Source of the DNA: a virus
Virus record (IMG/VR): IMGVR_UViG_3300021256_000064
Span: 64,001 to 128,000 of that record
Strand: one strand, 5' to 3'
Length of the DNA: 64,000 bases
Of the stretch, positions 1-64,000 are shown piece by piece (positions within the stretch are counted from its first letter, which is position 1; every line of letters begins with the position of its first letter). Position numbers and translations under genes: made by a program. Below the pieces are notes generated by a model, which saw only the letters and a program-made list of their open reading frames with translations, was not told the DNA's origin and did no database searches.

Positions 1-60
1 GCACGAGCTTGCGCCCCAGGGATTTTAAGTCCCATGCGTCTGCCATTCCGCCATACCCGC
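1..60 (-). tRNA. tRNA-Leu(UAA), class II with long variable arm, 3' part runs off the left edge of the window
   Basis: RC reads GCGGGTATGGCGGAATGGCAGACGCATGGGACTTAAAATCCC..., with anticodon loop CTTAAAA and long-arm start TGGGGCGCAAGC. Confidence 0.6.
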
Positions 61-93
61 TTTTTAATCAAGACAGCTCAATTATACCTTTTA

Positions 94-165
94 TACTGGA
101 CTCGAACCAGCTAAGATTGTTTTACAGACAATTTGTGAACCATATCACTTAAATATTCTTGAAAG
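94..165 (-). ncRNA. tRNA-like element, non-canonical (T-arm GCTGG-TTCGAGT-CCAGT, anticodon-like loop CTGTAAA giving GUA), acceptor stem not resolvable
   Basis: GGTTCGAGTCC T-loop signature on minus strand, downstream of minus promoter at 195-232. Confidence 0.3.
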
Positions 166-194
166 AAAATTTGCTGTATCTGTCTTTACCTTAC

Positions 195-232
195 ATATAT
201 ATTATATTATAATTTTTATTAAAAATCAAAAG
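195..232 (-). promoter_or_regulatory. sigma70-type promoter (minus) driving the leftmost tRNAs, followed by conserved leader RC GATAAAGACAGATACAGCAAA (also at 1735-1757)
   Basis: RC TTGATT-N17-TATAAT. Confidence 0.5.
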
Positions 233-236
233 TAGG

Positions 237-300
237 GTGAAGGGCTCGAACCTTCATAAATAATTTTTAAATTATCATGTCTCCCACGTCTGCATCATTC
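237..300 (-). ncRNA. tRNA-like element with T-arm GAAGG-TTCGAGC-CCTTC; no canonical acceptor or anticodon stems found
   Basis: T-loop signature only. Confidence 0.25.
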
Positions 301-308
301 TTACTTAA

Positions 309-382
309 TGCAGGGAAAGAGATTCGAACTCTAATTATGCAACTTTTGAGGTTGCCACGTCTACCAATTGCGTCATCCCTGC
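309..382 (-). tRNA. tRNA with anticodon CAA (Leu codon UUG) but class I architecture (5-nt variable loop)
   Basis: GCAGGGA/TCCCTGC acceptor, anticodon stem GCAAC/GTTGC, loop CTCAAAA, T-loop TTCGAAT, A73. Confidence 0.6.
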
Positions 383-599
383 TCAAGCTTTTAGGTCAGC
401 CAACCACACATCCACGTTTAACCTCCCGACATTTGTTCCCTGGAGGAAATTTTTTGGTCATCCGATATTTCATAGTTTTACAGTTTCGTCAACTAACCAA
501 AATAACTACTCCCGAAATCGCACTCCTCGGAATAGGGCACGCTTTACTTTAAGTCAGTTAACTGCACATCCGTTTATACACTTATTTGCTATCGTGTGA

Positions 600-672
600 A
601 GCTCCCCGAGGGACTCGAACCCTCAACCTAGTGATTACAAATCACTTGCGCTGCCAATTGCGCCAGAGAAGC
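600..672 (-). tRNA. tRNA-Thr(UGU)
   Basis: acceptor GCTTCTC with 2 G-U, D-stem GCGC, anticodon stem AGTGA/TCACT, loop TTTGTAA, T-arm GAGGG-TTCGAGT-CCCTC. Confidence 0.7.
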
Positions 673-1100
673 AAAAGCGGCTTATATTCTCTATAAACCG
701 CAGTCTATATTACAACTGAGCATTTTCGTCTTAACTACTTGCTCAGATTATAAAGGATTGCGGCTACACGCCCACCAAATCATTGCGTTACTTTGAGTCT
801 CCGAGTTGAAGCTCGGTATGTTACGTCTTTACACTATTTGGTATCGTGGACCCCGCATTTAGCAAGACTATGATCACTCGTCTTGGATACTTAGGCTCGC
901 ATCAAACCACCTCTTATTTTAACTACCCTTTGGCTGGGGCTGCGTGTTTACCAAACCGCTGGCTAATCATTTGCCCGATTAGTAGGGAGAATTTTTCTCT
1001 ATAGAAATTCTCCAAAAGCACACCCTCATTTAGCCCAGATGTAGGCTACACCATTTTCTTTCACGGAAGTGAACACGTGAAAACGGAGGTGTATCCGCGA

Positions 1101-1174
1101 GTGGCGGGTATGGGATTCGAACCCATGACCTTCAGGATATGAACCTGACGAGCTACCAGACTGCTACCAACCCG
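1101..1174 (-). tRNA. tRNA with anticodon CAU (elongator Met or Ile2-type)
   Basis: anticodon stem TCAGG/CCTGA, loop TTCATAT, T-arm ATGGG-TTCGAAT-CCCAT, G1-C72; one acceptor mismatch. Confidence 0.6.
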
Positions 1175-1178
1175 CTAT

Positions 1179-1253
1179 ATCACCCGACTGGGATTCGAAC
1201 CCAGGATCCGCGGTTTTAGAGACCGCTGTGTTAAGCCACTCCACTATCGGGCG
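1179..1253 (-). tRNA. amber suppressor tRNA, anticodon CUA (reads UAG), class I, A73, U8, G18G19
   Basis: anticodon stem GCGGT/ACCGC with loop CTCTAAA (plus-strand TAG at 1217-1219); acceptor CGCCCGA/TCGGGTG; T-arm CTGGG-(G)TTCGAAT-CCCAG. Confidence 0.75.
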
Positions 1254-1963
1254 CTAGAAATTATAGTGACTCGGCGTGGAAACAAAGCTTACCACCATAC
1301 TTTTGAATAAAAATCATTTTGCCTAGGTAACCAACCCTAATCGCCACTATAATTAACGTGGGTAAATGTTCTCTCTCTGCCTGTCCCACCTTGTTGACCG
1401 CATCTTGCTTTCAATCCATTTATAAAATCAGTCTATCATTTATAAATCCCCCTATTTTTACAAGTAGATGCATAGCCAAGAGTTTCAACAAATTTATATA
1501 AATATAGCTTTGTCCATTTTGAGGCTCCCTTTATACTTTCTATAGCCTGAATTCCGTAGGTCATGACTCCCACAAAGGTAGTCTGCTATGGTCTCTCCCT
1601 ACCGACCGCCGCAGTGTGGTGGACTCTTTAAGGGTTTATGCGCACTATTTACCTTAATCGCCATTGCTATATTTTGTTTTCATTTTATTCAAGACAGATA
1701 ATCTTCGTAGTAACAAGTTTCAGTTACAAAGTATTTTGCTGTATCTGTCTTTATCTTACTTATATATTATAACAAAAATTTTTATAAAAATCAATCGTTG
1801 AGTGTGTAGTTTCAATCACACGCATCTGTTTAGGGTTGCAATGATATGTTCTAAGGTATCTTACGGTTCTTCCCCTGCCTTATGAGGTGTCTCTCCTCGA
1901 TGTCCCTAAGTAATTCAGCTTTATTTTCTTATTGACTTTTAATACTTGTCTATCAACGATTGA

Positions 1964-2036
1964 TACCCCGTGGGAGAGTCGAACTCCCGTCTCTGCCGTG
2001 AAAGGGCAGTGGCTTAAACCGCTTGCCTAACGGGGC
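1964..2036 (-). tRNA. tRNA-Glu(UUC)
   Basis: acceptor GCCCCGT/ACGGGGT, anticodon stem CTGCC/GGCAG, loop CTTTCAC, T-arm GGGAG-TTCGACT-CTCCC. Confidence 0.75.
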
Positions 2037-2194
2037 ATTATTTATTTACAACAACACTCTACTGTAATAAAATCAAATCTTTCCTGAATAAAGAGAACTT
2101 CTTTGTAAGTTCTAACGAAAGTCATATGTCTTACTTTGTCATCATCTCTGTAATATACAATATAAAGCATAACTACTCTCCTTTTCTTAAAAAG

Positions 2195-2250
2195 ATTTTT
2201 TTTTAACTTACAATAATATTATATTATATTTTTTTATAAATATCAAATAA
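2195..2250 (-). promoter_or_regulatory. sigma70-type promoter module (minus) within tRNA array
   Basis: TATATTATATTAT...AAATATCAAA motif family shared with early-gene promoters. Confidence 0.4.
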
Positions 2251-2413
2251 AAGATTTATCTTGGTACGCATTATCAAGAGGCGCGATAAATACTGATAAC
2301 TGAGTTTACTTTGCCTTCTTATTAGACGTTTGCCACAAAGCCACATATCATACGCCGGTGGTAGTTTAACTCTAATCCATGTTAACGTCGATTTTAATGT
2401 CTTATCTGACTAG

Positions 2414-2487
2414 CGGCTCTGAAGGGACTCGAACCCTCGACCTCGTGCGTGACAGGCACGCGTGCCACTCTTCTGCACCACAGAGCC
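2414..2487 (-). tRNA. tRNA-Asp(GUC)
   Basis: acceptor GGCTCTG/CAGAGCC, D-stem GTGC/GCAC, anticodon stem CGTGC/GCACG, loop CTGTCAC, G73. Confidence 0.8.
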
Positions 2488-2492
2488 ATATA

Positions 2493-2672
2493 TCACTTAT
2501 TTGCTTTTCCTTCTATTGTAACTCTTCCCTTTACATAATCAACATAATGTTCATCCGTATAAAACCCTTTCATAGATTTATAATGGTCTAATTCAACAGA
2601 ATCTAACGGAACGGAAAAGTGATTCGCTATAATAACTATAATATCTTGTTCGGTCAGTTCATAAACAGTTTT
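2493..2672 (-). CDS. small hypothetical protein (about 60 aa) inside tRNA array
   Basis: ORF track 2493..2723; internal ATG with AAGGAG RBS. Confidence 0.4.
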   Translation of the reverse strand, partial: KTVYELTEQDIIVIIANHFSVPLDSVELDHYKSMKGFYTDEHYVDYVKGRVTIEGKANK

Positions 2673-2910
2673 CATAAAAAATCTCCTTTTTATTAAGAGT
2701 GTATTTCCCTCGTAAGGACGCATACACTAGGCGCGCCTGCAAACTTGGTTATTTTTTACTCCAGTAACACCTGGCTAAAATCCCGAAAAACAGCCGCGGT
2801 TAGTCACGCTCTTTTTGTTTTCTGTTGAAACTGGTGAGACCCTAACTAGTCCTTTCCAAAGTCACCGCAGCGAATATTTAATGTCTCTGTTTGCGGACGT
2901 TTGAGACAAA

Positions 2911-2983
2911 TACTTCAGGAGGGACTCGAACCCACAAAATCTTGTTCCTAAGACAAGCGCGTCTGCCGTTGCGCCACTGAAGC
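2911..2983 (-). tRNA. tRNA with anticodon UAG (Leu CUA/CUG) but class I architecture
   Basis: acceptor GCTTCAG/CTGAAGT, anticodon stem CTTGT/ACAAG, loop CTTAGGA, T-loop TTCGAGT. Confidence 0.5.
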
Positions 2984-3223
2984 TTACTAAGTAGATAGGT
3001 GCCACCCTTTTAGCCCTGCTCAGGTATCTACTATACCTTACCCTCACTATCTGAGGTGCGAGAAAGATTTCACCTTTATAATCTTTCAAAGATACTTGAC
3101 TTTTACCAGGCACCAAGATTGCCTGACCACTCGTCCTTTACTCCCCTTATGGCGACCGCGGCTATATACTCAACAGCTTAGATTTACATTGGCAAGAGGT
3201 AAATCAACTCTTAGCGCGACAGT

Positions 3224-3291
3224 AGGGCTCGAACCTACCTTTCTAGCTTACTTACTAGAATGTGACCTGTTCCATATCGCGGGCATGCATC
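3224..3291 (-). ncRNA. short tRNA-like (68 nt) with apparent 8-nt anticodon loop; possible pseudo-tRNA
   Basis: acceptor CGCGATA/TGTCGCG, T-arm GTAGG-TTCGAGC-CCTAC, stem TCTAG/CTAGA around loop TAAGTAAG. Confidence 0.3.
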
Positions 3292-3439
3292 ATTTGAGCC
3301 GCGTATCTCAAATGCAAACGGGTACGTACTTTTCATAATTTCTGTGCCCTTTGGGACCTACCTTACTTTTATGAACCGTTCTTTTACACTATTCCTGTTT
3401 GGTAGGAAAAACACCTCACTGTCTCGGTGTGAAACCGGC

Positions 3440-3512
3440 GCGGCTCCTGGAGGACTCGAACCTTCGACCCGCTGCTTAACAGGCAGCTGCTCTGCCAACT
3501 GAGCTAAGAAGC
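3440..3512 (-). tRNA. tRNA-Asn(GUU)
   Basis: D-arm GCTC-AGTTGGCA-GAGC, anticodon stem GCTGC/GCAGC, loop CTGTTAA, T-loop TTCGAGT, G73. Confidence 0.8.
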
Positions 3513-3806
3513 CAAATGTGAGCTTGTTTTAGGCGGACTTCCTCACTGTTCAACCGCACGCCGGATTTGCATTGGGTCAGGCGCGTGACCTTGACAAGAT
3601 AGTAAGCTCTTTTTCTAAATTTCCTTTTAATAGGTAGGCAACTTTATCAAAAAAATATGAGCCACAAAAAACTTTAGTTCTTTATTGGTTTTTCAGTGAA
3701 TTTCAATTTTTTTAAAATTATATCATCTGATTTTTTTGAATTGCTGTTTTACTATCTTTATTATATATATATTATATCATATATTTTTTAAAAAATCAAT
3801 AAAAAA

Positions 3807-3986
3807 TTAATCTACATAAAAAGTTCTTTTTTCACCACAGCATAAACATGTTACTGTTTGACATTCTACAATTCCACTTGGAAGAAAATTAAAACTATAA
3901 TGTTCGCCTGCTGTTGCATAACTTTTACATTTTTCATTATGATTTTCAACCCATTTATCTAATTTCTCATCTGTTTTAAATACCAT
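3807..3986 (-). CDS. small Cys-rich (CxxC...CxxC) zinc-binding protein
   Basis: RC ATG preceded by AAGGAG; overlaps ORF-track 3959..4168. Confidence 0.45.
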   Translation of the reverse strand: MVFKTDEKLDKWVENHNEKCKSYATAGEHYSFNFLPSGIVECQTVTCLCCGEKRTFYVD

Positions 3987-4049
3987 TTGTATTTCTCCTT
4001 TTTTATTAAAAATACATTGATTTTTTTAATCAAGCCCGCCCAAGAAATT

Positions 4050-4901
4050 TTAGAAAAATTCCTTGAGCAGAGCAGCCCTCCGCGGATTACGGAGTTTCTT
4101 AAGAGCGGTAGCTTCAATCTGACGAACTCGTTCTCTACTAATACCAAGTTCTTTACCAATTTCATCAAGCGTTTTTGCTCTATTCATACCAATACCAAAT
4201 CTATTTTTGATAATAAGCTGCTCGCGGTCAGTCAAAGTATTAAGGATATTCTGAACTGCTTCTTTTCTTTCGTCATCCTCAATATTCATAAAAGAATCTG
4301 CAACAGATTCATCTTCAATAAAAGAACCAACAGTAGTATCCTCGTCATCTCCAATAACTACATCAAGAGAAGAAGTATCTTTCATCCATGAATATGCTTC
4401 TTTAACTTTTTTAATATCAATTCCAAGAGCTTCCGCAATATCTGCTTCTTTCGGCTCTCTGTTATGAGACTGCTGGAAATCTCTTTCAGCTTTTTTAATT
4501 TTACTAATCAATTCAATAACATGAATTGGAATACGAATATTTCTAGTCTGGTCCATAACCGCACGAGAAATAGACTGTTTAATCCAATAGGTTGCATAAG
4601 TAGAAAATCTAAAACCTTTATCAACCTCATACTTTTCTGTTGCTTTAATCAGACCAAAATTACCTTCCTGAATAAGGTCAGAAAGAGTAAGCCCTCGTCC
4701 CATATACTTCTTAGCAATAGAAACAACAAGACGGAGATTATGGTTAATCAAAGCATTCTTTGCTCCCTGATTTCCTTTTGCGGCAGCCTCAGCATATCTT
4801 ACTTCATCCTCTTTTGAAAGAAGATTATACTGGCTAATTTCATTGAGATAAACTTTAATAGAATTAACAGTAGTTGCTTCAGACGCTTTAATTTCTGCCA
4901 T
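4050..4901 (-). CDS. phage-encoded sigma-70 family RNA polymerase sigma factor (regions 2-4 recognisable); no in-frame TAG
   Basis: 283 aa; YATYWIKQSI (region 2.x), TLDEIGKELGISRERVRQIEATALKKLR (region 4.2 HTH); AAGGAG RBS. Confidence 0.85.
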   Translation of the reverse strand: MAEIKASEATTVNSIKVYLNEISQYNLLSKEDEVRYAEAAAKGNQGAKNALINHNLRLVVSIAKKYMGRGLTLSDLIQEGNFGLIKATEKYEVDKGFRFSTYATYWIKQSISRAVMDQTRNIRIPIHVIELISKIKKAERDFQQSHNREPKEADIAEALGIDIKKVKEAYSWMKDTSSLDVVIGDDEDTTVGSFIEDESVADSFMNIEDDERKEAVQNILNTLTDREQLIIKNRFGIGMNRAKTLDEIGKELGISRERVRQIEATALKKLRNPRRAALLKEFF

Positions 4902-4986
4902 AATAAACTCCTTTATGTTTTTTCTATCTTTACTGTATATATATTATATAATAATTTTTTTAAAAAATCAAAAAAGATTTTTTGAA

Positions 4987-5057
4987 TAGGGCATAATGGA
5001 GTCGAACCAGTATCACTGGTTTATAAGACCAGCGCTCTCACCACTGAGCTAATGCCC
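4987..5057 (-). tRNA. tRNA with anticodon UAU (Ile, AUA reader)
   Basis: acceptor GGGGCAT/ATGCCCT, D-arm GCTC..GAGC, anticodon stem CTGGT/ACCAG, loop CTTATAA. Confidence 0.55.
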
Positions 5058-5060
5058 CAT

Positions 5061-5133
5061 ATATCTCATAAGGGAATCGAACCCCTATCTTAACATTCGT
5101 AGTGTTATATTCTGTCCATTAAACTAATGAGAT
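5061..5133 (-). tRNA. tRNA-Arg(ACG)
   Basis: acceptor ATCTCAT/ATGAGAT, anticodon stem TAACA/TGTTA, loop CTACGAA, T-arm AGGGG-TTCGATT-CCCTT. Confidence 0.65.
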
Positions 5134-5134
5134 A

Positions 5135-5434
5135 TTAAGCGCAGTAATAATTTATTTGCCGCGCCACTTTATTTACATAAGCACAAAATGCTTTTGCTTC
5201 ACTTTCTTTTAAAAAATGAAAAGCTAAATAGTCAGAATTTATATAATAATGCAAACCTTTTGCATTAAATTTCTTTAATAAAAGATTAACATAATCTTCA
5301 ACAGAAAGATTAAGGATACGCATTGGAGTGTACCATTTACCTGACCGCCCACCTAAATTTTTGACATCATTAACATGCCATTTTCCTGCAATCTCCCAAT
5401 AGGTCATTTGATAAAGATGAACTCCTGCTCCCAT
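5135..5434 (-). CDS. hypothetical protein (99 aa)
   Basis: ORF track. Confidence 0.5.
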   Translation of the reverse strand: MGAGVHLYQMTYWEIAGKWHVNDVKNLGGRSGKWYTPMRILNLSVEDYVNLLLKKFNAKGLHYYINSDYLAFHFLKESEAKAFCAYVNKVARQINYYCA

Positions 5435-5444
5435 AATTATCTCC

Positions 5445-5762
5445 TTACAATCCTAACTTATTTAACAAAGTAGTAAGTCTTTCTTTCTCTTCTGCGGTCG
5501 GCTCCTGAGGAATTTTTTCATTGGTCCCTATAGGTTTTACATCTGCGGTTGCCGCAGTTTTTTCACCAGGAAGAACAATGTCATCCCCGCCCTCAACCGC
5601 AACTTTAGCGCATGTGAGAGTTACTTTAATCTGAAGTTTTTGTCCATCTTCAATTCCGTTAATACGAATTTCTTTACCATCGTTATACAAGAAACTTCCA
5701 GGGAATGCCGCCAGAATCTTTGATGCAACTTCTTGTTTTAAGATACTTCCTTTTGCTGCCAT
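5445..5762 (-). CDS. hypothetical protein (105 aa)
   Basis: ORF track. Confidence 0.5.
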   Translation of the reverse strand: MAAKGSILKQEVASKILAAFPGSFLYNDGKEIRINGIEDGQKLQIKVTLTCAKVAVEGGDDIVLPGEKTAATADVKPIGTNEKIPQEPTAEEKERLTTLLNKLGL

Positions 5763-5763
5763 A

Positions 5764-5970
5764 TTATTTTATTACCTCTTCTACATCTATTGTGTTAATA
5801 TCACCATAGTTTTTAAAAATCCAATTACTAGCATCATAAAGATTTTTCATTTTAATAAAAAGAATAGTTTCATTAGTAACAATATTAAAAATTCTAAAAA
5901 CTTTCATATTTAATATTTTTTCCTTTTCATATTGTATATATATTATATCAAAAAATATTAAAAATGTCAA
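5764..5970 (-). CDS. hypothetical protein (68 aa)
   Basis: ORF track; promoter module at 5925-5975. Confidence 0.4.
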   Translation of the reverse strand: MTFLIFFDIIYIQYEKEKILNMKVFRIFNIVTNETILFIKMKNLYDASNWIFKNYGDINTIDVEEVIK

Positions 5971-6005
5971 CTCTTCTTTTTAACTTGTTTTACGATAATT
6001 TTATT

Positions 6006-6742
6006 CTATTTAAAAGTATCTGCTAAATCAATAAAACGATCACATATTTTACATCCATTAGGATCATACATACAACGTTTTTTACATCCTGTACGAACTG
6101 CTCCAAAAGTACTCATAATACATCTGTTATCAAGATTTTCTTTAAATGAAGGAATAACTTCCTTAAGTTCTCCAAACCATTTCTCTTGTTTATAGATTTT
6201 AAATAGAACTTGTTGTCTTTCTTTGTCTGAAATTAATTCAAAAACATCTACAAAATTAGAATAAATATAAATATCTTCTGGTCTAATAAAAAACTTTTTT
6301 ATATCAGGTATTTCAAAGAAACTTGACTGACATATATTTGGATAAACTCTAACTTTGATATTATTTTCATGTAATAATTTACTTATTGAATTAATAAAAA
6401 ACCCTAGTTCTTCACAAATATACATATCTGTTGGGTGATGTTGAATTAGACCATACAACTAATCAAAAGTTGTAACGGGGTTTGTGAAAAAGTATGGAAG
6501 CTAATAAGATTTAGCCCTTAATAAAGAATCTTTATTAAAAAAGTCAAATATGATTTTAAAATTAGAATATTTATCATATAATGCTTTTAATAATCTTGCA
6601 TCTATTTCTTCAAAAGATTCAGAAACATCTATAATAATAGTCTTATCTTGATACTATGTTAAGAAATCTTCTAATGTGCGGTCTGCAGGATTATATACTA
6701 TTTTTAACTAATCCGCATCTTTTAAATATTTTTCATATGGGT
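6006..6742 (-). CDS. hypothetical protein with C-terminal Cys cluster; contains 4 in-frame TAG codons (early-region gene using the recoded codon)
   Basis: ATG at RC 6742 with AAGGAG RBS; reading frame continuous into ORF 6006..6458 through TAGs only. Confidence 0.55.
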
Positions 6743-6819
6743 AATACTGTAAGCAAAACATAAAATCTCCTTATAATAAAAAAGGGGAGATTAATTAATC
6801 TCCCCCTCATTTTATTTTA

Positions 6820-7224
6820 TTACTCTTCAACAGCTGTTGAAATTCTACGATAAGCCATTCTCTTCTTACCGTCCACTCTAACTGACTCCTTCTCAATAAG
6901 TCCTGCATTAACAAGCTTACCAAGTCTAGCAGTTACCTTAGCACGAGTAACTTCCTCGTCATCAAAAGCAACTGTAATCTCATCTACAGTAACAAGCTTA
7001 TCTGTAATAAGTTCATAGATTGCGTCTGTAAGAGCATCAGATTCAGCCTTTTTCTTCTCTGCGCGGGCTGCCGCAGCTGCCTTACGTTTATCAAGAGCTT
7101 CAATCTGCTTATCAATAAACTCTACATACTCTGTCTGCTTCTCTGCATCAGTTACTGTTGTAAGAACAAGTTCTCTAAGTTCCTCAAAATACATAGCCTT
7201 TGTTTTCTTTGTTGCGTTTTCCAT
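6820..7224 (-). CDS. winged-helix-like protein, distant member of the 117-aa paralog family
   Basis: 134 aa; shares Lys/Ala-rich linker and C-terminal R-x-T-x-R-L-x-x-L-V-x-x-G motif. Confidence 0.5.
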   Translation of the reverse strand: MENATKKTKAMYFEELRELVLTTVTDAEKQTEYVEFIDKQIEALDKRKAAAAARAEKKKAESDALTDAIYELITDKLVTVDEITVAFDDEEVTRAKVTARLGKLVNAGLIEKESVRVDGKKRMAYRRISTAVEE

Positions 7225-7324
7225 AGTGTTTTCTCCTTAATAAAATTGAATGTTTATTTTTTCTCTTTATCTTATGTATCTATTATACCAAAAATTTTTA
7301 AAAGTTGCAAATATTTTTTATTAT

Positions 7325-7537
7325 TTATTTTAGACATGCATTGATATATCTAATCTCTCGTTCTGTTAAATCTTTAATTAAAAGCCCATGCTTTTTAAAG
7401 ACTAATTCAATTTCCCAAAAGCTAAAAGTAGGCTTAGGGTCCTCTTTTATTTCCTGTATCGCTGCATTGATTTTACCAGCTCTTGTTGGAAGAAGTCCTT
7501 CAGCTTCCGCATAAAACATCATTTCCGCAAACTTCAT
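7325..7537 (-). CDS. hypothetical protein (70 aa)
   Basis: ORF track. Confidence 0.45.
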   Translation of the reverse strand: MKFAEMMFYAEAEGLLPTRAGKINAAIQEIKEDPKPTFSFWEIELVFKKHGLLIKDLTEREIRYINACLK

Positions 7538-7543
7538 ATTTAT

Positions 7544-7699
7544 TCATCCTCCTCCGGCTCATCTTCGTCCTCTTTTGGGTTTAGTATTGGACAATTTTCA
7601 CAATCGCATTCTCCAAATATTGTACACCAAGATTCAGGCTGAGTATCAAAATTTCCCATTAATGTTCTCATATAAATGCAACCTGTCCAATACATTAAA
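7544..7699 (-). CDS. small Cys-rich acidic protein (about 51 aa)
   Basis: GGAGG RBS + ATG on minus strand; not in ORF track (under 60 aa). Confidence 0.35.
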
Positions 7700-7765
7700 T
7701 TTTTCCTCCTCTTTTTATATTATTATTATATCAAAAATTATTATAAAAAACAAATATTTTATTTT

Positions 7766-8293
7766 TTATTCAATCCAATAAACGATTCTAATCATACTAT
7801 AATTATCTTTCCAAGAACCACAACCTTCCATAACCTCAAAAAAAGTATCAACACGATTTTTAAGAGACATAAGAGGAGTTGGTTTCATAATTTTAGTTAC
7901 TGGTTCATTATTATAATAAGCTTCATCCATAGTTTCATAATCAGGAACCTCTGGATGTTCAAGACAATAAATATACATATCAGCATAAGTAAACCAACGA
8001 ACAATAGGAGTATAAGTATGTTTTTCATCAATTTCATAACAATGCTCGTTATAAACGGTTTTTATATCTGTTGAAACGTCTTTAGGTAAACCATAATGAA
8101 TCCCTTTCATACTTGGAAAATCTCCTGCATTATTTTCCACAATAGAAAAAAGGTCATGACAACCATTATAAGGAAAAAGTGGTGCGGGAACTCGCTTAGT
8201 GTGATTGTAATTCCAAACTAGCGGATGATATATTTCATATTTACCAGTATGCTCATCGATTTTTTCTACAAAAAAGAAAGGACTTCTACTCAT
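7766..8293 (-). CDS. hypothetical protein (175 aa)
   Basis: ORF track. Confidence 0.55.
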   Translation of the reverse strand: MSRSPFFFVEKIDEHTGKYEIYHPLVWNYNHTKRVPAPLFPYNGCHDLFSIVENNAGDFPSMKGIHYGLPKDVSTDIKTVYNEHCYEIDEKHTYTPIVRWFTYADMYIYCLEHPEVPDYETMDEAYYNNEPVTKIMKPTPLMSLKNRVDTFFEVMEGCGSWKDNYSMIRIVYWIE

Positions 8294-8305
8294 AATATCA
8301 CTCCT

Positions 8306-8512
8306 TTAATAATCTTTTATTTGCTGTTTCATATCTTTGCTTCTAATTTTTTCCATCTTTTGTTTCTTTAAATTTTGGCGGGCAGGGGCACTTCCAAGCT
8401 TAGGTTTATATTTACCGCAAGTCTGACAAGCTTTTCTAAAAGTTCCTGCTTTTCCTTTTAAACAGCTCCCTTCATACTCATAAAAAATACAAGCAATTTC
8501 TCTATCTTTCAT
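8306..8512 (-). CDS. small basic zinc-ribbon protein (68 aa)
   Basis: ORF track; CxxC pairs. Confidence 0.45.
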   Translation of the reverse strand: MKDREIACIFYEYEGSCLKGKAGTFRKACQTCGKYKPKLGSAPARQNLKKQKMEKIRSKDMKQQIKDY

Positions 8513-8523
8513 TGTTTTCTCCT

Positions 8524-9201
8524 TTAATCATCTAAGTAATTTGAAAAATCAAAGATGACAGGTGTCTTATTTAATCTATATCCATAATTTCCAGAATGAG
8601 AATCTTCTAAAATATCTAAATCAACTTCATCACAATATTTTAGAAATTCTCTAACTTTATCTTCTCCATAGACATCTAAACACTTAGCGACCCAATCAAC
8701 TGTTAAATCACCTGTTACTCTTTTTTTACTAAATTGTCTTGCTATCTTTTGAGATTTCTTAGAAGGTTTTTTAAAAGATTCTAACCAACTATCATCTTCA
8801 GATATAGCTTTTTCTTGAATAAAAATTCTAATTCCATCAATTGTTTTATAATATATTGTCTTAGCTACAAAACAATCCAAATTTAAAGACTTTAATTTTT
8901 TATATTTCTCATATTCCGCCAAACAATAATCGCTATTATCTTCAACACTTGGTGCCCAATAAAAACTACTCCACTGATTATCTAAATACTGCCCCTTGAA
9001 AGGGATTTTAATAACAACATTTTTTAAACTGGGAGATATAATTACCATTTTAGAAACGCCATACTCCAATTTTGCTTGAGAATCAATTTCACTGATTTTC
9101 TTACGCATTTCTTTAATTTGTTCTGATTTATAACCGAAGTCCTTTGGGAAAGGAGTAATTGCATTTAAAAATTTATTTACTAGATTATAATCAAAAGTCA
9201 T
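8524..9201 (-). CDS. hypothetical protein (225 aa)
   Basis: ORF track; own promoter module 9205-9260. Confidence 0.55.
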   Translation of the reverse strand: MTFDYNLVNKFLNAITPFPKDFGYKSEQIKEMRKKISEIDSQAKLEYGVSKMVIISPSLKNVVIKIPFKGQYLDNQWSSFYWAPSVEDNSDYCLAEYEKYKKLKSLNLDCFVAKTIYYKTIDGIRIFIQEKAISEDDSWLESFKKPSKKSQKIARQFSKKRVTGDLTVDWVAKCLDVYGEDKVREFLKYCDEVDLDILEDSHSGNYGYRLNKTPVIFDFSNYLDD

Positions 9202-9285
9202 AATTAAACCGCCTTTTTATATTATATATATATTATAATATATATTTATAAAAAAATCAATGAGGGATTTTTATCCCTCATTGAT

Positions 9286-9519
9286 TTACCATTCAATGAC
9301 GTAATCGTGCTGTGACTTATGATGAATTTTATATCCCAACTTTTTTAAATGTCTGATATTTGTTTTCTCAATACCGCCATGCCATACAAGTCCAGTATAT
9401 CCTTGCTGAGACGAAAAATCAATATACTGAAGAATAAATTTTAATTCTGTTCTATTGATTTTAGATTCATACTTATTGACGTTGTTTCTTGCGGCACTTG
9501 CGTTCCAATTAAAAAGCAT
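9286..9519 (-). CDS. hypothetical protein (77 aa)
   Basis: ORF track. Confidence 0.45.
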   Translation of the reverse strand: MLFNWNASAARNNVNKYESKINRTELKFILQYIDFSSQQGYTGLVWHGGIEKTNIRHLKKLGYKIHHKSQHDYVIEW

Positions 9520-9522
9520 TTT

Positions 9523-10440
9523 TTATTCCTCCTCAATCTTTTTTACAATACATCTTGTTAAATAAGTATTTTTAATTCCCATATACTCGTCAAATTTTTT
9601 GATTGTACCCGTAAGGTCAACTGTTTCACCAACAGCAACATTAAGACCTTTTGAAGTCATCCATACAAATACATAATTTTCAGATGTAAATGTATAAACA
9701 TTTGTATATCCATAAATACCTTCAAAGCCGCGGATGCTGGCAATTTTTGCTGTAATATTACGAAGTCTTTCTTTCTCTACGCCAGGATAAAATTCTGAAG
9801 TAGACGGTCCCTTAAGCTCAGCAATCTTACGAGCTACAATATTCTTTGCATCTTCTTTAAAACTTGCCCACTTTGATTCAGGATTATAATCAAAAACCTC
9901 ATCAAAAGCAAGTTCGCAGAGATTATAACCCTCCGGAAGTTCTACTTCTTTTGAAAAGAACCATTTAAAAGTGGGGTCAAATTTTCCACCAAGCTTCTTC
10001 AGCTCATCTTTGATTGCGTAAGTGTCATCACCATAAACAAGATAGATTTTCTCATTTTCGCCGAAGCCGCGTTTAAGAGCTACTTCATGCTTATATTCAT
10101 CAGCATGGTCAATAGCATCCTGGATTCTTGCGGCAGCCGCAGCTTCACGTTTCTCTGCAGCTCTTGCTTTTGCCTTCTGAAGAGCATTGTATTCTTTCTC
10201 TGTATAGGCGCGAACTGTTTTGGTCACAACCTTCGCACCGCCGCACTTATAGCAGACACCGCCATCAACAGGAATAGGAACATACTCGCCATTATGAACA
10301 TGAGAAACAATAAAGCCAAGTCCTGAACAGCGGTCACACGGCTCTTTTACCTTAATAACCATCTTACCTTTTTCATTCTCGAACGGCTCACCAATAACTT
10401 CCATATTCTTATAAGAGTCAGCTACAAAGAATTTTTCCAT
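9523..10440 (-). CDS. hypothetical protein with N-terminal zinc ribbon (305 aa)
   Basis: ORF track; CDRCSG...CYKCGG. Confidence 0.55.
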   Translation of the reverse strand: MEKFFVADSYKNMEVIGEPFENEKGKMVIKVKEPCDRCSGLGFIVSHVHNGEYVPIPVDGGVCYKCGGAKVVTKTVRAYTEKEYNALQKAKARAAEKREAAAAARIQDAIDHADEYKHEVALKRGFGENEKIYLVYGDDTYAIKDELKKLGGKFDPTFKWFFSKEVELPEGYNLCELAFDEVFDYNPESKWASFKEDAKNIVARKIAELKGPSTSEFYPGVEKERLRNITAKIASIRGFEGIYGYTNVYTFTSENYVFVWMTSKGLNVAVGETVDLTGTIKKFDEYMGIKNTYLTRCIVKKIEEE

Positions 10441-10627
10441 GCTTTTCTTTTCCTTTCCTTTCTTTTTTATTACTGCTCTTCAACTAAATTAATCTCACAA
10501 TCCCATCCCTTATCTCTTAAATCTTCTTCTAAAAGATAACGAACAGTAGATTCTGTAGCTTCATCGTCTGCTAAAAAAATATGTGCTTTTAATATTACAG
10601 TAAATTCTTTTGTCTTTTCCATGCTCA

Positions 10628-10840
10628 TCACTCCTTATTCATAAGACGCATTTTTACTTGATTGATATTAATTCTTGTATTATCAATATTTCGCTGTAAT
10701 TCTTTTAATTTCATTATAGTATCTAGATCATGATAATAAGATTTATCTTTATTCTTTCGATATACATGACAACGAAAATATTCATTATATTCATTTGTAA
10801 GATTAATTAATCTTATTTCAAGTAATTGTAAATTTTTCAT
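10628..10840 (-). CDS. hypothetical protein (70 aa)
   Basis: ORF track. Confidence 0.4.
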   Translation of the reverse strand: MKNLQLLEIRLINLTNEYNEYFRCHVYRKNKDKSYYHDLDTIMKLKELQRNIDNTRININQVKMRLMNKE

Positions 10841-11117
10841 TGTCTAAGCCTTCTTTCTTTATCTTGTACATATATTATAACAAAATTTTTAAAAAAAATA
10901 AAGCTGCGATTTTGCAGCTTTACATCTTAATAAATAATGGGGCACATATAAAAATAGAAATTATTAGTATTATAAAAATCTTCATTATTGTGGATAAATT
11001 AAGCATAATTGTGTAATATACAAAAGAAGTATTAGTATGCCAACTATTGTATAAGCATATTCAGTTTCTATTGCACTTTCTCCTATTAACCATCCGCATA
11101 ATGCCCCTATACATATA

Positions 11118-11321
11118 TTAAATATTAACAATTTTCCCTCCTTTATCAATCCAGTGACCTTCATGCAGTTCGGGCTGAATGGTCGGCTGTTTAATCACTA
11201 ATCCAGCAATATAGCCAAGCCAGAAAGAGCCGACCTTATCATCTTGCTTGATAACTGTTTTCGTGTCCTCTTTGATTTCATTAAGAAGGACATCTGCATC
11301 AATCAATCTCATCTCTTTCAC
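11118..11321 (-). CDS. hypothetical protein (67 aa)
   Basis: ORF track. Confidence 0.4.
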   Translation of the reverse strand: MKEMRLIDADVLLNEIKEDTKTVIKQDDKVGSFWLGYIAGLVIKQPTIQPELHEGHWIDKGGKIVNI

Positions 11322-11871
11322 CTCTCATATCAGCTCCACAGTTCGAGCAATAATTTTCTGCGTGAAAACCAATATTGTACCCACATTGGTTACATGTATA
11401 TACTTTTTCACCAAGACCGCCAAAGACGGATTTGTGAGGAATCCACTCACCCTTTTTACGTTCTGGCTGCGCGGGTGGTAATTCTGATAAAATATCCTCT
11501 ACGCTATCAGCAATTGTCCTTCCTGTACTCGTAAAATCAAGAATTTCATCATAGCTATTACGTACAGCATCAATTGCCTGTTGTCTGTCAATCATATTAG
11601 ATGATGTGGGCTGTTTTCTGCGCTCCTGTAATTCTTTAAGCCATGTAACAAGCTGCTTAATTACGAGCAAATACTTTTTGTCAAATTCTTTTGCATATCC
11701 ATTATAACTATCTGTTTTCTTAAATTCCTGTAGTTCTCCAAGCTCTGCGGTAAGCTGTTCAATTACTTTCTGTGATTCCTGTGATTCTATCAGATTGTGA
11801 TTCTCATAGATATTCACAAATTGCTCATATTGTTTAATTGCTTCCTCAAGTGTTAACGTAAATTCCGCCAT
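11299..11871 (-). CDS. coiled-coil protein with C-terminal zinc ribbon (190 aa)
   Basis: ORF track; CNQCG...CSNCG. Confidence 0.5.
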   Translation of the reverse strand: MAEFTLTLEEAIKQYEQFVNIYENHNLIESQESQKVIEQLTAELGELQEFKKTDSYNGYAKEFDKKYLLVIKQLVTWLKELQERRKQPTSSNMIDRQQAIDAVRNSYDEILDFTSTGRTIADSVEDILSELPPAQPERKKGEWIPHKSVFGGLGEKVYTCNQCGYNIGFHAENYCSNCGADMRGERDEID

Positions 11872-11873
11872 TC

Positions 11874-12011
11874 TTTAGTCGCCTCCTGCCATAGCACCAG
11901 CCATAATAATAGCTAGCGCTAAAAACATTGTATTATTATCTGCGTGTAAGTCAAGCCAAACGGACAAAATTGCCCATCCAAGTGCAGCTATAATTGCATA
12001 AAAAAATCTCA
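11874..12011 (-). CDS. small hydrophobic membrane peptide (about 45 aa)
   Basis: hydrophobic ORF read on minus strand. Confidence 0.3.
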
Positions 12012-12209
12012 CTTTATTTCACCCATCCTTTCTTTGATAATATATTCATTTAAATTTATTTCAAGACGTTTACAAAGACTGTGTATTGCAATTTTTTTAT
12101 TTGAATTAAGTCGTAATGCATATAATGCTGCATCGCCAATATCATCTTTATGAATATAACCAAATTTTTTAAGTAATTTTTTAATCATATGATTTATTTC
12201 CCTTCTCAT
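12009..12209 (-). CDS. small possible HTH protein (66 aa)
   Basis: ORF track. Confidence 0.4.
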   Translation of the reverse strand: MRREINHMIKKLLKKFGYIHKDDIGDAALYALRLNSNKKIAIHSLCKRLEINLNEYIIKERMGEIK

Positions 12210-12597
12210 TAATCACTGTCAATAGAAGAGTGTTAACTTCCATATTTTTGCCTTCTTGCCAAGCATGAAAAATTGCATTATTTGCATCTATGTCATCCCC
12301 AACAATAGGATAGCTAGGACTAGCCCATATCATTCCGCATTTATGGCAATTAAATTTCATATGTTTCCAATTATATGTTTTTTTAAATAATCCTTTTCCG
12401 CCAATTGGTCTAGATTTTTCTTCTTTAATCTCTTGATAAGAAACTGTTCCTATTCTTGAATAAGAATATGGAGAAGAACTGTATGGATATAAACTATTAC
12501 TATGGCAATAAGGACAAGTACCATAAACTTCTAATATTTTTTCTTCCATATGATCATCAATATTTAATTTACCAGGTAATCTAATTACATTAATCAT
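12181..12597 (-). CDS. hypothetical protein (138 aa), Cys/His-rich
   Basis: ORF track. Confidence 0.5.
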   Translation of the reverse strand: MINVIRLPGKLNIDDHMEEKILEVYGTCPYCHSNSLYPYSSSPYSYSRIGTVSYQEIKEEKSRPIGGKGLFKKTYNWKHMKFNCHKCGMIWASPSYPIVGDDIDANNAIFHAWQEGKNMEVNTLLLTVINEKGNKSYD

Positions 12598-12686
12598 TTA
12601 TTAAGTTCTCCAAATATAAATAACAAATTTTCCTTTTATTATAAATTATAAAATAATTTTTTGGTAAAAACAACTGAAAGTTGTTT

Positions 12687-13193
12687 TTACCAATTCTGAA
12701 TAACTCTTAACTCCGCATTACAACATTTTGTAACATAATTATGCGGGTACTTGGTCATTTTACAAGCACGTGACCTGCCGCCAACCAGCTTGCCGCACTT
12801 AGAGCAATAGAGGGTATATTTATAGATTTCTTCATTTGCTCTTGTGCGTTCAAGATTATTATAAATAGCGGTATCATTTGTTGTACCAATTTTCTGACAA
12901 TAGAAACGGAATGTAGCATCATGACCATGACTCTCATGGGTGATTGCGCAAGCTACATAATGGGCGCATTCATGAGCAATTACATCTTCAATGCATTTAT
13001 CTGTCGCGGTTTCCAGAAGCTGACGTGAAATTTCAATGCGGCTGGGGTTCCAAACAGAGCCAGACTTCTGATAGAAGCATCTACCAAGAGTACGAGTAAG
13101 TCTACCGTTAATAATTACAGGGGAATTAAACTTAACATCACATCTGCCGCAATAATCAATACAAAGTTCTGTAATTCTTTCTATTGTCCACAT
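12687..13193 (-). CDS. SprT-like zinc metalloprotease domain protein
   Basis: 168 aa; HECAHY HExxH motif plus C-terminal zinc ribbon. Confidence 0.65.
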   Translation of the reverse strand: MWTIERITELCIDYCGRCDVKFNSPVIINGRLTRTLGRCFYQKSGSVWNPSRIEISRQLLETATDKCIEDVIAHECAHYVACAITHESHGHDATFRFYCQKIGTTNDTAIYNNLERTRANEEIYKYTLYCSKCGKLVGGRSRACKMTKYPHNYVTKCCNAELRVIQNW

Positions 13194-13282
13194 AGTTTTT
13201 TTCTCCTTTTTTATTATATAAATATTATATCATAAAAGTTTTAAAAAATCAATAGAAGAAAATAGAAGGAGAAGGAACGATT

Positions 13283-13312
13283 GGACAAACTAAAAAAATT
13301 ATTGTATAATAT
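13283..13312 (+). promoter_or_regulatory. plus-strand sigma70-type promoter at start of the plus island
   Basis: TTGGAC-N17-TATAAT, upstream of 13342 ATG. Confidence 0.45.
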
Positions 13313-13341
13313 AAATATAAAAATGAAAGGTGTGATTTAAA

Positions 13342-13575
13342 ATGTTGATAACTTGTCGATGCGGCGGTTGTCCTTATCATAGTAATTAGGGCTTTTGTTT
13401 AAAGCCAACTGTTTTGAATATAGATGAAAATGGAATGTGTGGAGTGGTATGGAAAAGAGGCCAGCAGCGTGTATTAGAAAGACCTTTTACGGATGCTTAT
13501 TATCCAAAAGGAGAAGTGTTAATTATAGATGGAAAGGAGTATAGTTATTGTGAAGAAGATATTAAAAAGAATTAA
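13342..13575 (+). CDS. small Cys-rich protein, 1 in-frame TAG
   Basis: AAAGGTG RBS, ATG 13342, TAA stop; TAG inside. Confidence 0.4.
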
Positions 13576-13740
13576 AGATATTTTTTGTAATCTCAATAGA
13601 AGAAATGAATAGCTTAAATCTGAAAGTATTCAGTCTCTTGATAGGAATGATATATATTTAAATTTATACGATAAAGAAAAGAAATAGAGTGTTGGCAGAT
13701 GGCGGAAAGCATCTGATTTTATAGATATAGGAGAGAAGTT

Positions 13741-13932
13741 ATGAATAGAGCGCAAAGAAGAAGACTAATGAAGAAAATACCGGGTTACAAGGGCATCGTT
13801 AACGAGACCTCCGCAAAAGCACTTGATGATTTGGAAAAAATGTTCCAAAAGAAATGGATGGATGATGAAACACTTAATGAAGGTGAAAAAGATTATACAG
13901 ATCATGGAGATGATGATATTTATAATGATTAA
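13741..13932 (+). CDS. hypothetical acidic protein (63 aa)
   Basis: ORF track. Confidence 0.45.
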   Translation: MNRAQRRRLMKKIPGYKGIVNETSAKALDDLEKMFQKKWMDDETLNEGEKDYTDHGDDDIYND

Positions 13933-14191
13933 TTATGATGATATTTTTTCAAGAGTAGAAAAGATGGATGCGGCGGCTGGTGATGTATTAATTTTTTATA
14001 TAAAGACTGATGATGCGGGGTTGCCTTATTTAAGTTTTGATGAGTATTTAGATATATTTAATACAGTGAGAAATTTTTTAGATGATAAAAATGTATCTGT
14101 ACTCTTTATGATTGATAAAGTTAGCCTTTTTTCTGTTGAAAATGCAAATGAGGCTAAAGAACATTTAAAAAAGTGTATTTCTTATATTTAG
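13925..14191 (+). CDS. hypothetical protein (about 88 aa)
   Basis: in-frame ATG within ORF 13823..14191. Confidence 0.4.
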   Translation: MINYDDIFSRVEKMDAAAGDVLIFYIKTDDAGLPYLSFDEYLDIFNTVRNFLDDKNVSVLFMIDKVSLFSVENANEAKEHLKKCISYI

Positions 14192-14439
14192 GAGGCAGTG
14201 AATAAGGCTGGGGATATTGAAAATGGAAAGTTTCTGAATCCGATTTAGGTGTAGTTTTATTGTGAAGATGCGGAGGGCTAGGTTTGAGAATTTTTTAACG
14301 TAGTATATGACGGCAAGTGAACAGCTATCGCCGCGTAAAAAATTATAACTGTTGGGTAAATATTTGAAATTTTTGGGTAAAAGTAATTAATTTATATGAT
14401 GGTTTTTTAAAATATATAAAATGAGAAAGGAGAGCTTTT

Positions 14440-15078
14440 ATGACAATTATTGAAAAACATTTTCCCGCAGACACGAGTTTAGATATGTAGACTTTTTTAA
14501 ATAATAAGAATATAGACGGAAGATTATATGCGTATTTGCAAAGTAAATCAATTCCAGTTTTAGTAGAAGAAAATGGTATTAAAAATTATGAGACTAGAGT
14601 AGATAAGTATTAGATAGGTACTCAAACTGAGTTTTGTCAAGCAGTTCATATTAAATCACCAAAGACGTTAAGAAAATATTTAAATATTTTAATGATGACT
14701 GGTTATGTTGAAGATAAAGGGCCTTATTATTTATTGCCGCGTAAGGAAGATATATTTTTTAAGATACCGTTAGATACGTTGAGATTTATTCAAAATACTG
14801 TACAAGAGGATGTTATTAAAATTTATATTTATTTAGGTCAAAGATACAAATATGCGGCGATAAATGGCTACAAATATTCTTTTACTATTAAAGAGATTGT
14901 AGAGCATTTAGGATTAAGTGTTAATAGTGAAAGTAGTAGAGCTTTTGTTAAAGATGGTCTGGATGCGTTAATGAATAATGGGTTGATAAAATTTGTTCCT
15001 TTTCATGAGGGGCGGGTGCCTAAATTGCGTTTAATAGATTTTTCATACGAGTATAAGACAAATTTTTTCAAAAGATAA
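14440..15078 (+). CDS. hypothetical protein (about 212 aa), 2 in-frame TAG; possible winged-helix replication or regulatory protein
   Basis: GGAGAG RBS + ATG 14440, same frame as ORF 14692..15078, separated only by TAG. Confidence 0.5.
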
Positions 15079-15091
15079 TTTATTAGATTGG

Positions 15092-15138
15092 GTAAAAAAT
15101 GATGTTTGATTTGGGTAAAAAATGATGTTTGATAGTAA
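15092..15138. repeat. direct tandem repeat 2 x TTGGGTAAAAAATGATGTTTGAT
   Basis: seen directly. Confidence 0.8.
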
Positions 15139-15184
15139 CAAAAAGTATAGAGTTCTAAGTAAGTAAAGAGTAATTTTTCTAAGT

Positions 15185-15235
15185 AAATAAGTGATTTGAT
15201 CTTTCGCTTCGCTCAAGATCAAATCACTTATAGAG
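15185..15235. repeat. perfect palindrome AAGTGATTTGATC-(TTTCGCTTCGCTCAA)-GATCAAATCACTT
   Basis: seen directly; possible terminator or protein site. Confidence 0.7.
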
Positions 15236-15289
15236 CCGGGCATCTTAGTTAGCGGGGAAAATAAGATGGATAATTAATTAGGCATTTTC

Positions 15290-15400
15290 ATCAAAATTGT
15301 CTAAATTTGCTAAAAAATGGATAAACTCTTAACGATTAAGTTATATATATATAATCGTTAAGAGTTTAATTAAAAATTGGCATATTTAGACAATTTTAAA
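15290..15400. repeat. nested inverted repeats around an AT-rich core: AAATTGTCTAAAT...ATTTAGACAATTT flanking AAACTCTTAACGATT-(AAGTTATATATATAT)-AATCGTTAAGAGTTT
   Basis: seen directly; ori-like or operator-like. Confidence 0.7.
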
Positions 15401-15751
15401 TATTTTATAGAAGATGAAAGAAAATAGGTTATATGTTTGGTTGGGCTTCGCCCAACCAAACTCCGCCGGGCTCGTTTCATGGGGGAATAAGGGGAAAACG
15501 GCAAATCGAATTTTTTGAGAACCCGCAACCGTATAAGAATTGAAATGAAAAATAAATATAACGGGGGTAGTTGGGGGAGAAAAAGAAAGGTATTTAAAGT
15601 TGCCGCATTTTAATATAAAGTTCTTTTAAAAAAATGAAAGGAAAAATGAATGAGAAGGTACACCGCATTACTATTGGGTTGGGAGCTATTTGAAAAAATG
15701 ATTTTAAAATTTCGGAAAGGAATCAAGTGAAAATTCATTTGAAAATTTGAT

Positions 15752-16000
15752 ATGATAGAAATAGTTAGAGCTAAGAATAATGAGAATAGATTAGAAGTGA
15801 TGGATAATAGACCTTTTGCTATTGAAGGTGAATATTGTGTAGATGGAATTTTAGTGAGTTTTTATGATATATTTGGGAAGATGAGAAAAAAGACTTTGTG
15901 GTATAAGGAGATTATGGATTTTAAGAAAGAATGGGAATTCATTGATAGTCTTCAATATCAAATTCGTTCTTTTGATTTAATAAATTATTATCAGGAGTAA
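15752..16000 (+). CDS. hypothetical protein (82 aa)
   Basis: ORF track. Confidence 0.45.
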   Translation: MIEIVRAKNNENRLEVMDNRPFAIEGEYCVDGILVSFYDIFGKMRKKTLWYKEIMDFKKEWEFIDSLQYQIRSFDLINYYQE

Positions 16001-16059
16001 GTATGGAGTTTGTTGCGGTTTTGGGGATAATGTTATTTGTGTTATGGAGGAATATGTGA

Positions 16060-16271
16060 ATGGAAGGAAGCTTTGTGATAATGGCAGGAATTGTGGTGTG
16101 TCTGTTGATTGCGGTAATTCTTTTTTGGTTGGTGTTGATTGGATTTGGGATTTATTGGTTGATTGAGCGTGAGAAGGAGATTAAGGAGCGGAAAAGGGAA
16201 GCGTAGAGAAAGGAATAGTTAATTAATAATATTAGGGAATGGACGGAAGAGGATAAAATAGTGAATAAGTG
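16060..16271 (+). CDS. small transmembrane peptide, TAG read-through to TGA
   Basis: hydrophobic; purine-rich coding strand. Confidence 0.3.
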
Positions 16272-16607
16272 AGGGGAATATGGTATTTGGGATAGTATTT
16301 TTAGGAGTGATAGTTTCTTTGATAGGTATAATACGAATAAGTGATGTGATATGGATGATAATGACTGGGAAGGATAATAAATAAGGGAGCAATAATAGTT
16401 AATATATTAATGTTGCTATTGTTATTAAATAATTAAAGTATTAGAATTGTTAAGACTGTTGAAATTGATAGAGTTGTGAGAATAGTAAAAATAGTGAAAA
16501 TAGTGAGTGTGTAGTGCGCGAAACCAGTCCATGTTTTACCACCTATATTAGGTAAAGCGACCGTAAACATAAAAAAAGCTTAGAATTACTTCTAAGCTCT
16601 TGCCATA

Positions 16608-17018
16608 TTAAATCAGTTTATCAATAAAATCTTTAATTATTGCATCATCCGCACTAACACTAGTTGACTTTTCTCTTGTAAAAGTTGCTTTAGGAATCTT
16701 TTCAGAAAAATGCTTAAGCTTTTCAATTTCTTTCAAATCGTGCTCAATGTCTTTAAGCTCTTCTTCTGTTTCTGCAAGGACCTGCTCAAGGGCGGCGCGA
16801 GTACTCTCATCCAAGAAATTCTTATGACCAGTAAGTGCGATACCATAGTTCTCAAAAGCGCTAACAAGACTCTTACGAGATTCCTCAATTTCTCTTTTCT
16901 TTGCGGCTTCCTCTTCCTCAATCATCTTTGTAGCGCATTTAATTTCATATTCAACTTTTGTTCGAATAAAATCTGCAGTCTGACCAGACTTTAGCGCTTC
17001 ATAAACATTAATATTCAT
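16608..17018 (-). CDS. acidic coiled-coil protein (136 aa)
   Basis: ORF track. Confidence 0.5.
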   Translation of the reverse strand: MNINVYEALKSGQTADFIRTKVEYEIKCATKMIEEEEAAKKREIEESRKSLVSAFENYGIALTGHKNFLDESTRAALEQVLAETEEELKDIEHDLKEIEKLKHFSEKIPKATFTREKSTSVSADDAIIKDFIDKLI

Positions 17019-17119
17019 ATATTTTTCTCCTTTACTATTGTAATTATATTATACTAAAAATTTTTTAAAAAATCAAGCGGATTTAAAAAAGTGTTTTTTT
17101 AAAATTATAACAAAATTTT

Positions 17120-17265
17120 TCTAAAAAATCAAGGCATATGGATGGGGATCAATTCTGGGAAAATGGCGGCGGCCAACTCAAATGGCAAGGTTCTAGAAAA
17201 AAATCGCATATGGGACGCGTGTGGGGGAAGCGGGCCTGGGCGGTAGCCCGCGGCCCGACAATTAT
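17120..17265 (-). ncRNA. minus-strand promoter (TTGACA-N18-TATAAT) driving a GC-rich structured small RNA with terminator; no ORF
   Basis: RC TTGACAAACTATATTATTATATGGTATAAT then GGGCCGCGGGCTACCGCCCAGGCCCGC ... GCGTCCCATATGCG + T-run. Confidence 0.45.
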
Positions 17266-17337
17266 ACCATATAATAATATAGTTTGTCAATACTAATTTA
17301 AAAAAATAAAAAAAGATAAAGCATTTCCGCCTTATCT

Positions 17338-17520
17338 TTAAAATCTTTTTCTAAAATCTTCTTCCCAATATTTAGAAATTAGTTTATAATCTTCATCTGA
17401 ACAAAAAGTGAAACAAAACATCATTGCACCATAAGCTCTATTAAGAGCTTTTTGAGGATTGCCACCCCAGGACAAAGCCCGCCATTCACGTTCACAAAAA
17501 TCTTTAAATTTTTCAAACAT
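17338..17520 (-). CDS. hypothetical protein (60 aa)
   Basis: ORF track. Confidence 0.4.
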   Translation of the reverse strand: MFEKFKDFCEREWRALSWGGNPQKALNRAYGAMMFCFTFCSDEDYKLISKYWEEDFRKRF

Positions 17521-17703
17521 TTAATTTTCCTCCTCCTTTACAAATTCAAGATTCCATTTTTCGGGAAGTTGAGAGGTTCCATCATAAATGTAATCACAAA
17601 ACTTATCAAAAGGACATTCTTGACAGTCATTCCATTCAGGATTGTTCTGACAAGCTGACTGAATCATAAGCATACCCATTTTCATTTCTTCTTTCCAATC
17701 CAT
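17521..17703 (-). CDS. small Cys-rich protein (60 aa)
   Basis: ORF track. Confidence 0.4.
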   Translation of the reverse strand: MDWKEEMKMGMLMIQSACQNNPEWNDCQECPFDKFCDYIYDGTSQLPEKWNLEFVKEEEN

Positions 17704-17920
17704 ATTATTTATTTCCTTTCATTCAGAAATTTCACTAATGTCAATATCATAATCAGGAAAGACATCCTCTCTAAACCGAGTTTCAGCTTGCTCATAAGCC
17801 TCATCTATATCATCGGCTTCCACTACTATTGTTATTGTAATTATTGCTTCATAAGTTTTCATTTTAATTTCTACTTCCTTTCATTTGATAAATTAATTAT
17901 AACAGATTAATAATAATTTG

Positions 17921-18124
17921 TCAAGTCTTTTTCTTCTTTTTTTTGTGTTTTATTTCTCTAAATTCATTAGCCTCATACCAATCAAAGTCAACAAGCCCAT
18001 AATTAAACTCAACCCAGCGGTCACCCTCTAAAAAATACTGTTTTGCTTGTTCAAGAGTGGGATAAATTGCTCTTACATAAGTATCATTACCAAAACCATC
18101 TGTCCATCTTAAAACTGCTATCAT
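17921..18124 (-). CDS. hypothetical protein (67 aa)
   Basis: ORF track. Confidence 0.4.
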   Translation of the reverse strand: MIAVLRWTDGFGNDTYVRAIYPTLEQAKQYFLEGDRWVEFNYGLVDFDWYEANEFREIKHKKKKKKT

Positions 18125-18205
18125 TTTTTTATTTCCTCTCTTTTTTTGATAATATAATTATATAAGATTAATAATAATTTGTCAAGAAAAAAATTAATTT
18201 TCTTC

Positions 18206-18544
18206 TTATTTATGTTTATTACAATACCAGACTAAGCAGTCCCCTTTATCGCAAATATCACAATCACAACAATAACTTTTTTTATCTTTGCATGAAAAAC
18301 AAAGACAATTTATGCAAACTGCGTTGGCTTCCTTAACAGTGATTTCAAATCTTTCTGAACCAAAAACAGAAGGTTTTGAAACAACTTTATAAGCCATGTC
18401 AAATTCTTCTTTTAACAGTATCCAATTTGTTTCGGTAGTGATACCATTAGTCTTGTCATTGATAATAATTTTATGCATTTTTGTCATTTTTCTTTTCCTT
18501 TCATTTGATGTATTAATTATAACAGTTAGAAAATAGTTTGTCAA
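18206..18544 (-). CDS. protein with C-terminal poly-Cys cluster (112 aa)
   Basis: ORF track. Confidence 0.5.
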   Translation of the reverse strand: MTNYFLTVIINTSNERKRKMTKMHKIIINDKTNGITTETNWILLKEEFDMAYKVVSKPSVFGSERFEITVKEANAVCINCLCFSCKDKKSYCCDCDICDKGDCLVWYCNKHK

Positions 18545-18777
18545 GTGTTTTTTTCTAATTTTTTAAATTTAGGAAGCATTTTTTCATGCCACCAACTAAG
18601 CAAATCATTTCTCCAATCAGGTTGACAACTAGAAATAAAATCAATCACACCTTGGCAACCGTCTATAAGAGTTTTTATACTTGCGGTTGAATCAACCTTT
18701 TTAAAGATACATGCAGTTTCATATTTTGTTAAAATCCAATTCTGAATACCATCCATTGTAATAGTTTCTGTTTTCAT
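18541..18777 (-). CDS. hypothetical protein (78 aa)
   Basis: ORF track. Confidence 0.45.
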   Translation of the reverse strand: MKTETITMDGIQNWILTKYETACIFKKVDSTASIKTLIDGCQGVIDFISSCQPDWRNDLLSWWHEKMLPKFKKLEKNT

Positions 18778-19031
18778 TGTTTAATTCCTTTCTTTATCTT
18801 ATGTATAAATTATAATAAATTTTAGGAAAAAAGTCAACATGGCATTTTATACAAAAGTGCGGCGAAAAATTTGTTGAATATTACATCTTGACAAATGGCG
18901 GGGCCCGGCGCTTGTCACCGGGCCGAACATTATATCATACCCGCATGAGGTTGTCAATAGGTAATTTTTAACAAAAAAATAGCCAGATTTTCGTCATTTT
19001 AACGAAAATCTGGCTGAAATTGTCAGATTAT

Positions 19032-19424
19032 TTACTTTTTTGGCGGTCTTTTCTTGACTAAATCCAGTTTATAGTGATTTTCACCGACAGAAAACTCAAT
19101 AATTTTTGATTTATTGGTGATTTCCGCATCAAAACCCTCATTTTTCAGACAATTTGCAAGGATTTCGATAATTTTCTCTTTTTCTACATCGGGTTTCCGC
19201 TCACGCTTGACAGACTTTCTAGGTTTGTCTGATTTAGCTTCACGATTTACCTTATTAGCTTTAGCTTTTGCGGTAAGGGCTTCCACTTCCTCATTTTCCA
19301 TATACCCCTCATCCTCAAGGTACATCTGAATGGCTTCTTCTTTTGACAGGTCAAGGAGTTTCATGCTTTTTTCAATTTCAGCATCGGGGATGTTGATAAC
19401 TTTACCATTAAAATCGTATCTCAT
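19032..19424 (-). CDS. basic, Lys-rich protein (130 aa), possibly nucleic-acid binding
   Basis: ORF track. Confidence 0.5.
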   Translation of the reverse strand: MRYDFNGKVINIPDAEIEKSMKLLDLSKEEAIQMYLEDEGYMENEEVEALTAKAKANKVNREAKSDKPRKSVKRERKPDVEKEKIIEILANCLKNEGFDAEITNKSKIIEFSVGENHYKLDLVKKRPPKK

Positions 19425-19535
19425 TTGTCTACCTCATTTCTTTCTTTTGATGATTTAATTATACCGCATCCCCATACTTTTGTCAAGCGTTTTTTAAAAA
19501 ATGGGGGAGATTTTTTTCTCCCCCAAAATTGGCAT

Positions 19536-19886
19536 TTACGCCATAGAGTAATAAGGGGTTTTCTTTACGTAAACCTTTACAAGCTTACCCTCTTTTACAA
19601 GGGCGGACAGCATGTGTGTCACACGCTGGTTTGTAAAGTTTGCAATAGAGGGGACACCGCCCTGAAGCTCGCGGATTGTCTTAGGCTGGTCTACCTCAAT
19701 CAGGTAGGCGACAATATCAGCCTTGCAACTGTCATTCTCAAGCTGAGTTGCGGTAGGCTTACGAGAAGCAGAACGCTTCTTGTCCAGAAGCTTAATCTCA
19801 TTATCAATGAAAGCCACCATATCAGCATTGTCAACAACTACTTCACGGATTGCTACGAACATCTCTCTCTTTGTCATACTAGACAC
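19536..19886 (-). CDS. 117-aa winged-helix-like paralog A
   Basis: about 55-60% identical to 21850..22206 and 24247..24603 (MSSMTKREMF...ITHLLSALVK..GK). Confidence 0.6.
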   Translation of the reverse strand: MSSMTKREMFVAIREVVVDNADMVAFIDNEIKLLDKKRSASRKPTATQLENDSCKADIVAYLIEVDQPKTIRELQGGVPSIANFTNQRVTHMLSALVKEGKLVKVYVKKTPYYSMA

Positions 19887-20071
19887 CTCTTTCTTTTGAA
19901 AAATTGTTATTTGTTGTTTTCTATGTTATTATTATAACAAAGGTTTTTTGTTTTGTCAAGAACTTTTTTATTTTTTTTGAACTTGTCAATCGAACGACCT
20001 AGGACTTGTTCTACCTTATCAAAAAATTTTTTAGTGGTTGACTTCTTTGACTTTCCTTACCTTATGTATTT

Positions 20072-20100
20072 ATTATAACATAGGTTTTTTTATTTGTCAA
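20072..20100 (-). promoter_or_regulatory. archetypal minus-strand early promoter (one of more than 35 copies)
   Basis: RC TTGACA-AATAAAAAAACCTATGT-TATAAT. Confidence 0.6.
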
Positions 20101-20246
20101 GAACTTTTTTTATTTTTTTCTTGACCGCCAAGGCTTTTTCCCTTACCTTGTATAGTAATTATATCAAAAAATTTTTAAAAAGTCAACAATGGAATAATGC
20201 ACTAATTTTGGGATTTTTGCGGATGAAATTTTGTTCAAATTGTCTA

Positions 20247-20378
20247 TTGACAAAAAGTGCTGAGGTGTGGTATAATGGAATTTCAGGCCTAGCCGGAGGC
20301 GTACGGCCCGCCGACTTTAGCGCACTGAAGTGCAAAAGTGTCAAGAGAAAAAATAAAATCCGCATAAGCGGATTTTAT
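20247..20378 (+). ncRNA. plus-strand unit 1: consensus promoter, GC-rich hairpin RNA, shared terminator
   Basis: TTGACA 20247-52, TGgTATAAT 20271-76, GC segment GGCCTAGCCGGAGGCGTACGGCCCGCCG, terminator AAAATCCGCATAAGCGGATTTT. Confidence 0.5.
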
Positions 20379-20385
20379 AAACTGG

Positions 20386-20563
20386 TTTACATAAAGATAA
20401 AATACACGATACAGATAAACGCCAGACGGAAGCAAGAAGTTTGTACAGCCTTACTAAAGAACGGCTCCCACTCGTCATTGTACCACTTAATGTGGCAATC
20501 CGCGATGTGACCAATGAACATAACAATTACAAAAATAATAAACATTGTCATTCTAGTTTCCAT
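20386..20563 (-). CDS. small membrane protein (about 58 aa)
   Basis: GGAGG RBS; hydrophobic. Confidence 0.4.
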
Positions 20564-20566
20564 TTT

Positions 20567-20794
20567 TTAATCCTCCATTACTTCAAAAATATCAAAATTG
20601 GCTACTTTCTCAAATTCTACTTCAACAGAAACTAAATCCAAAATTTCTTCAACTAAATTAGCTTCTCCTTTAGTAAGATTCAAAAATCTAGGTTCTGAAC
20701 AAGGCAAATACAATACATACAATTCTTTTTTCATTTTTTTAATCCTTTCTTCTTTTGATGATATTATTATATCAAAAGGGGACTGTTTTGTCAA
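20567..20794 (-). CDS. acidic small protein (75 aa)
   Basis: ORF track. Confidence 0.45.
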   Translation of the reverse strand: MTKQSPFDIIISSKEERIKKMKKELYVLYLPCSEPRFLNLTKGEANLVEEILDLVSVEVEFEKVANFDIFEVMED

Positions 20795-20812
20795 TCCCCT
20801 TTTTTAATTTTT

Positions 20813-21520
20813 TTACGCCACGCACATTTTAAAATCAGTCTGAGGGATACGCCAAGGCATAGCCAGAATAATTTTATCCATGTGCTTGTGACAAGCGAAA
20901 CATTTAGCAAAAATTTTAGTTTCAATCAGTGCATCCTCAAGGGCGGTGTGCGCTTCCTCAAAAGAAAAATCCCTATTGATGTAGCGGTGGGCAATTTCAG
21001 CGGATGTTTTCACATTCCCGGCATCACTAACCCATGATTCACGGATGGCAAGCTTAAAGAATGTTTTCTGCTTAAGAATTGTCTGACAGCTCATACCCCA
21101 TGAACACCAGATGACAGTCTTTTCATTGAAAAAAGTCTGCTTTTCGTCAAATTTGCTCAGATAGTTAAGGGTTGAATTTAAAGCCCTTGTATCAAAACCA
21201 GCGTTGTAGGCTACTACAGCCTTTACGTTGTATTCTCTCATAAGAGAAAAGATTTCTTTGCGGATTTCCCAAAAAGATTTTACAATCCACTTGCCTGTTT
21301 TAATACCCTCTTTATATGCGGGAATTTTTTCAGCATAGTAGGCGGTTCTCATCTTCTTCCATTCGCCATAAAAGATTTCTCTTACAACGTAGGAACGTGA
21401 TTCATATATATTGCCTTTCTTGTCATGAATGGTGAAACCAATGTCATATACGAGAGGATTACCAAGGTTACCGCAAGTTTCAGTGTCAAGTGTAAGGTAG
21501 TAGTTTTTACGTCTGTCCAT
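20813..21520 (-). CDS. DnaQ-like DEDDh 3'-5' exonuclease
   Basis: LDTETCG (Exo I), NAGFD (Exo II), HTALEDA (Exo III). Confidence 0.75.
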   Translation of the reverse strand: MDRRKNYYLTLDTETCGNLGNPLVYDIGFTIHDKKGNIYESRSYVVREIFYGEWKKMRTAYYAEKIPAYKEGIKTGKWIVKSFWEIRKEIFSLMREYNVKAVVAYNAGFDTRALNSTLNYLSKFDEKQTFFNEKTVIWCSWGMSCQTILKQKTFFKLAIRESWVSDAGNVKTSAEIAHRYINRDFSFEEAHTALEDALIETKIFAKCFACHKHMDKIILAMPWRIPQTDFKMCVA

Positions 21521-21732
21521 TGTTGTTTTCCTTTCCTTTATCTTATGTACTTATTATACATGATTACTTTTAGTTTGTCAAGAGTTTTTTTTTATTTTTT
21601 TTGATTGTTTTTGTGCTTTCCTCTTGACAATTATTATTATACATGAGGGGCGGTAGAAAGTCAATTAAAAGTTATAAAAAAGTTGCACAAATTACAGGAA
21701 AAAAATTTGTGCAACTTTTTTTCAAAAAATGC

Positions 21733-21832
21733 TTGACAAAAATACGCGGGGTGTGGTATAATGGATTTTGCGCGCCAACCCGGGCGTTGGCGCGCTGACA
21801 AAAAAAGACGCCCACTCAGTGGACGCCTTTTG
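21733..21832 (+). ncRNA. plus-strand unit 2: operator IR GTTGCACAAAT...ATTTGTGCAAC, promoter, 10-bp GC hairpin GCGCGCCAAC-CCGGGC-GTTGGCGCGC, terminator
   Basis: TTGACA 21733-38, TATAAT 21757-62; terminator GACGCCCACTCAGTGGACGCCTTTT. Confidence 0.55.
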
Positions 21833-21849
21833 TGTGAGTATTAGGAGCA

Positions 21850-22206
21850 TCACTCCGCCTTGAGAGCGAAGTGAGCAACTTTCTTGACGGTCGTACGCTC
21901 GACCTTGCCATCCTTAACCAGTGCGGACAGAAGATGTGTAATTCTCTGGTTGGTGAGGTCAGCGATAGATTCGCACACCTCACAGAGTTCCCTAATTGTG
22001 ACAGGCTTGTCAACAGTTGCGAGTGCGGAGAGAATATCAGCCTTGAAAGCCTCGTTCTCTACCTGTGTCTTAGTCGGCTTGCGGGTAGCACCGCTCTTAC
22101 GATTAAGAAGGTCGATTTCCTTGTCAATAAAAGCTACCATTTCAGCGTTATCAGCAACAACCTTACGAATTTCTGCGAACATTTCTTTCTTTGTCATACG
22201 AAGCAC
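21850..22206 (-). CDS. 117-aa winged-helix-like paralog B
   Basis: ORF track; paralog of 19536 and 24247. Confidence 0.6.
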   Translation of the reverse strand: MLRMTKKEMFAEIRKVVADNAEMVAFIDKEIDLLNRKSGATRKPTKTQVENEAFKADILSALATVDKPVTIRELCEVCESIADLTNQRITHLLSALVKDGKVERTTVKKVAHFALKAE

Positions 22207-22660
22207 CTCTTTCTTTTGTGTTTTTGTTTTTCTTATGTATTTATTATATTATATTTTTTTTATTTTGTCAATAGTTTTTTTAAGATTTTGAAAAGTTAAA
22301 GTTTCGCTTCCCAGAGCGAGTTGGACTTCAGCCCTGTATCCCACTCCACTTTGTACGATTTAGTCGACTTTACGTACTCGCCTTTATGGCTCATTTTGTG
22401 GGGCTTGCCCTTTCCTCATCTTGTATAATTATTATATCATATATTTAATTGTTTGTCAAGAAGAATTTTCAAAACTTTTTTTTGTTGGGGGAGTGGAGAA
22501 TGGAGCGTGCGCACGTAACTCTTTCTAACCTACTCTCAAGAACTATGTTTCTGTCATCTCCTGACATTGTGTATTATATCAAATACCCATAAGAATTACA
22601 ATAGTCAAAATACACAAAATTATGGGAAAATGTTTGTGCATTTTGCTGAGAAAGTTTTAC

Positions 22661-22755
22661 TTGACAAAAAATGCGGCGGTATGATATACTGGAATTTCGG
22701 CGCGAACCGGAGGCTCGCGCCCCGCCCAAAAGCAGGATTTAATAACCCTGCTCTT
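22661..22755 (+). ncRNA. plus-strand unit 3 (promoter TTGACA...TATACT, hairpin GGCGCGA-ACCGGAGGC-TCGCGCC)
   Basis: seen directly; terminator hairpin overlaps stop of 22739..23002. Confidence 0.45.
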
Positions 22756-23002
22756 CTGCTTCAAGATATTCCTCTTTTGAAATTTCTTCAACGTAAGCTT
22801 GAACATGCATTTCATATATTTCAATTTCATCCCAATTATCCATATCTTCGACAAACCGCTCATCAGGATAAGCAAAAGAGTATTCATCACAACAAATCTC
22901 GTCTGCTTCAGCCCAGGCTTCACTTTCAGATTCTGCTTGAATGTAAAAATGTTCATCACAACCACAATAGCCATTTGTGCAAGTTATTTTGTAATATTTC
23001 AT
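22739..23002 (-). CDS. highly acidic Cys-containing small protein (87 aa), DNA-mimic-like composition
   Basis: ORF track. Confidence 0.45.
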   Translation of the reverse strand: MKYYKITCTNGYCGCDEHFYIQAESESEAWAEADEICCDEYSFAYPDERFVEDMDNWDEIEIYEMHVQAYVEEISKEEYLEAEEQGY

Positions 23003-23143
23003 TTTAATACCTCACTTCCAACTAATGTAAAGTTTATAAAAACAAAACTCATGGTGATAATCACAATTTTCATTGTAATTATAACCCCAATAGGGGTCGT
23101 TCCAACGGTTCCAACCAATTTTAATTTTCATTTTTGTCTCCTT

Positions 23144-23371
23144 TCAATCTTCTTCTACAAGTTCCCCAAACAGCTCACATACTTCACGCCATTCACCATC
23201 ATTACTTGCAATAAATTCAAAGATTTCATCATCAGGTTCATCGGGGACGCCATCTCTAATCCAAATATCATAAACAAAGTCATCCCCCATATCAATGATG
23301 TAGTTATGCATACCTTTAAGAAGTTCAATTCTTCTTTCAATCTCACTCTGTTTCGTACTCTTAATTGTCAT
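23144..23371 (-). CDS. acidic small protein (75 aa)
   Basis: ORF track. Confidence 0.45.
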   Translation of the reverse strand: MTIKSTKQSEIERRIELLKGMHNYIIDMGDDFVYDIWIRDGVPDEPDDEIFEFIASNDGEWREVCELFGELVEED

Positions 23372-23608
23372 TTTTTTTATTTCCTTTCTTCTTTTGATGT
23401 TATTAGTATATCATAAGGAATTAGAGTTGTCAACCCCTTATTTTTTCATTTAGGCGGCTGTCGGGATGCGCTGCATCCTTTTTATCCGACATTTAATCAT
23501 CTTCGTCCGGTGACGCTCCGCAGATTTGCGGGTCTTCCGACTTGCATCCAGTGGAACCGCTTATGTTATTAGTATATCATAAGGGGTTGGAGTTGTCAAT
23601 CCCTTATT

Positions 23609-23800
23609 TTATCTTTCTCTAAAGAAATAATCAGTGAGTTCACTTTCATCTTTTTCGCTATAAGGACACATATAAGTTTCACGAGCTTCAGGTGGAAAAT
23701 ATTGAGGGTCATTGTGGTCTGCCCTAAGATAACAATATTTTTCAGGTGTCATTTCTACAACTTTTTCTACTCGCATTATATAAGAGATTTTAACTTTCAT
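23609..23800 (-). CDS. hypothetical protein (63 aa)
   Basis: ORF track. Confidence 0.4.
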   Translation of the reverse strand: MKVKISYIMRVEKVVEMTPEKYCYLRADHNDPQYFPPEARETYMCPYSEKDESELTDYFFRER

Positions 23801-24018
23801 TTGGTGTGTTCCTTTCTTTATCTTATGTATAAATTATAATAAATTTTAGGAAAAATGTCAAGTTGTAATTTTGCACAAAATACAAATCAAAAATTTGTAT
23901 AGTATCACATATTGACAAAACGCATCCCGCGGCGGTCCGTTGCGGGATGCCAAAAGGGGACTGCCTTCTACGACAGCCCCCACACCAAAAGAAAGGAAAA
24001 CAAATATTAGATTCTGAG

Positions 24019-24092
24019 TGAGGGTGAGGGGACTTGAACCCCCGACACCTAGATTAAAAGTCTAGTGCTCTAGCCAACTGAGCTACACCCTC
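24019..24092 (-). tRNA. tRNA-Lys(UUU) embedded in early region
   Basis: acceptor GAGGGTG/CACCCTC, D-arm GCTC-AGTTGGCTAGA-GCAC, anticodon stem CTAGA/TCTAG, loop CTTTTAA, T-loop TTCAAGT. Confidence 0.7.
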
Positions 24093-24246
24093 AAAATGGG
24101 CGGGCTTATATTGCAAGGCGCTCCGCCAGCCTTAGGACTATTCTACTTAGTTCGTTCTTTTAGGCAACTCGGCTTGAATTATCCCATATATAGAAAGCCT
24201 TTTCCTTTAATGCGGTTTTTAAGGATGACCGCAAACCCTTATGGAG

Positions 24247-24603
24247 TTAAGCGTAGGAGAAGTAAGCAACCTTCTTCACCTGTGTTCTGACTACTTTGCC
24301 ATCCTTAATGAGGGCTGTCAGAAGGTGTGTGATTCTCTGGTTCGTCAGCTCTGCAATAGAGGGGCAAACCGCACACAGTTCCTTGATTGTTACAGGCTTG
24401 TCAACCTCAATAAGAGAAGCAATAATGTCAGCCTTGAAGCCATCATTCTCAACCTGTGTCTTTGTGGGCTTGCGAGAAGCGGATTTCTTCTTATCCAGAA
24501 GCTTAATTTCGTTCTGGATGAAAGCTACCATGTCCTCATTCTCAGCTACTGCGGAAACCTTAAGCATTTCATTGTACATTTCTCTCTTCGTCATACTAGA
24601 CAC
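24247..24603 (-). CDS. 117-aa winged-helix-like paralog C
   Basis: ORF track. Confidence 0.6.
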   Translation of the reverse strand: MSSMTKREMYNEMLKVSAVAENEDMVAFIQNEIKLLDKKKSASRKPTKTQVENDGFKADIIASLIEVDKPVTIKELCAVCPSIAELTNQRITHLLTALIKDGKVVRTQVKKVAYFSYA

Positions 24604-24639
24604 CTCTTTCTTTTTTTATGTTTTGTTTTTTCTTTATCT

Positions 24640-25200
24640 TATGTATTTATTATAACTTATTTTTTTTATTTTGTCAAGAGTTTTTTTTATTTTTTTTATT
24701 TTGTTTTCGTGGGTTTGGCGCCTTATACCACGTGGCTGATAGCATTTTTGTTAGCCCCTTACATCCACCCTAACATGGGGCTTAAATCCTAACTCCCATA
24801 CACTTAATGTCCTTTTCTTTGCTTAACTTCTGTATTTATTATATCATATCTTTTTTAATTTGTCAATCACTTTTTTTATTTTTTTTCGGCGGGTCTCTCA
24901 TAAGATTGGCTCCTCTCCTGACTTTACTTACTTCCAACTTGAAAGTATGTCATCAACTTTTTTCGTATTTTTTAAAGTTTTTTCGGCGGGTCTCTCATAA
25001 GAATCAATCCTTTCTTTATCTTATGTATTTATTATACCATAAGATTTTTTATTTGTCAATAGTTTTTTTAAGATTTTTTGAAGTGACTTTCTTTTGTTCA
25101 GATAACCGATAGGCGCGAGGCTCTACCAATCACCCTACTTAATGTTGTTGTCCTTCCTTTATCTTGATATAATTATATCAAAAGTTTTTTAAAAAGTCAA
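24640..25200 (-). promoter_or_regulatory. four consecutive promoter modules without ORFs, separated by GC-richer filler; repeated motif CGGCGGGTCTCTCATAAGA (x2 here, x1 at 30331)
   Basis: TATTATA...TTGTCAA modules at about 24650-24700, 24835-24880, 25025-25070, 25160-25200. Confidence 0.45.
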
Positions 25201-25260
25201 CAACGGAATAATGCACTATTTTTGGGATATTTTTTTGTGCAACTTTTTTTCAAATTTCAC

Positions 25261-25364
25261 TTGACAAAATGTGCGGGACATGGTATAATGGTGATTTCGC
25301 GCCAGGCCGATGGCTGGCGCGCCGCTAATCTTTAAATAAAAAAAGAGGGTGTAAAACCCTCTTA
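25261..25364 (+). ncRNA. plus-strand unit 4 (hairpin GCGCCAG-GCCGATGG-CTGGCGC)
   Basis: TTGACA 25261-66, TGgTATAAT 25284-89. Confidence 0.5.
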
Positions 25365-25583
25365 ATTGCCCATTCTCAATTCTCGATTCAGTTCTCTTAC
25401 AATCCTTTTAGTCTCATCAAGACCGATTGTATTAATGGCTTCATTAATTTTGGAGAGGATTTCACGCTTACACTCATAACGTCTCTGCTCCTGTGCTTTC
25501 TTTTCTCTAATTTCCATTAAATATTTGTGGAGTGCTTCGCGTTCGTCTGCTGTAATAAGGTATCCCATGAATTCGTTTTTCAT
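25362..25583 (-). CDS. hypothetical protein (73 aa)
   Basis: ORF track. Confidence 0.45.
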   Translation of the reverse strand: MKNEFMGYLITADEREALHKYLMEIREKKAQEQRRYECKREILSKINEAINTIGLDETKRIVRELNRELRMGN

Positions 25584-25638
25584 TTTTTTATTTCCTTTCT
25601 TTTTGATGATTTAATTATACTACAGAAATTATTATCTG

Positions 25639-26094
25639 TCAAGACTTTTGTGTAAAAATAATTTCTGTACCAGTATAGAAAGAGCGAGTACTTATGACTT
25701 CTTTTTTAAACCCTTCTAATTCAAATTTATCATTGAGATATTCCTCAATTTTCCAATGGAATTTACTCCAAAAAAGGCGGTCTTTTATTTTTAAATATTT
25801 TTTTGCAAAACCTATAGTCCATCCTATCCCGTTGTCATAAAAGAAAAAGGTTTTATCATCAGGGTTCCAATCACTTATCTGAGGGATGTAATAAGTAAGA
25901 ATCTCATCGGCTCTTTTTTCATCCCAAGTTGTGCGCTCATAATTCCAATTTTTGATTCGGTCGCTAATTTCAACACAAATCCAAATAGGGAAGAGGATGA
26001 TTCTCATTACTTTATAATCATTTTTGTGCCACCAATCGCGGATGAGGTGCTTTTTCTGTTTATCTTCAATAGCTTTTAAGATTTCTTTATTCAT
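25639..26094 (-). CDS. hypothetical protein (151 aa)
   Basis: ORF track. Confidence 0.55.
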   Translation of the reverse strand: MNKEILKAIEDKQKKHLIRDWWHKNDYKVMRIILFPIWICVEISDRIKNWNYERTTWDEKRADEILTYYIPQISDWNPDDKTFFFYDNGIGWTIGFAKKYLKIKDRLFWSKFHWKIEEYLNDKFELEGFKKEVISTRSFYTGTEIIFTQKS

Positions 26095-26159
26095 TTTTTT
26101 ATTTCCTTTCTTTCTTTTGATATATTAATTATACTATGAAAAACTAAAATTGTCAATAG

Positions 26160-26399
26160 TTATTTTATTTTTTCAATAATTAACCAACCGCAATTAATAC
26201 GAGCTGAATCATTAACCCTTTCAATAATAGATGTTCCCCATCCATTAGCTTTTGAAAAAATCATTTGCTTTGCGGAGTCATAAGAGTTAAAAGCATGTGG
26301 ATATTCACCAAATTTAGTTGAAAGGTCATTCTCATCACAAAAGGCTATTACATATTGAGGGGTATTTATTTCTTTTTCTTTAGAAAATATAAAAAACAT
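26160..26399 (-). CDS. hypothetical protein (79 aa)
   Basis: ORF track. Confidence 0.45.
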   Translation of the reverse strand: MFFIFSKEKEINTPQYVIAFCDENDLSTKFGEYPHAFNSYDSAKQMIFSKANGWGTSIIERVNDSARINCGWLIIEKIK

Positions 26400-26465
26400 T
26401 ATTTAGCTCCTTTTCTTTTGATACACTAATTATACAGCATTCTTTTTGGAATGTCAAGGGGATTT

Positions 26466-26909
26466 TTACATCCCCTTGAGAATTTCAATAATTGAGTGGA
26501 CATCGAAAGCCTTGCCTGTCCAGTTTTCTCTGTTCTTAGATTCATCATCGAACAGAATATCATTAGTTGTGTTAGCGAACGTCTGTTTAGGAGTGCCATA
26601 AGGAACAATGTTAATTTCATCGAATTTTACACTTGCCAGATGCTTATTAAGCCATGCCATTTTAGCTTCCGTTACTTTTGTATCGTATGATGCGGTGGAT
26701 GTTTTAGAAAGCCAAGAGATAACGCCGATTCTGTAGCCCTGTTTCTGAAGTCTATTCAAAATGCGGGCAAGTGAATTGAGGTTGACAAGTGGCTTTGCAT
26801 TAGCGTACGGGAACGGGTCATATGCTCTAAGAAGGGGAAGCCAATTGGGGACACTGTAAAGGTCTGCGATTGTACCGTCCATATCAAAGTAGATTGTAGT
26901 AGCTGTCAT
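26466..26909 (-). CDS. HAD-superfamily phosphatase (5'-nucleotidase-like)
   Basis: FDMDGTIAD DxDGT motif near N-terminus; GAGGAG RBS. Confidence 0.65.
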   Translation of the reverse strand: MTATTIYFDMDGTIADLYSVPNWLPLLRAYDPFPYANAKPLVNLNSLARILNRLQKQGYRIGVISWLSKTSTASYDTKVTEAKMAWLNKHLASVKFDEINIVPYGTPKQTFANTTNDILFDDESKNRENWTGKAFDVHSIIEILKGM

Positions 26910-27036
26910 GTTTCTGTTCTCCTCTCTCTTGATGATACTATTATAGCATGGGGGCATTGGGGTGTCAACTATTTTCAATAAAAAAGTTGCACAAATTATG
27001 GGATAAAAATTTGTATTTTTTTGTGCAAAATTTCGC

Positions 27037-27134
27037 TTGACAAAATGGTGCGGCATGTGGTATAATGGTTGAACGGGCTGCGCCCGGCCGCCCCCGCGGC
27101 GACGAAAAAATAGAGGTAATTACCCCTATTTTTT
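27037..27134 (+). ncRNA. plus-strand unit 5
   Basis: TTGACA 27037-42, TATAAT 27061-66, GC tract GGGCTGCGCCCGGCCGCCCCCGCGGCG, terminator AGAGGTAATTACCCCT+T6. Confidence 0.5.
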
Positions 27135-27405
27135 AAATATGATAAAGTTTTCCGTCAAGGACGTAGATGACACCCTCAGAACCATCATACTCGTCAATCT
27201 CCCAATCAGTAGCTTCATCCGGAATATCTACAATAGCAAGTCGGGCACAATGACCATTTGCGGCTTTCCCTAAAGTGTTAACTACCTCGATTAGACGAGG
27301 GTCTGTTCGAGAGATTAGAGGATAACGAGTTTTAAACCCAAGCATCTGCAAAGCTTCATCTGAAAGACCAAAACCGCCAAAACAAGTATTAATGCAAATC
27401 TTCAT
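27133..27405 (-). CDS. hypothetical protein (90 aa)
   Basis: ORF track. Confidence 0.5.
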   Translation of the reverse strand: MKICINTCFGGFGLSDEALQMLGFKTRYPLISRTDPRLIEVVNTLGKAANGHCARLAIVDIPDEATDWEIDEYDGSEGVIYVLDGKLYHI

Positions 27406-27438
27406 TTTTTATTTCCTCTCTTTTCTTTATCTTATGTA

Positions 27439-27624
27439 TTAATTATAGCCTGCTTCTTTCATTTTGTCAAGCATTTTTTGAGAAGTTTTTAAATATTTAT
27501 ATTTTCTATTTTCTTCACACCAGGGGCAACCGCCATGATTTCTGCATCTTTTAGAAATTGCTTTTCCGCCAGAATAGGGGCGCCGATGTTCTTTTCCACT
27601 TGTGATTGATTTCATTAAAGACAT
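27439..27624 (-). CDS. small basic zinc-ribbon protein (61 aa)
   Basis: ORF track; CRNHGGCPWC. Confidence 0.45.
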   Translation of the reverse strand: MSLMKSITSGKEHRRPYSGGKAISKRCRNHGGCPWCEENRKYKYLKTSQKMLDKMKEAGYN

Positions 27625-28163
27625 TTTTATTTACCCCCTTTTTAATTTTCCTTAAGGTTTTTATAAAGTTCCGCCAGTTGCTCATACAGAACTCCAATTT
27701 CATAATCCAATTTAATTCTTTTTGCAAAACTCCGGCACTTATTATAAGCACGTCTTTTATCTTTAAGCTGTTTCTCTATCTCATCAATCTGAATTCTTGT
27801 CATTGTTTTAACTTCCTTTCTCTTGATGATATAATTATACTATAGGGGTTGAGATTTGTCAACCCCTATTTTAATTTTTTAATTCGGGAAGGCTTCCATC
27901 ATAGCCTTGTACTCATCAGGTGTCTTTGCCAGTCTATCAACAATACGCCACCAAAGATCCATTCGGTCAGAAATATTGGACTTATGACCAACCAGATATT
28001 CAAAATTTTCGATTGTTTTGTTGTAGATTGCGATTGCTTCTTCCATGTCTGTGTTCTCCTCTCTCTTGATGATACTAGTATAGCATAGCCTACATAAGAA
28101 GTCAAGTAAAATATTGCACAAATTTGGGAATTTTTTCAGCTAATTTTTTGTGCAAATTGCCAA

Positions 28164-28257
28164 TTGACAAAAGTTGGAAGGTATGCTATAATGGTTCGGC
28201 GGGCAGGCCCCGGCTGCCCGCGCGCCACTCAAAAAAGAGGGCTTAAGCCCCCTTTCT
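28164..28257 (+). ncRNA. plus-strand unit 6 (hairpin GCGGGCAG-GCCCCGG-CTGCCCGC)
   Basis: TTGACA 28164-69, TATAAT 28187-92, terminator AGAGGGCTTAAGCCCCCTTTCT. Confidence 0.5.
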
Positions 28258-28434
28258 GGCTCTCTCACGTCTCTTCTTTTCAGCTTTCAGTGCGTGCTCC
28301 CGCATCTGAAGCTTCACATTTTCTGGAGTTTCGTCTACAGGAAGCAGGTGAACCGCCTTAATACCCTCAGCCTTAGCAGTTGCAAAATTCTCAGTTACCT
28401 TACCGCCCTTTGTCTCGTATCTAACTGTTCTCAT
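28243..28434 (-). CDS. hypothetical basic protein (63 aa)
   Basis: ORF track. Confidence 0.45.
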   Translation of the reverse strand: MRTVRYETKGGKVTENFATAKAEGIKAVHLLPVDETPENVKLQMREHALKAEKKRRERARKGA

Positions 28435-28503
28435 TCTAATTTCTCCTTTTCTTTTGTTATCTTATATATAAATTATACTATTTTTCTTTTAAGTTGTCAA
28501 CAA

Positions 28504-28692
28504 TTATTTTTCATTTTCAAAAGGAACGTTTAAAGCTACAACCATAGCCAGTGTTACGATTTCATCAGAAACTGCTTTGTTTTCCGCCAGATTGCAAAAC
28601 CAAATTGTAGTTTCGTCCTCTAATCCTCTAAAAGTTGCGACCTTATTTTCCATTTCCATTCTAGACATAATTAATCCTCCATTTTGATCCAT
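28504..28692 (-). CDS. hypothetical protein (62 aa)
   Basis: ORF track. Confidence 0.4.
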   Translation of the reverse strand: MDQNGGLIMSRMEMENKVATFRGLEDETTIWFCNLAENKAVSDEIVTLAMVVALNVPFENEK

Positions 28693-28734
28693 ATATGAGG
28701 GGTTCGGTTCGTTTACCGAACCCCTAACCAGTTA

Positions 28735-28920
28735 TCAGATTCTAGCAAGAATCTTTGACATGATTTCATTGTGTGCGTTAAGAGCATCCATATACAGGCT
28801 ATCAGCTCTGCACCATGCTTCGAAGTTGTTTGCCCTTGTAGCTCTGACCAGTTCGGCATATGCACGATTAAGTTCTGTTCTAAGTTCCTGTTCCTTTGCT
28901 CTCATTTCTGTAAGTGTCAT
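28735..28920 (-). CDS. hypothetical protein (61 aa)
   Basis: ORF track; similar to 32146..32328 (MT..EMRAKE..L...AY.L..A). Confidence 0.45.
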   Translation of the reverse strand: MTLTEMRAKEQELRTELNRAYAELVRATRANNFEAWCRADSLYMDALNAHNEIMSKILARI

Positions 28921-29178
28921 TTTTGTTTTCCTCTCTTTCTTTATCTTATGTACTTATTATACATGATGTTTTTTATTTTGTCAAGGGGTTTTTTATTTTT
29001 TTTCAAGTTTCCAGATTGGATTTTTTGTTGTATCCCGTGTGCCGTCGGCATTGAAGAACCAAATTGCGCGATAATTATCCATTGAAATAATTACCATATT
29101 GCCAAACTCTTTTATTTGATAGCCACGGCTTCTATGAATACGAATGAATTTGTCTTTTGTCATTTTTTTGTTCTCCTT

Positions 29179-29361
29179 TCAAAAACCAATGTAGTGGTCA
29201 AACTGTCCGTCAATCCGACATTCAATGTACCAATCTTCTTCAGAACACATATCTTCTTCTAAAAGACAGCCAAAAGCGTGAGCATTTTCGTAAGAAGTAA
29301 ATGTATCTTCTTTAAAATGATGTCCCATACAATCAATCACCCACACCACATATTCAAACAT
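29179..29361 (-). CDS. acidic Cys/His small protein (60 aa)
   Basis: ORF track. Confidence 0.4.
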   Translation of the reverse strand: MFEYVVWVIDCMGHHFKEDTFTSYENAHAFGCLLEEDMCSEEDWYIECRIDGQFDHYIGF

Positions 29362-29449
29362 TTTTTTGTTCTCCTCTCTTGTTTCTGATATAATGATACT
29401 ACTTTTTTAGTCACTTGTCAAAGGATTTTTTTAATTTTTATGCGGTTTA

Positions 29450-29732
29450 GCATTTTGCACAAAAAGGCTTTAAAAAGTTTGTGCAATTTGCTATTTTTAT
29501 TTTTAGCTATTGACAAAAAATTTTTTGTGCAAACTGCACAATAACAGAGTGCTTCACTTGTGTAGTTTGCACAACTCCAGAAAAGTCAAGTAGAAATGTT
29601 GCACAAAAATGGGGCAGTTTTGGGCGTTCTTTTTGTGCAATTTGACGAGAAGCACATCTGCACCGATCTGTCAATGGGCAAATTGCACAAATTTGGGAAA
29701 AAATTGCGCTTAATCTTTGTGTAATTTGCCTA
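29450..29732. promoter_or_regulatory. dense array (8 or more) of TTGCACAAA / TTTGTGCAA operator half-sites upstream of unit 7 promoter
   Basis: seen directly. Confidence 0.6.
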
Positions 29733-29815
29733 TTGACAAAACCGCGAGGGTATGGTATAATGGTTGAACGGGCAAAGCCCGTGCGCCCACGGCGCGCCGA
29801 GCAAGAGCCGGAGCT
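29733..29815 (+). ncRNA. plus-strand unit 7 (hairpins ACGGGC-AAA-GCCCGT and GCGCC-CAC-GGCGC)
   Basis: TTGACA 29733-38, TGgTATAAT 29756-61. Confidence 0.45.
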
Positions 29816-30009
29816 TAGGAGAAGAATCTATTCCAAGCTTCCCACTCCTCAGTCCAGAGGTCCTCGATGTCTGTCCAATCGAGGTTCTCATCTCCGCTCA
29901 GCATAGCCGAACGAGCAAAGGCTGTAGCTTCCATAGCCTTGCGGTACTGCTCTACCTTGCGGTTTGTGAGGGTTGCTGTGATGCCGTCTGCGATAATGAT
30001 TGTTGTCAT
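29815..30009 (-). CDS. acidic small protein (64 aa)
   Basis: ORF track. Confidence 0.45.
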   Translation of the reverse strand: MTTIIIADGITATLTNRKVEQYRKAMEATAFARSAMLSGDENLDWTDIEDLWTEEWEAWNRFFS

Positions 30010-30094
30010 TTTTTTATCTCCTCTCTCTTGATGATTTTATTATATCAGATGGGATTGTTTTTGTCAACTACTTTTTTTTATTTTTTTTAGCGGA

Positions 30095-30180
30095 GCGAGT
30101 GGGAGTTGAACCCAAGAGAACTACTTGCTAGCATTTTCGTTCCCAGACGTCACCGTCTACCTACTTCCGTTCGGCTTACC
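30095..30180 (-). ncRNA. promoter-driven tRNA-like RNA (T-loop GGGTTCAACTCCC) occupying the slot where a module normally carries a CDS
   Basis: promoter 30185-30235 has ATCATCGGAAGG in place of RBS; transcript lacks ORF. Confidence 0.35.
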
Positions 30181-30418
30181 CTTCCGATGATTTTATTATA
30201 TCAAAGACTTTTTAGTTTGTCAACTACTTTTTTTATTTTTTGGTGAGGGATGGGAACTTGTCCGCTCACCGTGCCTGTATTCATCGCGCCCTAATGTCCC
30301 CAGGCTCTGGCGCATTTCTTTGGTTTGTTGGTTTTTACGGCGGGTCTCTCATTTCTGTGTTCCTCTCTTTTGATGATTTTATTATATCAGGTGGGGTTGA
30401 TTTTGTCAACCCCTTTTT

Positions 30419-30565
30419 TCAATTTTTTTCTTCTATTGTCATGTACTCTTCATAACCGAGGTTATCCCAAGCAGTATCTACATATTCGCAAGCCTCTTCA
30501 TAAGAATCGAATACTTCATCTACACTCCAGTTTCCACAGCAATCCATGAACCATACTTCGTACAT
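30419..30565 (-). CDS. acidic Cys-containing small protein (about 48 aa)
   Basis: internal ATG of ORF 30419..30622. Confidence 0.35.
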   Translation of the reverse strand: MYEVWFMDCCGNWSVDEVFDSYEEACEYVDTAWDNLGYEEYMTIEEKN

Positions 30566-30734
30566 TTTTGTTCTCCTCTCTCTTGATGATTCTATTATAT
30601 CAGATAGGTTGAAGTTTGTCAACCTTTTATTTTTATTTTTTAGAAGTTTTTGATATGAGTGGGAGATTTTCGACTTAGTTTAAAACTTACTCGCCTCGTC
30701 TGGGTGAACTTGCTTTAAAACACCCTTCGAAGTA

Positions 30735-30790
30735 AAGGAAGGAATCGAACCTTGTGTTGCTGTCAGCCTTTCTGACTGCCTTTACCTTAT
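30735..30790 (-). ncRNA. mini tRNA-like RNA at +1 of a promoter module: acceptor-like, D-arm-like and T-arm (AAGG-TTCGATT-CCTT) but no anticodon arm
   Basis: RC GGTAAAGGCAGTCAGAAAGGCTGACAGCAACACAAGGTTCGATTCCTTCCTTTACT. Confidence 0.3.
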
Positions 30791-31494
30791 GTTTTTATTA
30801 TACCAGAGGGGTTGAGGTTTGTCAACCCCTCTTTTTCATTTTTTTAATTTTCTTTGAGAAGCTCTTCAGCGATTTCCTCGGCTTCCGCCTCGGTGATTTC
30901 GTTGTATGCTACCATTCTGACCAGTTCTTCGAACATCATGTACTTCATTTTGCGTTCCTCGCTTTCTTTATCTTATGTACTTATTATATCAGATGTTTTG
31001 TAGTTTGTCAACTACTTTTTTTATTTTTTTGAAGCTTTCTACATTTCAGATGAACAACCGGCGCTTGGCTCGTCCGCCCACCCTATTCTGTTTTGTTGCT
31101 TCCTTTCTTTTGATGATTTAATTATATCATGGGGCTTGGCTTTTGTCAAGCCCCTTTTTTAATTTTTTTAAAAGATTTTTACGACTTTTCTGTCATCGTT
31201 ATCGTTATCTGTTGTGATAACCGCTGTTGTAGCATCTACATCTACAATACCATCCCAACCGCCATCCATAGCTGTCTGAACCGGAATGTTAAGTGCGTTA
31301 TTTGCTACTGCCCAGTTATAAAGATCCATGATTGTCATTTTTTTTACTTCCTTTCGTTTGTGTTTTTGTTTTCCTTTGATGATATAAGTATACCATCCTA
31401 GGTTTCTGTTGTCAATAGTTTTTTAAAAATCATATCAAAAATATTGCACAAAAATAGGAATTTATTTTTGTACATTTTGACGAATAAATTAGTC

Positions 31495-31606
31495 TTGACA
31501 AACTGCGTTGTAGTGTGGTATAATTTTCACGGCCTCCAGCCGTTCGTTTGTGGTTGCTAATCTTATTAGTTAATAAAAAGATAAGAGCGTTTCCGCTCTT
31601 ATCTTA
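31495..31606 (+). ncRNA. plus-strand unit 8 (hairpin ACGGC-CTCCA-GCCGT; terminator AGATAAGAGCG-TTTC-CGCTCTTATCT)
   Basis: TTGACA 31495-500, TGgTATAAT 31519-24. Confidence 0.5.
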
Positions 31607-31904
31607 CCTCGTTATATTTATTTCTTGTGTGTTCTTTTGCCAGTGCTAAAAGGTCTGTCGGGATTGTTTCATTTTCGTTGTAGTATCTTCTAATCTGTCC
31701 TGGTCTAGCGATTAATCTAGTTACCATTTTCTTTGTTCTTTCATTGTAGATTGTAATGATTGCTGTTGAGCTAATCACGTGGATTTCAGCACCGTTGCGA
31801 TGTCCTCTGTCTACTCTAACTTCCTTTACTGGTGTTCCTTCACCGATCTGCTGAATAAGTTCTTCTCTTGCTTTTCTATCTTTTGTGTAATGCTTGCTTG
31901 TCAT
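31599..31904 (-). CDS. hypothetical protein (101 aa)
   Basis: ORF track. Confidence 0.5.
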   Translation of the reverse strand: MTSKHYTKDRKAREELIQQIGEGTPVKEVRVDRGHRNGAEIHVISSTAIITIYNERTKKMVTRLIARPGQIRRYYNENETIPTDLLALAKEHTRNKYNEVR

Positions 31905-32044
31905 GTCTTTGTTCTCCTTTGCTTTTGTTTTCTTTTGATGATACTATTATAACGCTTACTTTATTAGTTGTCAATAGGTTTTCAACAAAAATATTGCACA
32001 ATTTTAGGTGATTTATTTTGTTACTTTTGACGAATAACTTAGTC

Positions 32045-32140
32045 TTGACAAACTGCATCGTTGTGTGGTATGCTGTTTCGGTGTCCGAACGACTGTTCAC
32101 GTTAGCAAATAAGTAAAAGCCTAACTTTCGTTAGGCTTTT
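32045..32140 (+). ncRNA. plus-strand unit 9 (promoter near-identical to unit 8, -10 TATGCT; terminator AAAAGCCTAAC-TTTCG-TTAGGCTTTT)
   Basis: seen directly. Confidence 0.45.
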
Positions 32141-32145
32141 ATTCT

Positions 32146-32328
32146 TTATACTCTATCGAGCAGTTCGCTTGTGGCGTCCAGCCATTCACGAGAAGCTTTC
32201 ATGTAGTTATCGTTTGCTAACATCCATGTTTCTGCATCAGCTGTTTTTGCTTCGATAAGCTGATTAAATGCGTAATCCATGTTTGCCTTAAGTTCCTTGC
32301 ATCTCATTTCCATAGCCTTTACTGTCAT
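32146..32328 (-). CDS. hypothetical protein (60 aa)
   Basis: ORF track. Confidence 0.45.
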   Translation of the reverse strand: MTVKAMEMRCKELKANMDYAFNQLIEAKTADAETWMLANDNYMKASREWLDATSELLDRV

Positions 32329-32439
32329 TGTTTTGTTCTCCTTTTCTTTTGTTTGAGGTTTCTTTCCTCATCTCTTGAATACATTATACTGCTAAGTAGT
32401 TCACTTGTCAATACTTTTTTATAAAAAATATTATCTTTT

Positions 32440-32940
32440 TATTGGTTAGTAGTGCCTACCTACTACCATGCTGTACTACATACATGTATTAACATATTAA
32501 TGTGTTAATGTATTAATGTTGTATTGTGTTAATGTGTTAATGTTGTATCACTTCACATCGTTACACTTCAACGTGGTGAAGTGATGCAGCTCAGCACTTC
32601 AACGTGGTGAAGCGTCACAGTGATACCACTTTAACGCGCTGAAGTGGCAATGCTTTAACGCGGTGAAGTGATAGCGCTTTAACGTACTAAAGTTTCATAC
32701 TTTAACGCGGTGAAGTGGCACCGTGGTGACGCGCGAAAAACAGCCATAAGTAAGACTTTAGCGAGGTGAAGTGTTAACGCGCTGACGCTTTAACGCGGTG
32801 AAGTGGTGACGCTGTGAAGCGCTGAAATCGCCCCTAAAATGGGACTTTAGCGCGGTGAAGTGTGACGCTTTAACGCGCTAAAATTTAACGCTTTAGCGTG
32901 GTGAAGTGCAAAAACGGCTCTCAACCAACCCGTTTCGAGC
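32440..32940. repeat. iteron array: about 11 degenerate copies of ACTTYAACGCGGTGAAGTG (partly palindromic ACTTCA-N6-TGAAGT) at irregular 20-45 bp spacing, preceded by GTTAATGT mini-repeats
   Basis: seen directly; noncoding 950-bp gap between gene blocks. Confidence 0.75.
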
Positions 32941-33060
32941 CGCGCGCAATACGAAGATTATTATAATTACTAATCAAGAATTTTCCATAAATTAAGAATT
33001 GATTTTTTGAAAATATTATTTTTATTATTTTATTTTTTATTATTTTATTTTTATGGCAGG
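32941..33060. repeat. AT-rich tract with TATTTTATT repeats (DNA-unwinding-element-like) adjoining the iterons
   Basis: seen directly. Confidence 0.6.
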
Positions 33061-33297
33061 TATGAGTGTTTTATGTATTTTTTGGGGCGTATCAATCTAC
33101 AGACGTACTCGTCAGATTTGTTCAGCTACAGACACTTCCTTAATAATTATCTGGGGGGGTATATTTCGGGAGAAAAATTTTTTAAAAATGTGAAAAGGGT
33201 ATTGTCTCCACACAACTCTCTCCAAATTAATTTTCAAAATTAAAAAACGATTTAAATCCCACTTCCCTCTCCAAACCAAAAATGGAGGGATGATTTA

Positions 33298-33654
33298 TCA
33301 TCCCTCCATTTCCTTTGCCTCATAAATATTTGGATACCAACTAAAAAATGGTTTCCTACTTCCGCCAACTTTTATCCTATAAGTTTTTCCAACTTCAATT
33401 TTCCCATATAAATCAGAAGAATTAAATCTTCCATAAAGCCAACTATCAGTAATCTCATAAGTGGTATCAGTAGAATAAACTAAATATTTATCATCTTTAA
33501 CCATTTTATCAGTAACTTCAATAGTTTCATATCTTATATTTGTAGCTTTATCAATAGGTCTCCAAAAACTAACTACAATAAGAAACCCTATAATAAGGAT
33601 ATAAAAAATAAATGCAATAACTTTTACATTAGAACCTTCATCATAATAACCCAT
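33298..33654 (-). CDS. membrane protein (118 aa, N-terminal TM helix)
   Basis: ORF track. Confidence 0.5.
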   Translation of the reverse strand: MGYYDEGSNVKVIAFIFYILIIGFLIVVSFWRPIDKATNIRYETIEVTDKMVKDDKYLVYSTDTTYEITDSWLYGRFNSSDLYGKIEVGKTYRIKVGGSRKPFFSWYPNIYEAKEMEG

Positions 33655-33657
33655 CTC

Positions 33658-33840
33658 TTAATCCTTCACATTTTCCCAATTAAGCGGGGTTCCACAGTGC
33701 CCGCAAGTTTCTCTTTCCCAATTTGCGGAATCTCTATAAAAAGCAGCTCCGCACGTCGGACACCAAACAACATTCTTTTCATCTTCTCTAATTACAACAT
33801 TCTTTTCATTCATTTCCTTCTTACCTCTCCTTTTAATCAA
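33658..33840 (-). CDS. zinc-ribbon small protein (60 aa)
   Basis: ORF track; CPTCG...CGHCG. Confidence 0.45.
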   Translation of the reverse strand: MIKRRGKKEMNEKNVVIREDEKNVVWCPTCGAAFYRDSANWERETCGHCGTPLNWENVKD

Positions 33841-33981
33841 AACATCTTGCCGCCAAATTTACAAGCAACATAATCCAACACAAAACATAATTAACAATAG
33901 AAATCTCTCCACCATTAGCGGCGTTCGCAATATTAATTACTCCAATAAAAATCCAAAGTATCAATAACAACATATCCATTT

Positions 33982-34314
33982 TTATTCATCCTTATCCGCC
34001 ACATAATCAGCGATTCTTTCAATAGTATCTTCTACCTTATCCAAATTTTCTGCGGTGACCTGTGATGCAATAATCATTTTATAACAAGTACTCTGTGAAG
34101 GAATAGCTACTGCAAAAATCATAAAAATAATTCCAATAATTGTAACTATTTTTGTTTTCTTATCCCACCAAAAAGATCTTATTTCTCCAGCCTTCCATAA
34201 ACCCCATATACATGCTACATAAACAAAAGCAGTTATTGCAAAAATAATAGCAACAGCCTTTATTCCCTCACATATTTCAGCAAAATAAAAAATCCACGGA
34301 TTTACAATAAACAT
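33982..34314 (-). CDS. multi-TM membrane protein (110 aa)
   Basis: ORF track. Confidence 0.5.
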   Translation of the reverse strand: MFIVNPWIFYFAEICEGIKAVAIIFAITAFVYVACIWGLWKAGEIRSFWWDKKTKIVTIIGIIFMIFAVAIPSQSTCYKMIIASQVTAENLDKVEDTIERIADYVADKDE

Positions 34315-34316
34315 TC

Positions 34317-34673
34317 TTATACTCCTTTTCTTTCAGGTAGATTTAAAATTTCATCAATTGGTGCGGATCTCCATATAACTCTCCACCAATTATTTTCATC
34401 ACGATACCCACTATAACAATGTGATGCTTGAGGAGAGCCAGAAAGCGGGCTCCAATCAATTAAACAATCACTGCAGTCCCCATCTTTCTGCTCATCATAT
34501 TCACACAAAAAACAATGAGCCATTACATCTTTAAAATTATGTTCTGCGCACCATTTTTCTTTAAATTTTCTTCTATCAAAACCATCAGGATTATTACCTA
34601 ATTCCGCCCGCATATCACTCCACATCCGCCGATGAAGCTCTAGCGCTCTTTCTTTTGTTAATTTCTCTTTCAT
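34317..34673 (-). CDS. hypothetical Cys/His/Trp-rich protein (118 aa)
   Basis: ORF track. Confidence 0.5.
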   Translation of the reverse strand: MKEKLTKERALELHRRMWSDMRAELGNNPDGFDRRKFKEKWCAEHNFKDVMAHCFLCEYDEQKDGDCSDCLIDWSPLSGSPQASHCYSGYRDENNWWRVIWRSAPIDEILNLPERKGV

Positions 34674-35062
34674 TATACAAGTCCTTTGTTTGCGGCTTCA
34701 ATCTCAGGATTTTCTTTTGAATATCCCCTAGGCGGAGTTGGCTTTTTTAGCATACCATAAGTTTCAAGTGTTACAAGTCTATCACGCATACTAAAAGTAT
34801 AGTCATAGATTTCATTATTAATATCTACCTGACGCTGACGCTCAGCTCTCCATTCTGCAAGTTTCTTCCCATAAGATTCATCCCAGGTATCCTGCGGGCA
34901 GCATTTCGCAATTCCTTTATAAATGCGAACATCTTCAATATCATCATATTTATCATCACCAAGTCCATATTTTTCAATTCTAGTGATAAAATCATCAACT
35001 GTAGTAATGATACAAACAACTGTGCGCTTCTTTTCATTTACAATAAATTCTGTAGTTACCAT
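34673..35062 (-). CDS. hypothetical protein (129 aa)
   Basis: ORF track. Confidence 0.5.
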   Translation of the reverse strand: MVTTEFIVNEKKRTVVCIITTVDDFITRIEKYGLGDDKYDDIEDVRIYKGIAKCCPQDTWDESYGKKLAEWRAERQRQVDINNEIYDYTFSMRDRLVTLETYGMLKKPTPPRGYSKENPEIEAANKGLV

Positions 35063-35343
35063 GCGGTTTTGCAGGTATATGGCCGTCTCATACCTGCCGC
35101 CTCCTTTTCTCTTTAGTCTTTAATATTTTATTTATTTATCATTTACAAGTATATTATATTATAAATTTTTTAATTTTTCAAAATAGTAAAAAATATATCA
35201 AACTCCGCAAATTCTAAATCTTGCTCTTTACCTTCTTCTGTTGTTATAAAAAATTTTCCTTTACGCTCTTGATAATTGTAAACTTTATTTTTTACAAAGC
35301 TTCCTTTATTAAGAGTTAAATTATAATTTGCTTTAACTTTCAT

Positions 35344-35772
35344 TTATCTTAACCCCATATATTCAATAATTTGTTTATTTTTTTCAATAGCATAATTCCT
35401 TGTTATGAATGTTCCTCCACCGCCAACACCGTCCCATACACACAAGAGAGTATCTGCATTATCCACCATAAAACGGTCTCTAACAAAATATGCCATTTTT
35501 GAATATTTATCAGAAATAAAAGCAATATGATTTCCTTCCATAATCCACTTTTCTGTTGGTGAATAATACTTTTTGGGAAATGGATAGCAGCAAACTATAG
35601 GTATATCCAACTCCTTTGCGGCTGTTGCTATAATTTGATCAGTCCCTTGTGCCATGCCGTCAAAAATCAATGATGGCTGAAGGCGAGTAAGCTGCTCCAC
35701 CGCCCACTTTTTTACTAGTTTCTCTTGTCCTTTTAATCGTCCTGGTCGATGTCCTGTTACAGCTAAAATCAT
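35344..35772 (-). CDS. SLOG / DUF1273 (YpsA-like) family protein
   Basis: 142 aa; N-terminal VTGHRPxRL and GGG(G)T motifs. Confidence 0.5.
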   Translation of the reverse strand: MILAVTGHRPGRLKGQEKLVKKWAVEQLTRLQPSLIFDGMAQGTDQIIATAAKELDIPIVCCYPFPKKYYSPTEKWIMEGNHIAFISDKYSKMAYFVRDRFMVDNADTLLCVWDGVGGGGTFITRNYAIEKNKQIIEYMGLR

Positions 35773-35858
35773 TTTTTATTTTCCTCTTTCATTTTTACTA
35801 TACAATTATTATACAAAATTTTTTTAAAAAAATCAATTAAGGTATGCTTAAAACTAGA

Positions 35859-35888
35859 TTGACAAAGAAAAATTTTTTTGCTATAATA
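35859..35888 (+). promoter_or_regulatory. first late (plus-strand) promoter, divergent from last minus early promoter (35790-35830)
   Basis: TTGACA-AAGAAAAATTTTTTTGC-TATAAT then AAGGAG RBS. Confidence 0.6.
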
Positions 35889-35917
35889 TATCTATAAGAC
35901 TAAGAAAGGAGTGTTTT

Positions 35918-37048
35918 ATGAAATAGGCAGGTATAAAAAATGCTCCTCTATCTAAAAATATTGATAGTAAAAGACCTTATGCTAGATTGGATCATACTAT
36001 TACTGATATTAATTAGCGTAATAAAATAGTTCATCAAATTGTAAATACTACACCTCCTTAGCGGTTAACGCCTTATTATTTGGAAGAGTTAACTAGATAT
36101 TTAGTATAGACTCAACAGAGCAAGAAAGAAAAGACAATTTTAACAGATAATAGAATGGTTACCGTTAATAAAAGAGAAACTTCTTATGAAGGGCTTGTTT
36201 TAAAATTAGAGAATGGTGAAGATGGTATTTATAATTTTATGACTGGCGGCGATAAGAATATTTTATTAGTTCCAAAAATATAGATCACTGAAGATGATAT
36301 TGCTACAATACCTGGATTAAAAGAATTAAGAGAATAGATAAAAAAAATAGAGAGTCAACAAAAAGAAGCAACTGGGAAAAAGAAATTTTTATTAACTAAA
36401 CAATTAATATAGATGCGGCAAGATCAATACATATTAAAAAGTTCCTATAAACCGCCAATTACCTCAATGAAATTAACAAAAAATGTAAATCATATTGTTT
36501 TAAATGAAAGAGTAAAAATTGATGAAAAAGGTGACCCAGTTAGTAATTGTTTAATATCATTATTTAATCCTCATCATGTTAGTTGTCTATTGTGTAATTA
36601 TTCTAAAATAAAAGAATAGGCTTGGGGTAATTTTGATGGAGATTGGTGGTTTTTAATGGAGGATTTTGATAATCTTATTGATAAAGCTTTACAAAAAGAT
36701 TATCCTATTTTATATGATGTTGTTAAATTAAAAATTGACGGCTTACAAAATAAAGACATTTCTATATAGCTGAAACAAAAATATGGCGTTACCTATTCTG
36801 TTGAATACCTTTCCGTTGTTTGGCGTAAAAAAATCCCAAAAATAATTTCAGATAGGGCAAAAGAAGATTGGATCGTATGGTATTATACCATAAAAGAAAA
36901 GGGTAAATGGAAAAGATGTTCTAGATGTCATGAAGTAAAATTAGCTCATCCCTATTTTTTCACAAAAAATAAAACCGCAAAAGATGGTTTATATAGTATG
37001 TGTAAATGTTGTAGAAATAAAAAAACAACAAAGGTCAAAAAAGCTTAA
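35918..37048 (+). CDS. late protein with C-terminal Cys/His cluster (possible HNH/Zn-finger); 7 in-frame TAG
   Basis: single frame (mod 3 = 2) open from ATG 35918 to TAA 37046 except TAGs; ORF-track fragment 36413..36619 in same frame. Confidence 0.55.
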
Positions 37049-37091
37049 TTTAATATACTATTTTTTATATAAAAATAGAAAGGAGATTTTT

Positions 37092-38414
37092 ATGGCAAAG
37101 AAATTAGGACAAGAACCAGATAAGAATGGGAAATGTGCATGTTAGAGATGCGGTAAACGGATCGGTCAAATTAATTTTTACACATATAAAGATGGTAGTA
37201 AATGTGAGATTTGTAAAGAATGTTTAACTGCACATATTGATAATTTTGATTTCCATACTTTTGAATGGATTTTAGAAAAATTTGATGTTCCCTATATTCC
37301 TACTGAATGGAATGTATTAAGAGATAGAGCATTTGCTAAAGATCCTTATAAAATGAATGGAATGTCAGTTGTAGGTAAGTATCTTGCGAAAATGAAACTT
37401 AAACAATGGCGGGAATATGGATATGCAGATACTAAAAAAATTCAAAAAGAAATGGATGAAAAAAAGGCTAAAAAAGAATAGGCAGAAAAAGAAGAAAAGT
37501 AGCGATATGAAGCTGAATTGAAAGTTAAATTAAGTTAGGGAAAAATTTCACTTGCTGAATATCAAACTTTAGTTAGCACAGAAACCCAAAATAAAGAATT
37601 ACCTCAATGGGGAAATAATATAACTGGCTAGCATTTGGGTCAAATGTATTAGGCATATGGTCAACCGCAATCTTATGCTGATGCATTAAGCCAAGCTAAA
37701 AATCCATTTCAATAGCAGAACTTTTTATCTTAGAATGAACTGCCAGATGTTGGTTCAGATTTAAGTAAAGATGATAAAATGTATCTTGCGGTTAAGTGGG
37801 GTAGATTGTATAAACCTAGTCAATGGGTTGCTCTTGAACAGTTATATAATGAGTTTATGAGTTCTTTTGATATACAAGGTGCCGCCAGAATTGATACTTT
37901 AAAGAAAATTTGTAAAACTTCTTTAAAAATGGATTAGGCTATTGATTGCGGCGACATAGATTCTTATCAAAAATTATCTCGTGTATATGATTCATTAATG
38001 AAATCCGCAAAATTTACAGAAGCGCAAAATAAAGATAAAGAAGGTGCGGGAATTGATTCTGCTTCTGCTATTGTTGATTTTGTATAGAGTCATAGTGGAG
38101 AAATTCCACGTTATCATTGTGATGAACCTCAGGATATTATTGATCAAATTATTTTAGATTTAAAAGCTTATAATAAAAATTTAATTTATGAAGATAAATC
38201 TTTAGCTCAAGAAATTGAAAAATATCTTCAAGATAAGCGTATCTCTGATGAAATGAAGAAAGATAAAAAAGAAGCAAGAGCAAAAGGATTAGATACCGTT
38301 GAACTTGAAGATGATGATTTTGTAGATTTTAAAAATGTTTTAAATCATATGAAGACACATGATAATGACCTAGATGATACTTTAATTGAAGAATAGTATC
38401 AAAATAGGAGGATA
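37092..38414 (+). CDS. packaging-region protein with N-terminal zinc ribbon (possible small terminase by position); many in-frame TAG
   Basis: GGAG RBS, ATG 37092, TAA 38412; immediately upstream of TerL. Confidence 0.45.
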
Positions 38415-38421
38415 AAACAAG

Positions 38422-40159
38422 TATGAATTTAAAAGAATTACTTTAGTTATCCTCGGGGAGAGATTTTAGAAAACAAGGGCTATCTGAATAGCGATTACTA
38501 CAAGATATAGATGGATTAAGAGATTTAATTGCTTATTTTAGGGAATACCCTGATATATTTGTAGATTTTATAAAAGGAAAAGATAGTACATTTAATTTCT
38601 TATTTTATCAAAGAATATTTTTAAGAATTGTTATGCGGCATAGGTATGTGTACGCGACTTTTCCACGTGCTTATTCGAAGTCTTTTTTGTCAATGATGGC
38701 GTTGATGATAAGATGTATTTTATATCCTAACTCACATTTGTTTGTAACCACGGGCGGTAAGTAGCAAGCAGCCTCGATTACAATCGCAAAGATCTAGTAG
38801 ATATGTAGACTTATTCCTGGATTAAATAATGAAATTAATTGGGATCGTGGAGTTTCTACTAAATCAAAAGACAACGTAAAATATGTATTTAAAAATGGTT
38901 CAACTATTGATATTCTTGCGGCAAGACAATCTTCTAGAGGCCAGCGTCGAACAGGCGGATTAATGGAATAGTGCGTTCTTATTGATGGAGACATTTTAAA
39001 TGAAGTTATTATTCCTACTACCAACGTTGATAGGCGTCTCTCAGATGGCAGCCGCCACAAAGAAGAAAATGTAAATAAAAGTCAAATTTATATTACTACC
39101 GCCGGATGGAAAAATTCATTTGCTTATCATAAACTAATATAGATTTTAATTAATTCAATTATAGATCCTGATTAGTTTATGATTATGGGTGGAACTTATG
39201 AAACGCCTGTTGTTTCAGGACTATTAGATGAAGACTTTGTTTAGCAATTAAGATTACAAGGTACTTTTAATGATTAGTCGTTTAATAGATAGTATAGAAG
39301 TATATGGTCTGGAGATGTAGAAAATGCTTTCTTTTCTTCCGAAAAATTTGATAAATATAGAGTATTATTACAACCAGAATATGAGTACAGCGGGAGATCT
39401 TCTAAAAATGCATATTATGTATTTGGAGTGGACGTTGGGCGTGTAGGATGTACAACTGAAATTTGTGTTTTTAAAGTAACCCCACAAGTACAGGGGTCAG
39501 CTCATAAGACTCTTGTTAATATTTATACATATGATGCAGAACATTTTGAAACTCAATGTATTCATATTAAACATTTATATTATAAATATAAACCTCGTAG
39601 AATTGCGGTGGATGCGAATGGATTAGGTGTTGGATTAATTGATTATTTAATAAAACCGCAAGACACTGAAGATGGATAGTATTTACCTCCTTTTGGAGTT
39701 TTTAATACAGATGAATATCCTGAATATAAAAAATTTGTGACACCAGAGACTTAGAAAGATGTTTTATATTTAATTAAAGCTAATGCACCAATTAATACTT
39801 AGGCTTATAGTTATGCTCAAACTCAAATGTTTAGCGGGAAAATCAGATTTTTAATTGATGAAGGATTAGCAAAAACAAAATTAATGTCTACTAAGCAAGG
39901 TCAAAATATGAACATGGATGAAAGAAATGAATATTTACGACCTTTTATATTAACTTCTATTTTAAAATAGCAAATGTTAAATCTTGTTTAGGAAAATGAA
40001 GGTGTTAATATTATTTTAAAACAAAGTAATAGAAGTGTCAAAAAAGATAAATTTTCTGCTTTTATTTATGGTTTATATTATATTCGTTATGAAGAATAGT
40101 TAAATAAAAAGAAAAGAAAACGTAATATTTCTGACTTTTTATTTTTTACACAAGGTTAA
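38422..40159 (+). CDS. terL: terminase large subunit (Walker A ATFPRAYSKSF; RNaseH-like nuclease motifs FGVDVGRVG, IAVDANGLGVG); N-terminus shows a frame discontinuity
   Basis: body in frame 2 from 38432 to TAA 40157; strong RBS+ATG at 38422 is in frame 1 which hits TGA at 38485; in-frame TAGs throughout. Confidence 0.7.
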
Positions 40160-40221
40160 GGTCAAAAGTTATTAATTATATAAAAACTTTTTTTATATAA
40201 TTATAGTGAAGGAGAAAAAAT

Positions 40222-40578
40222 ATGCGAGCGTCTAGAGGAGAAATAAAAATAGAATAGATTTTACAAGCATCTGGATTAGAGTTCGCAGAAGAATACTCTT
40301 TTCCAGATTTAGTAAGTAATACTGGTCGTCCATTAAGATTTGATTTTGCGGTTTTTGATGATTAGCATAATATTGATTTTTTAATTGAATTTCAAGGTAT
40401 TCAACATTATGAAGCTAAAGAAAAATTTGGTGGATATAATGGTTTAAGAAAACAACAATATAATGATATGAAAAAAAGATAGTATTGTCGAGATCATGAT
40501 ATTAATTTAGTGATTATTCCCTATTGGGACTATGGTAGAATTAATTATGATTATATTCTTAATGCGGCAGGGTATTAA
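40222..40578 (+). CDS. small putative nuclease-like protein, 3 in-frame TAG
   Basis: GGAG RBS; frame consistent ATG to TAA. Confidence 0.4.
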
Positions 40579-40640
40579 AGAAGGAGAGGTATCTAAAGTT
40601 GATAAATCGAATGGCATAGATAAAGAAAAAAGGCTTTAAT

Positions 40641-42182
40641 ATGATTGGAACTGAAGATTACCAAATTCCCAATTAGGCTACTGGATATACACCAGTTGAT
40701 TTTGCAAAAATTCGAGTTGGAGTAAAAAATGTATCTGATGTTATTTTAAAACTTGGAGATTTAAGAAGAGTCAATCCGCAACTAGCAGATAAAGGACAAG
40801 TATTAAGAGCTATCCATTATGGTGATCTTAATAAGATGAGAGATATTTCTAATTATTTTTATAAAATTAGTGGTATTTATCAAAGATTATGTCGTTATAT
40901 GGCATATATGTATAGATATGATTGGCTTGTTACCCCTTATTATGCTTAGTCTGTCAAGCCTACAAAGATACTTGATGGTTTTAATAAAGTTTTAACATAC
41001 TTAGATAAATTTGAGGCTAAAAGATTTTTTGGAGACGTTGCTTTAAAAGTTATTAAAAATGGTTGCTATTATGGATATTTAATTGCTAAAAATGGAACTG
41101 TGGTAGTTCAAGAACTACCTCCGAGATATTGTAGATCTAGATATGTAGTTTCTAATGGGCAGCCGCTTGTTTAGTTTAATATGAAATACTTTGATGATAT
41201 GTTTACAGATGCGTAGCAACGTCTTAGAATGTTAAAAGTATTTCCGCCAGAATTTGAAAAAGGATATAAGTTGTATAAACAAGGAAAATTAAAGCCTGAT
41301 TTTCCTGGAGATGATTCTGGATGGTACTTATTGACTGTTGGTTCTGTTATAAAATTTAATTTAAATGGGGAAGATTTCCCGCCTTTTATTGCAGTTATTC
41401 CAGCTATTATTGATTTAGATGCAGCGCAAGATCTCGATCGTAGAAAGATGCAACAACAATTATTAAAAATTATTATTCAGAAAATGCCTATTGATAAAAA
41501 TGGAGATTTAGTGTTTGATGTAGACGAAGCTCAACAACTTCATAATAATGCAGTGCAAATGTTATCAAAAGCTATTGGTATTGATGTTTTAACTACTTTT
41601 GCGGAAGTTGATGTTGCGGATATGGCAGATAATCATACTACAACAACAACAGATGATTTAGAAAAAGTAGAGCGTACTGTTTATAATGAAGCAGGTGTTT
41701 CACAGATGCAATTTAATACTGATGGTAATATTGCTCTTGATAGATCTATTTTAAATGATGAAGCTTCAATGTGGAATTTAATACAGCAATTTGAAACATT
41801 TTTAAATGCTTTATTAACACCTTTCAATACAAGTCCAAAAAAAGTAACTTACAGAGCGCAAATTCTTCCTACTACGATTTACAATTATAAAGATTTAGCT
41901 AAACAATATAAAGAGCATACTCAATTAGGTTATTCTAAAATGTTACCTCAGATTGCTCTTGGGCAATCACAAAGCGCAATTTTAGCAACAGCTTATTTTG
42001 AAAATGATATTCTTGATTTAGTTAATGTCTTTATTCCACCATTAATGTCGAGCACTATGAACGCAGAAGTTCTTAATCGCAATAAGACTACTGGCGAGAC
42101 AAAATAGGGTGCGGGTAGGCCTGAGAAAGAAGATAGTGAGAAATCAACTAAAACAATTCAGAATCGTGAAAGTATGAATTAA
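40641..42182 (+). CDS. portal protein (by position and size, about 513 aa)
   Basis: ATG 40641 in frame with ORF 41229..42107; continues through TAG to TAA 42180. Confidence 0.55.
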
Positions 42183-42267
42183 AAATTTTTAAAATTTTTT
42201 GGACAAGAGTTATTAAGAATATTATTCAAATTTTTATTATATATGGGAATGAAAAGGAGATTTTATT

Positions 42268-43611
42268 ATGCATCAATCAGTTGCGACAATAGATTCTCCT
42301 GAATTTTTAAATCTTCAACCTCTTGATATAAATCCTTTAATGTCAAAATGTGATATTAAAGTTCTTTATGTTGGAACAAATAGAAACCGCAGTTTCATTT
42401 CTGAAGAAGTTGCGACAGAAATTGGTAAGACCCTTCGTGGGGCGCCAATTGTTGGATATTATAGAGATAATAAAGAAGATTTTACAGATCATGGAGAAAA
42501 AATAATTATTGATGATGAGGGAATCAAATTCGAGTGTCAAACAATTCCTTATGGATTTGTTTCTCCTGATGCTCAAGTGTGGTTTCAAAATTTCGAAGAC
42601 AGTGATGGAATGGGTAATACAGTTGTTAGAAAGTATCTTATGACAACTGGTTATCTTTGGACAGAACAATTTCCAGAATCCAGCTTACCTGTGAAAGAGG
42701 GACGTCCACAGTCAATGTAGCTTCAATAGAAATCAGTTCAAGGACATTGGGAAAAGAATTATGCTAATGGATTAGATTTCTTTATTATAAATGATGCTAT
42801 TATTCAAAAAATTTGTATATTAGGAGACGATGTTGAGCCTTGCTTCGAAGGCGCTTCTGTAACGGCTCCAGATGTAAGTACAAAATTTACATTAGACGAT
42901 AAGTTTACGCACACACTTTATAGTATGATGCAAGATTTAAAGAATGCCTTAAACGGAGGAGGACAACAGATGGAGAATCTTGAAAACACTGTGGTTGTTG
43001 AGAATGAAAATACTGATCCTGTAACTGAATTTACACAGGAAACGGCGGTTTCTGAAACAACTCCATAGGTTAATGATGAAGGAACTTCTGCTCCTGCTGA
43101 TTATGTAAAAAAGGATGAAGAAAAAGAAAAGAAATCTGCGGAAGAAAATGCAGATGGCGAATCTGATGAAAATTCTGAAGATGACACAGACGATGAAAAT
43201 ACTGATAAAGATGATGATGATAAAGATAAGAAAAATGCTAAGAAGTATGAATTACTTCAAGAAGAACTTGATTCTTTAAAGAATTCTTATACTGAACTTC
43301 AAAGTCAATATCAAGAACTTTTAAATTTCAAGAAAGAAATTGATAATCAGAAAAAGGATGCACTTATTGCTGAATTCTATATGCTTTCTGATGAAGATAA
43401 GGCTGATGTTATTAGCAATAAAGAGAAGTACACTTTAAGTGAAATTAAAGCAAAACTTTCAGTAATTTGTTTTGATAAGAAAATCAGTTTTTCAAAAGAA
43501 ACTGAAGAAAAAGAAGATAAAATTATTACTTATACATTAAATAGTGATAATGAAAACAGCAACTTACCAGATTGGGTGAAAGCTGTTAAAGAACAAGAAA
43601 AACTTGGTTAA
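42268..43611 (+). CDS. scaffolding / prohead-core protein (acidic D/E-rich and coiled-coil C-terminal half)
   Basis: ORF fragments 42268..42720 and 43381..43611 are one frame joined across TAGs. Confidence 0.5.
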
Positions 43612-43637
43612 TATTTTTATTAGGAGGATGCTAAAAT

Positions 43638-44216
43638 ATGGCAACGATTAAGAGAAAAGGTTATGGACAAGTTGAGCCTAATCACCTTTCTGGTATTGTC
43701 ACTGGTCAGATTTATGCTCAATTACCTGCAAAAGCTAACACTGCGGCAAGTGGCCAGCCAAGTAATGCAATTACTCAACTTGAGCAGGGTCAGTTTGCTA
43801 AATATGACTACGCTGCAGGTGAAGTAAATTTCACTGGTGATGGTGAATTTATGCTTGTTTACAATGAAGAAAAACTTTATGATGAAAGAAAACAACATCA
43901 TAAAGATTTTGTATATAAAGTGGACGATTTTACTGATGGAAAAATTTATCCACGCTTAATTAGAACTTATGTTGGCGATATTATGACAACAAATACTTTT
44001 GAAGCTAACACTTCAGATACGGCAGAAACTACTGGTGTTGAAATTTCTGAGGGTAATTATTTAGCGCCTGGAACTACAGGATTCTTAGAAGTAATTAAGT
44101 CTAGTGGTAGTGCTGCTTCTACTCTTTCTGGAGTAACAGGAATGGCTTGGAAAGTTGTAAAAATTTATACTATGCCCGATGGACAACAGGGTGTTAAAAT
44201 TCAGAGAGTTCAGTAA
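43638..44216 (+). CDS. head-associated protein (192 aa, no TAG)
   Basis: ORF track; between scaffold and capsid genes. Confidence 0.45.
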   Translation: MATIKRKGYGQVEPNHLSGIVTGQIYAQLPAKANTAASGQPSNAITQLEQGQFAKYDYAAGEVNFTGDGEFMLVYNEEKLYDERKQHHKDFVYKVDDFTDGKIYPRLIRTYVGDIMTTNTFEANTSDTAETTGVEISEGNYLAPGTTGFLEVIKSSGSAASTLSGVTGMAWKVVKIYTMPDGQQGVKIQRVQ

Positions 44217-44236
44217 TAAGGAAGGAGAAAAAAACA

Positions 44237-45298
44237 ATGGCATTAACAAAAGATCAATTAATTGAATTAGCTAGAGCCAATGCGAAAGCATCATTAAATC
44301 CTTCTACTGCTTTTTCTTTTGGTGGAGAAAAGCTTTCAGCAGAAGCTCTGAATAAAACTTTTATTAAAGAATTAAATGAACTTGGGGCAACTCCTCAAGA
44401 TTTTAGAGAGAATAAAAATCTTATTTATACATTAATGTAGGTAAGTCTTACAGAAGTTTTACCGCAAAAGATTATGCAATCTTATGGACAGTTTGCGGAT
44501 GTTCGTACTTTTGCTCAGGGAACAAAGCCTGTTTACAAAGTTAAAATTAGTGAAGCTTCAAAGAAGCGTGCTAAGCAGTTCGTAACTAGAGTTGGATTAG
44601 CAGGTAGATATGAAGTCTTCAAGCTTGATGGATATTCATTCGAAGTTGCTACAGCTGCATACGGAGGAGCTTCTCGTGTAGAATGGGAAGAACTTCTTGA
44701 TGGCCGCATGACAATGAATGATTACTATAGCCTTGTTCTTGAAGGAATGGATGAACAAGTTTATAAAGAAATCGCGAAAGCTCTTGAAGCTTTAATTAAT
44801 AGTATTCCTGCACTTCAAAAGGTAATTCATACTGGTTTCGACGAAACCAAGATGGATACATTATTAGCACTTGCTGATAGCTATGGCGGAAAGAGTACAA
44901 TTTATTGTACATTTGAATTTGCTTCAAAAATGCTTCCAGCTTCAAGTGCTAATTGGTCAGATGGAATGAAAGAAGAAATCTGGAATAATGGATATTTTGC
45001 TACTTATAAAGGACATAGAGTAATTATTCTTCCGCAGTCTATTGAAGATAATGTAGGTATGACAGATACTAGAATTAATAAAGTTATTAATCCTCAGCTT
45101 GCCTATATCATTCCGACTGGTTCAGAAAAACCTGTAAAAGTTGCTTTTGAAGGTTCTGCACAGGTTAAATCTTTTGATAATCGTGATTGGTCAACAGAAA
45201 TTCAGACTTATCAAAAATTTGGTGTAGCTACTTATTTAGTACATCCAGGTATTTGTATCTATAAGAATGAAGCGTTAAATCCTTATTATGGTGTATAA
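44237..45298 (+). CDS. major capsid protein candidate (about 353 aa, one in-frame TAG)
   Basis: ORFs 44237..44440 and 44474..45298 share a frame and are separated by a single TAG; position after scaffold. Confidence 0.55.
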
Positions 45299-45392
45299 TG
45301 GATAAGGATTAATTATCAATAAAATTACATAGGGGAGAATTGTTTTAATTCTCCCCTATTTTTTGTAAGTAGAGATAAAAGGAGATTTTTAT

Positions 45393-45971
45393 ATGATTGA
45401 TGAAAATAAAGTTATAAAAGTTATAAATAAATATAATGGAATTGTTGGGTATAAAGTTCCATAGCTTGGAGTTGAGAGAACTTTTCATCCAAAAGAAAGT
45501 AAGAAAATTACTTTTAATGAATTAGAAAAATTATCATTTTTACCCGGTGGAGAGTCTATCTTAAAAAATTATTTGGAAATTACTGATGAAGATGCTATTA
45601 TGGAATTATTTAATACTAAATTAGAACCAGAATATCATTATTCAGAATAGGATATAAAGACGCTATTAAGAGAAGGGACTTTAGATCAGTTTTTAGATTG
45701 TTTAGATTTTGCTCCTTAGGGAATTATTGATTTAATTAAAGATATAGCAGTTAGTTTACCTGTAAATGATATGGCTAAAAGAGAAGCTATAAAAGAGAAA
45801 TTGGGTTTTGATGTTACAAGAGCCATCGAAATTAAAAACACTAAGTATGATGGCGGTGATGAGGATGATTCAAAATCTGATAATCATAGAACTGGTAGAA
45901 GAACTGCTCCAATTAAAACTGGTGCGGCGCCCGCGCCAACAGGACGAAGATATACTTCAAATAAAGAATAA
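45393..45971 (+). CDS. hypothetical head/neck protein, 4 in-frame TAG
   Basis: GGAG RBS; same frame as ORF 45771..45971. Confidence 0.45.
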
Positions 45972-45992
45972 TTTTATACAGGGGGTATATAA

Positions 45993-46712
45993 ATGAATAC
46001 TACTTCTTTTTCACTTGTATATGACTCCTTTTTTTCAAAAATTACAGATGATATGTATTTATAGTTAAATGAAATAGATACATTCAGAATGTTATAGTAG
46101 TTATTACTTTCTGCTATTGAAAAATTTGAATTTCCAAGAGTTAATTTATGGAATTATGAGTTATTTGAAATAACAGATCAAACAACTTATAATGGAGTGG
46201 AGAGTAATCATCAAGATGCTTTAGCTATTGTTTATAGTGGTGGATGTTTTAATATTAAATTGACACATGAAGAGATAAATATTTTAGCTGTTTATATGAT
46301 CGTTGAATGGCTAAGTCAGCAGCTTGCTAGTGTAGAAAATACGCGAATGAAGTACAGCGGATCTGATTTTAAATTTACATCGCAAGCTAATCATATGCAA
46401 AAACTTTTACAATTAAAAAAAGATTATGAAAGAGAAGGCTTTCATCTTCAAAGATTATATAAAAGAAGAATCCAAGATAGACGAGGAGTTATGCGTTCTA
46501 CTTTTGGAGTTATTATGCAATCAACGCCTTATCCTTCAGATGAAAATTTATCTAAAGATAATTATGAAAACAGAAATGTTATTAATTACGAAGATTTAAT
46601 TAATAAACCAAAAATAGAGCATCATACATTAATTAATGATAAGAGTTTTAGTGATTTAGATATGACAAGAATTGATTATGATGAATTAGAAAGTATTATT
46701 TCTTCTTCATAA
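45993..46712 (+). CDS. hypothetical head-tail joining region protein, 2 in-frame TAG
   Basis: same frame as ORF 46197..46712. Confidence 0.45.
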
Positions 46713-46728
46713 AGGAGGCTGATAAAAT

Positions 46729-47136
46729 ATGCCAAAATATTTAGATTCAGATGGCGTTGCTTATTTATGGAGAAAATTAAAAAATAATTTAAGTAATAAA
46801 ATGGTTTATTATTCTAAGAAAAAAGCTGATTGGGATGCGGATCGAGATATGATTTCTTAGAAAGATGTTCTCTATATTTATTCAGATTATAAATTAATTG
46901 ACCAAGATGGAAAACAAATATATATGCCTGGAATAAAGGTAGGGGATGGGACTAGTTATTTAATTGATTTACCTTTTGCTAATTAGAATAAAAATAATGA
47001 GATTGAAGATTTATTATTAGATCATATTAATAATAAAATAGTCCATATTTCCGCAGAATAGAGAGATTTTTGGAATAATAAATTAAATTTATCATTAACT
47101 CCATAGTCATAGACTCTTGTTTTAAATAGATATTAA
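46729..47136 (+). CDS. hypothetical protein, several in-frame TAG
   Basis: GGAGG RBS; frame consistent to TAA 47134. Confidence 0.4.
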
Positions 47137-47149
47137 GGAGGGTTTTAAA

Positions 47150-48754
47150 ATGGCTGATATTTCGAAGATTACGCTGCCTAGTGGAACTACGTATGACATT
47201 AAAGATGCTACTGCACGTTCTTTAATAGAATAGTTACAAAGTTATACTGATTATTTAGGTGTTTCTGCTACTGCGATTTCAGATGGATCAACCACAAATC
47301 CAATTAAAATTGGCACAGAAGATGTTACTGCAAAAAAAGGTAATATTGTCAATTATAATAGTAAAGAATTTATTTTTAATGGAACTGCTTGGCAAGAGTT
47401 TGGTGATTTAAGTGCTTTAGGCGATCTTGCTTACAAGGATACGGCAAGTGCAACATATAAGCCAGAAGGTACAATAACAGCGCCAACTTTTACTGGTAAG
47501 AGTTCTAATTTAACAATTACAACAGCTGATAATACCAGTGGAAATTATCAGCCAAAAGGTACTGTAAGTAAGCCTACTTTTACTGGTGAAAGCACAACTT
47601 TTACTGGTACATTTACACCAGAAGGCTCAATTTCAGTTACTACAAATGCAACTACAAATAAAACTGCAACTGTTAGTGCTGCAGCTTCTGGTACTACAAC
47701 TTATACTCCTGGTGGAGATATATCTCAAATTAACTTTACAGGTACTTCTTTTAGTTCAACTGGAAAATTTACGCCTACAGGAAGCGTTGCTTTAACTAAT
47801 ACTAATAAAACTGCGGAGGTTAGTCCTATAGAGGGAACAGCTACTTATATTCCTGGTGGACAAATTTCACAACCAACTTTTTCAGGTAATAATTTAACTT
47901 CTGAAGGTACTTTTACACCACATGGAAGTGTAAGTTTTACTAATGAAAATAGGACTACTACAGTTAGTGCTGCCTCTTCCGGTACCGCAACTTATACTCC
48001 TGCGGGGAATGTTAGTACACCAACTATAACCGTAAAAACAGCGGGATCAACAACTACAATTAAAAATCCTACTAGCGTTACTGTAGCAAAGACTGTAGTT
48101 GCAGCTGCTCCTGGGGCGACGGCTCCAAGTAATGCGATAACATATTATAATGTTGCAGATGAAACATTAAGTTTATATCAATTGGGATATACAACTGGAG
48201 CATCAATTACTACAAGTAATGTAACTGTCAAAAATGGAGACGCTACCTACGAATCTTCACAGCCTTCCTTTACTGGTACTGGAGCAAGACTTGTAACTGG
48301 TAATATTTCAGTACCGAAAAGTGCTTCTTTTACTGGCACCGAAGAAGATATAAGCGTTTCAGGAAAACCTTCTGGTACTGTTTCTAAACCAGAATTTACT
48401 GGTACTGGGGTTAGATTGGTTACTGGAGATATTCCTGTACCCACAAGCGCTTCTTTTACTGGTACAGAAGGAAATGTTAGTGTTAGCGGTATTCCAACAG
48501 GAAGTGTTTCTCAACCAGAATTTACTGGTACTGCGGTTAGACTTGTTACTGGAAATATCCCTGTGCCTGATACTTATACTGCGACTTGGACAGGGACTGA
48601 GGGAGATGTTTCTGTGTCTGGACAACCAAAAGGATCTGTTTCACAGCCAACCTTTACAGGAACAAAAACTCAAATTTCTGGTACAACAATCGCAAATGGA
48701 GATGTTTCAGCACCTACATTTACAGGTACTCAAAAAACTATTACAGTTAGCTAA
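47150..48754 (+). CDS. tail fibre protein with about 12 repeats of PTFTG / SVSQPEFTGT modules; conserved N-terminus MADISKITLPSGTTYDIKD
   Basis: same frame as ORF 48182..48754; repeat visible at nucleotide level. Confidence 0.6.
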
Positions 48755-48769
48755 TAAGGGGGTAATTTT

Positions 48770-49567
48770 ATGGCAGAAATATCTAAAATTACCCTGCCCA
48801 ATGGCAACACTTATGATATAAAAGATACTGTAGCATATGCACATGCCACAGATGCAAATAGGTTAACTACAGCAACATCAAGTGGTTTATATAAAATTGC
48901 CGCGACTGAGTATGGACATGTATCTTCGTTAACAGCAGTTACAAAAGCTGATATTACTGGTTTAGGAATTCCTGGGTCTGATAATGATACAAAAAATACT
49001 GCGGGTTCAACCAATTCATCTAAAAAATTATTTTTAATTGGTGCAGAAACACAAGCAGCTAATCCACAAACTTATTCACAAGATACTGCTTATGTTGGAA
49101 CAGATGGTAAATTATATTCTAATAGTAAAGTAGTATTAACTGGTGGATCTAATGCTTCATCTGCTGTTACTATTATACCGAGTACTACTGATGTATATTC
49201 GATGACTAGTGCGGGTAGTGTAACAGCGGGAACTAAAAATGTTCCAACAAAAATTGATACAAGTAAATTTAGCGGTGGTAGTTTTACAAGAGGAACTTTT
49301 AATCAAGGAACTTTGCCAACCCTAACTTTTGCTATGGATACAGTAGATACTAAAAGATTAAAAATTTCTTTTAATCAAGGTGCTTTACCTACACATGCGG
49401 CGGATAGTTTTACTGCTGCTGCAATTCAAAGTGGTTTTTATACTGCTGGTACAGCTAATACTCCAACTGCAGTTACGTTACCAGGAAGAAGCTCGGCTAT
49501 TAAAGCATGGACTGGATATACTTCAGCGACGGCGGCCGCGCAAACTTTCACTGGAAGTTCGAATTAA
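48770..49567 (+). CDS. tail fibre paralog (N-terminus MAEISKITLPNGNTYDIKD), Ser/Thr/Gly-rich
   Basis: ORF track 265 aa, no TAG. Confidence 0.6.
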   Translation: MAEISKITLPNGNTYDIKDTVAYAHATDANRLTTATSSGLYKIAATEYGHVSSLTAVTKADITGLGIPGSDNDTKNTAGSTNSSKKLFLIGAETQAANPQTYSQDTAYVGTDGKLYSNSKVVLTGGSNASSAVTIIPSTTDVYSMTSAGSVTAGTKNVPTKIDTSKFSGGSFTRGTFNQGTLPTLTFAMDTVDTKRLKISFNQGALPTHAADSFTAAAIQSGFYTAGTANTPTAVTLPGRSSAIKAWTGYTSATAAAQTFTGSSN

Positions 49568-49580
49568 TGGGGGTGATTAA

Positions 49581-51335
49581 ATGAGTTTACAAGTTTGGTT
49601 GCCCCTAAATGGGGACTTACATAATCAAGGAATTTTAGGTAATTTAAATTTCACTAAAATTGGTGAAAGCGGAACTATTATAGATACAAATGAAGGCAAA
49701 ATTGGAAAAGCAAAAGAATTTTCTGCCGCAGGATTAAGAGCACCTCTATCTTATACTCTTGGATCATAGCTTTCTTTTTCTTGTTGGATATATTATAATA
49801 GTTTTCAAACTAATAATGAATGGATTCTTGAATTAGGAGATACTAGTTCTGGATACGCCAATGCTTTATTTGGAATTGCTTCAACTCCGACTAAACTTGT
49901 AGTTTGTGTTGGAGGAGCTTATGATTCTGCAACTGTTCATGATTTTGTTATAAACACATGGTATCATTTAGCTTTTACATATGATGGTACTACATGGAAA
50001 ATTTATAAAAATGGTTAGTTAATAAGAAATTTTGATAAAAATATAAGTTCTATTACTTCTAGTTCAAATATAACTATTGCTTCTAATGTTGCGTCTTCCG
50101 CAACAAAACTTAATGGGCGATTAAATGATATTAGAATATATAATAATTGTTTATCTTAGCAATAGATTAAAGAAATTTCTAAAGGATTAATTTTACATTA
50201 TCCATTAAATAGACAATGTTGGGGACAAGAAAATTTATTAAAAGCATCAAACGTTCCAGTTACTAATAGTAACTATTGTATTCAATCTTATTATTTTGGA
50301 GATAATCCGCCACAAGCAGACGAGTAGGTTACGATTCAAATTAAAGGACATCTTGCTGATACAAAATCATATTGGTATGTATATAATAGCGGTGGTACTG
50401 TTCAATGTTTAAAAATATAGAAAAATACTTATAATGAAAATACTGGTATATACACTATGGCAGGGGAATGGAAAACTCAAAAGAATACTACAACTGCTGC
50501 GAACACTTATATAAATGTATATGCATTTACAAGGTCTCAATCGGGTGAATCTACAATTGAATGGATAAAATTAGAACGAGGTAATAAAGCAACTCCATGG
50601 TGTCCTAATGCGGCGGATGATATATATACTACATTAGATTTAGGTAATAATATTTAGTATGATATATCTGGTTATCAAAATAATGGTACTAAATATAATA
50701 TCACTTATGATTCTGATACACCAAAATATGATGTATCTTCAGTATTTACAAGTGTAGATACTAGTTATATAAAAGTAAATGAAAATAATTGGATACCGCA
50801 ATATCAAGAGGCTATGACAATAAATCTTTTTGCGTATTCTACAAATTGGGCATAGACCACAAAATTATATTCTTGTATGCAGACCGGTGGTTTTGGAACT
50901 AATGTTAGTAAGATATCTGGGTATGTAAGAATTGCGGTTTATGTAGCTACAAATGAATAGAGAACAAATCATAGTTATAAATATAGTAATCAAGAATTAA
51001 AAATTTCAGACTTACCTGCGGGTTGGCATATGCTTACTTTTATTTATGATTCTACTGGTAATAAAGTTTATGTAGATGGACAATTACATTCTAGTTATGC
51101 TTTTACTTCATATGGTATAAAATATAATACTAATGCAAAATTATTTTTAGGATGTGAGGGAGATGCCGCTTCTCCTACCGGTCCTTATTTTAATGGAAAA
51201 ATAAGTGATTTTAGATTATATGCAACAGCGTTTTCTGCTGAGGATGTATTATCACTTTATAATGATAAAGTTGATTTTTCATCTAGTGATATTGTAGGAG
51301 AAGGATTAGTAGGCTATATGATATTAAAATAGTAA
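49581..51335 (+). CDS. tail / receptor-binding protein with two concanavalin-A-like (LamG) lectin domains; ends TAG-TAA
   Basis: ORFs 50457.. and 51030.. in same frame (mod 3 = 0) as ATG 49581; motifs TWYHLAFTYDGTTWKIYKNG and WHMLTFIYDSTGNKVYVDGQ. Confidence 0.6.
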
Positions 51336-51405
51336 AAAAAATATATTATATAGTTTTATAATATAGTTTTATAACTCACGGACAAATGAGATAAAAGGAG
51401 AAAAT

Positions 51406-54400
51406 ATGGCAACTTATATTACAGATAAAATTGAATTTAATAATAATATATATAAATTACAAGATAGTGATGCCCTACCTCTTGCGGGAGGTAACGTAAC
51501 TGGTCCAGTGAATTTCGGTGATACGGTTACAATGGAATAGGCATCAGTTGGAGATCTTATTATTACTGGTAATGCAAGTTCCACTAATAACCTTCAAGTA
51601 AATACAATTAATGGTGTCGCAGTTGGTAATTCACCGAAATTTACTGATACTGGATGGATTCCTTTTGGTCAAGTAGATAGTACTTCAACAAGCACTGCTT
51701 TTACAGCTACGATAGATGGAATTACTGAATTAAAACCTGGAACTTGTGTATTATTAAAGAATGGAGTTGTTACTAGCGATTCTGGTTTTACTATAAATAT
51801 TAATAATTTAGGAGCAAAAAGAGTTTATAATAATCTGACTGCTGGCACAGCAGACACGACAATCTTTAATATACACTATACAATGTTATTTATTTATGAT
51901 CCAACTGTAACGATTGAGGATAGCGTTGGATGTTGGAATTGTTATAGAGGATACGATTCTAACACTAATACCATTGGGTATCAATTAAGAACAAATAATA
52001 CAGTATTAAAAACTTATGATAAGAGCAGATATTATAGAATATTTTTTACATCTGCAGATGGGACGCATTGGGTTCCAGCAAATACGGGAACAGATAACAG
52101 CTCTACATCCAAAAAAACAGTGAATCAAAGACCTATTAATCCCTTTGGTCGAATTGTTTATACATCAGCTTCAACTAGTTATGCAGCAGGAGCTGATATT
52201 GCAGCAACAACTATTTGGGATCAATATAATATGAATTTAGGATATTCATTTAATACTACTGGAGCAACGTTAACATTAACTTCAAAAAACCCTGTATATA
52301 TTAAATGTGCGCCACAATCAGACGGTTCTGTTGTCATAGATTCAACGACTCCTTTTGTGCAAACACTTCCTACTTCTGAAGATGGTAAAATTTATATATT
52401 TTTAGGAATTGCAACTTCAGCAACTAACGTCGAATTAATTATTAATCATCCTGTGTATATGTATAAAAATGGAAAAATTATACAATATACTGGTTCGGAG
52501 ACAGATGATTTATCTTAGATTGGCGGTAGAAATCTTTTAATTGGAACTGAGAAGAAACTTTTTTAGGGAGTTTCTAACACTCTTGAGATTCCTTATTAGC
52601 TGTCTTTATACGCACAAAGTAAGAATGTTTTTTATATACAAGATGAAACTTATACTATTTCTTTTGATTATACTGTTTCAAATGCTGGTGGTACAGTAGC
52701 TATAAAAGTTAATAATTTAGATGGAGTGCCTTTAGATATAGGAAATAGATATGATAGTTCTTTAAGTCAAAGCGTTACTGCGGTTAAAACAACATATAGA
52801 CGGACTGTGAAAATATCTCAAGCGCAAGCTAATAATGCTGGTAATGCAAGCTTTAAAATAGTTTTTAGCGGACTTACTTCAAATAGCACTGTTACAGTGT
52901 AGAATGTAAAACTTGAATATGGAAACATAGTAACTGATTATACACCTTCTCCTGAAGAGCTTGGATGGGAACCTCAAGTTATTGCACCTAGTGGAGAAAA
53001 AATTTAGTATCAAGGTGAAGAAGTTAATTTAAATATTTTAAATAAACCAAATGTCTATCTTGAATAGTTTAAACGTGCAGGTGGGACTTCAGGAAATAGT
53101 AATAGAAATGCATGGCAAGGTATGGACGTTTATGGAAAATATTTATTTAGGGCTAAAGTCGGAGGGGTAGTATATGTTTATGATTTAACTGAAAATACTC
53201 AAGATTTAACTATACTAGGTTCTTTTAGATTAGGTAGTTATAGAGCTAGTGCAGGAACAATGCATGGTATTGAATTTTCTACTTCTAATCATGCTGGAGT
53301 TTTAAGTTTTACTGATTATACAATTCCTGGTGATGAATTTCCTTTGTTACTTGTATCTGATGGAAGTAGCGTAGACACTGGTGATAATACGCAAGTAGAT
53401 GCTAAAGGATATTGTTATATATAGAGGATCCAAAGAACAAATGATACATCAAATCCTTTTACAAGTACTTTACTTACTATTATTGAATTACAATTTGTGA
53501 TGGCAAGTCCACAAAACCCTTGGGATTCTCAACACTTTTTCTATCCTTGGTGCCAATGGCATTATTATGATAATCATATATATAGTTTTGGACATTATAG
53601 GAGAGGGGCAGGTGGTACTACAAAAAAATTTAATGAACATATTTTGACTAGATGGTCACCTTCCATTGCGTCTTTACTTCCGCAAGGAAATGAAAGTACA
53701 CCTAACTATCAACTTTTTACACAAAATCAAATGGATAATCTATGGAGAATAGAATATACTTAGCAATATATGCAAGGTTGTAGATTTTATAATGATAAAA
53801 TTATTGCTACATTTGGTCATCCAGGTAAAGGTTTTCCAAATTATGTAATAATTTTTTCTATATCATCTAGTACTGTACTTAGTATTATAGACTTAACCAC
53901 AACATTAATATCTGCAAAAACTATGGAAGGATGTTTTGTTTATAATAATAAAATTTATTTAGGTTTTACAGGAAGTAATGATGATGATAGTAATCTTTAT
54001 TCTTTAACTCTAGTTAAAAATGAAAATAATGAAGTTGCTAGTCCGCTTGCACCTGCTACAACTAGTTCAAATGGTTTAATGACTGCTCAAGATAAAATAG
54101 CATTAAATACAGTATATTCTAATTATTTATTAAATCCATAGCTTCAACCTCCAACCGGATTGCCAGTAGATCCTTCTCTATCTATATTTCGTTCAATGGC
54201 AGTTTTTGGAGATAGCTATGCTAGTGGTAGCTTTTATTGGGCTGATAATAGTAATAGTGGTAAATCTAATGAATATGAAAGATCCTGGGGCAAACAAATA
54301 GGAAGACATTATGGTATAAATATAATGAACTATTCAGCTGGAGGATGGACTGCAAAAGATTTTATGTATGCTCCAACACGACAATAGGATCCAACTGGCT

Positions 54401-55062
54401 ATACATTATCAGATAACCATGGATGGATTAAATTTAATAGAGATTTAACTTCTGCTACTGATTCTGAAATTAGACATAGAGATTTATATATTTTAGCTTT
54501 TGGTATTAATGATTTTAGAATTATAAATACGGCAAATAGTGATTATAAATGGACAAATTATTATAATATTGATGATGATGATATTTCTTATTTTAATAAT
54601 ACCACTCAGTCAAATAATTCTCAATATTATTTAAACAGTCCAGATACTTTTTTTGGAGTACATAATAAAATCATTAGACATATTTTAAAATATTCTGAAC
54701 ATTCAGTAATTCTTTTATTATCATATTTAAGACCTGTTCCAATTGGAACCTATGATGTTGATAATAATTATAGTAGTGATGATCCAAGGTATTTTAAAGC
54801 TAAAAACGATGTAAATGGTAACTTGCAACAAATTGCTTCTCATTTTTCATCAAATAATGTTTTATATATAGATGTTAATGCTGATCCATTTTTTGCATCA
54901 GATTTTTATAAATCTGATGCATATAAAAATTATCATCCTGCTGCAATTGGATATGCTGGAATGGCTACAGCGATAGAAAGATTAATTAGTAAAGCAATGA
55001 GATAGCATCCAAATAAATTTTTATCAGTTGGTAGAGTAACGAATCCTACTAATTGGCTCTAA
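51406..55062 (+). CDS. giant tail fibre/tailspike (about 1218 aa) with C-terminal SGNH/GDSL hydrolase domain
   Basis: six ORF-track fragments (51883, 53122, 53497, 53770, 54160, 54823) all mod 3 = 1 with ATG 51406, separated only by TAG; N-terminus LQDSDALPLAGGNVTGPV; FGDSYASGSF, GGWTA, FGINDF, NYHPAAIGYAGMA. Confidence 0.7.
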
Positions 55063-55138
55063 TTTTAATTATAAAAATAATTATTCCATTTATCTACCGA
55101 AAATATTTTGTAGATAAATGGAATATAAAGGAGATAAA

Positions 55139-58018
55139 ATGGCAACTCAAATTGTAAACAAAATAAATTATAATGGAAAAGTATATAAGCTACAAGATAG
55201 TGATGCTTTACCTCTTGCTGGCGGTAATGTAACTGGTCCAGTAGAATTTAATGATTCAGTTACAATGTAGTAGGCATTAGTTGGAGATCTTGTTATTACT
55301 GGTAATGCGAGTTCTACTAATAATCTTCAAGTAAATACAATTAATGGTGTTGCGGTAGGGGCTAATCCGCGATTTACTGATACTACTTATAATCCAGTTA
55401 CAACTTCTGCAAATGGATTAATGTTAAAAGAAGATAAGCAATTTATTGATACATTATAGATTGGCGGAAGAAATTTATTAAATGAAACTGAAAGAAAAGT
55501 TTTTGAGAATGTTTCTAGCCCATTTGAAGTTTCTTATCCACTTTCTTTATATGCTCAAGATAAAAATGCTTTTCGTGTACAAGATGAAATTTATACTATT
55601 TCTTTTGATTATATAGTTTCAAATATTGGCGGAGTTGTGACTGTAAAGATTAATGATTTAGATGAAGTTTTATTGGATAAAGGAAATAAATATGAAAATT
55701 CAATAAATCAAAATATTACCGCAATTAAAATGACTTATAAACGAACTTTTAAAATAACTTAGGAACAAGCTAATAGTATAAATACAAGTTTTAAAATAGT
55801 TTTTAATGACTTAGTTTCAAATAATGTTATTATAATAGAAAATGTAAAACTTGAATATGGAAATATGGCAACAGACTACACTCCGTCTCCTGAGGAACTT
55901 GGATGGGAACCTTAGCTTGTTGCTCCTGAGGGAGACAAAGTTCAGTATTAGGGTGAAGAAGTTTCTTTTAATATTTCAAATAAGCCAAATGTTTATATTC
56001 AAGAATTTAAACGGGCAGGTGGCAATAGCGGAGCTAGTGATGAAGACGCATGGCAAGGTATGGACACCTATGGAAAATATCTATTTAGATCAAAAAAGAA
56101 TGGTACAGTATATGTTTATGATTTAACTGAAGATTCACAAAATTTATCAATTATTGATAGCTTTCAACTAGGAAGTTACAGAACCACTGGAAAAACAGTG
56201 GATGCATGGGGTCTAACTTTTAATGAACATAATCATGCTGGTGTTCTGTGTTTTACAGATAAAAAGTTTAATAACAATGATGAATTTCCTTTATTGCTTG
56301 TATCTGATGGATGCGGATCAGGAACTAAAGGAATAGATGGTCAAGGATTTTGTTATATATAGAGAATCCAAAGAACTGATAATAATTTTACCAGTACTAC
56401 CGTTGGAGTTATTTAGTTACGTTGGACAAAAGGTAGTGAGGCAGATTACGCTGATGCAACAAAAGGTCTTACAGAATATTTTTTCTTCCCTTGGTGTCAA
56501 TGGCATTATTATAATGGATATATTTATAGTTTTGGGCACAAAAGAAGAGGTACTGGTACTGTAACAAAAAAATTTAATGAACATATACTTACCCGATGGC
56601 ATCCAGACATTTTAACTTTAATTAACAAAAATGCCACAAATTCCAATCAAGCTAAAATAACTAGATTTTATTAGGGAACTTATACAACAAATGGGGCGTC
56701 TGTATCAATAATAGATAATCAATGGAAAATAGAATATGCTTGGGATTACTTAGATGGTTGCAGATTTTATGATGATAAAATTATTGCTACATATGGACAT
56801 GGGACATGGCTTCTTCCTAATAAAATTGTAATTTTTTCTTTAGCTTCTACAACAGCTATAGCTACTATTGATTTATCTAAAAATCCAGCTTCATCAACAA
56901 AATAGATGGAAGGATGTATTATTTATAATAATAAAATATATTTAGGATATAATGCAGATAGTATGCTTTATTTATTATCCTTTGTAAAAAATAAAACTGG
57001 TGAAATTGCAAATCCAATCTCTATTGCAACTCCTACTACAGATGGATTAATGTCTATTGCAGATAAAGTAATGTTAGATACAATGAGTGCAAGCTATGTA
57101 TTAAATCCAAATCTTTAGCCACCAGTTTTAGCAGTTGATCCTGCTATATCAGCTTTTCGTACTATTGGTATTCTTGGAGATAGCTATTCTTCTGGGTCAT
57201 TTTATTTTCCTGTTCCAGTGTCAACTGAACATCCCAATGGTTATTCTAATCAATTAGGTTCAAATGAATATACTTCAGATAGATATACTACTTCATGGGG
57301 AAAACAATTAGGTAGAATGACTGGAAGAGATAATGGAAAAAATGTAATGATCTATGCTAAAGGCGGATGGACAGCTAAAAAATGGTATTAGGATACAACA
57401 GGAAGTGGTCGTAGCTGGGGAAAGTTTGATCGAGATATGCAACCAAAAAATGGTACTGAAGGTGGAAAAGCAAAAGATTTATATATTATAGCTTTTGGTA
57501 TTAATGATTACAGAGAAATAGTAGAAAAAAGTGGACAAAATGTTGATTTAACATATGATTGGGGTGACCCTACTGATATTACAAACTATAGTAATATTAC
57601 AGATAGCACTAGTAATTTTTATTATTTAAAAGCTCCAAATACTTTTTTTGGTGTTTATAATAAAATTATTAGAAATATAAAAAGATGGACACCAGATTCT
57701 ATTATTATTATATTATCATATTTAAAATATGAATAGGGATTTGAAACAGCAAGAGATTTTACTAATCAAAAACTTATAAAGATTGCAAATACTTTTAATA
57801 ATGCAGGTGAATCTGTAGTTTATATTGATGTTAATGGTGATCCGTTTTTTAATTCAGATTTTTATAAGAAAAAAGCTTATATAAACCATCATCCTACTGT
57901 CATTGGGCATGCGGGTATGGCGACTGCAATAGCAAGACTCATTAGTAAAGCTATGCGCGAATAGCCAGAGAAATTTCTTACACTTGGTAAGATTGATGAT
58001 CCTGATTATATCACTTAA
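55139..58018 (+). CDS. paralogous giant tail protein (about 959 aa) with C-terminal SGNH/GDSL hydrolase domain
   Basis: fragments 56060, 56906, 57437 mod 3 = 2 with ATG 55139; LGDSYSSGSF, GGWTAK, FGINDY, NHHPTVIGHAGMA; N-terminus near-identical to 51406 gene. Confidence 0.7.
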
Positions 58019-58044
58019 TAAAGTAAAAGTAAAGGAATGAATTT

Positions 58045-58375
58045 TATGATTTTAAAATATGATATTGAAATAAATAATAAAATAATTTCTGAACGATTAC
58101 AAAATCTTATAAATCAAACTTATAAACTTTTACCAAATCGAGAATAGGGAATAGATTGGAAAAAACCTTTATAGACAATTTTAGAATAGTTAATTGGAAT
58201 GTATAGATTAATGAATGATTATTCAGAAATCTTTTTTCCTTTGTTAAATAAAATGGAAGGGCTTTATTCATTAACTAAAGATGATGACTTTTCATGTTAT
58301 CGAAGAACAATTTTTGAATGTCTAGGTTTAATGAATGAGTTGCGGTAGAACATATGTCATCATTAGAATTGTTAA
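58045..58375 (+). CDS. small tail-region protein with apparent +1 frame discontinuity after codon 15
   Basis: RBS+ATG 58045 frame 1 stops at TGA 58090; frame 2 open 58073..58375 (TAA). Confidence 0.35.
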
Positions 58376-59337
58376 AACAAAGATTACAATATCAAGGCGG
58401 GAATCAAGAGCAAAGATTTATTAACGATAAATTAAAAGGATTAAAGAAGGCTTTACTTTATTCTTATCAGGCGGCGACTGCTATTTTAGAAGATGGAAAA
58501 TAGTTTAGATGTTTAATTAACCCTGATAAAAATAAACCTGCTTATGATAATAAAATTATTTCAATTCCTTATAAGGATGTTTGTTTAAATATGCCAAGAG
58601 TTGGAAAAACTACTCAAGGAGAGATTGATATTAATTTAAAACCAGGTAATACTTTTACTTGGAAAGAAACTAACACGCACTGGTTAGTTTATTTAGAGTA
58701 TCTTGAGTAGGACGCTTATTTTAGAGCAGAGATTCGTAGATGTGATCAATAGGTAAAGATAGGGTAGAAAAACTACTGGGCTTATATCAGAGGCCCAGTA
58801 GAAACTTCCATTTAGTGGTCACAGAAAGCAGGAATTGAATGGAATACTTTAAATTATTCATTAGTTATGTATATTACAGCTGATGAAAATACCAATAATT
58901 ATTTTGAAAGATTTAAAACTATAAAAATATCAGATCCAAGAAAGAATATTGAAAAAACTTGGCAAGTAGTTGGTGTTGACCCGTATTATGGAGATGGAAT
59001 TATTCAAGTATTTTTAGATGAGTTCTTTGAAAATAGTATTGCGGATGCGGTCACTCAAGAACGCAAAGAAACTGGATAGAAAGATCCGATAGATGAGACT
59101 GCCGCGTATATAGATGGACCAACTTAGGTTGCTCAATATAGTAAAGCATATTATGAAATTCATAATGCTGAAAATGGTCATTGGTATATTTTATGGGGTA
59201 ATGAAGAAATAGATTTAAATAGTTCTTTAAAAATTCTTCCGCTAGAGATAACTGGTAAATTAAAAACATTTACTTTAATTTATAGAGTGGAAGGTCAAGA
59301 TGATATTAAATTAGATATAAATATCACAACACTATAA
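58354..59337 (+). CDS. tail/baseplate-region protein (about 327 aa), many in-frame TAG
   Basis: ATG 58354 same frame as ORF 58867..59079; TAA 59335. Confidence 0.5.
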
Positions 59338-59364
59338 AGGAGATAAAAGGAGTAGATAAAATAT

Positions 59365-59973
59365 ATGAAGAAAGATTTAGCTTTAAGACCTGTTGACTTT
59401 ACTTCATCTTTTTTATCATGCTAGAAAGATTTAGAAGAGATTTTGAAAAGATTGTTCGTAACAAGTCAACCATATAGTGATGAGTTGAAAAGATTGTTAG
59501 TAATCAACACAAAAGATTGTTTAGATGATAAAAATAGCGTTGTTTATAAAAACGCTATTAAAGACATGAGTCTTGCAAAACTGAGGGAAAAGGGATATAT
59601 CAAATTTGAACCAAAAATAAAAATGACAGAACATGAATAGGTAAAAAGTTATTTATTAATTAGTTTTGATAATTTTAGACCTAATATGCAAAATCCTCAG
59701 TTTAGAGATTGTAATGTACATATTGATGTGCTTTGTCACACAGATTGTTGGGATTTAGGTAATTTTAGAATCCGACCTTTAAAGATTTGCGGATATATTG
59801 ATGGAATTTTAAATAATGCTCGTTTATCTGGCATTGGTACATTCCAATTTGCGGGATGTAATGAATTAGTTTTAGATGAAACTTTATCTGGTTATACATT
59901 AACATACGCCGCAATTCATGGCACAGATGATGTATTACCAAGTTCACATGGGTGGATTCCAGTAAATGCTTGA
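59365..59973 (+). CDS. hypothetical tail-region protein, stops at TGA-TGA
   Basis: same frame as ORF 59686..59973; shows TGA is a stop in this genome. Confidence 0.5.
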
Positions 59974-59979
59974 TGAGTT

Positions 59980-60005
59980 ACTTTTGTTATCGGGGAATGA
60001 TATAC
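59980..60005 (+). terminator. hairpin GGGGAATG-ATATAC-CATTCCCC after 59973 stop
   Basis: seen directly. Confidence 0.5.
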
Positions 60006-60151
60006 CATTCCCCTAGGCACAGTTAATAATCCATCAACCGCGATTGAAAGAAATAGCTTATATCACTGAATAGCGCTTTTGGCCTGGATGTGAACTATTA
60101 AAATTTAATAAAGAAAATTTAACAACTTAGGACAAAGTTGATTTATCAAAT

Positions 60152-60745
60152 ATGTCAAATTTTAATATAATAATGATGATAATACAAGAAAAAAATTTAT
60201 AGGCTCATTAGGCTAGATTAAATGTTTTATCTATTCTTGCGTTATTATTTCCAACAAAAGAAATTTTGTTGGGTCGAAAAGCAATACAGCTACGTGATAA
60301 TTAGACTGGAGAAGTAAATGAGATAAATGAAAAAAATTTTGAGGCTTTTAAGAAAATTATCATTTAGATGTTTTGTCTTACAAATAAAGAAAATAAATAG
60401 TATAATCCGAGTGGATAGTTAGCTAAGAAGATTGCTGATAAAATTAAAAAAGGTAGACAGAAAAAGGCGGAGCTGGCGCCCGATTCTAAAATTGCCATAT
60501 TAAGTCGTTATATTTCTATTCTTGCTGTTGGTTAGCAAAAAAATATAAATGATTTAATGAATTATACTATTTATCAACTTATGGATGAATTTAACCGATT
60601 TGAATTAAAAATGCGTTATGACTCTTGGTAGAGATTTAAAGCAGCAGGATGTACTGGTATGGATGATCCTGAAGATTGGTTAAAAGATATTCATGATGAC
60701 AATTAGTCTAACGATTAGGATAACGATATTTTGTACAAAATATAA
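60152..60745 (+). CDS. hypothetical protein with several in-frame TAG
   Basis: ATG 60152; frame consistent to TAA 60743 overlapping next RBS. Confidence 0.35.
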
Positions 60746-60758
60746 GGAGGAAATCCAA

Positions 60759-61766
60759 ATGAAATTTGGTGTACGTGAAATTGCTAACGTAGTATTTAAG
60801 GCTAAGAATCAACAAAGAATTGGTAGCCAAATTTTCGCAAAAGGACAACCAGTTTTTTATCTTGATTCTGCAAAAACTTCTTCTATGGAAGGCGCGGCTA
60901 CTACAGTATATGCAACAGGTGGTCGTGGTAATACTCGTTTAATTGCTTGGGAAGGTGAAAAAACTTTAACATTTACTGTTGAAGATGCTCTTCTTTCACC
61001 GGTAAGTTTTGCTATGCTTTCTGGTGCTGGTATTATAAAAGGTGCGGCAGATTCTGAAAAAACAATTCATTTCCATCAAACTACTAATGCAGTAATTGAA
61101 ACAGCTCAAGGTGGAGGTCTTGAAATTGATTTAACAGAAGCTTTAGAATCTACAGAAAAAATTTGTCCGACAGCTCCTATTTATATTATGAAACTTGATG
61201 CTTATGGAGATTTAACTGGAGAAGTTCTTACAGGATGGACGGTTGATAGTGCTGGTAAGAAATTAACTCATAGTAAAGTTAGTGGATTAGAAGGCGCTAT
61301 TATGGTTGACTATTATGTATTAAAGAAAGAAGGAACTGTTTCCGAACTTCAAATTGATGCAGAACACTTTGGTGGATACTATTATGTAGAAGCTGATACA
61401 TTATTTAGACGTCAATCAGATGGTAAAGATTTACCTGCAAATCTTACATTCCCTAATGTTAAGATTCAGTCTAATTTTACATTCTCTATGGCTTCAACTG
61501 GTGATCCAAGTACATTTACTTTTACTATGGATGCGTTCCCTGGATATACATATTTTAATAAAACAAATAAAGTCTTATGTGCTATCCAGGTTGTTGATGA
61601 TGCTACAGAAGCTAAATATGAAGCTAAGCCATTATTCCCACATCCAACGGGATTCAATATTGAGGAATCTATTCCTAGAACTGAAGCTGATGGTCAAGTT
61701 ACTAGATATGGTGACTCTGTTGATGGCCCAGATAATGAAGATGGTGTAGAAGGAGATGCGCCGTAA
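60759..61766 (+). CDS. major structural protein candidate (tail tube/sheath-like), no TAG
   Basis: AAGGAGG RBS, MKFGVREIANVVFKAKN...; 335 aa continuous. Confidence 0.5.
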   Translation: MKFGVREIANVVFKAKNQQRIGSQIFAKGQPVFYLDSAKTSSMEGAATTVYATGGRGNTRLIAWEGEKTLTFTVEDALLSPVSFAMLSGAGIIKGAADSEKTIHFHQTTNAVIETAQGGGLEIDLTEALESTEKICPTAPIYIMKLDAYGDLTGEVLTGWTVDSAGKKLTHSKVSGLEGAIMVDYYVLKKEGTVSELQIDAEHFGGYYYVEADTLFRRQSDGKDLPANLTFPNVKIQSNFTFSMASTGDPSTFTFTMDAFPGYTYFNKTNKVLCAIQVVDDATEAKYEAKPLFPHPTGFNIEESIPRTEADGQVTRYGDSVDGPDNEDGVEGDAP

Positions 61767-61848
61767 GGCTAACTTTGAAACATTAAAAATTTTATAGGGA
61801 GAGTATAATTTTACTCTCCCTATTTTTTGTTAAAATAGGTGAGGTCAT

Positions 61849-62922
61849 ATGGATGAAATTACAAAAATTGGTGTCCAATATGTTGCAAAAGATATAAAAG
61901 AGCAGGAATTAAAAAATGCGGCTCATTTAGTAGACGCTGCTGTAACTTTTATAAGAGATGTAGAAATTATTATAAATAAATATGAAATTTTAGGAAAATA
62001 GATTAGTTTATTTGGACAACCTTTGAAAAATTTGGGAAAAGCTATGCAACGAAATAACGAAGATTTACAAGCCATAATCTCTAGACAATATACATTTGAA
62101 TAGTAGTTAAATAGATTTTTAGGTAGGTCAATAAATTTTGCTTGGGTTGATTCTAACGGAAAAATTTTGTATGCAGATGAAGAAACAGCAAGAAAAATAT
62201 ATGAAACTGCTACTTTATCTACAGATAAAGATAAAACTTATGTAGGAAAATTATCTTCATCTTAGGTAAAAAAGAAAGCACAAGAAGTTCCTAATTTTGT
62301 TCTAAAATTATACGCAGATGCAGTTCAAGAAAGGACTCAAAAACATCAGAGACTTTTTCAAGAAATGATAAAACGGTTAAATGAAAATAAAAATAAAGAA
62401 AATGTTTGGGCAAAAGAACATTATTCAACAGTATATTGGAGAGGGCATTCACCTTTTGGAGATTCAAATTTTCATCATCCAAAATATTAGTGGTCTTACA
62501 AATATAATCAAGGACATATTTCATAGGGATATGTAAATTTTATTTTTAATAAAATAATAAACTATGATTCTGGAGAAAGCAGTATTGGTAATTTTATGAT
62601 GAATGAAATTACAAAAGATACTACCCCAGGAATTGTAAAAGGAGACGTAGTTTTAGGATAGGGAAATGGAATAAGTAATAAAATTCAAATTGCAGTAAAA
62701 TCTCAAGATACTTTTAACACTGCTTCTATTGGAACTTATTTAAGTGTTGCCTATCAAGTCGTAGCTTTTAATAATAATTTAGAAAATTTAACAACATAGG
62801 AAGTAGAAAAAATATTAAATAATTTAAAACGATATAGTGTTAAAGTCACTGAAGCAGGTAGAAAAGAAGCTAAAAAAATTATTGAAGATATGGCTAAAGA
62901 TACTGGCGGTAAAATAACATGA
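61849..62922 (+). CDS. hypothetical late protein, multiple in-frame TAG, TGA stop
   Basis: frame consistent ATG 61849 to TGA 62920. Confidence 0.4.
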
Positions 62923-62924
62923 AC

Positions 62925-62953
62925 TTGACAAAATAAAAATTTTATATTATAAT
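62925..62953 (+). promoter_or_regulatory. internal late promoter
   Basis: TTGACA-AAATAAAAATTTTATAT-TATAAT. Confidence 0.45.
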
Positions 62954-62982
62954 ATAAAAAAGAGTTAAAAGGAGAACTGGAT

Positions 62983-63534
62983 ATGAAAGTATCATATGCA
63001 AATATGAAATTAAAAGTTAATACACAAGTGAAAACTTTTGATTTTTGCGGACAAAAGATTTAGGTTTTACAATACCTTCCCGCAAGAGATAAATATGATT
63101 TATTAATGATCACGTTACAAAAAGCTTAGGAAAATGGTATTTATAATGAATTTAAATTAAATCTTTATTTTGAATTAAATTTAGTATATTTATATACAAA
63201 TATTTCATTTACTGAAAAACAAAGAGAAGATGAATTAAAATTATATGATACGTTAAAAAGTAATGGATTCTTTGAACAATTTTTCCAAGCTATAAATGAA
63301 GAAGAATATAATGAACTTTTTGCACAACTTAATGCGATTAGATATTCCTTAACACAGAATCATAAGAGCGTTGCGGCAATTGTTCAATCACTTATTAATG
63401 ATTTACCTGCTAATGCAGAAGCTGCCGCTAAGATTGTAGAAAGTTTTGATATGAATAAATATAAACAAGTAATTGATTTTGCTACTTATGCAAATGGTGG
63501 TAGAAATATTAAAACTAATTTACCAATGGAATAA
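62983..63534 (+). CDS. hypothetical late protein, in-frame TAGs
   Basis: AAGGAG RBS; ATG 62983 to TAA 63532. Confidence 0.4.
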
Positions 63535-63547
63535 TGAATAAAAATAA

Positions 63548-63584
63548 AAGGGTAGATGATTTAATCATCTACCCTCTTTTTTAT
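63548..63584. terminator. bidirectional rho-independent terminator between late operon and convergent dUTPase
   Basis: AAAAGGGTAGATGATT-TAA-TCATCTACCCTCTTTTTT. Confidence 0.7.
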
Positions 63585-63588
63585 TGTT

Positions 63589-64000
63589 TACCAGTTGAAC
63601 CAAAACCGCCATCTCCACGTTCTGTTTCAGATAAATTATCTGTTTCATAAAAATCCATTTCAATATAAGGAAGAAGAATCATTTGAGCAATTCGTTCTTG
63701 AGGTACGATAGTTTGAACTTCATCTGTATCATTATGAATAGCTACAATATACTATCCACGATAATCACTATCACATACACCTACACAATTTGCAGGGCGA
63801 AGACCTTGCTTTGCGGCGATGCCTGATCTGGCGAAGATTGCTGCAAAAGTTCTTTCAGGTAACTCAAAAGAAAGACCTGTTCCAATTTTCATTGTAGAAT
63901 GAGGTAAAATATAAACAGTATCATCGGTTGCTGCATACAAATCATATCCCGCTGCATATTCACTTCCTCTTGTGGGAAGTTTAGCAAGATTATTAAGTTT
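63589..64000 (-). CDS. dut: dUTPase (C-terminal part; N-terminus beyond window) with one in-frame TAG at the conserved residue after DSDYRG
   Basis: RSGIAAKQGLRPANCVGVCDSDYRG-TAG-YIVAIHN...RGDGGFGSTGKQ* (motifs 3 and 5). Confidence 0.75.

Follow-up and report, generated by a model that had tools for sequence, protein, structure and literature searches.

Two adjacent late genes of this phage, gA and gB, encode paralogous fibre proteins in which a common N-terminal anchor is followed by a presumed β-sandwich module, a predicted five-bladed β-propeller and a C-terminal SGNH/GDSL hydrolase domain. The reading we favour, with reasonable but limited confidence, is that one phage carries them as alternative receptor-binding fibres, which would bind and de-O-acylate a cell-wall glycan. 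Unexpectedly, the in-frame TAG codons of both genes apparently specify glutamate instead of glutamine.

Two paralogous fibre genes with a common anchor

The 64,000-nucleotide stretch of viral DNA that was analysed (IMGVR_UViG_3300021256_000064:64001-128000; the window) contains gA and gB at exactly the coordinates proposed in an earlier note (Table 1), and both frames are open only with TAG readthrough. Frame translation found no TGA or TAA interruption in gA, gB, 49581-51335 or 47150-48754, the last two having 10 and 1 in-frame TAG codons, respectively. BLASTP aligns 914 residues of gA and gB at 50% identity (E=0), rising to 77–79% over residues 1–86 (BLASTP: 77%, E=7e-36). This similarity is far beyond chance and upholds the paralogy and the common anchor put forward in that note, although its term “giant” is overstated for proteins of 1218 and 959 residues. 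The anchor (about 80 residues, beginning YKLQDSDALPLAGGNVTGPV in gA) is also present on at least 22 further fibre proteins at 52–75% identity, with unrelated C-termini; one of these fibres carries a pectate-lyase-like head. In gA the anchor is followed by an insert of about 260 residues, which has no Pfam or PHROG match and is also found, at 95% identity, in P0003. The gB product is identical to a database protein (P0001) encoded on a 124.6 kb contig.

Table 1. Positions of the features in the window
Feature	Residues	Position	Strand	Details and basis
Amber-suppressor tRNA, anticodon CUA		1180..1253	-	ARAGORN; Rfam tRNA 62.8 bits
Terminase Walker B catalytic-glutamate TAG (GGLME-TAG-CV)		38969..38971	+	Glu at this column in 7/7 homologues aligned
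Thr/Ser-rich repeat fibre	534 aa	47150..48754	+	Eight P-x-F-(T/S)-G motifs, 42-aa tandem repeat
Fibre-like protein	265 aa	48770..49567	+	First ~19 residues (MA-ISKITLP-G-TYDIKD) common with 47150 product
Two LamG/concanavalin-like domains	584 aa	49581..51335	+	Laminin_G_3, two stretches, E=1e-31
gA, fibre protein	1218 aa	51406..55062	+	12 in-frame TAG, TAA stop; translation, stop-codon count
gA N-terminal anchor	1-86	51406..51663	+	79% identical to gB 1-86
gA insert	87-347	51664..52446	+	No gB counterpart; gap in gA/gB alignment
gA presumed β-sandwich module (carbohydrate-binding-like)	348-522	52447..52971	+	PHROG; ends ...KLEYGN..TDYTPSPEELGWEP
gA predicted five-bladed β-propeller	523-880	52972..54045	+	WQGMD, NHAGV, FPLLLVSDG, QWHYY, MQGCRF, MEGC
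gA SGNH hydrolase domain	909-1218	54130..55059	+	Pfam PF13472, residue mapping, conservation
gA motif residues	Ser937, Gly980, Asn1035, His1177	54214-54216 (Ser), 54508-54510 (Asn), 54934-54936 (His)	+	Residue mapping
gB, fibre protein	959 aa	55139..58018	+	14 in-frame TAG, TAA stop; translation, stop-codon count
gB N-terminal anchor	1-86	55139..55396	+	BLASTP and alignment with gA
gB presumed β-sandwich module	108-257	55460..55909	+	PHROG 38552 and 1775
gB predicted five-bladed β-propeller	258-625	55910..57013	+	
gB SGNH hydrolase domain	655-959	57101..58015	+	Pfam PF13472, AlphaFold2, Foldseek, residue mapping
gB motif residues	Ser682, Gly743, Asn789, His918	57182-57184 (Ser), 57503-57505 (Asn), 57890-57892 (His)	+	Residue mapping

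The C-terminal SGNH domain

The Pfam profile PF13472 (Lipase_GDSL_2, gathering threshold 32.9 bits) matches residues 933–1184 of gA with 41.5 bits and 679–925 of gB with 36.2 bits, both above the threshold, and the matches persist when TAG is translated as Glu. The AlphaFold2 model of the gB C-terminal domain (pLDDT 77, pTM 0.81) contains five β-strands alternating with helices, in agreement with the three-layer α/β/α SGNH fold and its five-stranded parallel sheet. A Foldseek search of this model against the PDB gave 59 matches with E<=1e-3, the best 50 being almost all SGNH hydrolases: CE2 2wab is first (9e-7), CE3 and Axe2 follow, and the G7C fibre protein gp63.1 takes the 26th rank (E=1.2e-4). 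Long insertions in the domain keep the TM-scores modest (0.44–0.50). The SGNH identity proposed earlier is thus borne out by both profile and fold, and all the motifs quoted for it occur in gA and gB.

Block I (GDS) aligns with positions 1–5 of the profile and is invariant in eight of ten family members, block II (GGWTAK) and block III (GIND) are invariant among close relatives, and so is the His-Pro pair, located at the end of the profile. The Ser, Gly, Asn and His residues listed in Table 1 are invariant in gA, gB and six relatives of 50–66% overall identity. Of the catalytic triad expected in the earlier note, Ser and His are present, but the Asp of DxxH is missing, its place at His-3 being taken by Ile or Lys; judged from the sequence, the active site looks like a Ser-His dyad. 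Neither of the outcomes that the note named as a refutation, a missing SGNH fold or a missing catalytic Ser/His, was thus obtained. The distant relatives P0033 and P0034 have lost the Ser, the His and the Gly-Gly of block II (GDR, GYP), a loss which, set against retention in gA and gB, argues that selection maintains catalysis in the latter.

It is unlikely that the domain has no catalytic role and serves for binding or as a structural cap, with receptor recognition performed entirely by lectin-like domains, since the four motif residues are invariant as described and the Ser-His dyads of CE2 enzymes are catalytically sufficient. What speaks for such a cap is that P0033 and P0034 keep the fold without Ser and His, so that the scaffold can serve without catalysis, that no triad Asp stands at His-3, and that the title of the CE2 entry 2w9x ascribes to the active site a non-catalytic binding function besides the catalytic one. 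We regard the esterase tips of gA and gB as probably active and of the acetyl-esterase type, for which “depolymerase”, the term used in the earlier note, is wrong.

The CE2 enzymes (CtCE2 2wab/2wao and CjCE2 2waa/2w9x) are the best structural matches to the gB model, with E about 1e-6. Like gA and gB, they have an SGNH domain lacking Asp at His-3 and an accessory β domain paired with the esterase; however, identity is 13–16%, domain order and context differ, and CE2 enzymes are secreted by bacteria and act on plant cell walls, whereas gA and gB are predicted virion proteins.

The propeller and the presumed β-sandwich module

The middle domain of both proteins, overlooked in the earlier note, is a β-propeller, modelled with moderate confidence (pLDDT 65). 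By analogy and from the model, it is probably a sugar-binding module. It could be catalytic instead of a lectin, because the predicted fold also matches enzymes (GH43, GH32, sialidases and glutaminyl cyclase). Most of the remote homologues examined are fibre-sized proteins that bear the propeller as their C-terminal head.

The closest parallel to this domain is the platform of the Staphylococcus phage phi11 receptor-binding protein Gp45 (equivalent to 80alpha gp61; PDB 5efv), for whose propeller GlcNAc on wall teichoic acid was put forward as the ligand (PMC4901313). The QG motifs conserved in the gA/gB family align with the phi11 MQG blade bordering the putative GlcNAc pocket, the second motif being MQGCRF in gA and LDGCRF in gB, but identity between the propellers is 10% and the HMM match is weak (E=0.029). 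The triple coiled-coil stem at the N-terminus of Gp45 and the two tower domains at its C-terminus have no counterpart in gA and gB, which contain instead a β-rich anchor, the presumed β-sandwich module and the SGNH domain. Because their C-terminus is an SGNH domain without towers and their N-terminal part (the anchor and the PHROG-38552-type module) has no similarity to Gp45, gA and gB share a module with the Gp45/gp61 family and are not members of it.

The presumed β-sandwich module of gA matches PHROG 38552 (6e-10) and PHROG 1775 and is 64% identical to its gB counterpart, for which tblastn also found a weak resemblance to tail-fibre genes in jumbo phages of Staphylococcus.

Comparison of relatives shows, at the sequence level, that propeller and esterase pass between related phages as one cassette. 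In a sibling strain, the gA orthologue P0003 combines the N-terminal half of gA (95–100% identity) with a swapped C-terminal cassette (62% and 50%), and P0006 has the reverse pattern. In P0007 and P0008 the propeller is accompanied by an M14-peptidase-like region, and an SGNH domain is absent. The same anchor bears other heads elsewhere.

Proposed function

In the favoured reading, the anchor would dock gA and gB to the virion, and the presumed β-sandwich module and the propeller would bind a cell-wall glycan, possibly, by analogy with the Gp45 platform, a sugar on teichoic acid or wall polysaccharide. The SGNH domain would act as an O-acyl/O-acetyl esterase, with a Ser-His dyad and a Gly/Asn oxyanion hole, stripping ester decorations from the bound polymer. 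Binding and de-esterification together could expose or convert the receptor or release the virion to move on, as receptor-destroying esterases do. As propeller and esterase are exchanged as a host-range cassette, two diverged copies would give the phage two glycan specificities, and the dual receptor specificity suggested in the earlier note is plausible.

Esterase-bearing phage fibres are already known, and gA and gB are a variant on that theme. G7C gp63.1 (E. coli phage; PDB 4qnl), a direct fold match, likewise has an SGNH esterase domain beside binding modules, and other deacetylating fibres and spikes with SGNH domains occur, for example, in Pectobacterium phage Possum, in the epsilon15 tailspike and in receptor-binding proteins of Klebsiella prophages. 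No sequence homology between gA/gB and gp63.1 or the other deacetylating fibres was found outside the SGNH fold. In gA and gB the esterase follows a five-bladed propeller and its triad Asp is missing, and their host is probably Gram-positive, whereas the examples named above come from phages that act on the O-antigen or capsule of Gram-negative hosts.

A rather improbable alternative is that the SGNH domain aids penetration, de-O-acetylating peptidoglycan (MurNAc 6-O-acetyl) or other wall esters and so opening the wall to the phage's own muramidase or peptidase. A GH25+CHAP lysin is encoded by a related phage, and GH25 is a muramidase class blocked by O-acetylation. The probably Gram-positive host is consistent with such a role, and at the second fibre position of a related phage (L002) a propeller and M14-peptidase-like protein suggests a wall-active enzyme. 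There is also a weak profile match to gp59 of Staphylococcus phage 80alpha (6v8i_AE, E=0.034), a tail-associated lysin for whose SGNH C-terminal domain a penetration role has been proposed (PMC7048315). This protein resembles gA and gB in being a virion-borne SGNH protein of a Gram-positive phage (PDB 6v8i), but it is a central hub with a gp27-like N-terminal domain and a putative SGNH activity, whereas gA and gB would be peripheral fibres. Their SGNH domain lies at the tip of a fibre whose binding modules are exchangeable, and is not part of a Tal/hub protein; in fold it comes nearest to acetyl-esterases of polysaccharides (CE2, CE3 and Axe2) and to the O-antigen deacetylase fibre gp63.1; and two diverged copies suit variable surface glycans better than invariant peptidoglycan. 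All three points argue against a penetration role.

Genomic context and virion location

Both genes lie in the late structural operon, in the order YonD/YonB-type head genes, three small genes, the fibre cluster, genes for 109 and 327 residues, YomW, YomV, YomU (tube) and YomO. Converging dUTPase/Nrd genes mark the end of the operon, and the window was found to contain neither a tape-measure nor a baseplate gene. The earlier designation as tail proteins holds in part: gene context supports a virion fibre with an anchor, but not a tail position, the genes being located between head/connector and tube genes. Because of this position, with no tape-measure or baseplate gene nearby, a neck or collar location appears as compatible with the gene order as the tail tip.

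A minority possibility, suggested by this placement and by a weak BFVD hit on the neck appendage protein of GA-1, is that gA and gB belong to the neck, collar or head as fibres for reversible first contact, and are not tail-tip receptor-binding proteins. The corresponding cluster in L002, however, adjoins a converging block of large genes (1009, 667 and 1032 aa), which are candidates for the tail tip, and in a siphophage whose lysis cassette comprises holin, glucosaminidase and amidase, the gene of a distant, dead SGNH relative follows shortly after the one for the tape measure. Fibre genes are, moreover, often unlinked from baseplate genes. This alternative concerns location only and is compatible with binding and de-esterification.

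The cultured-phage relatives of the terminase all infect Bacillota, and the phage is most probably an SPbeta- and phAss-1-related phage with a genome of about 125 kb and a Gram-positive Bacillota host. The gut phages of the phAss-1 or “code 15” clade (Babkin et al. 2023, PMC10607447) resemble it in genome size (~125–136 kb), in TAG-interrupted late genes with a suppressor tRNA-CUA, in a terminase 44% identical, and in multi-domain fibres with enzymatic heads. Their predicted hosts are Clostridia, and their fibres were described with pectate-lyase domains, the words “esterase” and “SGNH” being absent from that paper (PMC10607447).

The meaning of TAG

TAG codons number 127 in 21 late genes, whereas the 15 larger minus-strand (early) ORFs that were examined lack them. 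With such codons in its late genes and a tRNA-CUA of its own, the phage shows one trait of code 15 phages. The readthrough assumed in the earlier note, which translated TAG as Gln, is right, but Gln is less probable than Glu, with which TAG columns align. At 61 TAG sites compared with the closest standard-code relative, Glu occurs 33 times, Asp 9 and Gln 3, and the log-likelihoods are -114 for Glu and -177 for Gln. Three TAG columns of the terminase, including that of the Walker B catalytic glutamate, are invariant Glu in homologues, and the Walker B column is the chief evidence for Glu; in lambda terminase, the E179Q change is lethal (PMC6379665, where a table of Walker B motifs is also given). 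The TAG sites of the fibre genes themselves give a mixed amino acid signal. As a control, the TAG codons of phAss-1 were best fitted by Gln. The suppressor tRNA, which translation of these genes requires, has C1-G72 and A73, which is tRNA-Glu-like when compared with the tRNA-Glu, tRNA-Gln and Sup-CTA of phAss-1, whose suppressor has U1-A72/G73.

Code 15 (TAG = Gln) was rejected as less probable, the TAG sites standing mostly against Glu in standard-code relatives. We consider it fairly probable that in the late operon, the fibre genes included, TAG means Glu, read by a suppressor derived from tRNA-Glu (CUC to CUA) and probably charged by the host GluRS without amidation. The literature searched contained no report of a phage code with TAG as Glu, surveys having found only TAG-to-Gln and TGA-to-Trp. 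If true, the meaning of amber would have changed within one phage lineage, the phAss-1 relatives reading TAG as Gln, and the database translations of these proteins, all made with TAG as Gln, would be wrong at 1–5% of residues.

Neighbouring genes

The product of 47150-48754, described earlier as a collagen-like repeat fibre, is a repeat fibre but not collagen-like: no Gly-X-Y run exceeds two triplets. It has no Pfam or PHROG match, and its 42-residue tandem repeat corresponds to a 126-bp repeat at 48269-48564. The two lectin-type domains attributed to 49581-51335 were recovered as two Laminin_G_3 matches (Table 1), and the position of this gene, directly upstream of the fibre genes, is also occupied in three related phages (L002, L003 and L015).

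Reading frames of the late operon

Under the standard bacterial code, the plus strand at 35.9-64 kb holds only short ORFs; when TAG is read through, it resolves into a compact operon of 21 genes. The two fibre genes gA and gB, which the earlier note had read in this way, are open from end to end and stop at TAA. No TGA or TAA interrupts the frames of these two genes, of the LamG gene directly upstream of gA or of the repeat fibre gene, and all real stops are TAA; a recoding of TGA or TAA in the region was thus rejected by the in-frame stop count. The gB protein is identical to a database protein from a 124.6 kb metagenome contig, which matches the window base for base across the 11,081 bases they share. 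The LamG gene ends in ...K-TAG-TAA, where a recoded TAG immediately precedes the true stop, and therefore the last residue of its product requires suppression. Promoter and terminator scans gave no enrichment over shuffled sequence.

Features of the window
Feature	Position	Strand	Remarks
Array of ten tRNA genes	309-5134	-	Leu-CAA, Thr, Met, Sup-CUA, Glu, Asp, Leu-UAG, Asn, Ile-UAU, Arg-ACG
tRNA, anticodon CUA	1180-1253	-	within the array
tRNA-Lys, isolated	24018-24092	-	
Direct-repeat cluster	32484-32908		iteron-like
All late genes	35918-63534		
Head genes	35918-47136		no Pfam match
TAG in terminase Walker B motif	38969-38971		GGLME-[TAG]-CV
Repeat fibre gene	47150-48754		1 in-frame TAG
Start of repeat fibre gene	47150-47210		shared first ~19 residues
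Fibre-like gene	48770-49567		
Start of fibre-like gene	48770-48830		shared first ~19 residues
LamG gene	49581-51335		10 in-frame TAG
End of LamG gene	51330-51335		TAG-TAA
gA	51406-55062	+	1218 aa; 12 in-frame TAG
gB	55139-58018	+	959 aa; 14 in-frame TAG

Domain architecture of the two fibre proteins

The gA and gB proteins are paralogues, as had been proposed, with 50% identity across 914 aa and 77% over the first 86 aa, and all the motifs quoted from them in the earlier note were found. The shared N-terminal anchor (gB aa 1-86) is not confined to this pair: about 80 residues of it also stand at the N-terminus of at least 22 other fibre-sized proteins, at 52-75% identity, whose C-termini are unrelated and in some cases comprise pectate-lyase-like or tail-collar domains. 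In gA, the anchor is directly followed by an additional segment of about 260 aa that gB lacks; in gB, by a short linker with a G-L-M-x-x-x-D-K motif. The next region of gB (aa 108-257), presumably a β-sandwich, matches PHROGs 38552 and 1775 and terminates in KLEYGN..TDYTPSPEELGWEP. It leads into a five-bladed β-propeller (gB aa 258-625; gA aa 523-880), a second GLM..DK linker and the SGNH domain (gB aa 655-959; gA aa 909-1218). Structure models were built for gB only. A blastn search of the 6.6 kb gA/gB region against 50,697 phage records gave no match, a tblastn search of gB against the same records gave only three weak ones, to the presumed β-sandwich module in Staphylococcus jumbo phages, and phmmer found no match to gA among PDB sequences.

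The SGNH domain, a probable esterase

Both proteins score above the gathering threshold of the Pfam Lipase_GDSL_2 family, a match that persists when TAG is translated as Glu. The SGNH model, predicted from ten homologues (pLDDT 77, pTM 0.81), shows strands alternating with helices, as in the SGNH fold. Foldseek retrieved 59 PDB matches at E<=1e-3, and almost all of the top 50 listed are SGNH hydrolases; family 2 carbohydrate esterases (CE2) come first (2wab, 9.4e-7), followed by CE3, Axe2 and rumen acetyl-xylan esterases, with the deacetylating fibre gp63.1 of phage G7C, a direct match at the level of the fold only, at rank 26. The TM-scores are modest (0.44-0.50) because of long insertions in the domain. 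The motif residues, namely the Ser of GDS (gA 937/gB 682), the Gly of GGW (gA 980/gB 743), the Asn of GIND (gA 1035/gB 789) and the His of H-P (gA 1177/gB 918), are invariant across gA, gB and six relatives, and none of them is encoded by TAG. With the fold recovered and Ser and His in place, both fold and motifs support the core interpretation of the earlier note, that of fibres tipped with an esterase. Its expected catalytic triad stands in part: Ser and His are present, but the position of the acid, three residues N-terminal of His, is occupied by Ile or Lys, so that the site would resemble the Ser-His dyad of CE2 enzymes. The term “depolymerase” was dropped, as the domain is an esterase.

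Two distant relatives, P0033 and P0034 (L004/L005 8001-9380), carry GDR and GYP at the corresponding motifs, the Ser nucleophile being replaced by Arg and the catalytic His by Tyr, and lack the Gly-Gly of block II. Both are encoded shortly downstream of the tape-measure gene, in siphophage genomes that also have holin, glucosaminidase and amidase. These two proteins look like an esterase fold reused without catalysis; for gA and gB, a role of the SGNH domain as a non-catalytic cap is very improbable, as the motif residues kept there and lost in P0033 and P0034 suggest selection for catalysis.

The propeller domain

The mechanism set out in the earlier note needs the propeller added and several details corrected. 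Pfam has no model for this domain. An exhaustive profile search collected 755 proteins at E<=1e-3, some of which align solely with the GLM..DK linker repeat that closes the profile; the propeller is mostly covered in 63 stretches among the proteins examined. In most of the remote relatives among these it forms the C-terminal end of a protein of 300-1300 aa, and one relative also bears a GDPD phosphodiesterase domain. Word-indexed profile searches added only one propeller protein and five SGNH proteins, Foldseek against BFVD returned weak, scattered matches only, and a motif scan of one genome per bacterial species yielded 74 pattern matches, none confirmed, and found no prophage or host.

A profile of 29 propellers matches the Staphylococcus phage protein phi11 Gp45 weakly (E=0.029), exactly at the P-M-Q-G blade, which corresponds to Met329-Gln330 using a 12-residue tag offset inferred from the chain length. 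According to PMC4901313, both residues help to line the proposed GlcNAc pocket. W-Q-G and (M)-Q-G are the two best-conserved motifs of the family, and the second reads MQG in gA and LDG in gB, a candidate specificity difference between the two proteins. The propeller platform is known from staphylococcal receptor-binding proteins and is likewise present in gA and gB, which fall outside the Gp45 family because they have neither its stem nor its towers.

Exchange of fibre cassettes

In a sibling strain from the same sample series, gene order is identical to that of the window. The gA orthologue of this strain, P0003, keeps 95-100% identity to gA as far as residue 522, and beyond that point identity falls to 62% in the propeller and 50% in the SGNH domain. 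The reverse pattern is found in P0006, from a 143 kb phage, in which identity is 92% for the propeller and 77% for the SGNH domain but 55-70% for the N-terminal parts. The gB position of that phage (L002 10001-13801) is occupied by P0008, a 1266 aa protein with the same propeller and no esterase; in P0008 and in P0007 the N-terminal region matches Peptidase_M14 (zinc carboxypeptidase) weakly, and the place of SGNH is taken by an unrelated, small C-terminal domain. A third relative has, after the LamG gene, a pectate-lyase-type fibre that shares the anchor of gA and gB. The LamG gene with its variable set of anchor-bearing fibres is thus a conserved locus, with the breakpoint at the ...PSPEELGWEPQ... 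junction. Together these comparisons are evidence that the head, propeller and SGNH domain, is a swappable host-range cassette.

Neighbouring genes, relatives and location in the virion

The LamG gene product has two Laminin_G_3 stretches in Pfam, in agreement with the two lectin-like domains previously assigned to it, while the description of the repeat fibre as collagen-like was rejected. The repeat fibre and the fibre-like protein begin with nearly identical residues, MA(D/E)ISKITLP(S/N)G(T/N)TYDIKD, a second, distinct shared N-terminal anchor within the fibre cluster.

Genes upstream of the fibres match the Pfam families YonD and YonB, and those downstream YomW, YomV, YomU_Tube and YomO, all named for proteins of the Bacillus prophage SPbeta. 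With the terminase of an unannotated human-gut contig, the one encoded here shares 74% identity, against 44-46% with those of phAss-1 and of large Enterococcus, Geobacillus and Alicyclobacillus phages and 33-35% with YonF-type terminases of Brevibacillus, Bacillus and Lactococcus phages. Related phages carry Gram-positive-type lysis genes, and the only named relative in the cluster look-up is a propeller homologue from a Clostridiaceae MAG. The contig names SHIW14, WILK20 and STEW19 presumably point to rumen studies. phAss-1 is the published founder of a group of TAG-recoded gut phages with Clostridia as predicted hosts, and esterase fibres are absent from its description (PMC10607447). No tape-measure or baseplate gene occurs within the 64-kb window and, after YomO, the operon meets converging dUTPase/NrdG/NrdD genes; gA and gB may therefore sit either at the tail tip or at the neck.

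Proposed function of the fibres

Beyond the paralogy, domain composition, catalytic-motif conservation, cassette exchange and late-operon context of gA and gB, a mechanism can be proposed in which trimers would be docked onto the virion by the anchor. A wall glycan would be bound by the propeller, with a possible contribution from the presumed β-sandwich, and stripped of O-acetyl or other ester groups by the SGNH domain; the two copies would widen the host range. By analogy with the proposal for gp59 of Staphylococcus phage 80alpha, the esterase could instead serve wall penetration through de-O-acetylation of peptidoglycan, a role that we regard as unlikely. There is ample precedent for SGNH esterases on the fibres and spikes of phages; in the literature searched, no description was found of a propeller and an SGNH domain fused on one fibre, nor of the gA/gB sequence family. 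The two proteins would thereby provide a Gram-positive, gut or rumen example of the growing class of phage receptor-binding proteins that chemically edit the receptor by de-O-acylation rather than cutting it, in which a phi11-like propeller and an SGNH esterase form a clean swappable cassette on a common anchor. Such cassettes could help to predict or engineer the host range of uncultured Bacillota phages and could supply new carbohydrate esterases.

Identity of the amino acid encoded by TAG

The earlier note, like public gene calls, took TAG as Gln; standard-code homologues favour Glu. The terminase contains 17 TAG codons, which were aligned with seven homologues. Its 74%-identical standard-code relative carries Glu at 12 of these sites, Asp at four, Arg at one and Gln at none, and in three columns Glu is invariant among the seven homologues. 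One all-Glu column, aligned with GLMEECV, GLIDEVI and GLIEEVI, has the TAG at the place of the second acid of the Walker B hhhh(D/E)-E motif. This is the position of the catalytic glutamate, MIYID-E256 in T4 and ICWVE-E119 in Sf6, and in the lambda terminase E179Q is lethal and leaves <1% of the ATPase activity (PMC6379665; PMC5737356). Across all late genes shared with this 74%-identical relative, 61 TAG sites were aligned, of which 33 stand opposite Glu, nine opposite Asp and three opposite Gln; log-likelihoods, calculated with substitution frequencies from the same alignments, favour Glu (-114) over Asp (-155) and Gln (-177). In phAss-1, taken as a control, TAG fits Gln best (-44 vs -56 for Glu), matching the published conclusion (PMC10607447). 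The signal is mixed in the fibre genes, where TAG alternates only with GAA/GAG in about seven columns and only with CAA/CAG in about six. For the sibling strain, Gln is the slightly better fit at TAG sites. Decoding in this phage, of which 64 kb are covered here, may be ambiguous or involve a second suppressor. Glu/Gln codon composition in late versus early genes was not decisive. These comparisons make Glu the likely meaning of TAG in the late genes, fibres included.

A survey preprint lists only TAG-to-Gln and TGA-to-Trp in phages whose code differs from that of the host (10.1101/2021.08.26.457843), and no report of TAG-to-Glu in a phage was found in the literature searched. If TAG is Glu, phage amber reassignment is not limited to Gln, the explanation that GlnRS is easily hijacked needs a counterpart for hosts that make Gln-tRNA via GluRS and GatCAB, and automatic “code 15” translations mis-assign catalytic residues, such as the Walker B Glu, as Gln. 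The fibres alone are of moderate interest; the decoding of the same genes may be more important.

The suppressor tRNA

None of the 15 larger ORFs examined in the part of the window that holds the tRNA genes has an in-frame TAG. The label “tRNA-Pyl” given by ARAGORN to the CUA tRNA was rejected, since only the anticodon underlies it. Identity over the whole tRNA sequence could not tell a Glu from a Gln origin; the D-arm, the discriminator base and the 1-72 pair alone did so. The CUA tRNA has C1-G72 and A73, like the tRNA-Glu genes of phAss-1 (G1-C72, A73) and unlike its tRNA-Gln genes (A1-U72, G73) and its suppressor (U1-A72, G73), and its D-arm is nearly identical to that of the phAss-1 tRNA-Glu(CUC). 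Most Bacillota are without GlnRS, and their Gln-tRNA arises by amidation of Glu-tRNA-Gln, in which the U1-A72 pair is recognised; we therefore hypothesize that the CUA tRNA, with C1-G72, would stay charged with Glu.

Strand, GC skew and codon usage all change near 36 kb (1-35800 vs 35900-64000). The early minus-strand genes have a CAG:CAA ratio of 46:17 and GAG as 32% of Glu codons, and the late genes a CAA:CAG ratio of 255:50 and 15% GAG; through this bias the late genes seem to avoid NAG codons and yet use TAG. The direct-repeat cluster, in a stretch with only short ORFs, contains 24-nt units such as CTTTAACGCGCTGAAGTGGCAATG (about four copies), a related 23-nt unit (about three copies) and 8/24-nt TTAATGTG repeats, and may serve as an origin of replication or in regulation.

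Follow-up and report, generated by a model that had tools for sequence, protein, structure and literature searches.

The phage from which the 64-kb window (the whole 64,000-nt stretch of DNA analysed here) derives very probably reads TAG as glutamate, with its own CUA-anticodon tRNA competing with release factor 1 (RF1), as judged from codon-level alignments and tRNA architecture. The window has a G+C content of 33% and belongs to a rumen siphophage of approximately 135-140 kb that is related to SPbeta-like phages of Bacillota. An in-frame TAG within a catalytic motif of its dUTPase gene was the starting point, and the same reading emerges from the TAG codons of its late genes. The coordinates of the relevant features are summarized in Table 1.

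Table 1. Features of the window relevant to TAG decoding (dot, both strands).
Feature	Position	Strand	Remarks
Suppressor tRNA, anticodon CUA, in tRNA array	1180-1253	-	ARAGORN; Rfam tRNA, 62.8 bits; C1-G72, G2.U71, A73, U11-A24; 3-bp D-stem; 11-nt D-loop GAGUGGCUUAA; 5-nt variable loop; anticodon loop CUCUAAA
Phage tRNA-Glu(UUC)	1962-2037	-	3-bp D-stem; 11-nt D-loop AAGCGGUUUAA; variable loop AGAC; A73
Leftward block, mostly small genes	4050-36034	-	Essentially TAG-free
Sigma factor in leftward block	4050-4901	-	phrog_351, E 2.9e-90
Conserved gene, exception in leftward block	5967-6761	-	5 in-frame TAGs
Late structural operon	36984-63534	+	126 in-frame TAGs; TerL, portal, virion and tail genes (PHROGs)
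TerL	38423-40159	+	17 TAGs
Portal	40611-42182	+	6 TAGs
Bidirectional hairpin terminator between converging late operon and dUTPase	63546-63578	.	Stem and T-runs
dUTPase gene	63581-64000	-	5' end cut at window edge; 139 codons visible plus TAA
True stop of dUTPase (TAA)	63581-63583	-
In-frame TAG directly after DSDYRG (motif 3), probably Glu	63752-63754	-	Residue 83 of 139 visible
dUTPase peptide spanning the TAG		-	CDSDYRG[E/Q]YIVAIHNDTDEVQTIVPQER; Glu and Gln versions differ by 0.984 Da

A dUTPase gene with a translated TAG

The minus-strand gene at the right-hand edge of the window is, on the strength of its sequence, a homotrimeric-type dUTPase, for which dUTP hydrolysis is predicted. It matched Pfam PF00692 (E 7.4e-28; 97.3 bits, cut-off 22) from profile position 3 to 129 (profile length 129); among PDB entries it matched E. 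coli Dut (E 2.8e-26), and a protein search returned 120 homologs at 75-94% identity. Read in frame 0 from position 64000, the minus strand gives ...PANCVGVCDSDYRG-TAG-YIVAIHNDTDEVQTIVPQERIAQMILLPYIEMDFYETDNLSETERGDGGFGSTGKQ-TAA, and from the visible N-terminal part onwards the protein reads KLNNLAKLPTRGSEYAAGYDL...CVGVCDSDYRG-TAG-YIVAIHNDTDEVQTIVPQERIAQMILLPYIEMDFYETDNLSETERGDGGFGSTGKQ-TAA; the dUTPases of relatives carry 6-12 additional N-terminal residues compared with this visible part. With the TAG read through, all five dUTPase motifs (AGYDL, ARSG, DSDYRG, RIAQ and RGDGGFGSTG) lie in frame, motifs 4 and 5 being downstream of the TAG. Nine independently assembled relatives and four further loci also have TAG at this codon. 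Between relatives that share the TAG, synonymous and nonsynonymous changes downstream of it numbered 10:2 and 10:5, a ratio similar to that upstream (23:9 and 25:4). The in-frame position of motifs 4 and 5 and the mostly synonymous change downstream indicate that the TAG is translated as a sense codon.

The earlier note on this DNA had described a minus-strand dUTPase at 63589-64000, which is correct to within a few bases, and had argued that the TAG after DSDYRG in motif 3 must be translated; the purifying selection on motifs 4 and 5 bears this out. It had also placed the gene in a different transcription unit from the late operon, and the two do converge across a terminator hairpin, whose stem comprises 15 pairs on the minus strand and 12 pairs on the plus strand, with a T-run in each orientation. 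The scan for such hairpin terminators found 2 sites, compared with 0.4 expected.

The residue at the dUTPase TAG column

In the DNA of 85 related loci, the motif-3 TAG column was occupied by GAA (61 loci), GAG (14), TAG (9) and CCG (1), with no CAA or CAG. The earlier note had proposed Gln, with Glu given only in brackets; the lack of any Gln codon in the 85 loci speaks against the former, and the 75 Glu codons favour the latter. At the protein level, Q appears in the eight nearest database homologs and one more (P0001-P0008, P0036), and E in 110 others. However, the DNA underlying the Q was TAG in all six of these homologs that were examined, and the loci concerned (L001-L007, L216-L219) were flagged as having DNA that does not translate to the database protein. 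The database Q is therefore a TAG translated with table 15 and not independent evidence, and reading the amino acid from the nearest homologs was rejected as circular. Table-15 Gln is applied by prodigal-gv, Pharokka-gv, the NCBI node "Caudoviricetes code 15 clade" as well as large protein collections; in one of these collections, table-15 gene calling has placed Q at every TAG of the clade's proteins.

Further TAGs in the dUTPases of relatives align with E46, E94, E102 (the E of GERIAQ) and D27. At the GERIAQ position, the Q of one locus (L218) was considered as a possible TAG/CAG neighbour and discarded, its codon being CAA, two steps from TAG. In alignments with PDB entries across the dUTPase superfamily, the motif-3 column holds E, Q (in E. 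coli), T or N, and given this variability a single codon could not settle the meaning of TAG. The alignment proposed in the earlier note yields a column that is nearly always Glu within the clade and variable across the superfamily.

TAG columns across the genes of the window

Each TAG in the window's proteins was replaced by X before alignment to DNA from 166 related loci that centre on dUTPase or terminase (about 200 related phage loci were used overall); the codons opposite each TAG were then tallied, with ordinary codons as controls. The query for the dUTPase-anchored retrieval had E at the TAG, a residue also present in one of its six search patterns; the X-containing protein search and the terminase-anchored set, in which every TAG was X, are free of this weakness, and the results agree. 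Among 106 TAG columns, the commonest sense residue was E in 61%, D in 9%, K in 6% and Q in 6%, the controls for the same set being 67% Q for true Q columns and 70% E for true E columns; the log-likelihood was -225.8 for E, -313.0 for D and -315.8 for Q. Restricting the comparison to HSPs of at least 85% identity raised E to 86% of the TAG columns, with Q at 3% (log-likelihood -29.6 for E, -168.7 for Q), while true Q stayed Q in 97% and true E stayed E in 94%. The column-weighted codons opposite TAG at this level were TAG 24.2, GAA 17.9, GAG 3.4, CAA 0.9 and CAG 0.1. Even against two cultured standard-code phages alone, E (-153.6) scored above Q (-170.0). Fifteen separate recoded loci of the clade, each used as query, all gave E; an all-against-all scan assigned 50 loci to the E type; and the pooled ratio of GAR to CAR opposite TAG was approximately 14:1 at 88-97% identity. 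Applied to the TAG columns of the window, the alignment test of code 15 (TAG as Gln) thus did not find Gln to be dominant, and Glu fits.

Individual positions follow the same pattern. Some TAGs occupy positions at which Glu is invariant in relatives (12/12, 77/78), and in the NrdD of a relative TAG43 aligns with E in both full-length PDB structures, TAG719 aligning with D, D and N. Approximately 6% of the TAG columns are dominated by Q, a proportion near the background of E/Q exchange, though not zero. The base at +4 after sense TAGs resembles that after GAA and GAG, and no special read-through context was found in the nucleotides that follow them. Early-versus-late codon usage was also considered as a sign that TAG had replaced GAG, and was set aside, as the fractions of GAG and CAG both drop in late genes.

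As a positive control, the same pipeline was run on phAss-1 (OQ749652.1) against its close relatives in IMG/VR, the GenBank phage collection having yielded no close phAss-1 relatives. Here the columns were 43% Q and 4% E, with log-likelihoods of -204.5 for Q and -280.2 for E and opposite codons of CAA 15.2, CAG 5.4 and GAA 2.4. The method is therefore not biased toward Glu, and the two lineages differ. For the phAss-1 group (L196, L211, L199-L210), this codon-level test confirms the published assignment of TAG to Gln.

The suppressor tRNA

Thirteen CUA-anticodon tRNAs were recovered from the arrays of relatives. The cloverleaf of this suppressor family is supported by compensatory changes at 15 of 20 pairs, and the anticodon loop CUCUAAA and the U11-A24 pair are invariant in 7/7 variants. 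The suppressors have a 3-bp D-stem, a 10-11-nt D-loop (xAGYGGYUUAA), a 4-5-nt variable loop and mostly A73, with C-G, G-C or G-U as the 1:72 pair. The tRNA-Glu(UUC) of the clade is built in the same way, and one suppressor type has a D-loop and variable loop identical to it; the L168-type suppressor has the variable loop AGAC, as in tRNA-Glu, and G1-C72. By comparison, the clade's tRNA-Gln has a 9-nt D-loop, G73 and A-U or U-A at 1:72. In L168-L171 the genes for Glu(UUC), Glu(CUC) and Sup(CUA) stand in tandem; a single substitution, at position 36, turns CUC into CUA.

The published determinants of GluRS identity include U35, A37, U11-A24 and an augmented D-helix (PMC9976931). A U1-A72 pair is needed by bacterial GatCAB, which does not accept tRNA-Glu with its extra D-loop base (PMC2811023). 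The tRNA-Glu-like marks U11-A24, U35, A37 and an enlarged D-loop are all present in the window suppressor, and the Gln/GatCAB marks looked for in it (U1-A72, G73 and a short D-loop) are absent. Some GluRS determinants are nevertheless missing from it: it has C at position 34 and A at position 36, residue 47 is present, and its first pair is C1-G72 where tRNA-Glu has G-C; the GluRS rules used here are those of E. coli and may not apply to the host. An isotype assignment from whole-sequence identity was tried and rejected: all values lay at 0.6-0.7 (Arg 0.71, Ile 0.70, Gln 0.69, Glu 0.65), the best non-suppressor matches being Arg, Ile, Gln and Trp. Whole-sequence identity is thus non-discriminating, and for the isotype of the suppressor architecture alone is informative. 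The label "Pyl" given to this tRNA by ARAGORN follows from the anticodon alone; the atypical structure of tRNA-Pyl was not found, the molecule being an ordinary cloverleaf with a full match to the general tRNA model, and no pyl genes were found in the window.

Several other tRNAs in these arrays were recorded. A tRNA-Met(CAU) at 1101-1176 on the minus strand lies 3 nt from the suppressor and reaches just 38 bits with the Rfam tRNA model; most relatives' arrays retain the Sup-Met order, with variable spacing. The array of one Glu-type relative (L175, IMGVR_UViG_3300021399_000007) holds, at L175:12099-12173, a tRNA whose UUA anticodon would pair with TAA and whose D-arm, GUC AAAAGGUUAA GAC, is Glu-like. 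The distant relatives L182 and L183 (sigma factor 42% identical), whose loci hold few TAGs, have a CUA tRNA (L183:15284-15358) that starts UGGGG..., with a U1-U72 mismatch and G73, a Gln-like acceptor end.

Distribution of TAG and gene layout

With TAG as a sense codon, the longest ORF of the window grows from 507 to 1245 codons. Besides TerL and portal, other late genes hold 10-14 TAGs each, and the late block as a whole has 14.6 TAGs per 1000 codons. The early, 30-kb leftward block has only 6 in 4128 codons (1.45 per 1000); one gene accounts for five of these, and no gene in the block stops at TAG (TAA 24, TGA 4; one apparent TAG belongs to an internal fragment). The gene with five TAGs is Cys-rich, is kept in 12 relatives and has no PHROG match. 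One of its TAG columns is Glu in 9/9 sense codons and the remaining columns vary; its position 101, with CAA in 10/12, is the clearest Q-type column in the window. In the genes upstream of dUTPase in the close relative L001, DnaE has no TAG in 1321 codons, NrdD has 3 and Gmk 2, with 3 in dUTPase itself. Going by these counts, TAG use is graded, with none in early genes, few in genes of nucleotide metabolism and many in late genes. The recoding had been called genome-wide in the earlier note; sense TAGs do occur beyond the late operon, but six in the leftward block against 126 in late genes make that description an overstatement.

No in-frame TAA or TGA was found in conserved regions of the clade. 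The possibility that TAA is also a sense codon, raised by the tRNA(UUA) of L175 and a few TAG/TAA pairings, was rejected, as in-frame TAA or TGA occurred only at a mis-set start, in variable C-termini and in terminase insertions. As far as reading frames can tell, TAA and TGA remain stops, TAA being the main one. Release-factor and synthetase genes were not seen in the 64-kb window, where no gene outside the late block exceeds 306 codons.

Some details of gene calling deserve mention. The first late gene (36984-38426, plus strand) is likely to begin near 37092 (MAKKLGQ...), given that relatives carry stop codons in the extension before that point. The gene at 49581-51335 (plus strand) ends ...ILK-TAG-TAA and has nearly the same end under either code. 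The stretches 13300-17300, 20200-25200 and 29800-33300 have low coding density, with short, poorly supported ORFs on either strand and under either code, including some plus-strand ORFs with TAGs and some clearly spurious low-complexity ones.

Relatives, sister lineages and host

The nearest cultured phages are Enterococcus phages H1, VRE9_4 and EF1, Geobacillus phage E3 and SPbeta-like phages of Bacillus and Lactococcus, with TerL 33-45% identical. Near-identical DNA in the GenBank phage collection was limited to two short unannotated human faecal contigs. No exact match to the suppressor was found across 185,579 genomes, and a terminase scan of genomes returned only rumen MAG contigs of inconsistent taxa. 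Contigs of the clade sit in MAG bins labelled "Endomicrobiaceae" (L213 and L214, JBGUZU010000044.1, 139,570 bp), Erysipelotrichaceae (L212) and Clostridium sp. (L215). With its TerL split across both contig ends, JBGUZU010000044.1 probably represents an entire, circularly permuted phage genome placed in the wrong bin. Another genome of the clade, taken as complete, is IMGVR_UViG_3300021400_001206 (139,781 bp). The host is probably a member of Bacillota, although the MAG bins disagree. In six loci (L113, L115, L138, L152, L160 and L165), the TerL match spans about 2.5 kb with an interruption of about 0.8 kb and in-frame stops at residues 76-77, which suggests an intron or an inserted homing-endonuclease gene of the kind annotated in Enterococcus phages EF1 and EF5; the TerL of the window is uninterrupted.

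One relative appears to depart from both Glu and Gln. The 146,105-bp contig IMGVR_UViG_3300028805_000058 (L157, range 106293-128029) has a TerL at 10001-11740 that is 73% identical to that of the window, and TGG is found opposite its in-frame TAGs, at positions where 60-80 relatives all have Trp (74 TGG at TTAG-W-KNSF, 78/78 at SG-W-YLL and 80/80 at K-W-GRLYK). W was found in 20 of 23 informative columns, with a log-likelihood of -18.7 for W and -78.7 for Y. This contig appears to read TAG as Trp, which would be a third meaning within one phage group. On balance we lean towards a scenario in which the amber codon was captured independently in sister lineages of SPbeta-like phages of about 130-145 kb from gut and rumen Bacillota, as Glu in the window clade (50 loci), as Gln in the phAss-1 clade (10 loci) and as Trp in at least one contig (L157), with the choice between Glu and Gln set by the GatCAB determinants of the suppressor (U1-A72, short D-loop).

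Proposed mechanism and alternative explanations

Once expressed, the CUA tRNA would compete with release factor 1 at TAG, so that genes containing TAG would be translated in full. Lacking such read-through, dUTPase would end at visible residue 83 and lose motifs 4 and 5; with it, DSDYRG would be followed by Glu, for which nearly all relatives have GAA or GAG at this codon. Glutamylation of the suppressor is likely carried out by the host GluRS, an enzyme that already tolerates variation at anticodon position 36 in bacteria without GlnRS; a non-discriminating GluRS takes both Glu and Gln anticodons (PMC9976931). The Glu on the suppressor would then escape amidation to Gln, since a tRNA without U1-A72 and with a long D-loop of the tRNA-Glu type is expected to be rejected by GatCAB. 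In phAss-1, the same glutamylation would be followed by amidation to Gln. The graded use of TAG may delay full-length late proteins until the suppressor accumulates, as has been proposed for other recoded phages.

Four other accounts were weighed. That the phage follows the standard phage code 15, with TAG as glutamine as in crAss-like phages, Lak phages and phAss-1, is decidedly unlikely. In its favour, no TAG reassignment other than Gln has been described for phages, the motif-3 column is Q in E. coli dUTPase, the database proteins of the nearest relatives show Q and a few TAG columns are Q-dominated; yet those database Qs are TAG in 6/6 homologs, the 85 loci hold no CAA or CAG, and E is favoured by 90 nats overall and by 139 nats at 85% identity or more. 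Moreover, E is almost never found opposite genuine Q columns at that level of identity, the same method gives Q for phAss-1, and the suppressor has neither U1-A72 nor G73. Ambiguous decoding, in which Glu is partly amidated to Gln, or TAG is part sense and part stop throughout infection, also seems unlikely. Suppression always competes with RF1, the roughly 6% of Q-aligned columns could reflect tolerance of either residue, and a release-factor or synthetase gene was not seen in the window. However, the 17 TAGs of TerL and the 10-14 of other late genes imply that decoding must be efficient, and the presence of TAG at Glu-invariant positions (12/12, 77/78) that selection treats TAG as Glu.

The idea that TAG specifies another residue, either Asp or a non-standard one such as pyrrolysine, draws on the ARAGORN name and on Asp being the second commonest partner in some identity bands. 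We regard it as very improbable: the name comes from the anticodon alone, the tRNA folds as a normal cloverleaf whose full-length match to the general tRNA model scores 62.8 bits, Asp trails Glu by about 87-100 nats, the window shows no pyl genes, and TAG columns align with Glu rather than Lys. The chance that the TAG is a true stop, dUTPase being truncated, a pseudogene or the product of an assembly error, is practically negligible. Although the standard-code ORF does end there, and GenBank annotations of related phages are fragmented likewise, motifs 4 and 5 remain in frame with mostly synonymous changes downstream, the same TAG recurs in at least 13 independent assemblies, the terminator follows the TAA rather than the TAG, and 126 further in-frame TAGs lie in essential late genes.

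Implications

If TAG is Glu in this clade, code 15 is not a single phage code, and database proteins of the Glu clade carry a wrong Gln at every TAG. Approximately 1.5% of late-protein residues in databases would then be wrong; the error would swap a charged for a neutral residue, often at conserved acidic sites such as the Glu of GERIAQ in dUTPase, and homolog alignments would return a circular Gln signal. Sister lineages using Glu, Gln and Trp would form a natural system for studying how a freed codon gains meaning, and the proposal that GatCAB antideterminants decide between Glu and Gln is directly testable. Natural amber suppressors that insert Glu could also serve genetic-code engineers. 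A search of open-access papers and bioRxiv found no paper claiming TAG-to-Glu in a phage. To our knowledge, this would be the first such assignment outside eukaryotic nuclei.

Comparison with known systems

TAG is assigned to Glu in two eukaryotic nuclear codes, NCBI tables 30 (Peritrich) and 31 (Blastocrithidia). In these whole-organism codes TAA is reassigned together with TAG, whereas in the phage TAG alone is changed, TAA being the main stop, and the code is viral, the host presumably using the standard code. The dUTPase of the window shares a full-profile match and five motifs with E. coli Dut (PDB 1DUD), which differs in having Gln in the column where the clade has Glu. TGA-recoded phages (code 4, e.g., Agate) have a "code-change" module consisting of a suppressor tRNA, TrpRS and RF1. 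As in these Agate-type phages, a phage suppressor tRNA would give a stop codon of the window a new meaning, chiefly in late genes, but the codon and amino acid differ, and a synthetase or release factor gene was not seen in the 64-kb window.

The closest likeness is to the code 15 phages, namely crAss-like phages, Lak phages, Garnet/Amethyst/Topaz and phAss-1 (Babkin et al. 2023, PMC10607447; Borges et al., preprint 10.1101/2021.08.26.457843; PMC8346664). They share with the window in-frame TAGs in conserved genes, a phage CUA tRNA, and a concentration of TAG in late structural genes, with early genes compatible with both codes. Surveys of recoded phages found that TAG "in most cases aligned best with glutamine", and in Lak phages Q was the partner of TAG in 75-85% of cases and E only occasionally; in the window the partner is Glu. 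Of these phages, phAss-1 is of the same broad genome type as the phage studied here, a 136-kb gut phage with a TerL 44% identical to that of the window and a TAG likewise present in its dUTPase. Its suppressor (record positions 105747-105820) has U1-A72, G73, a 4-bp D-stem and a 9-nt loop, whereas the suppressor of the window has C1-G72, A73 and a D-arm of the Glu type.
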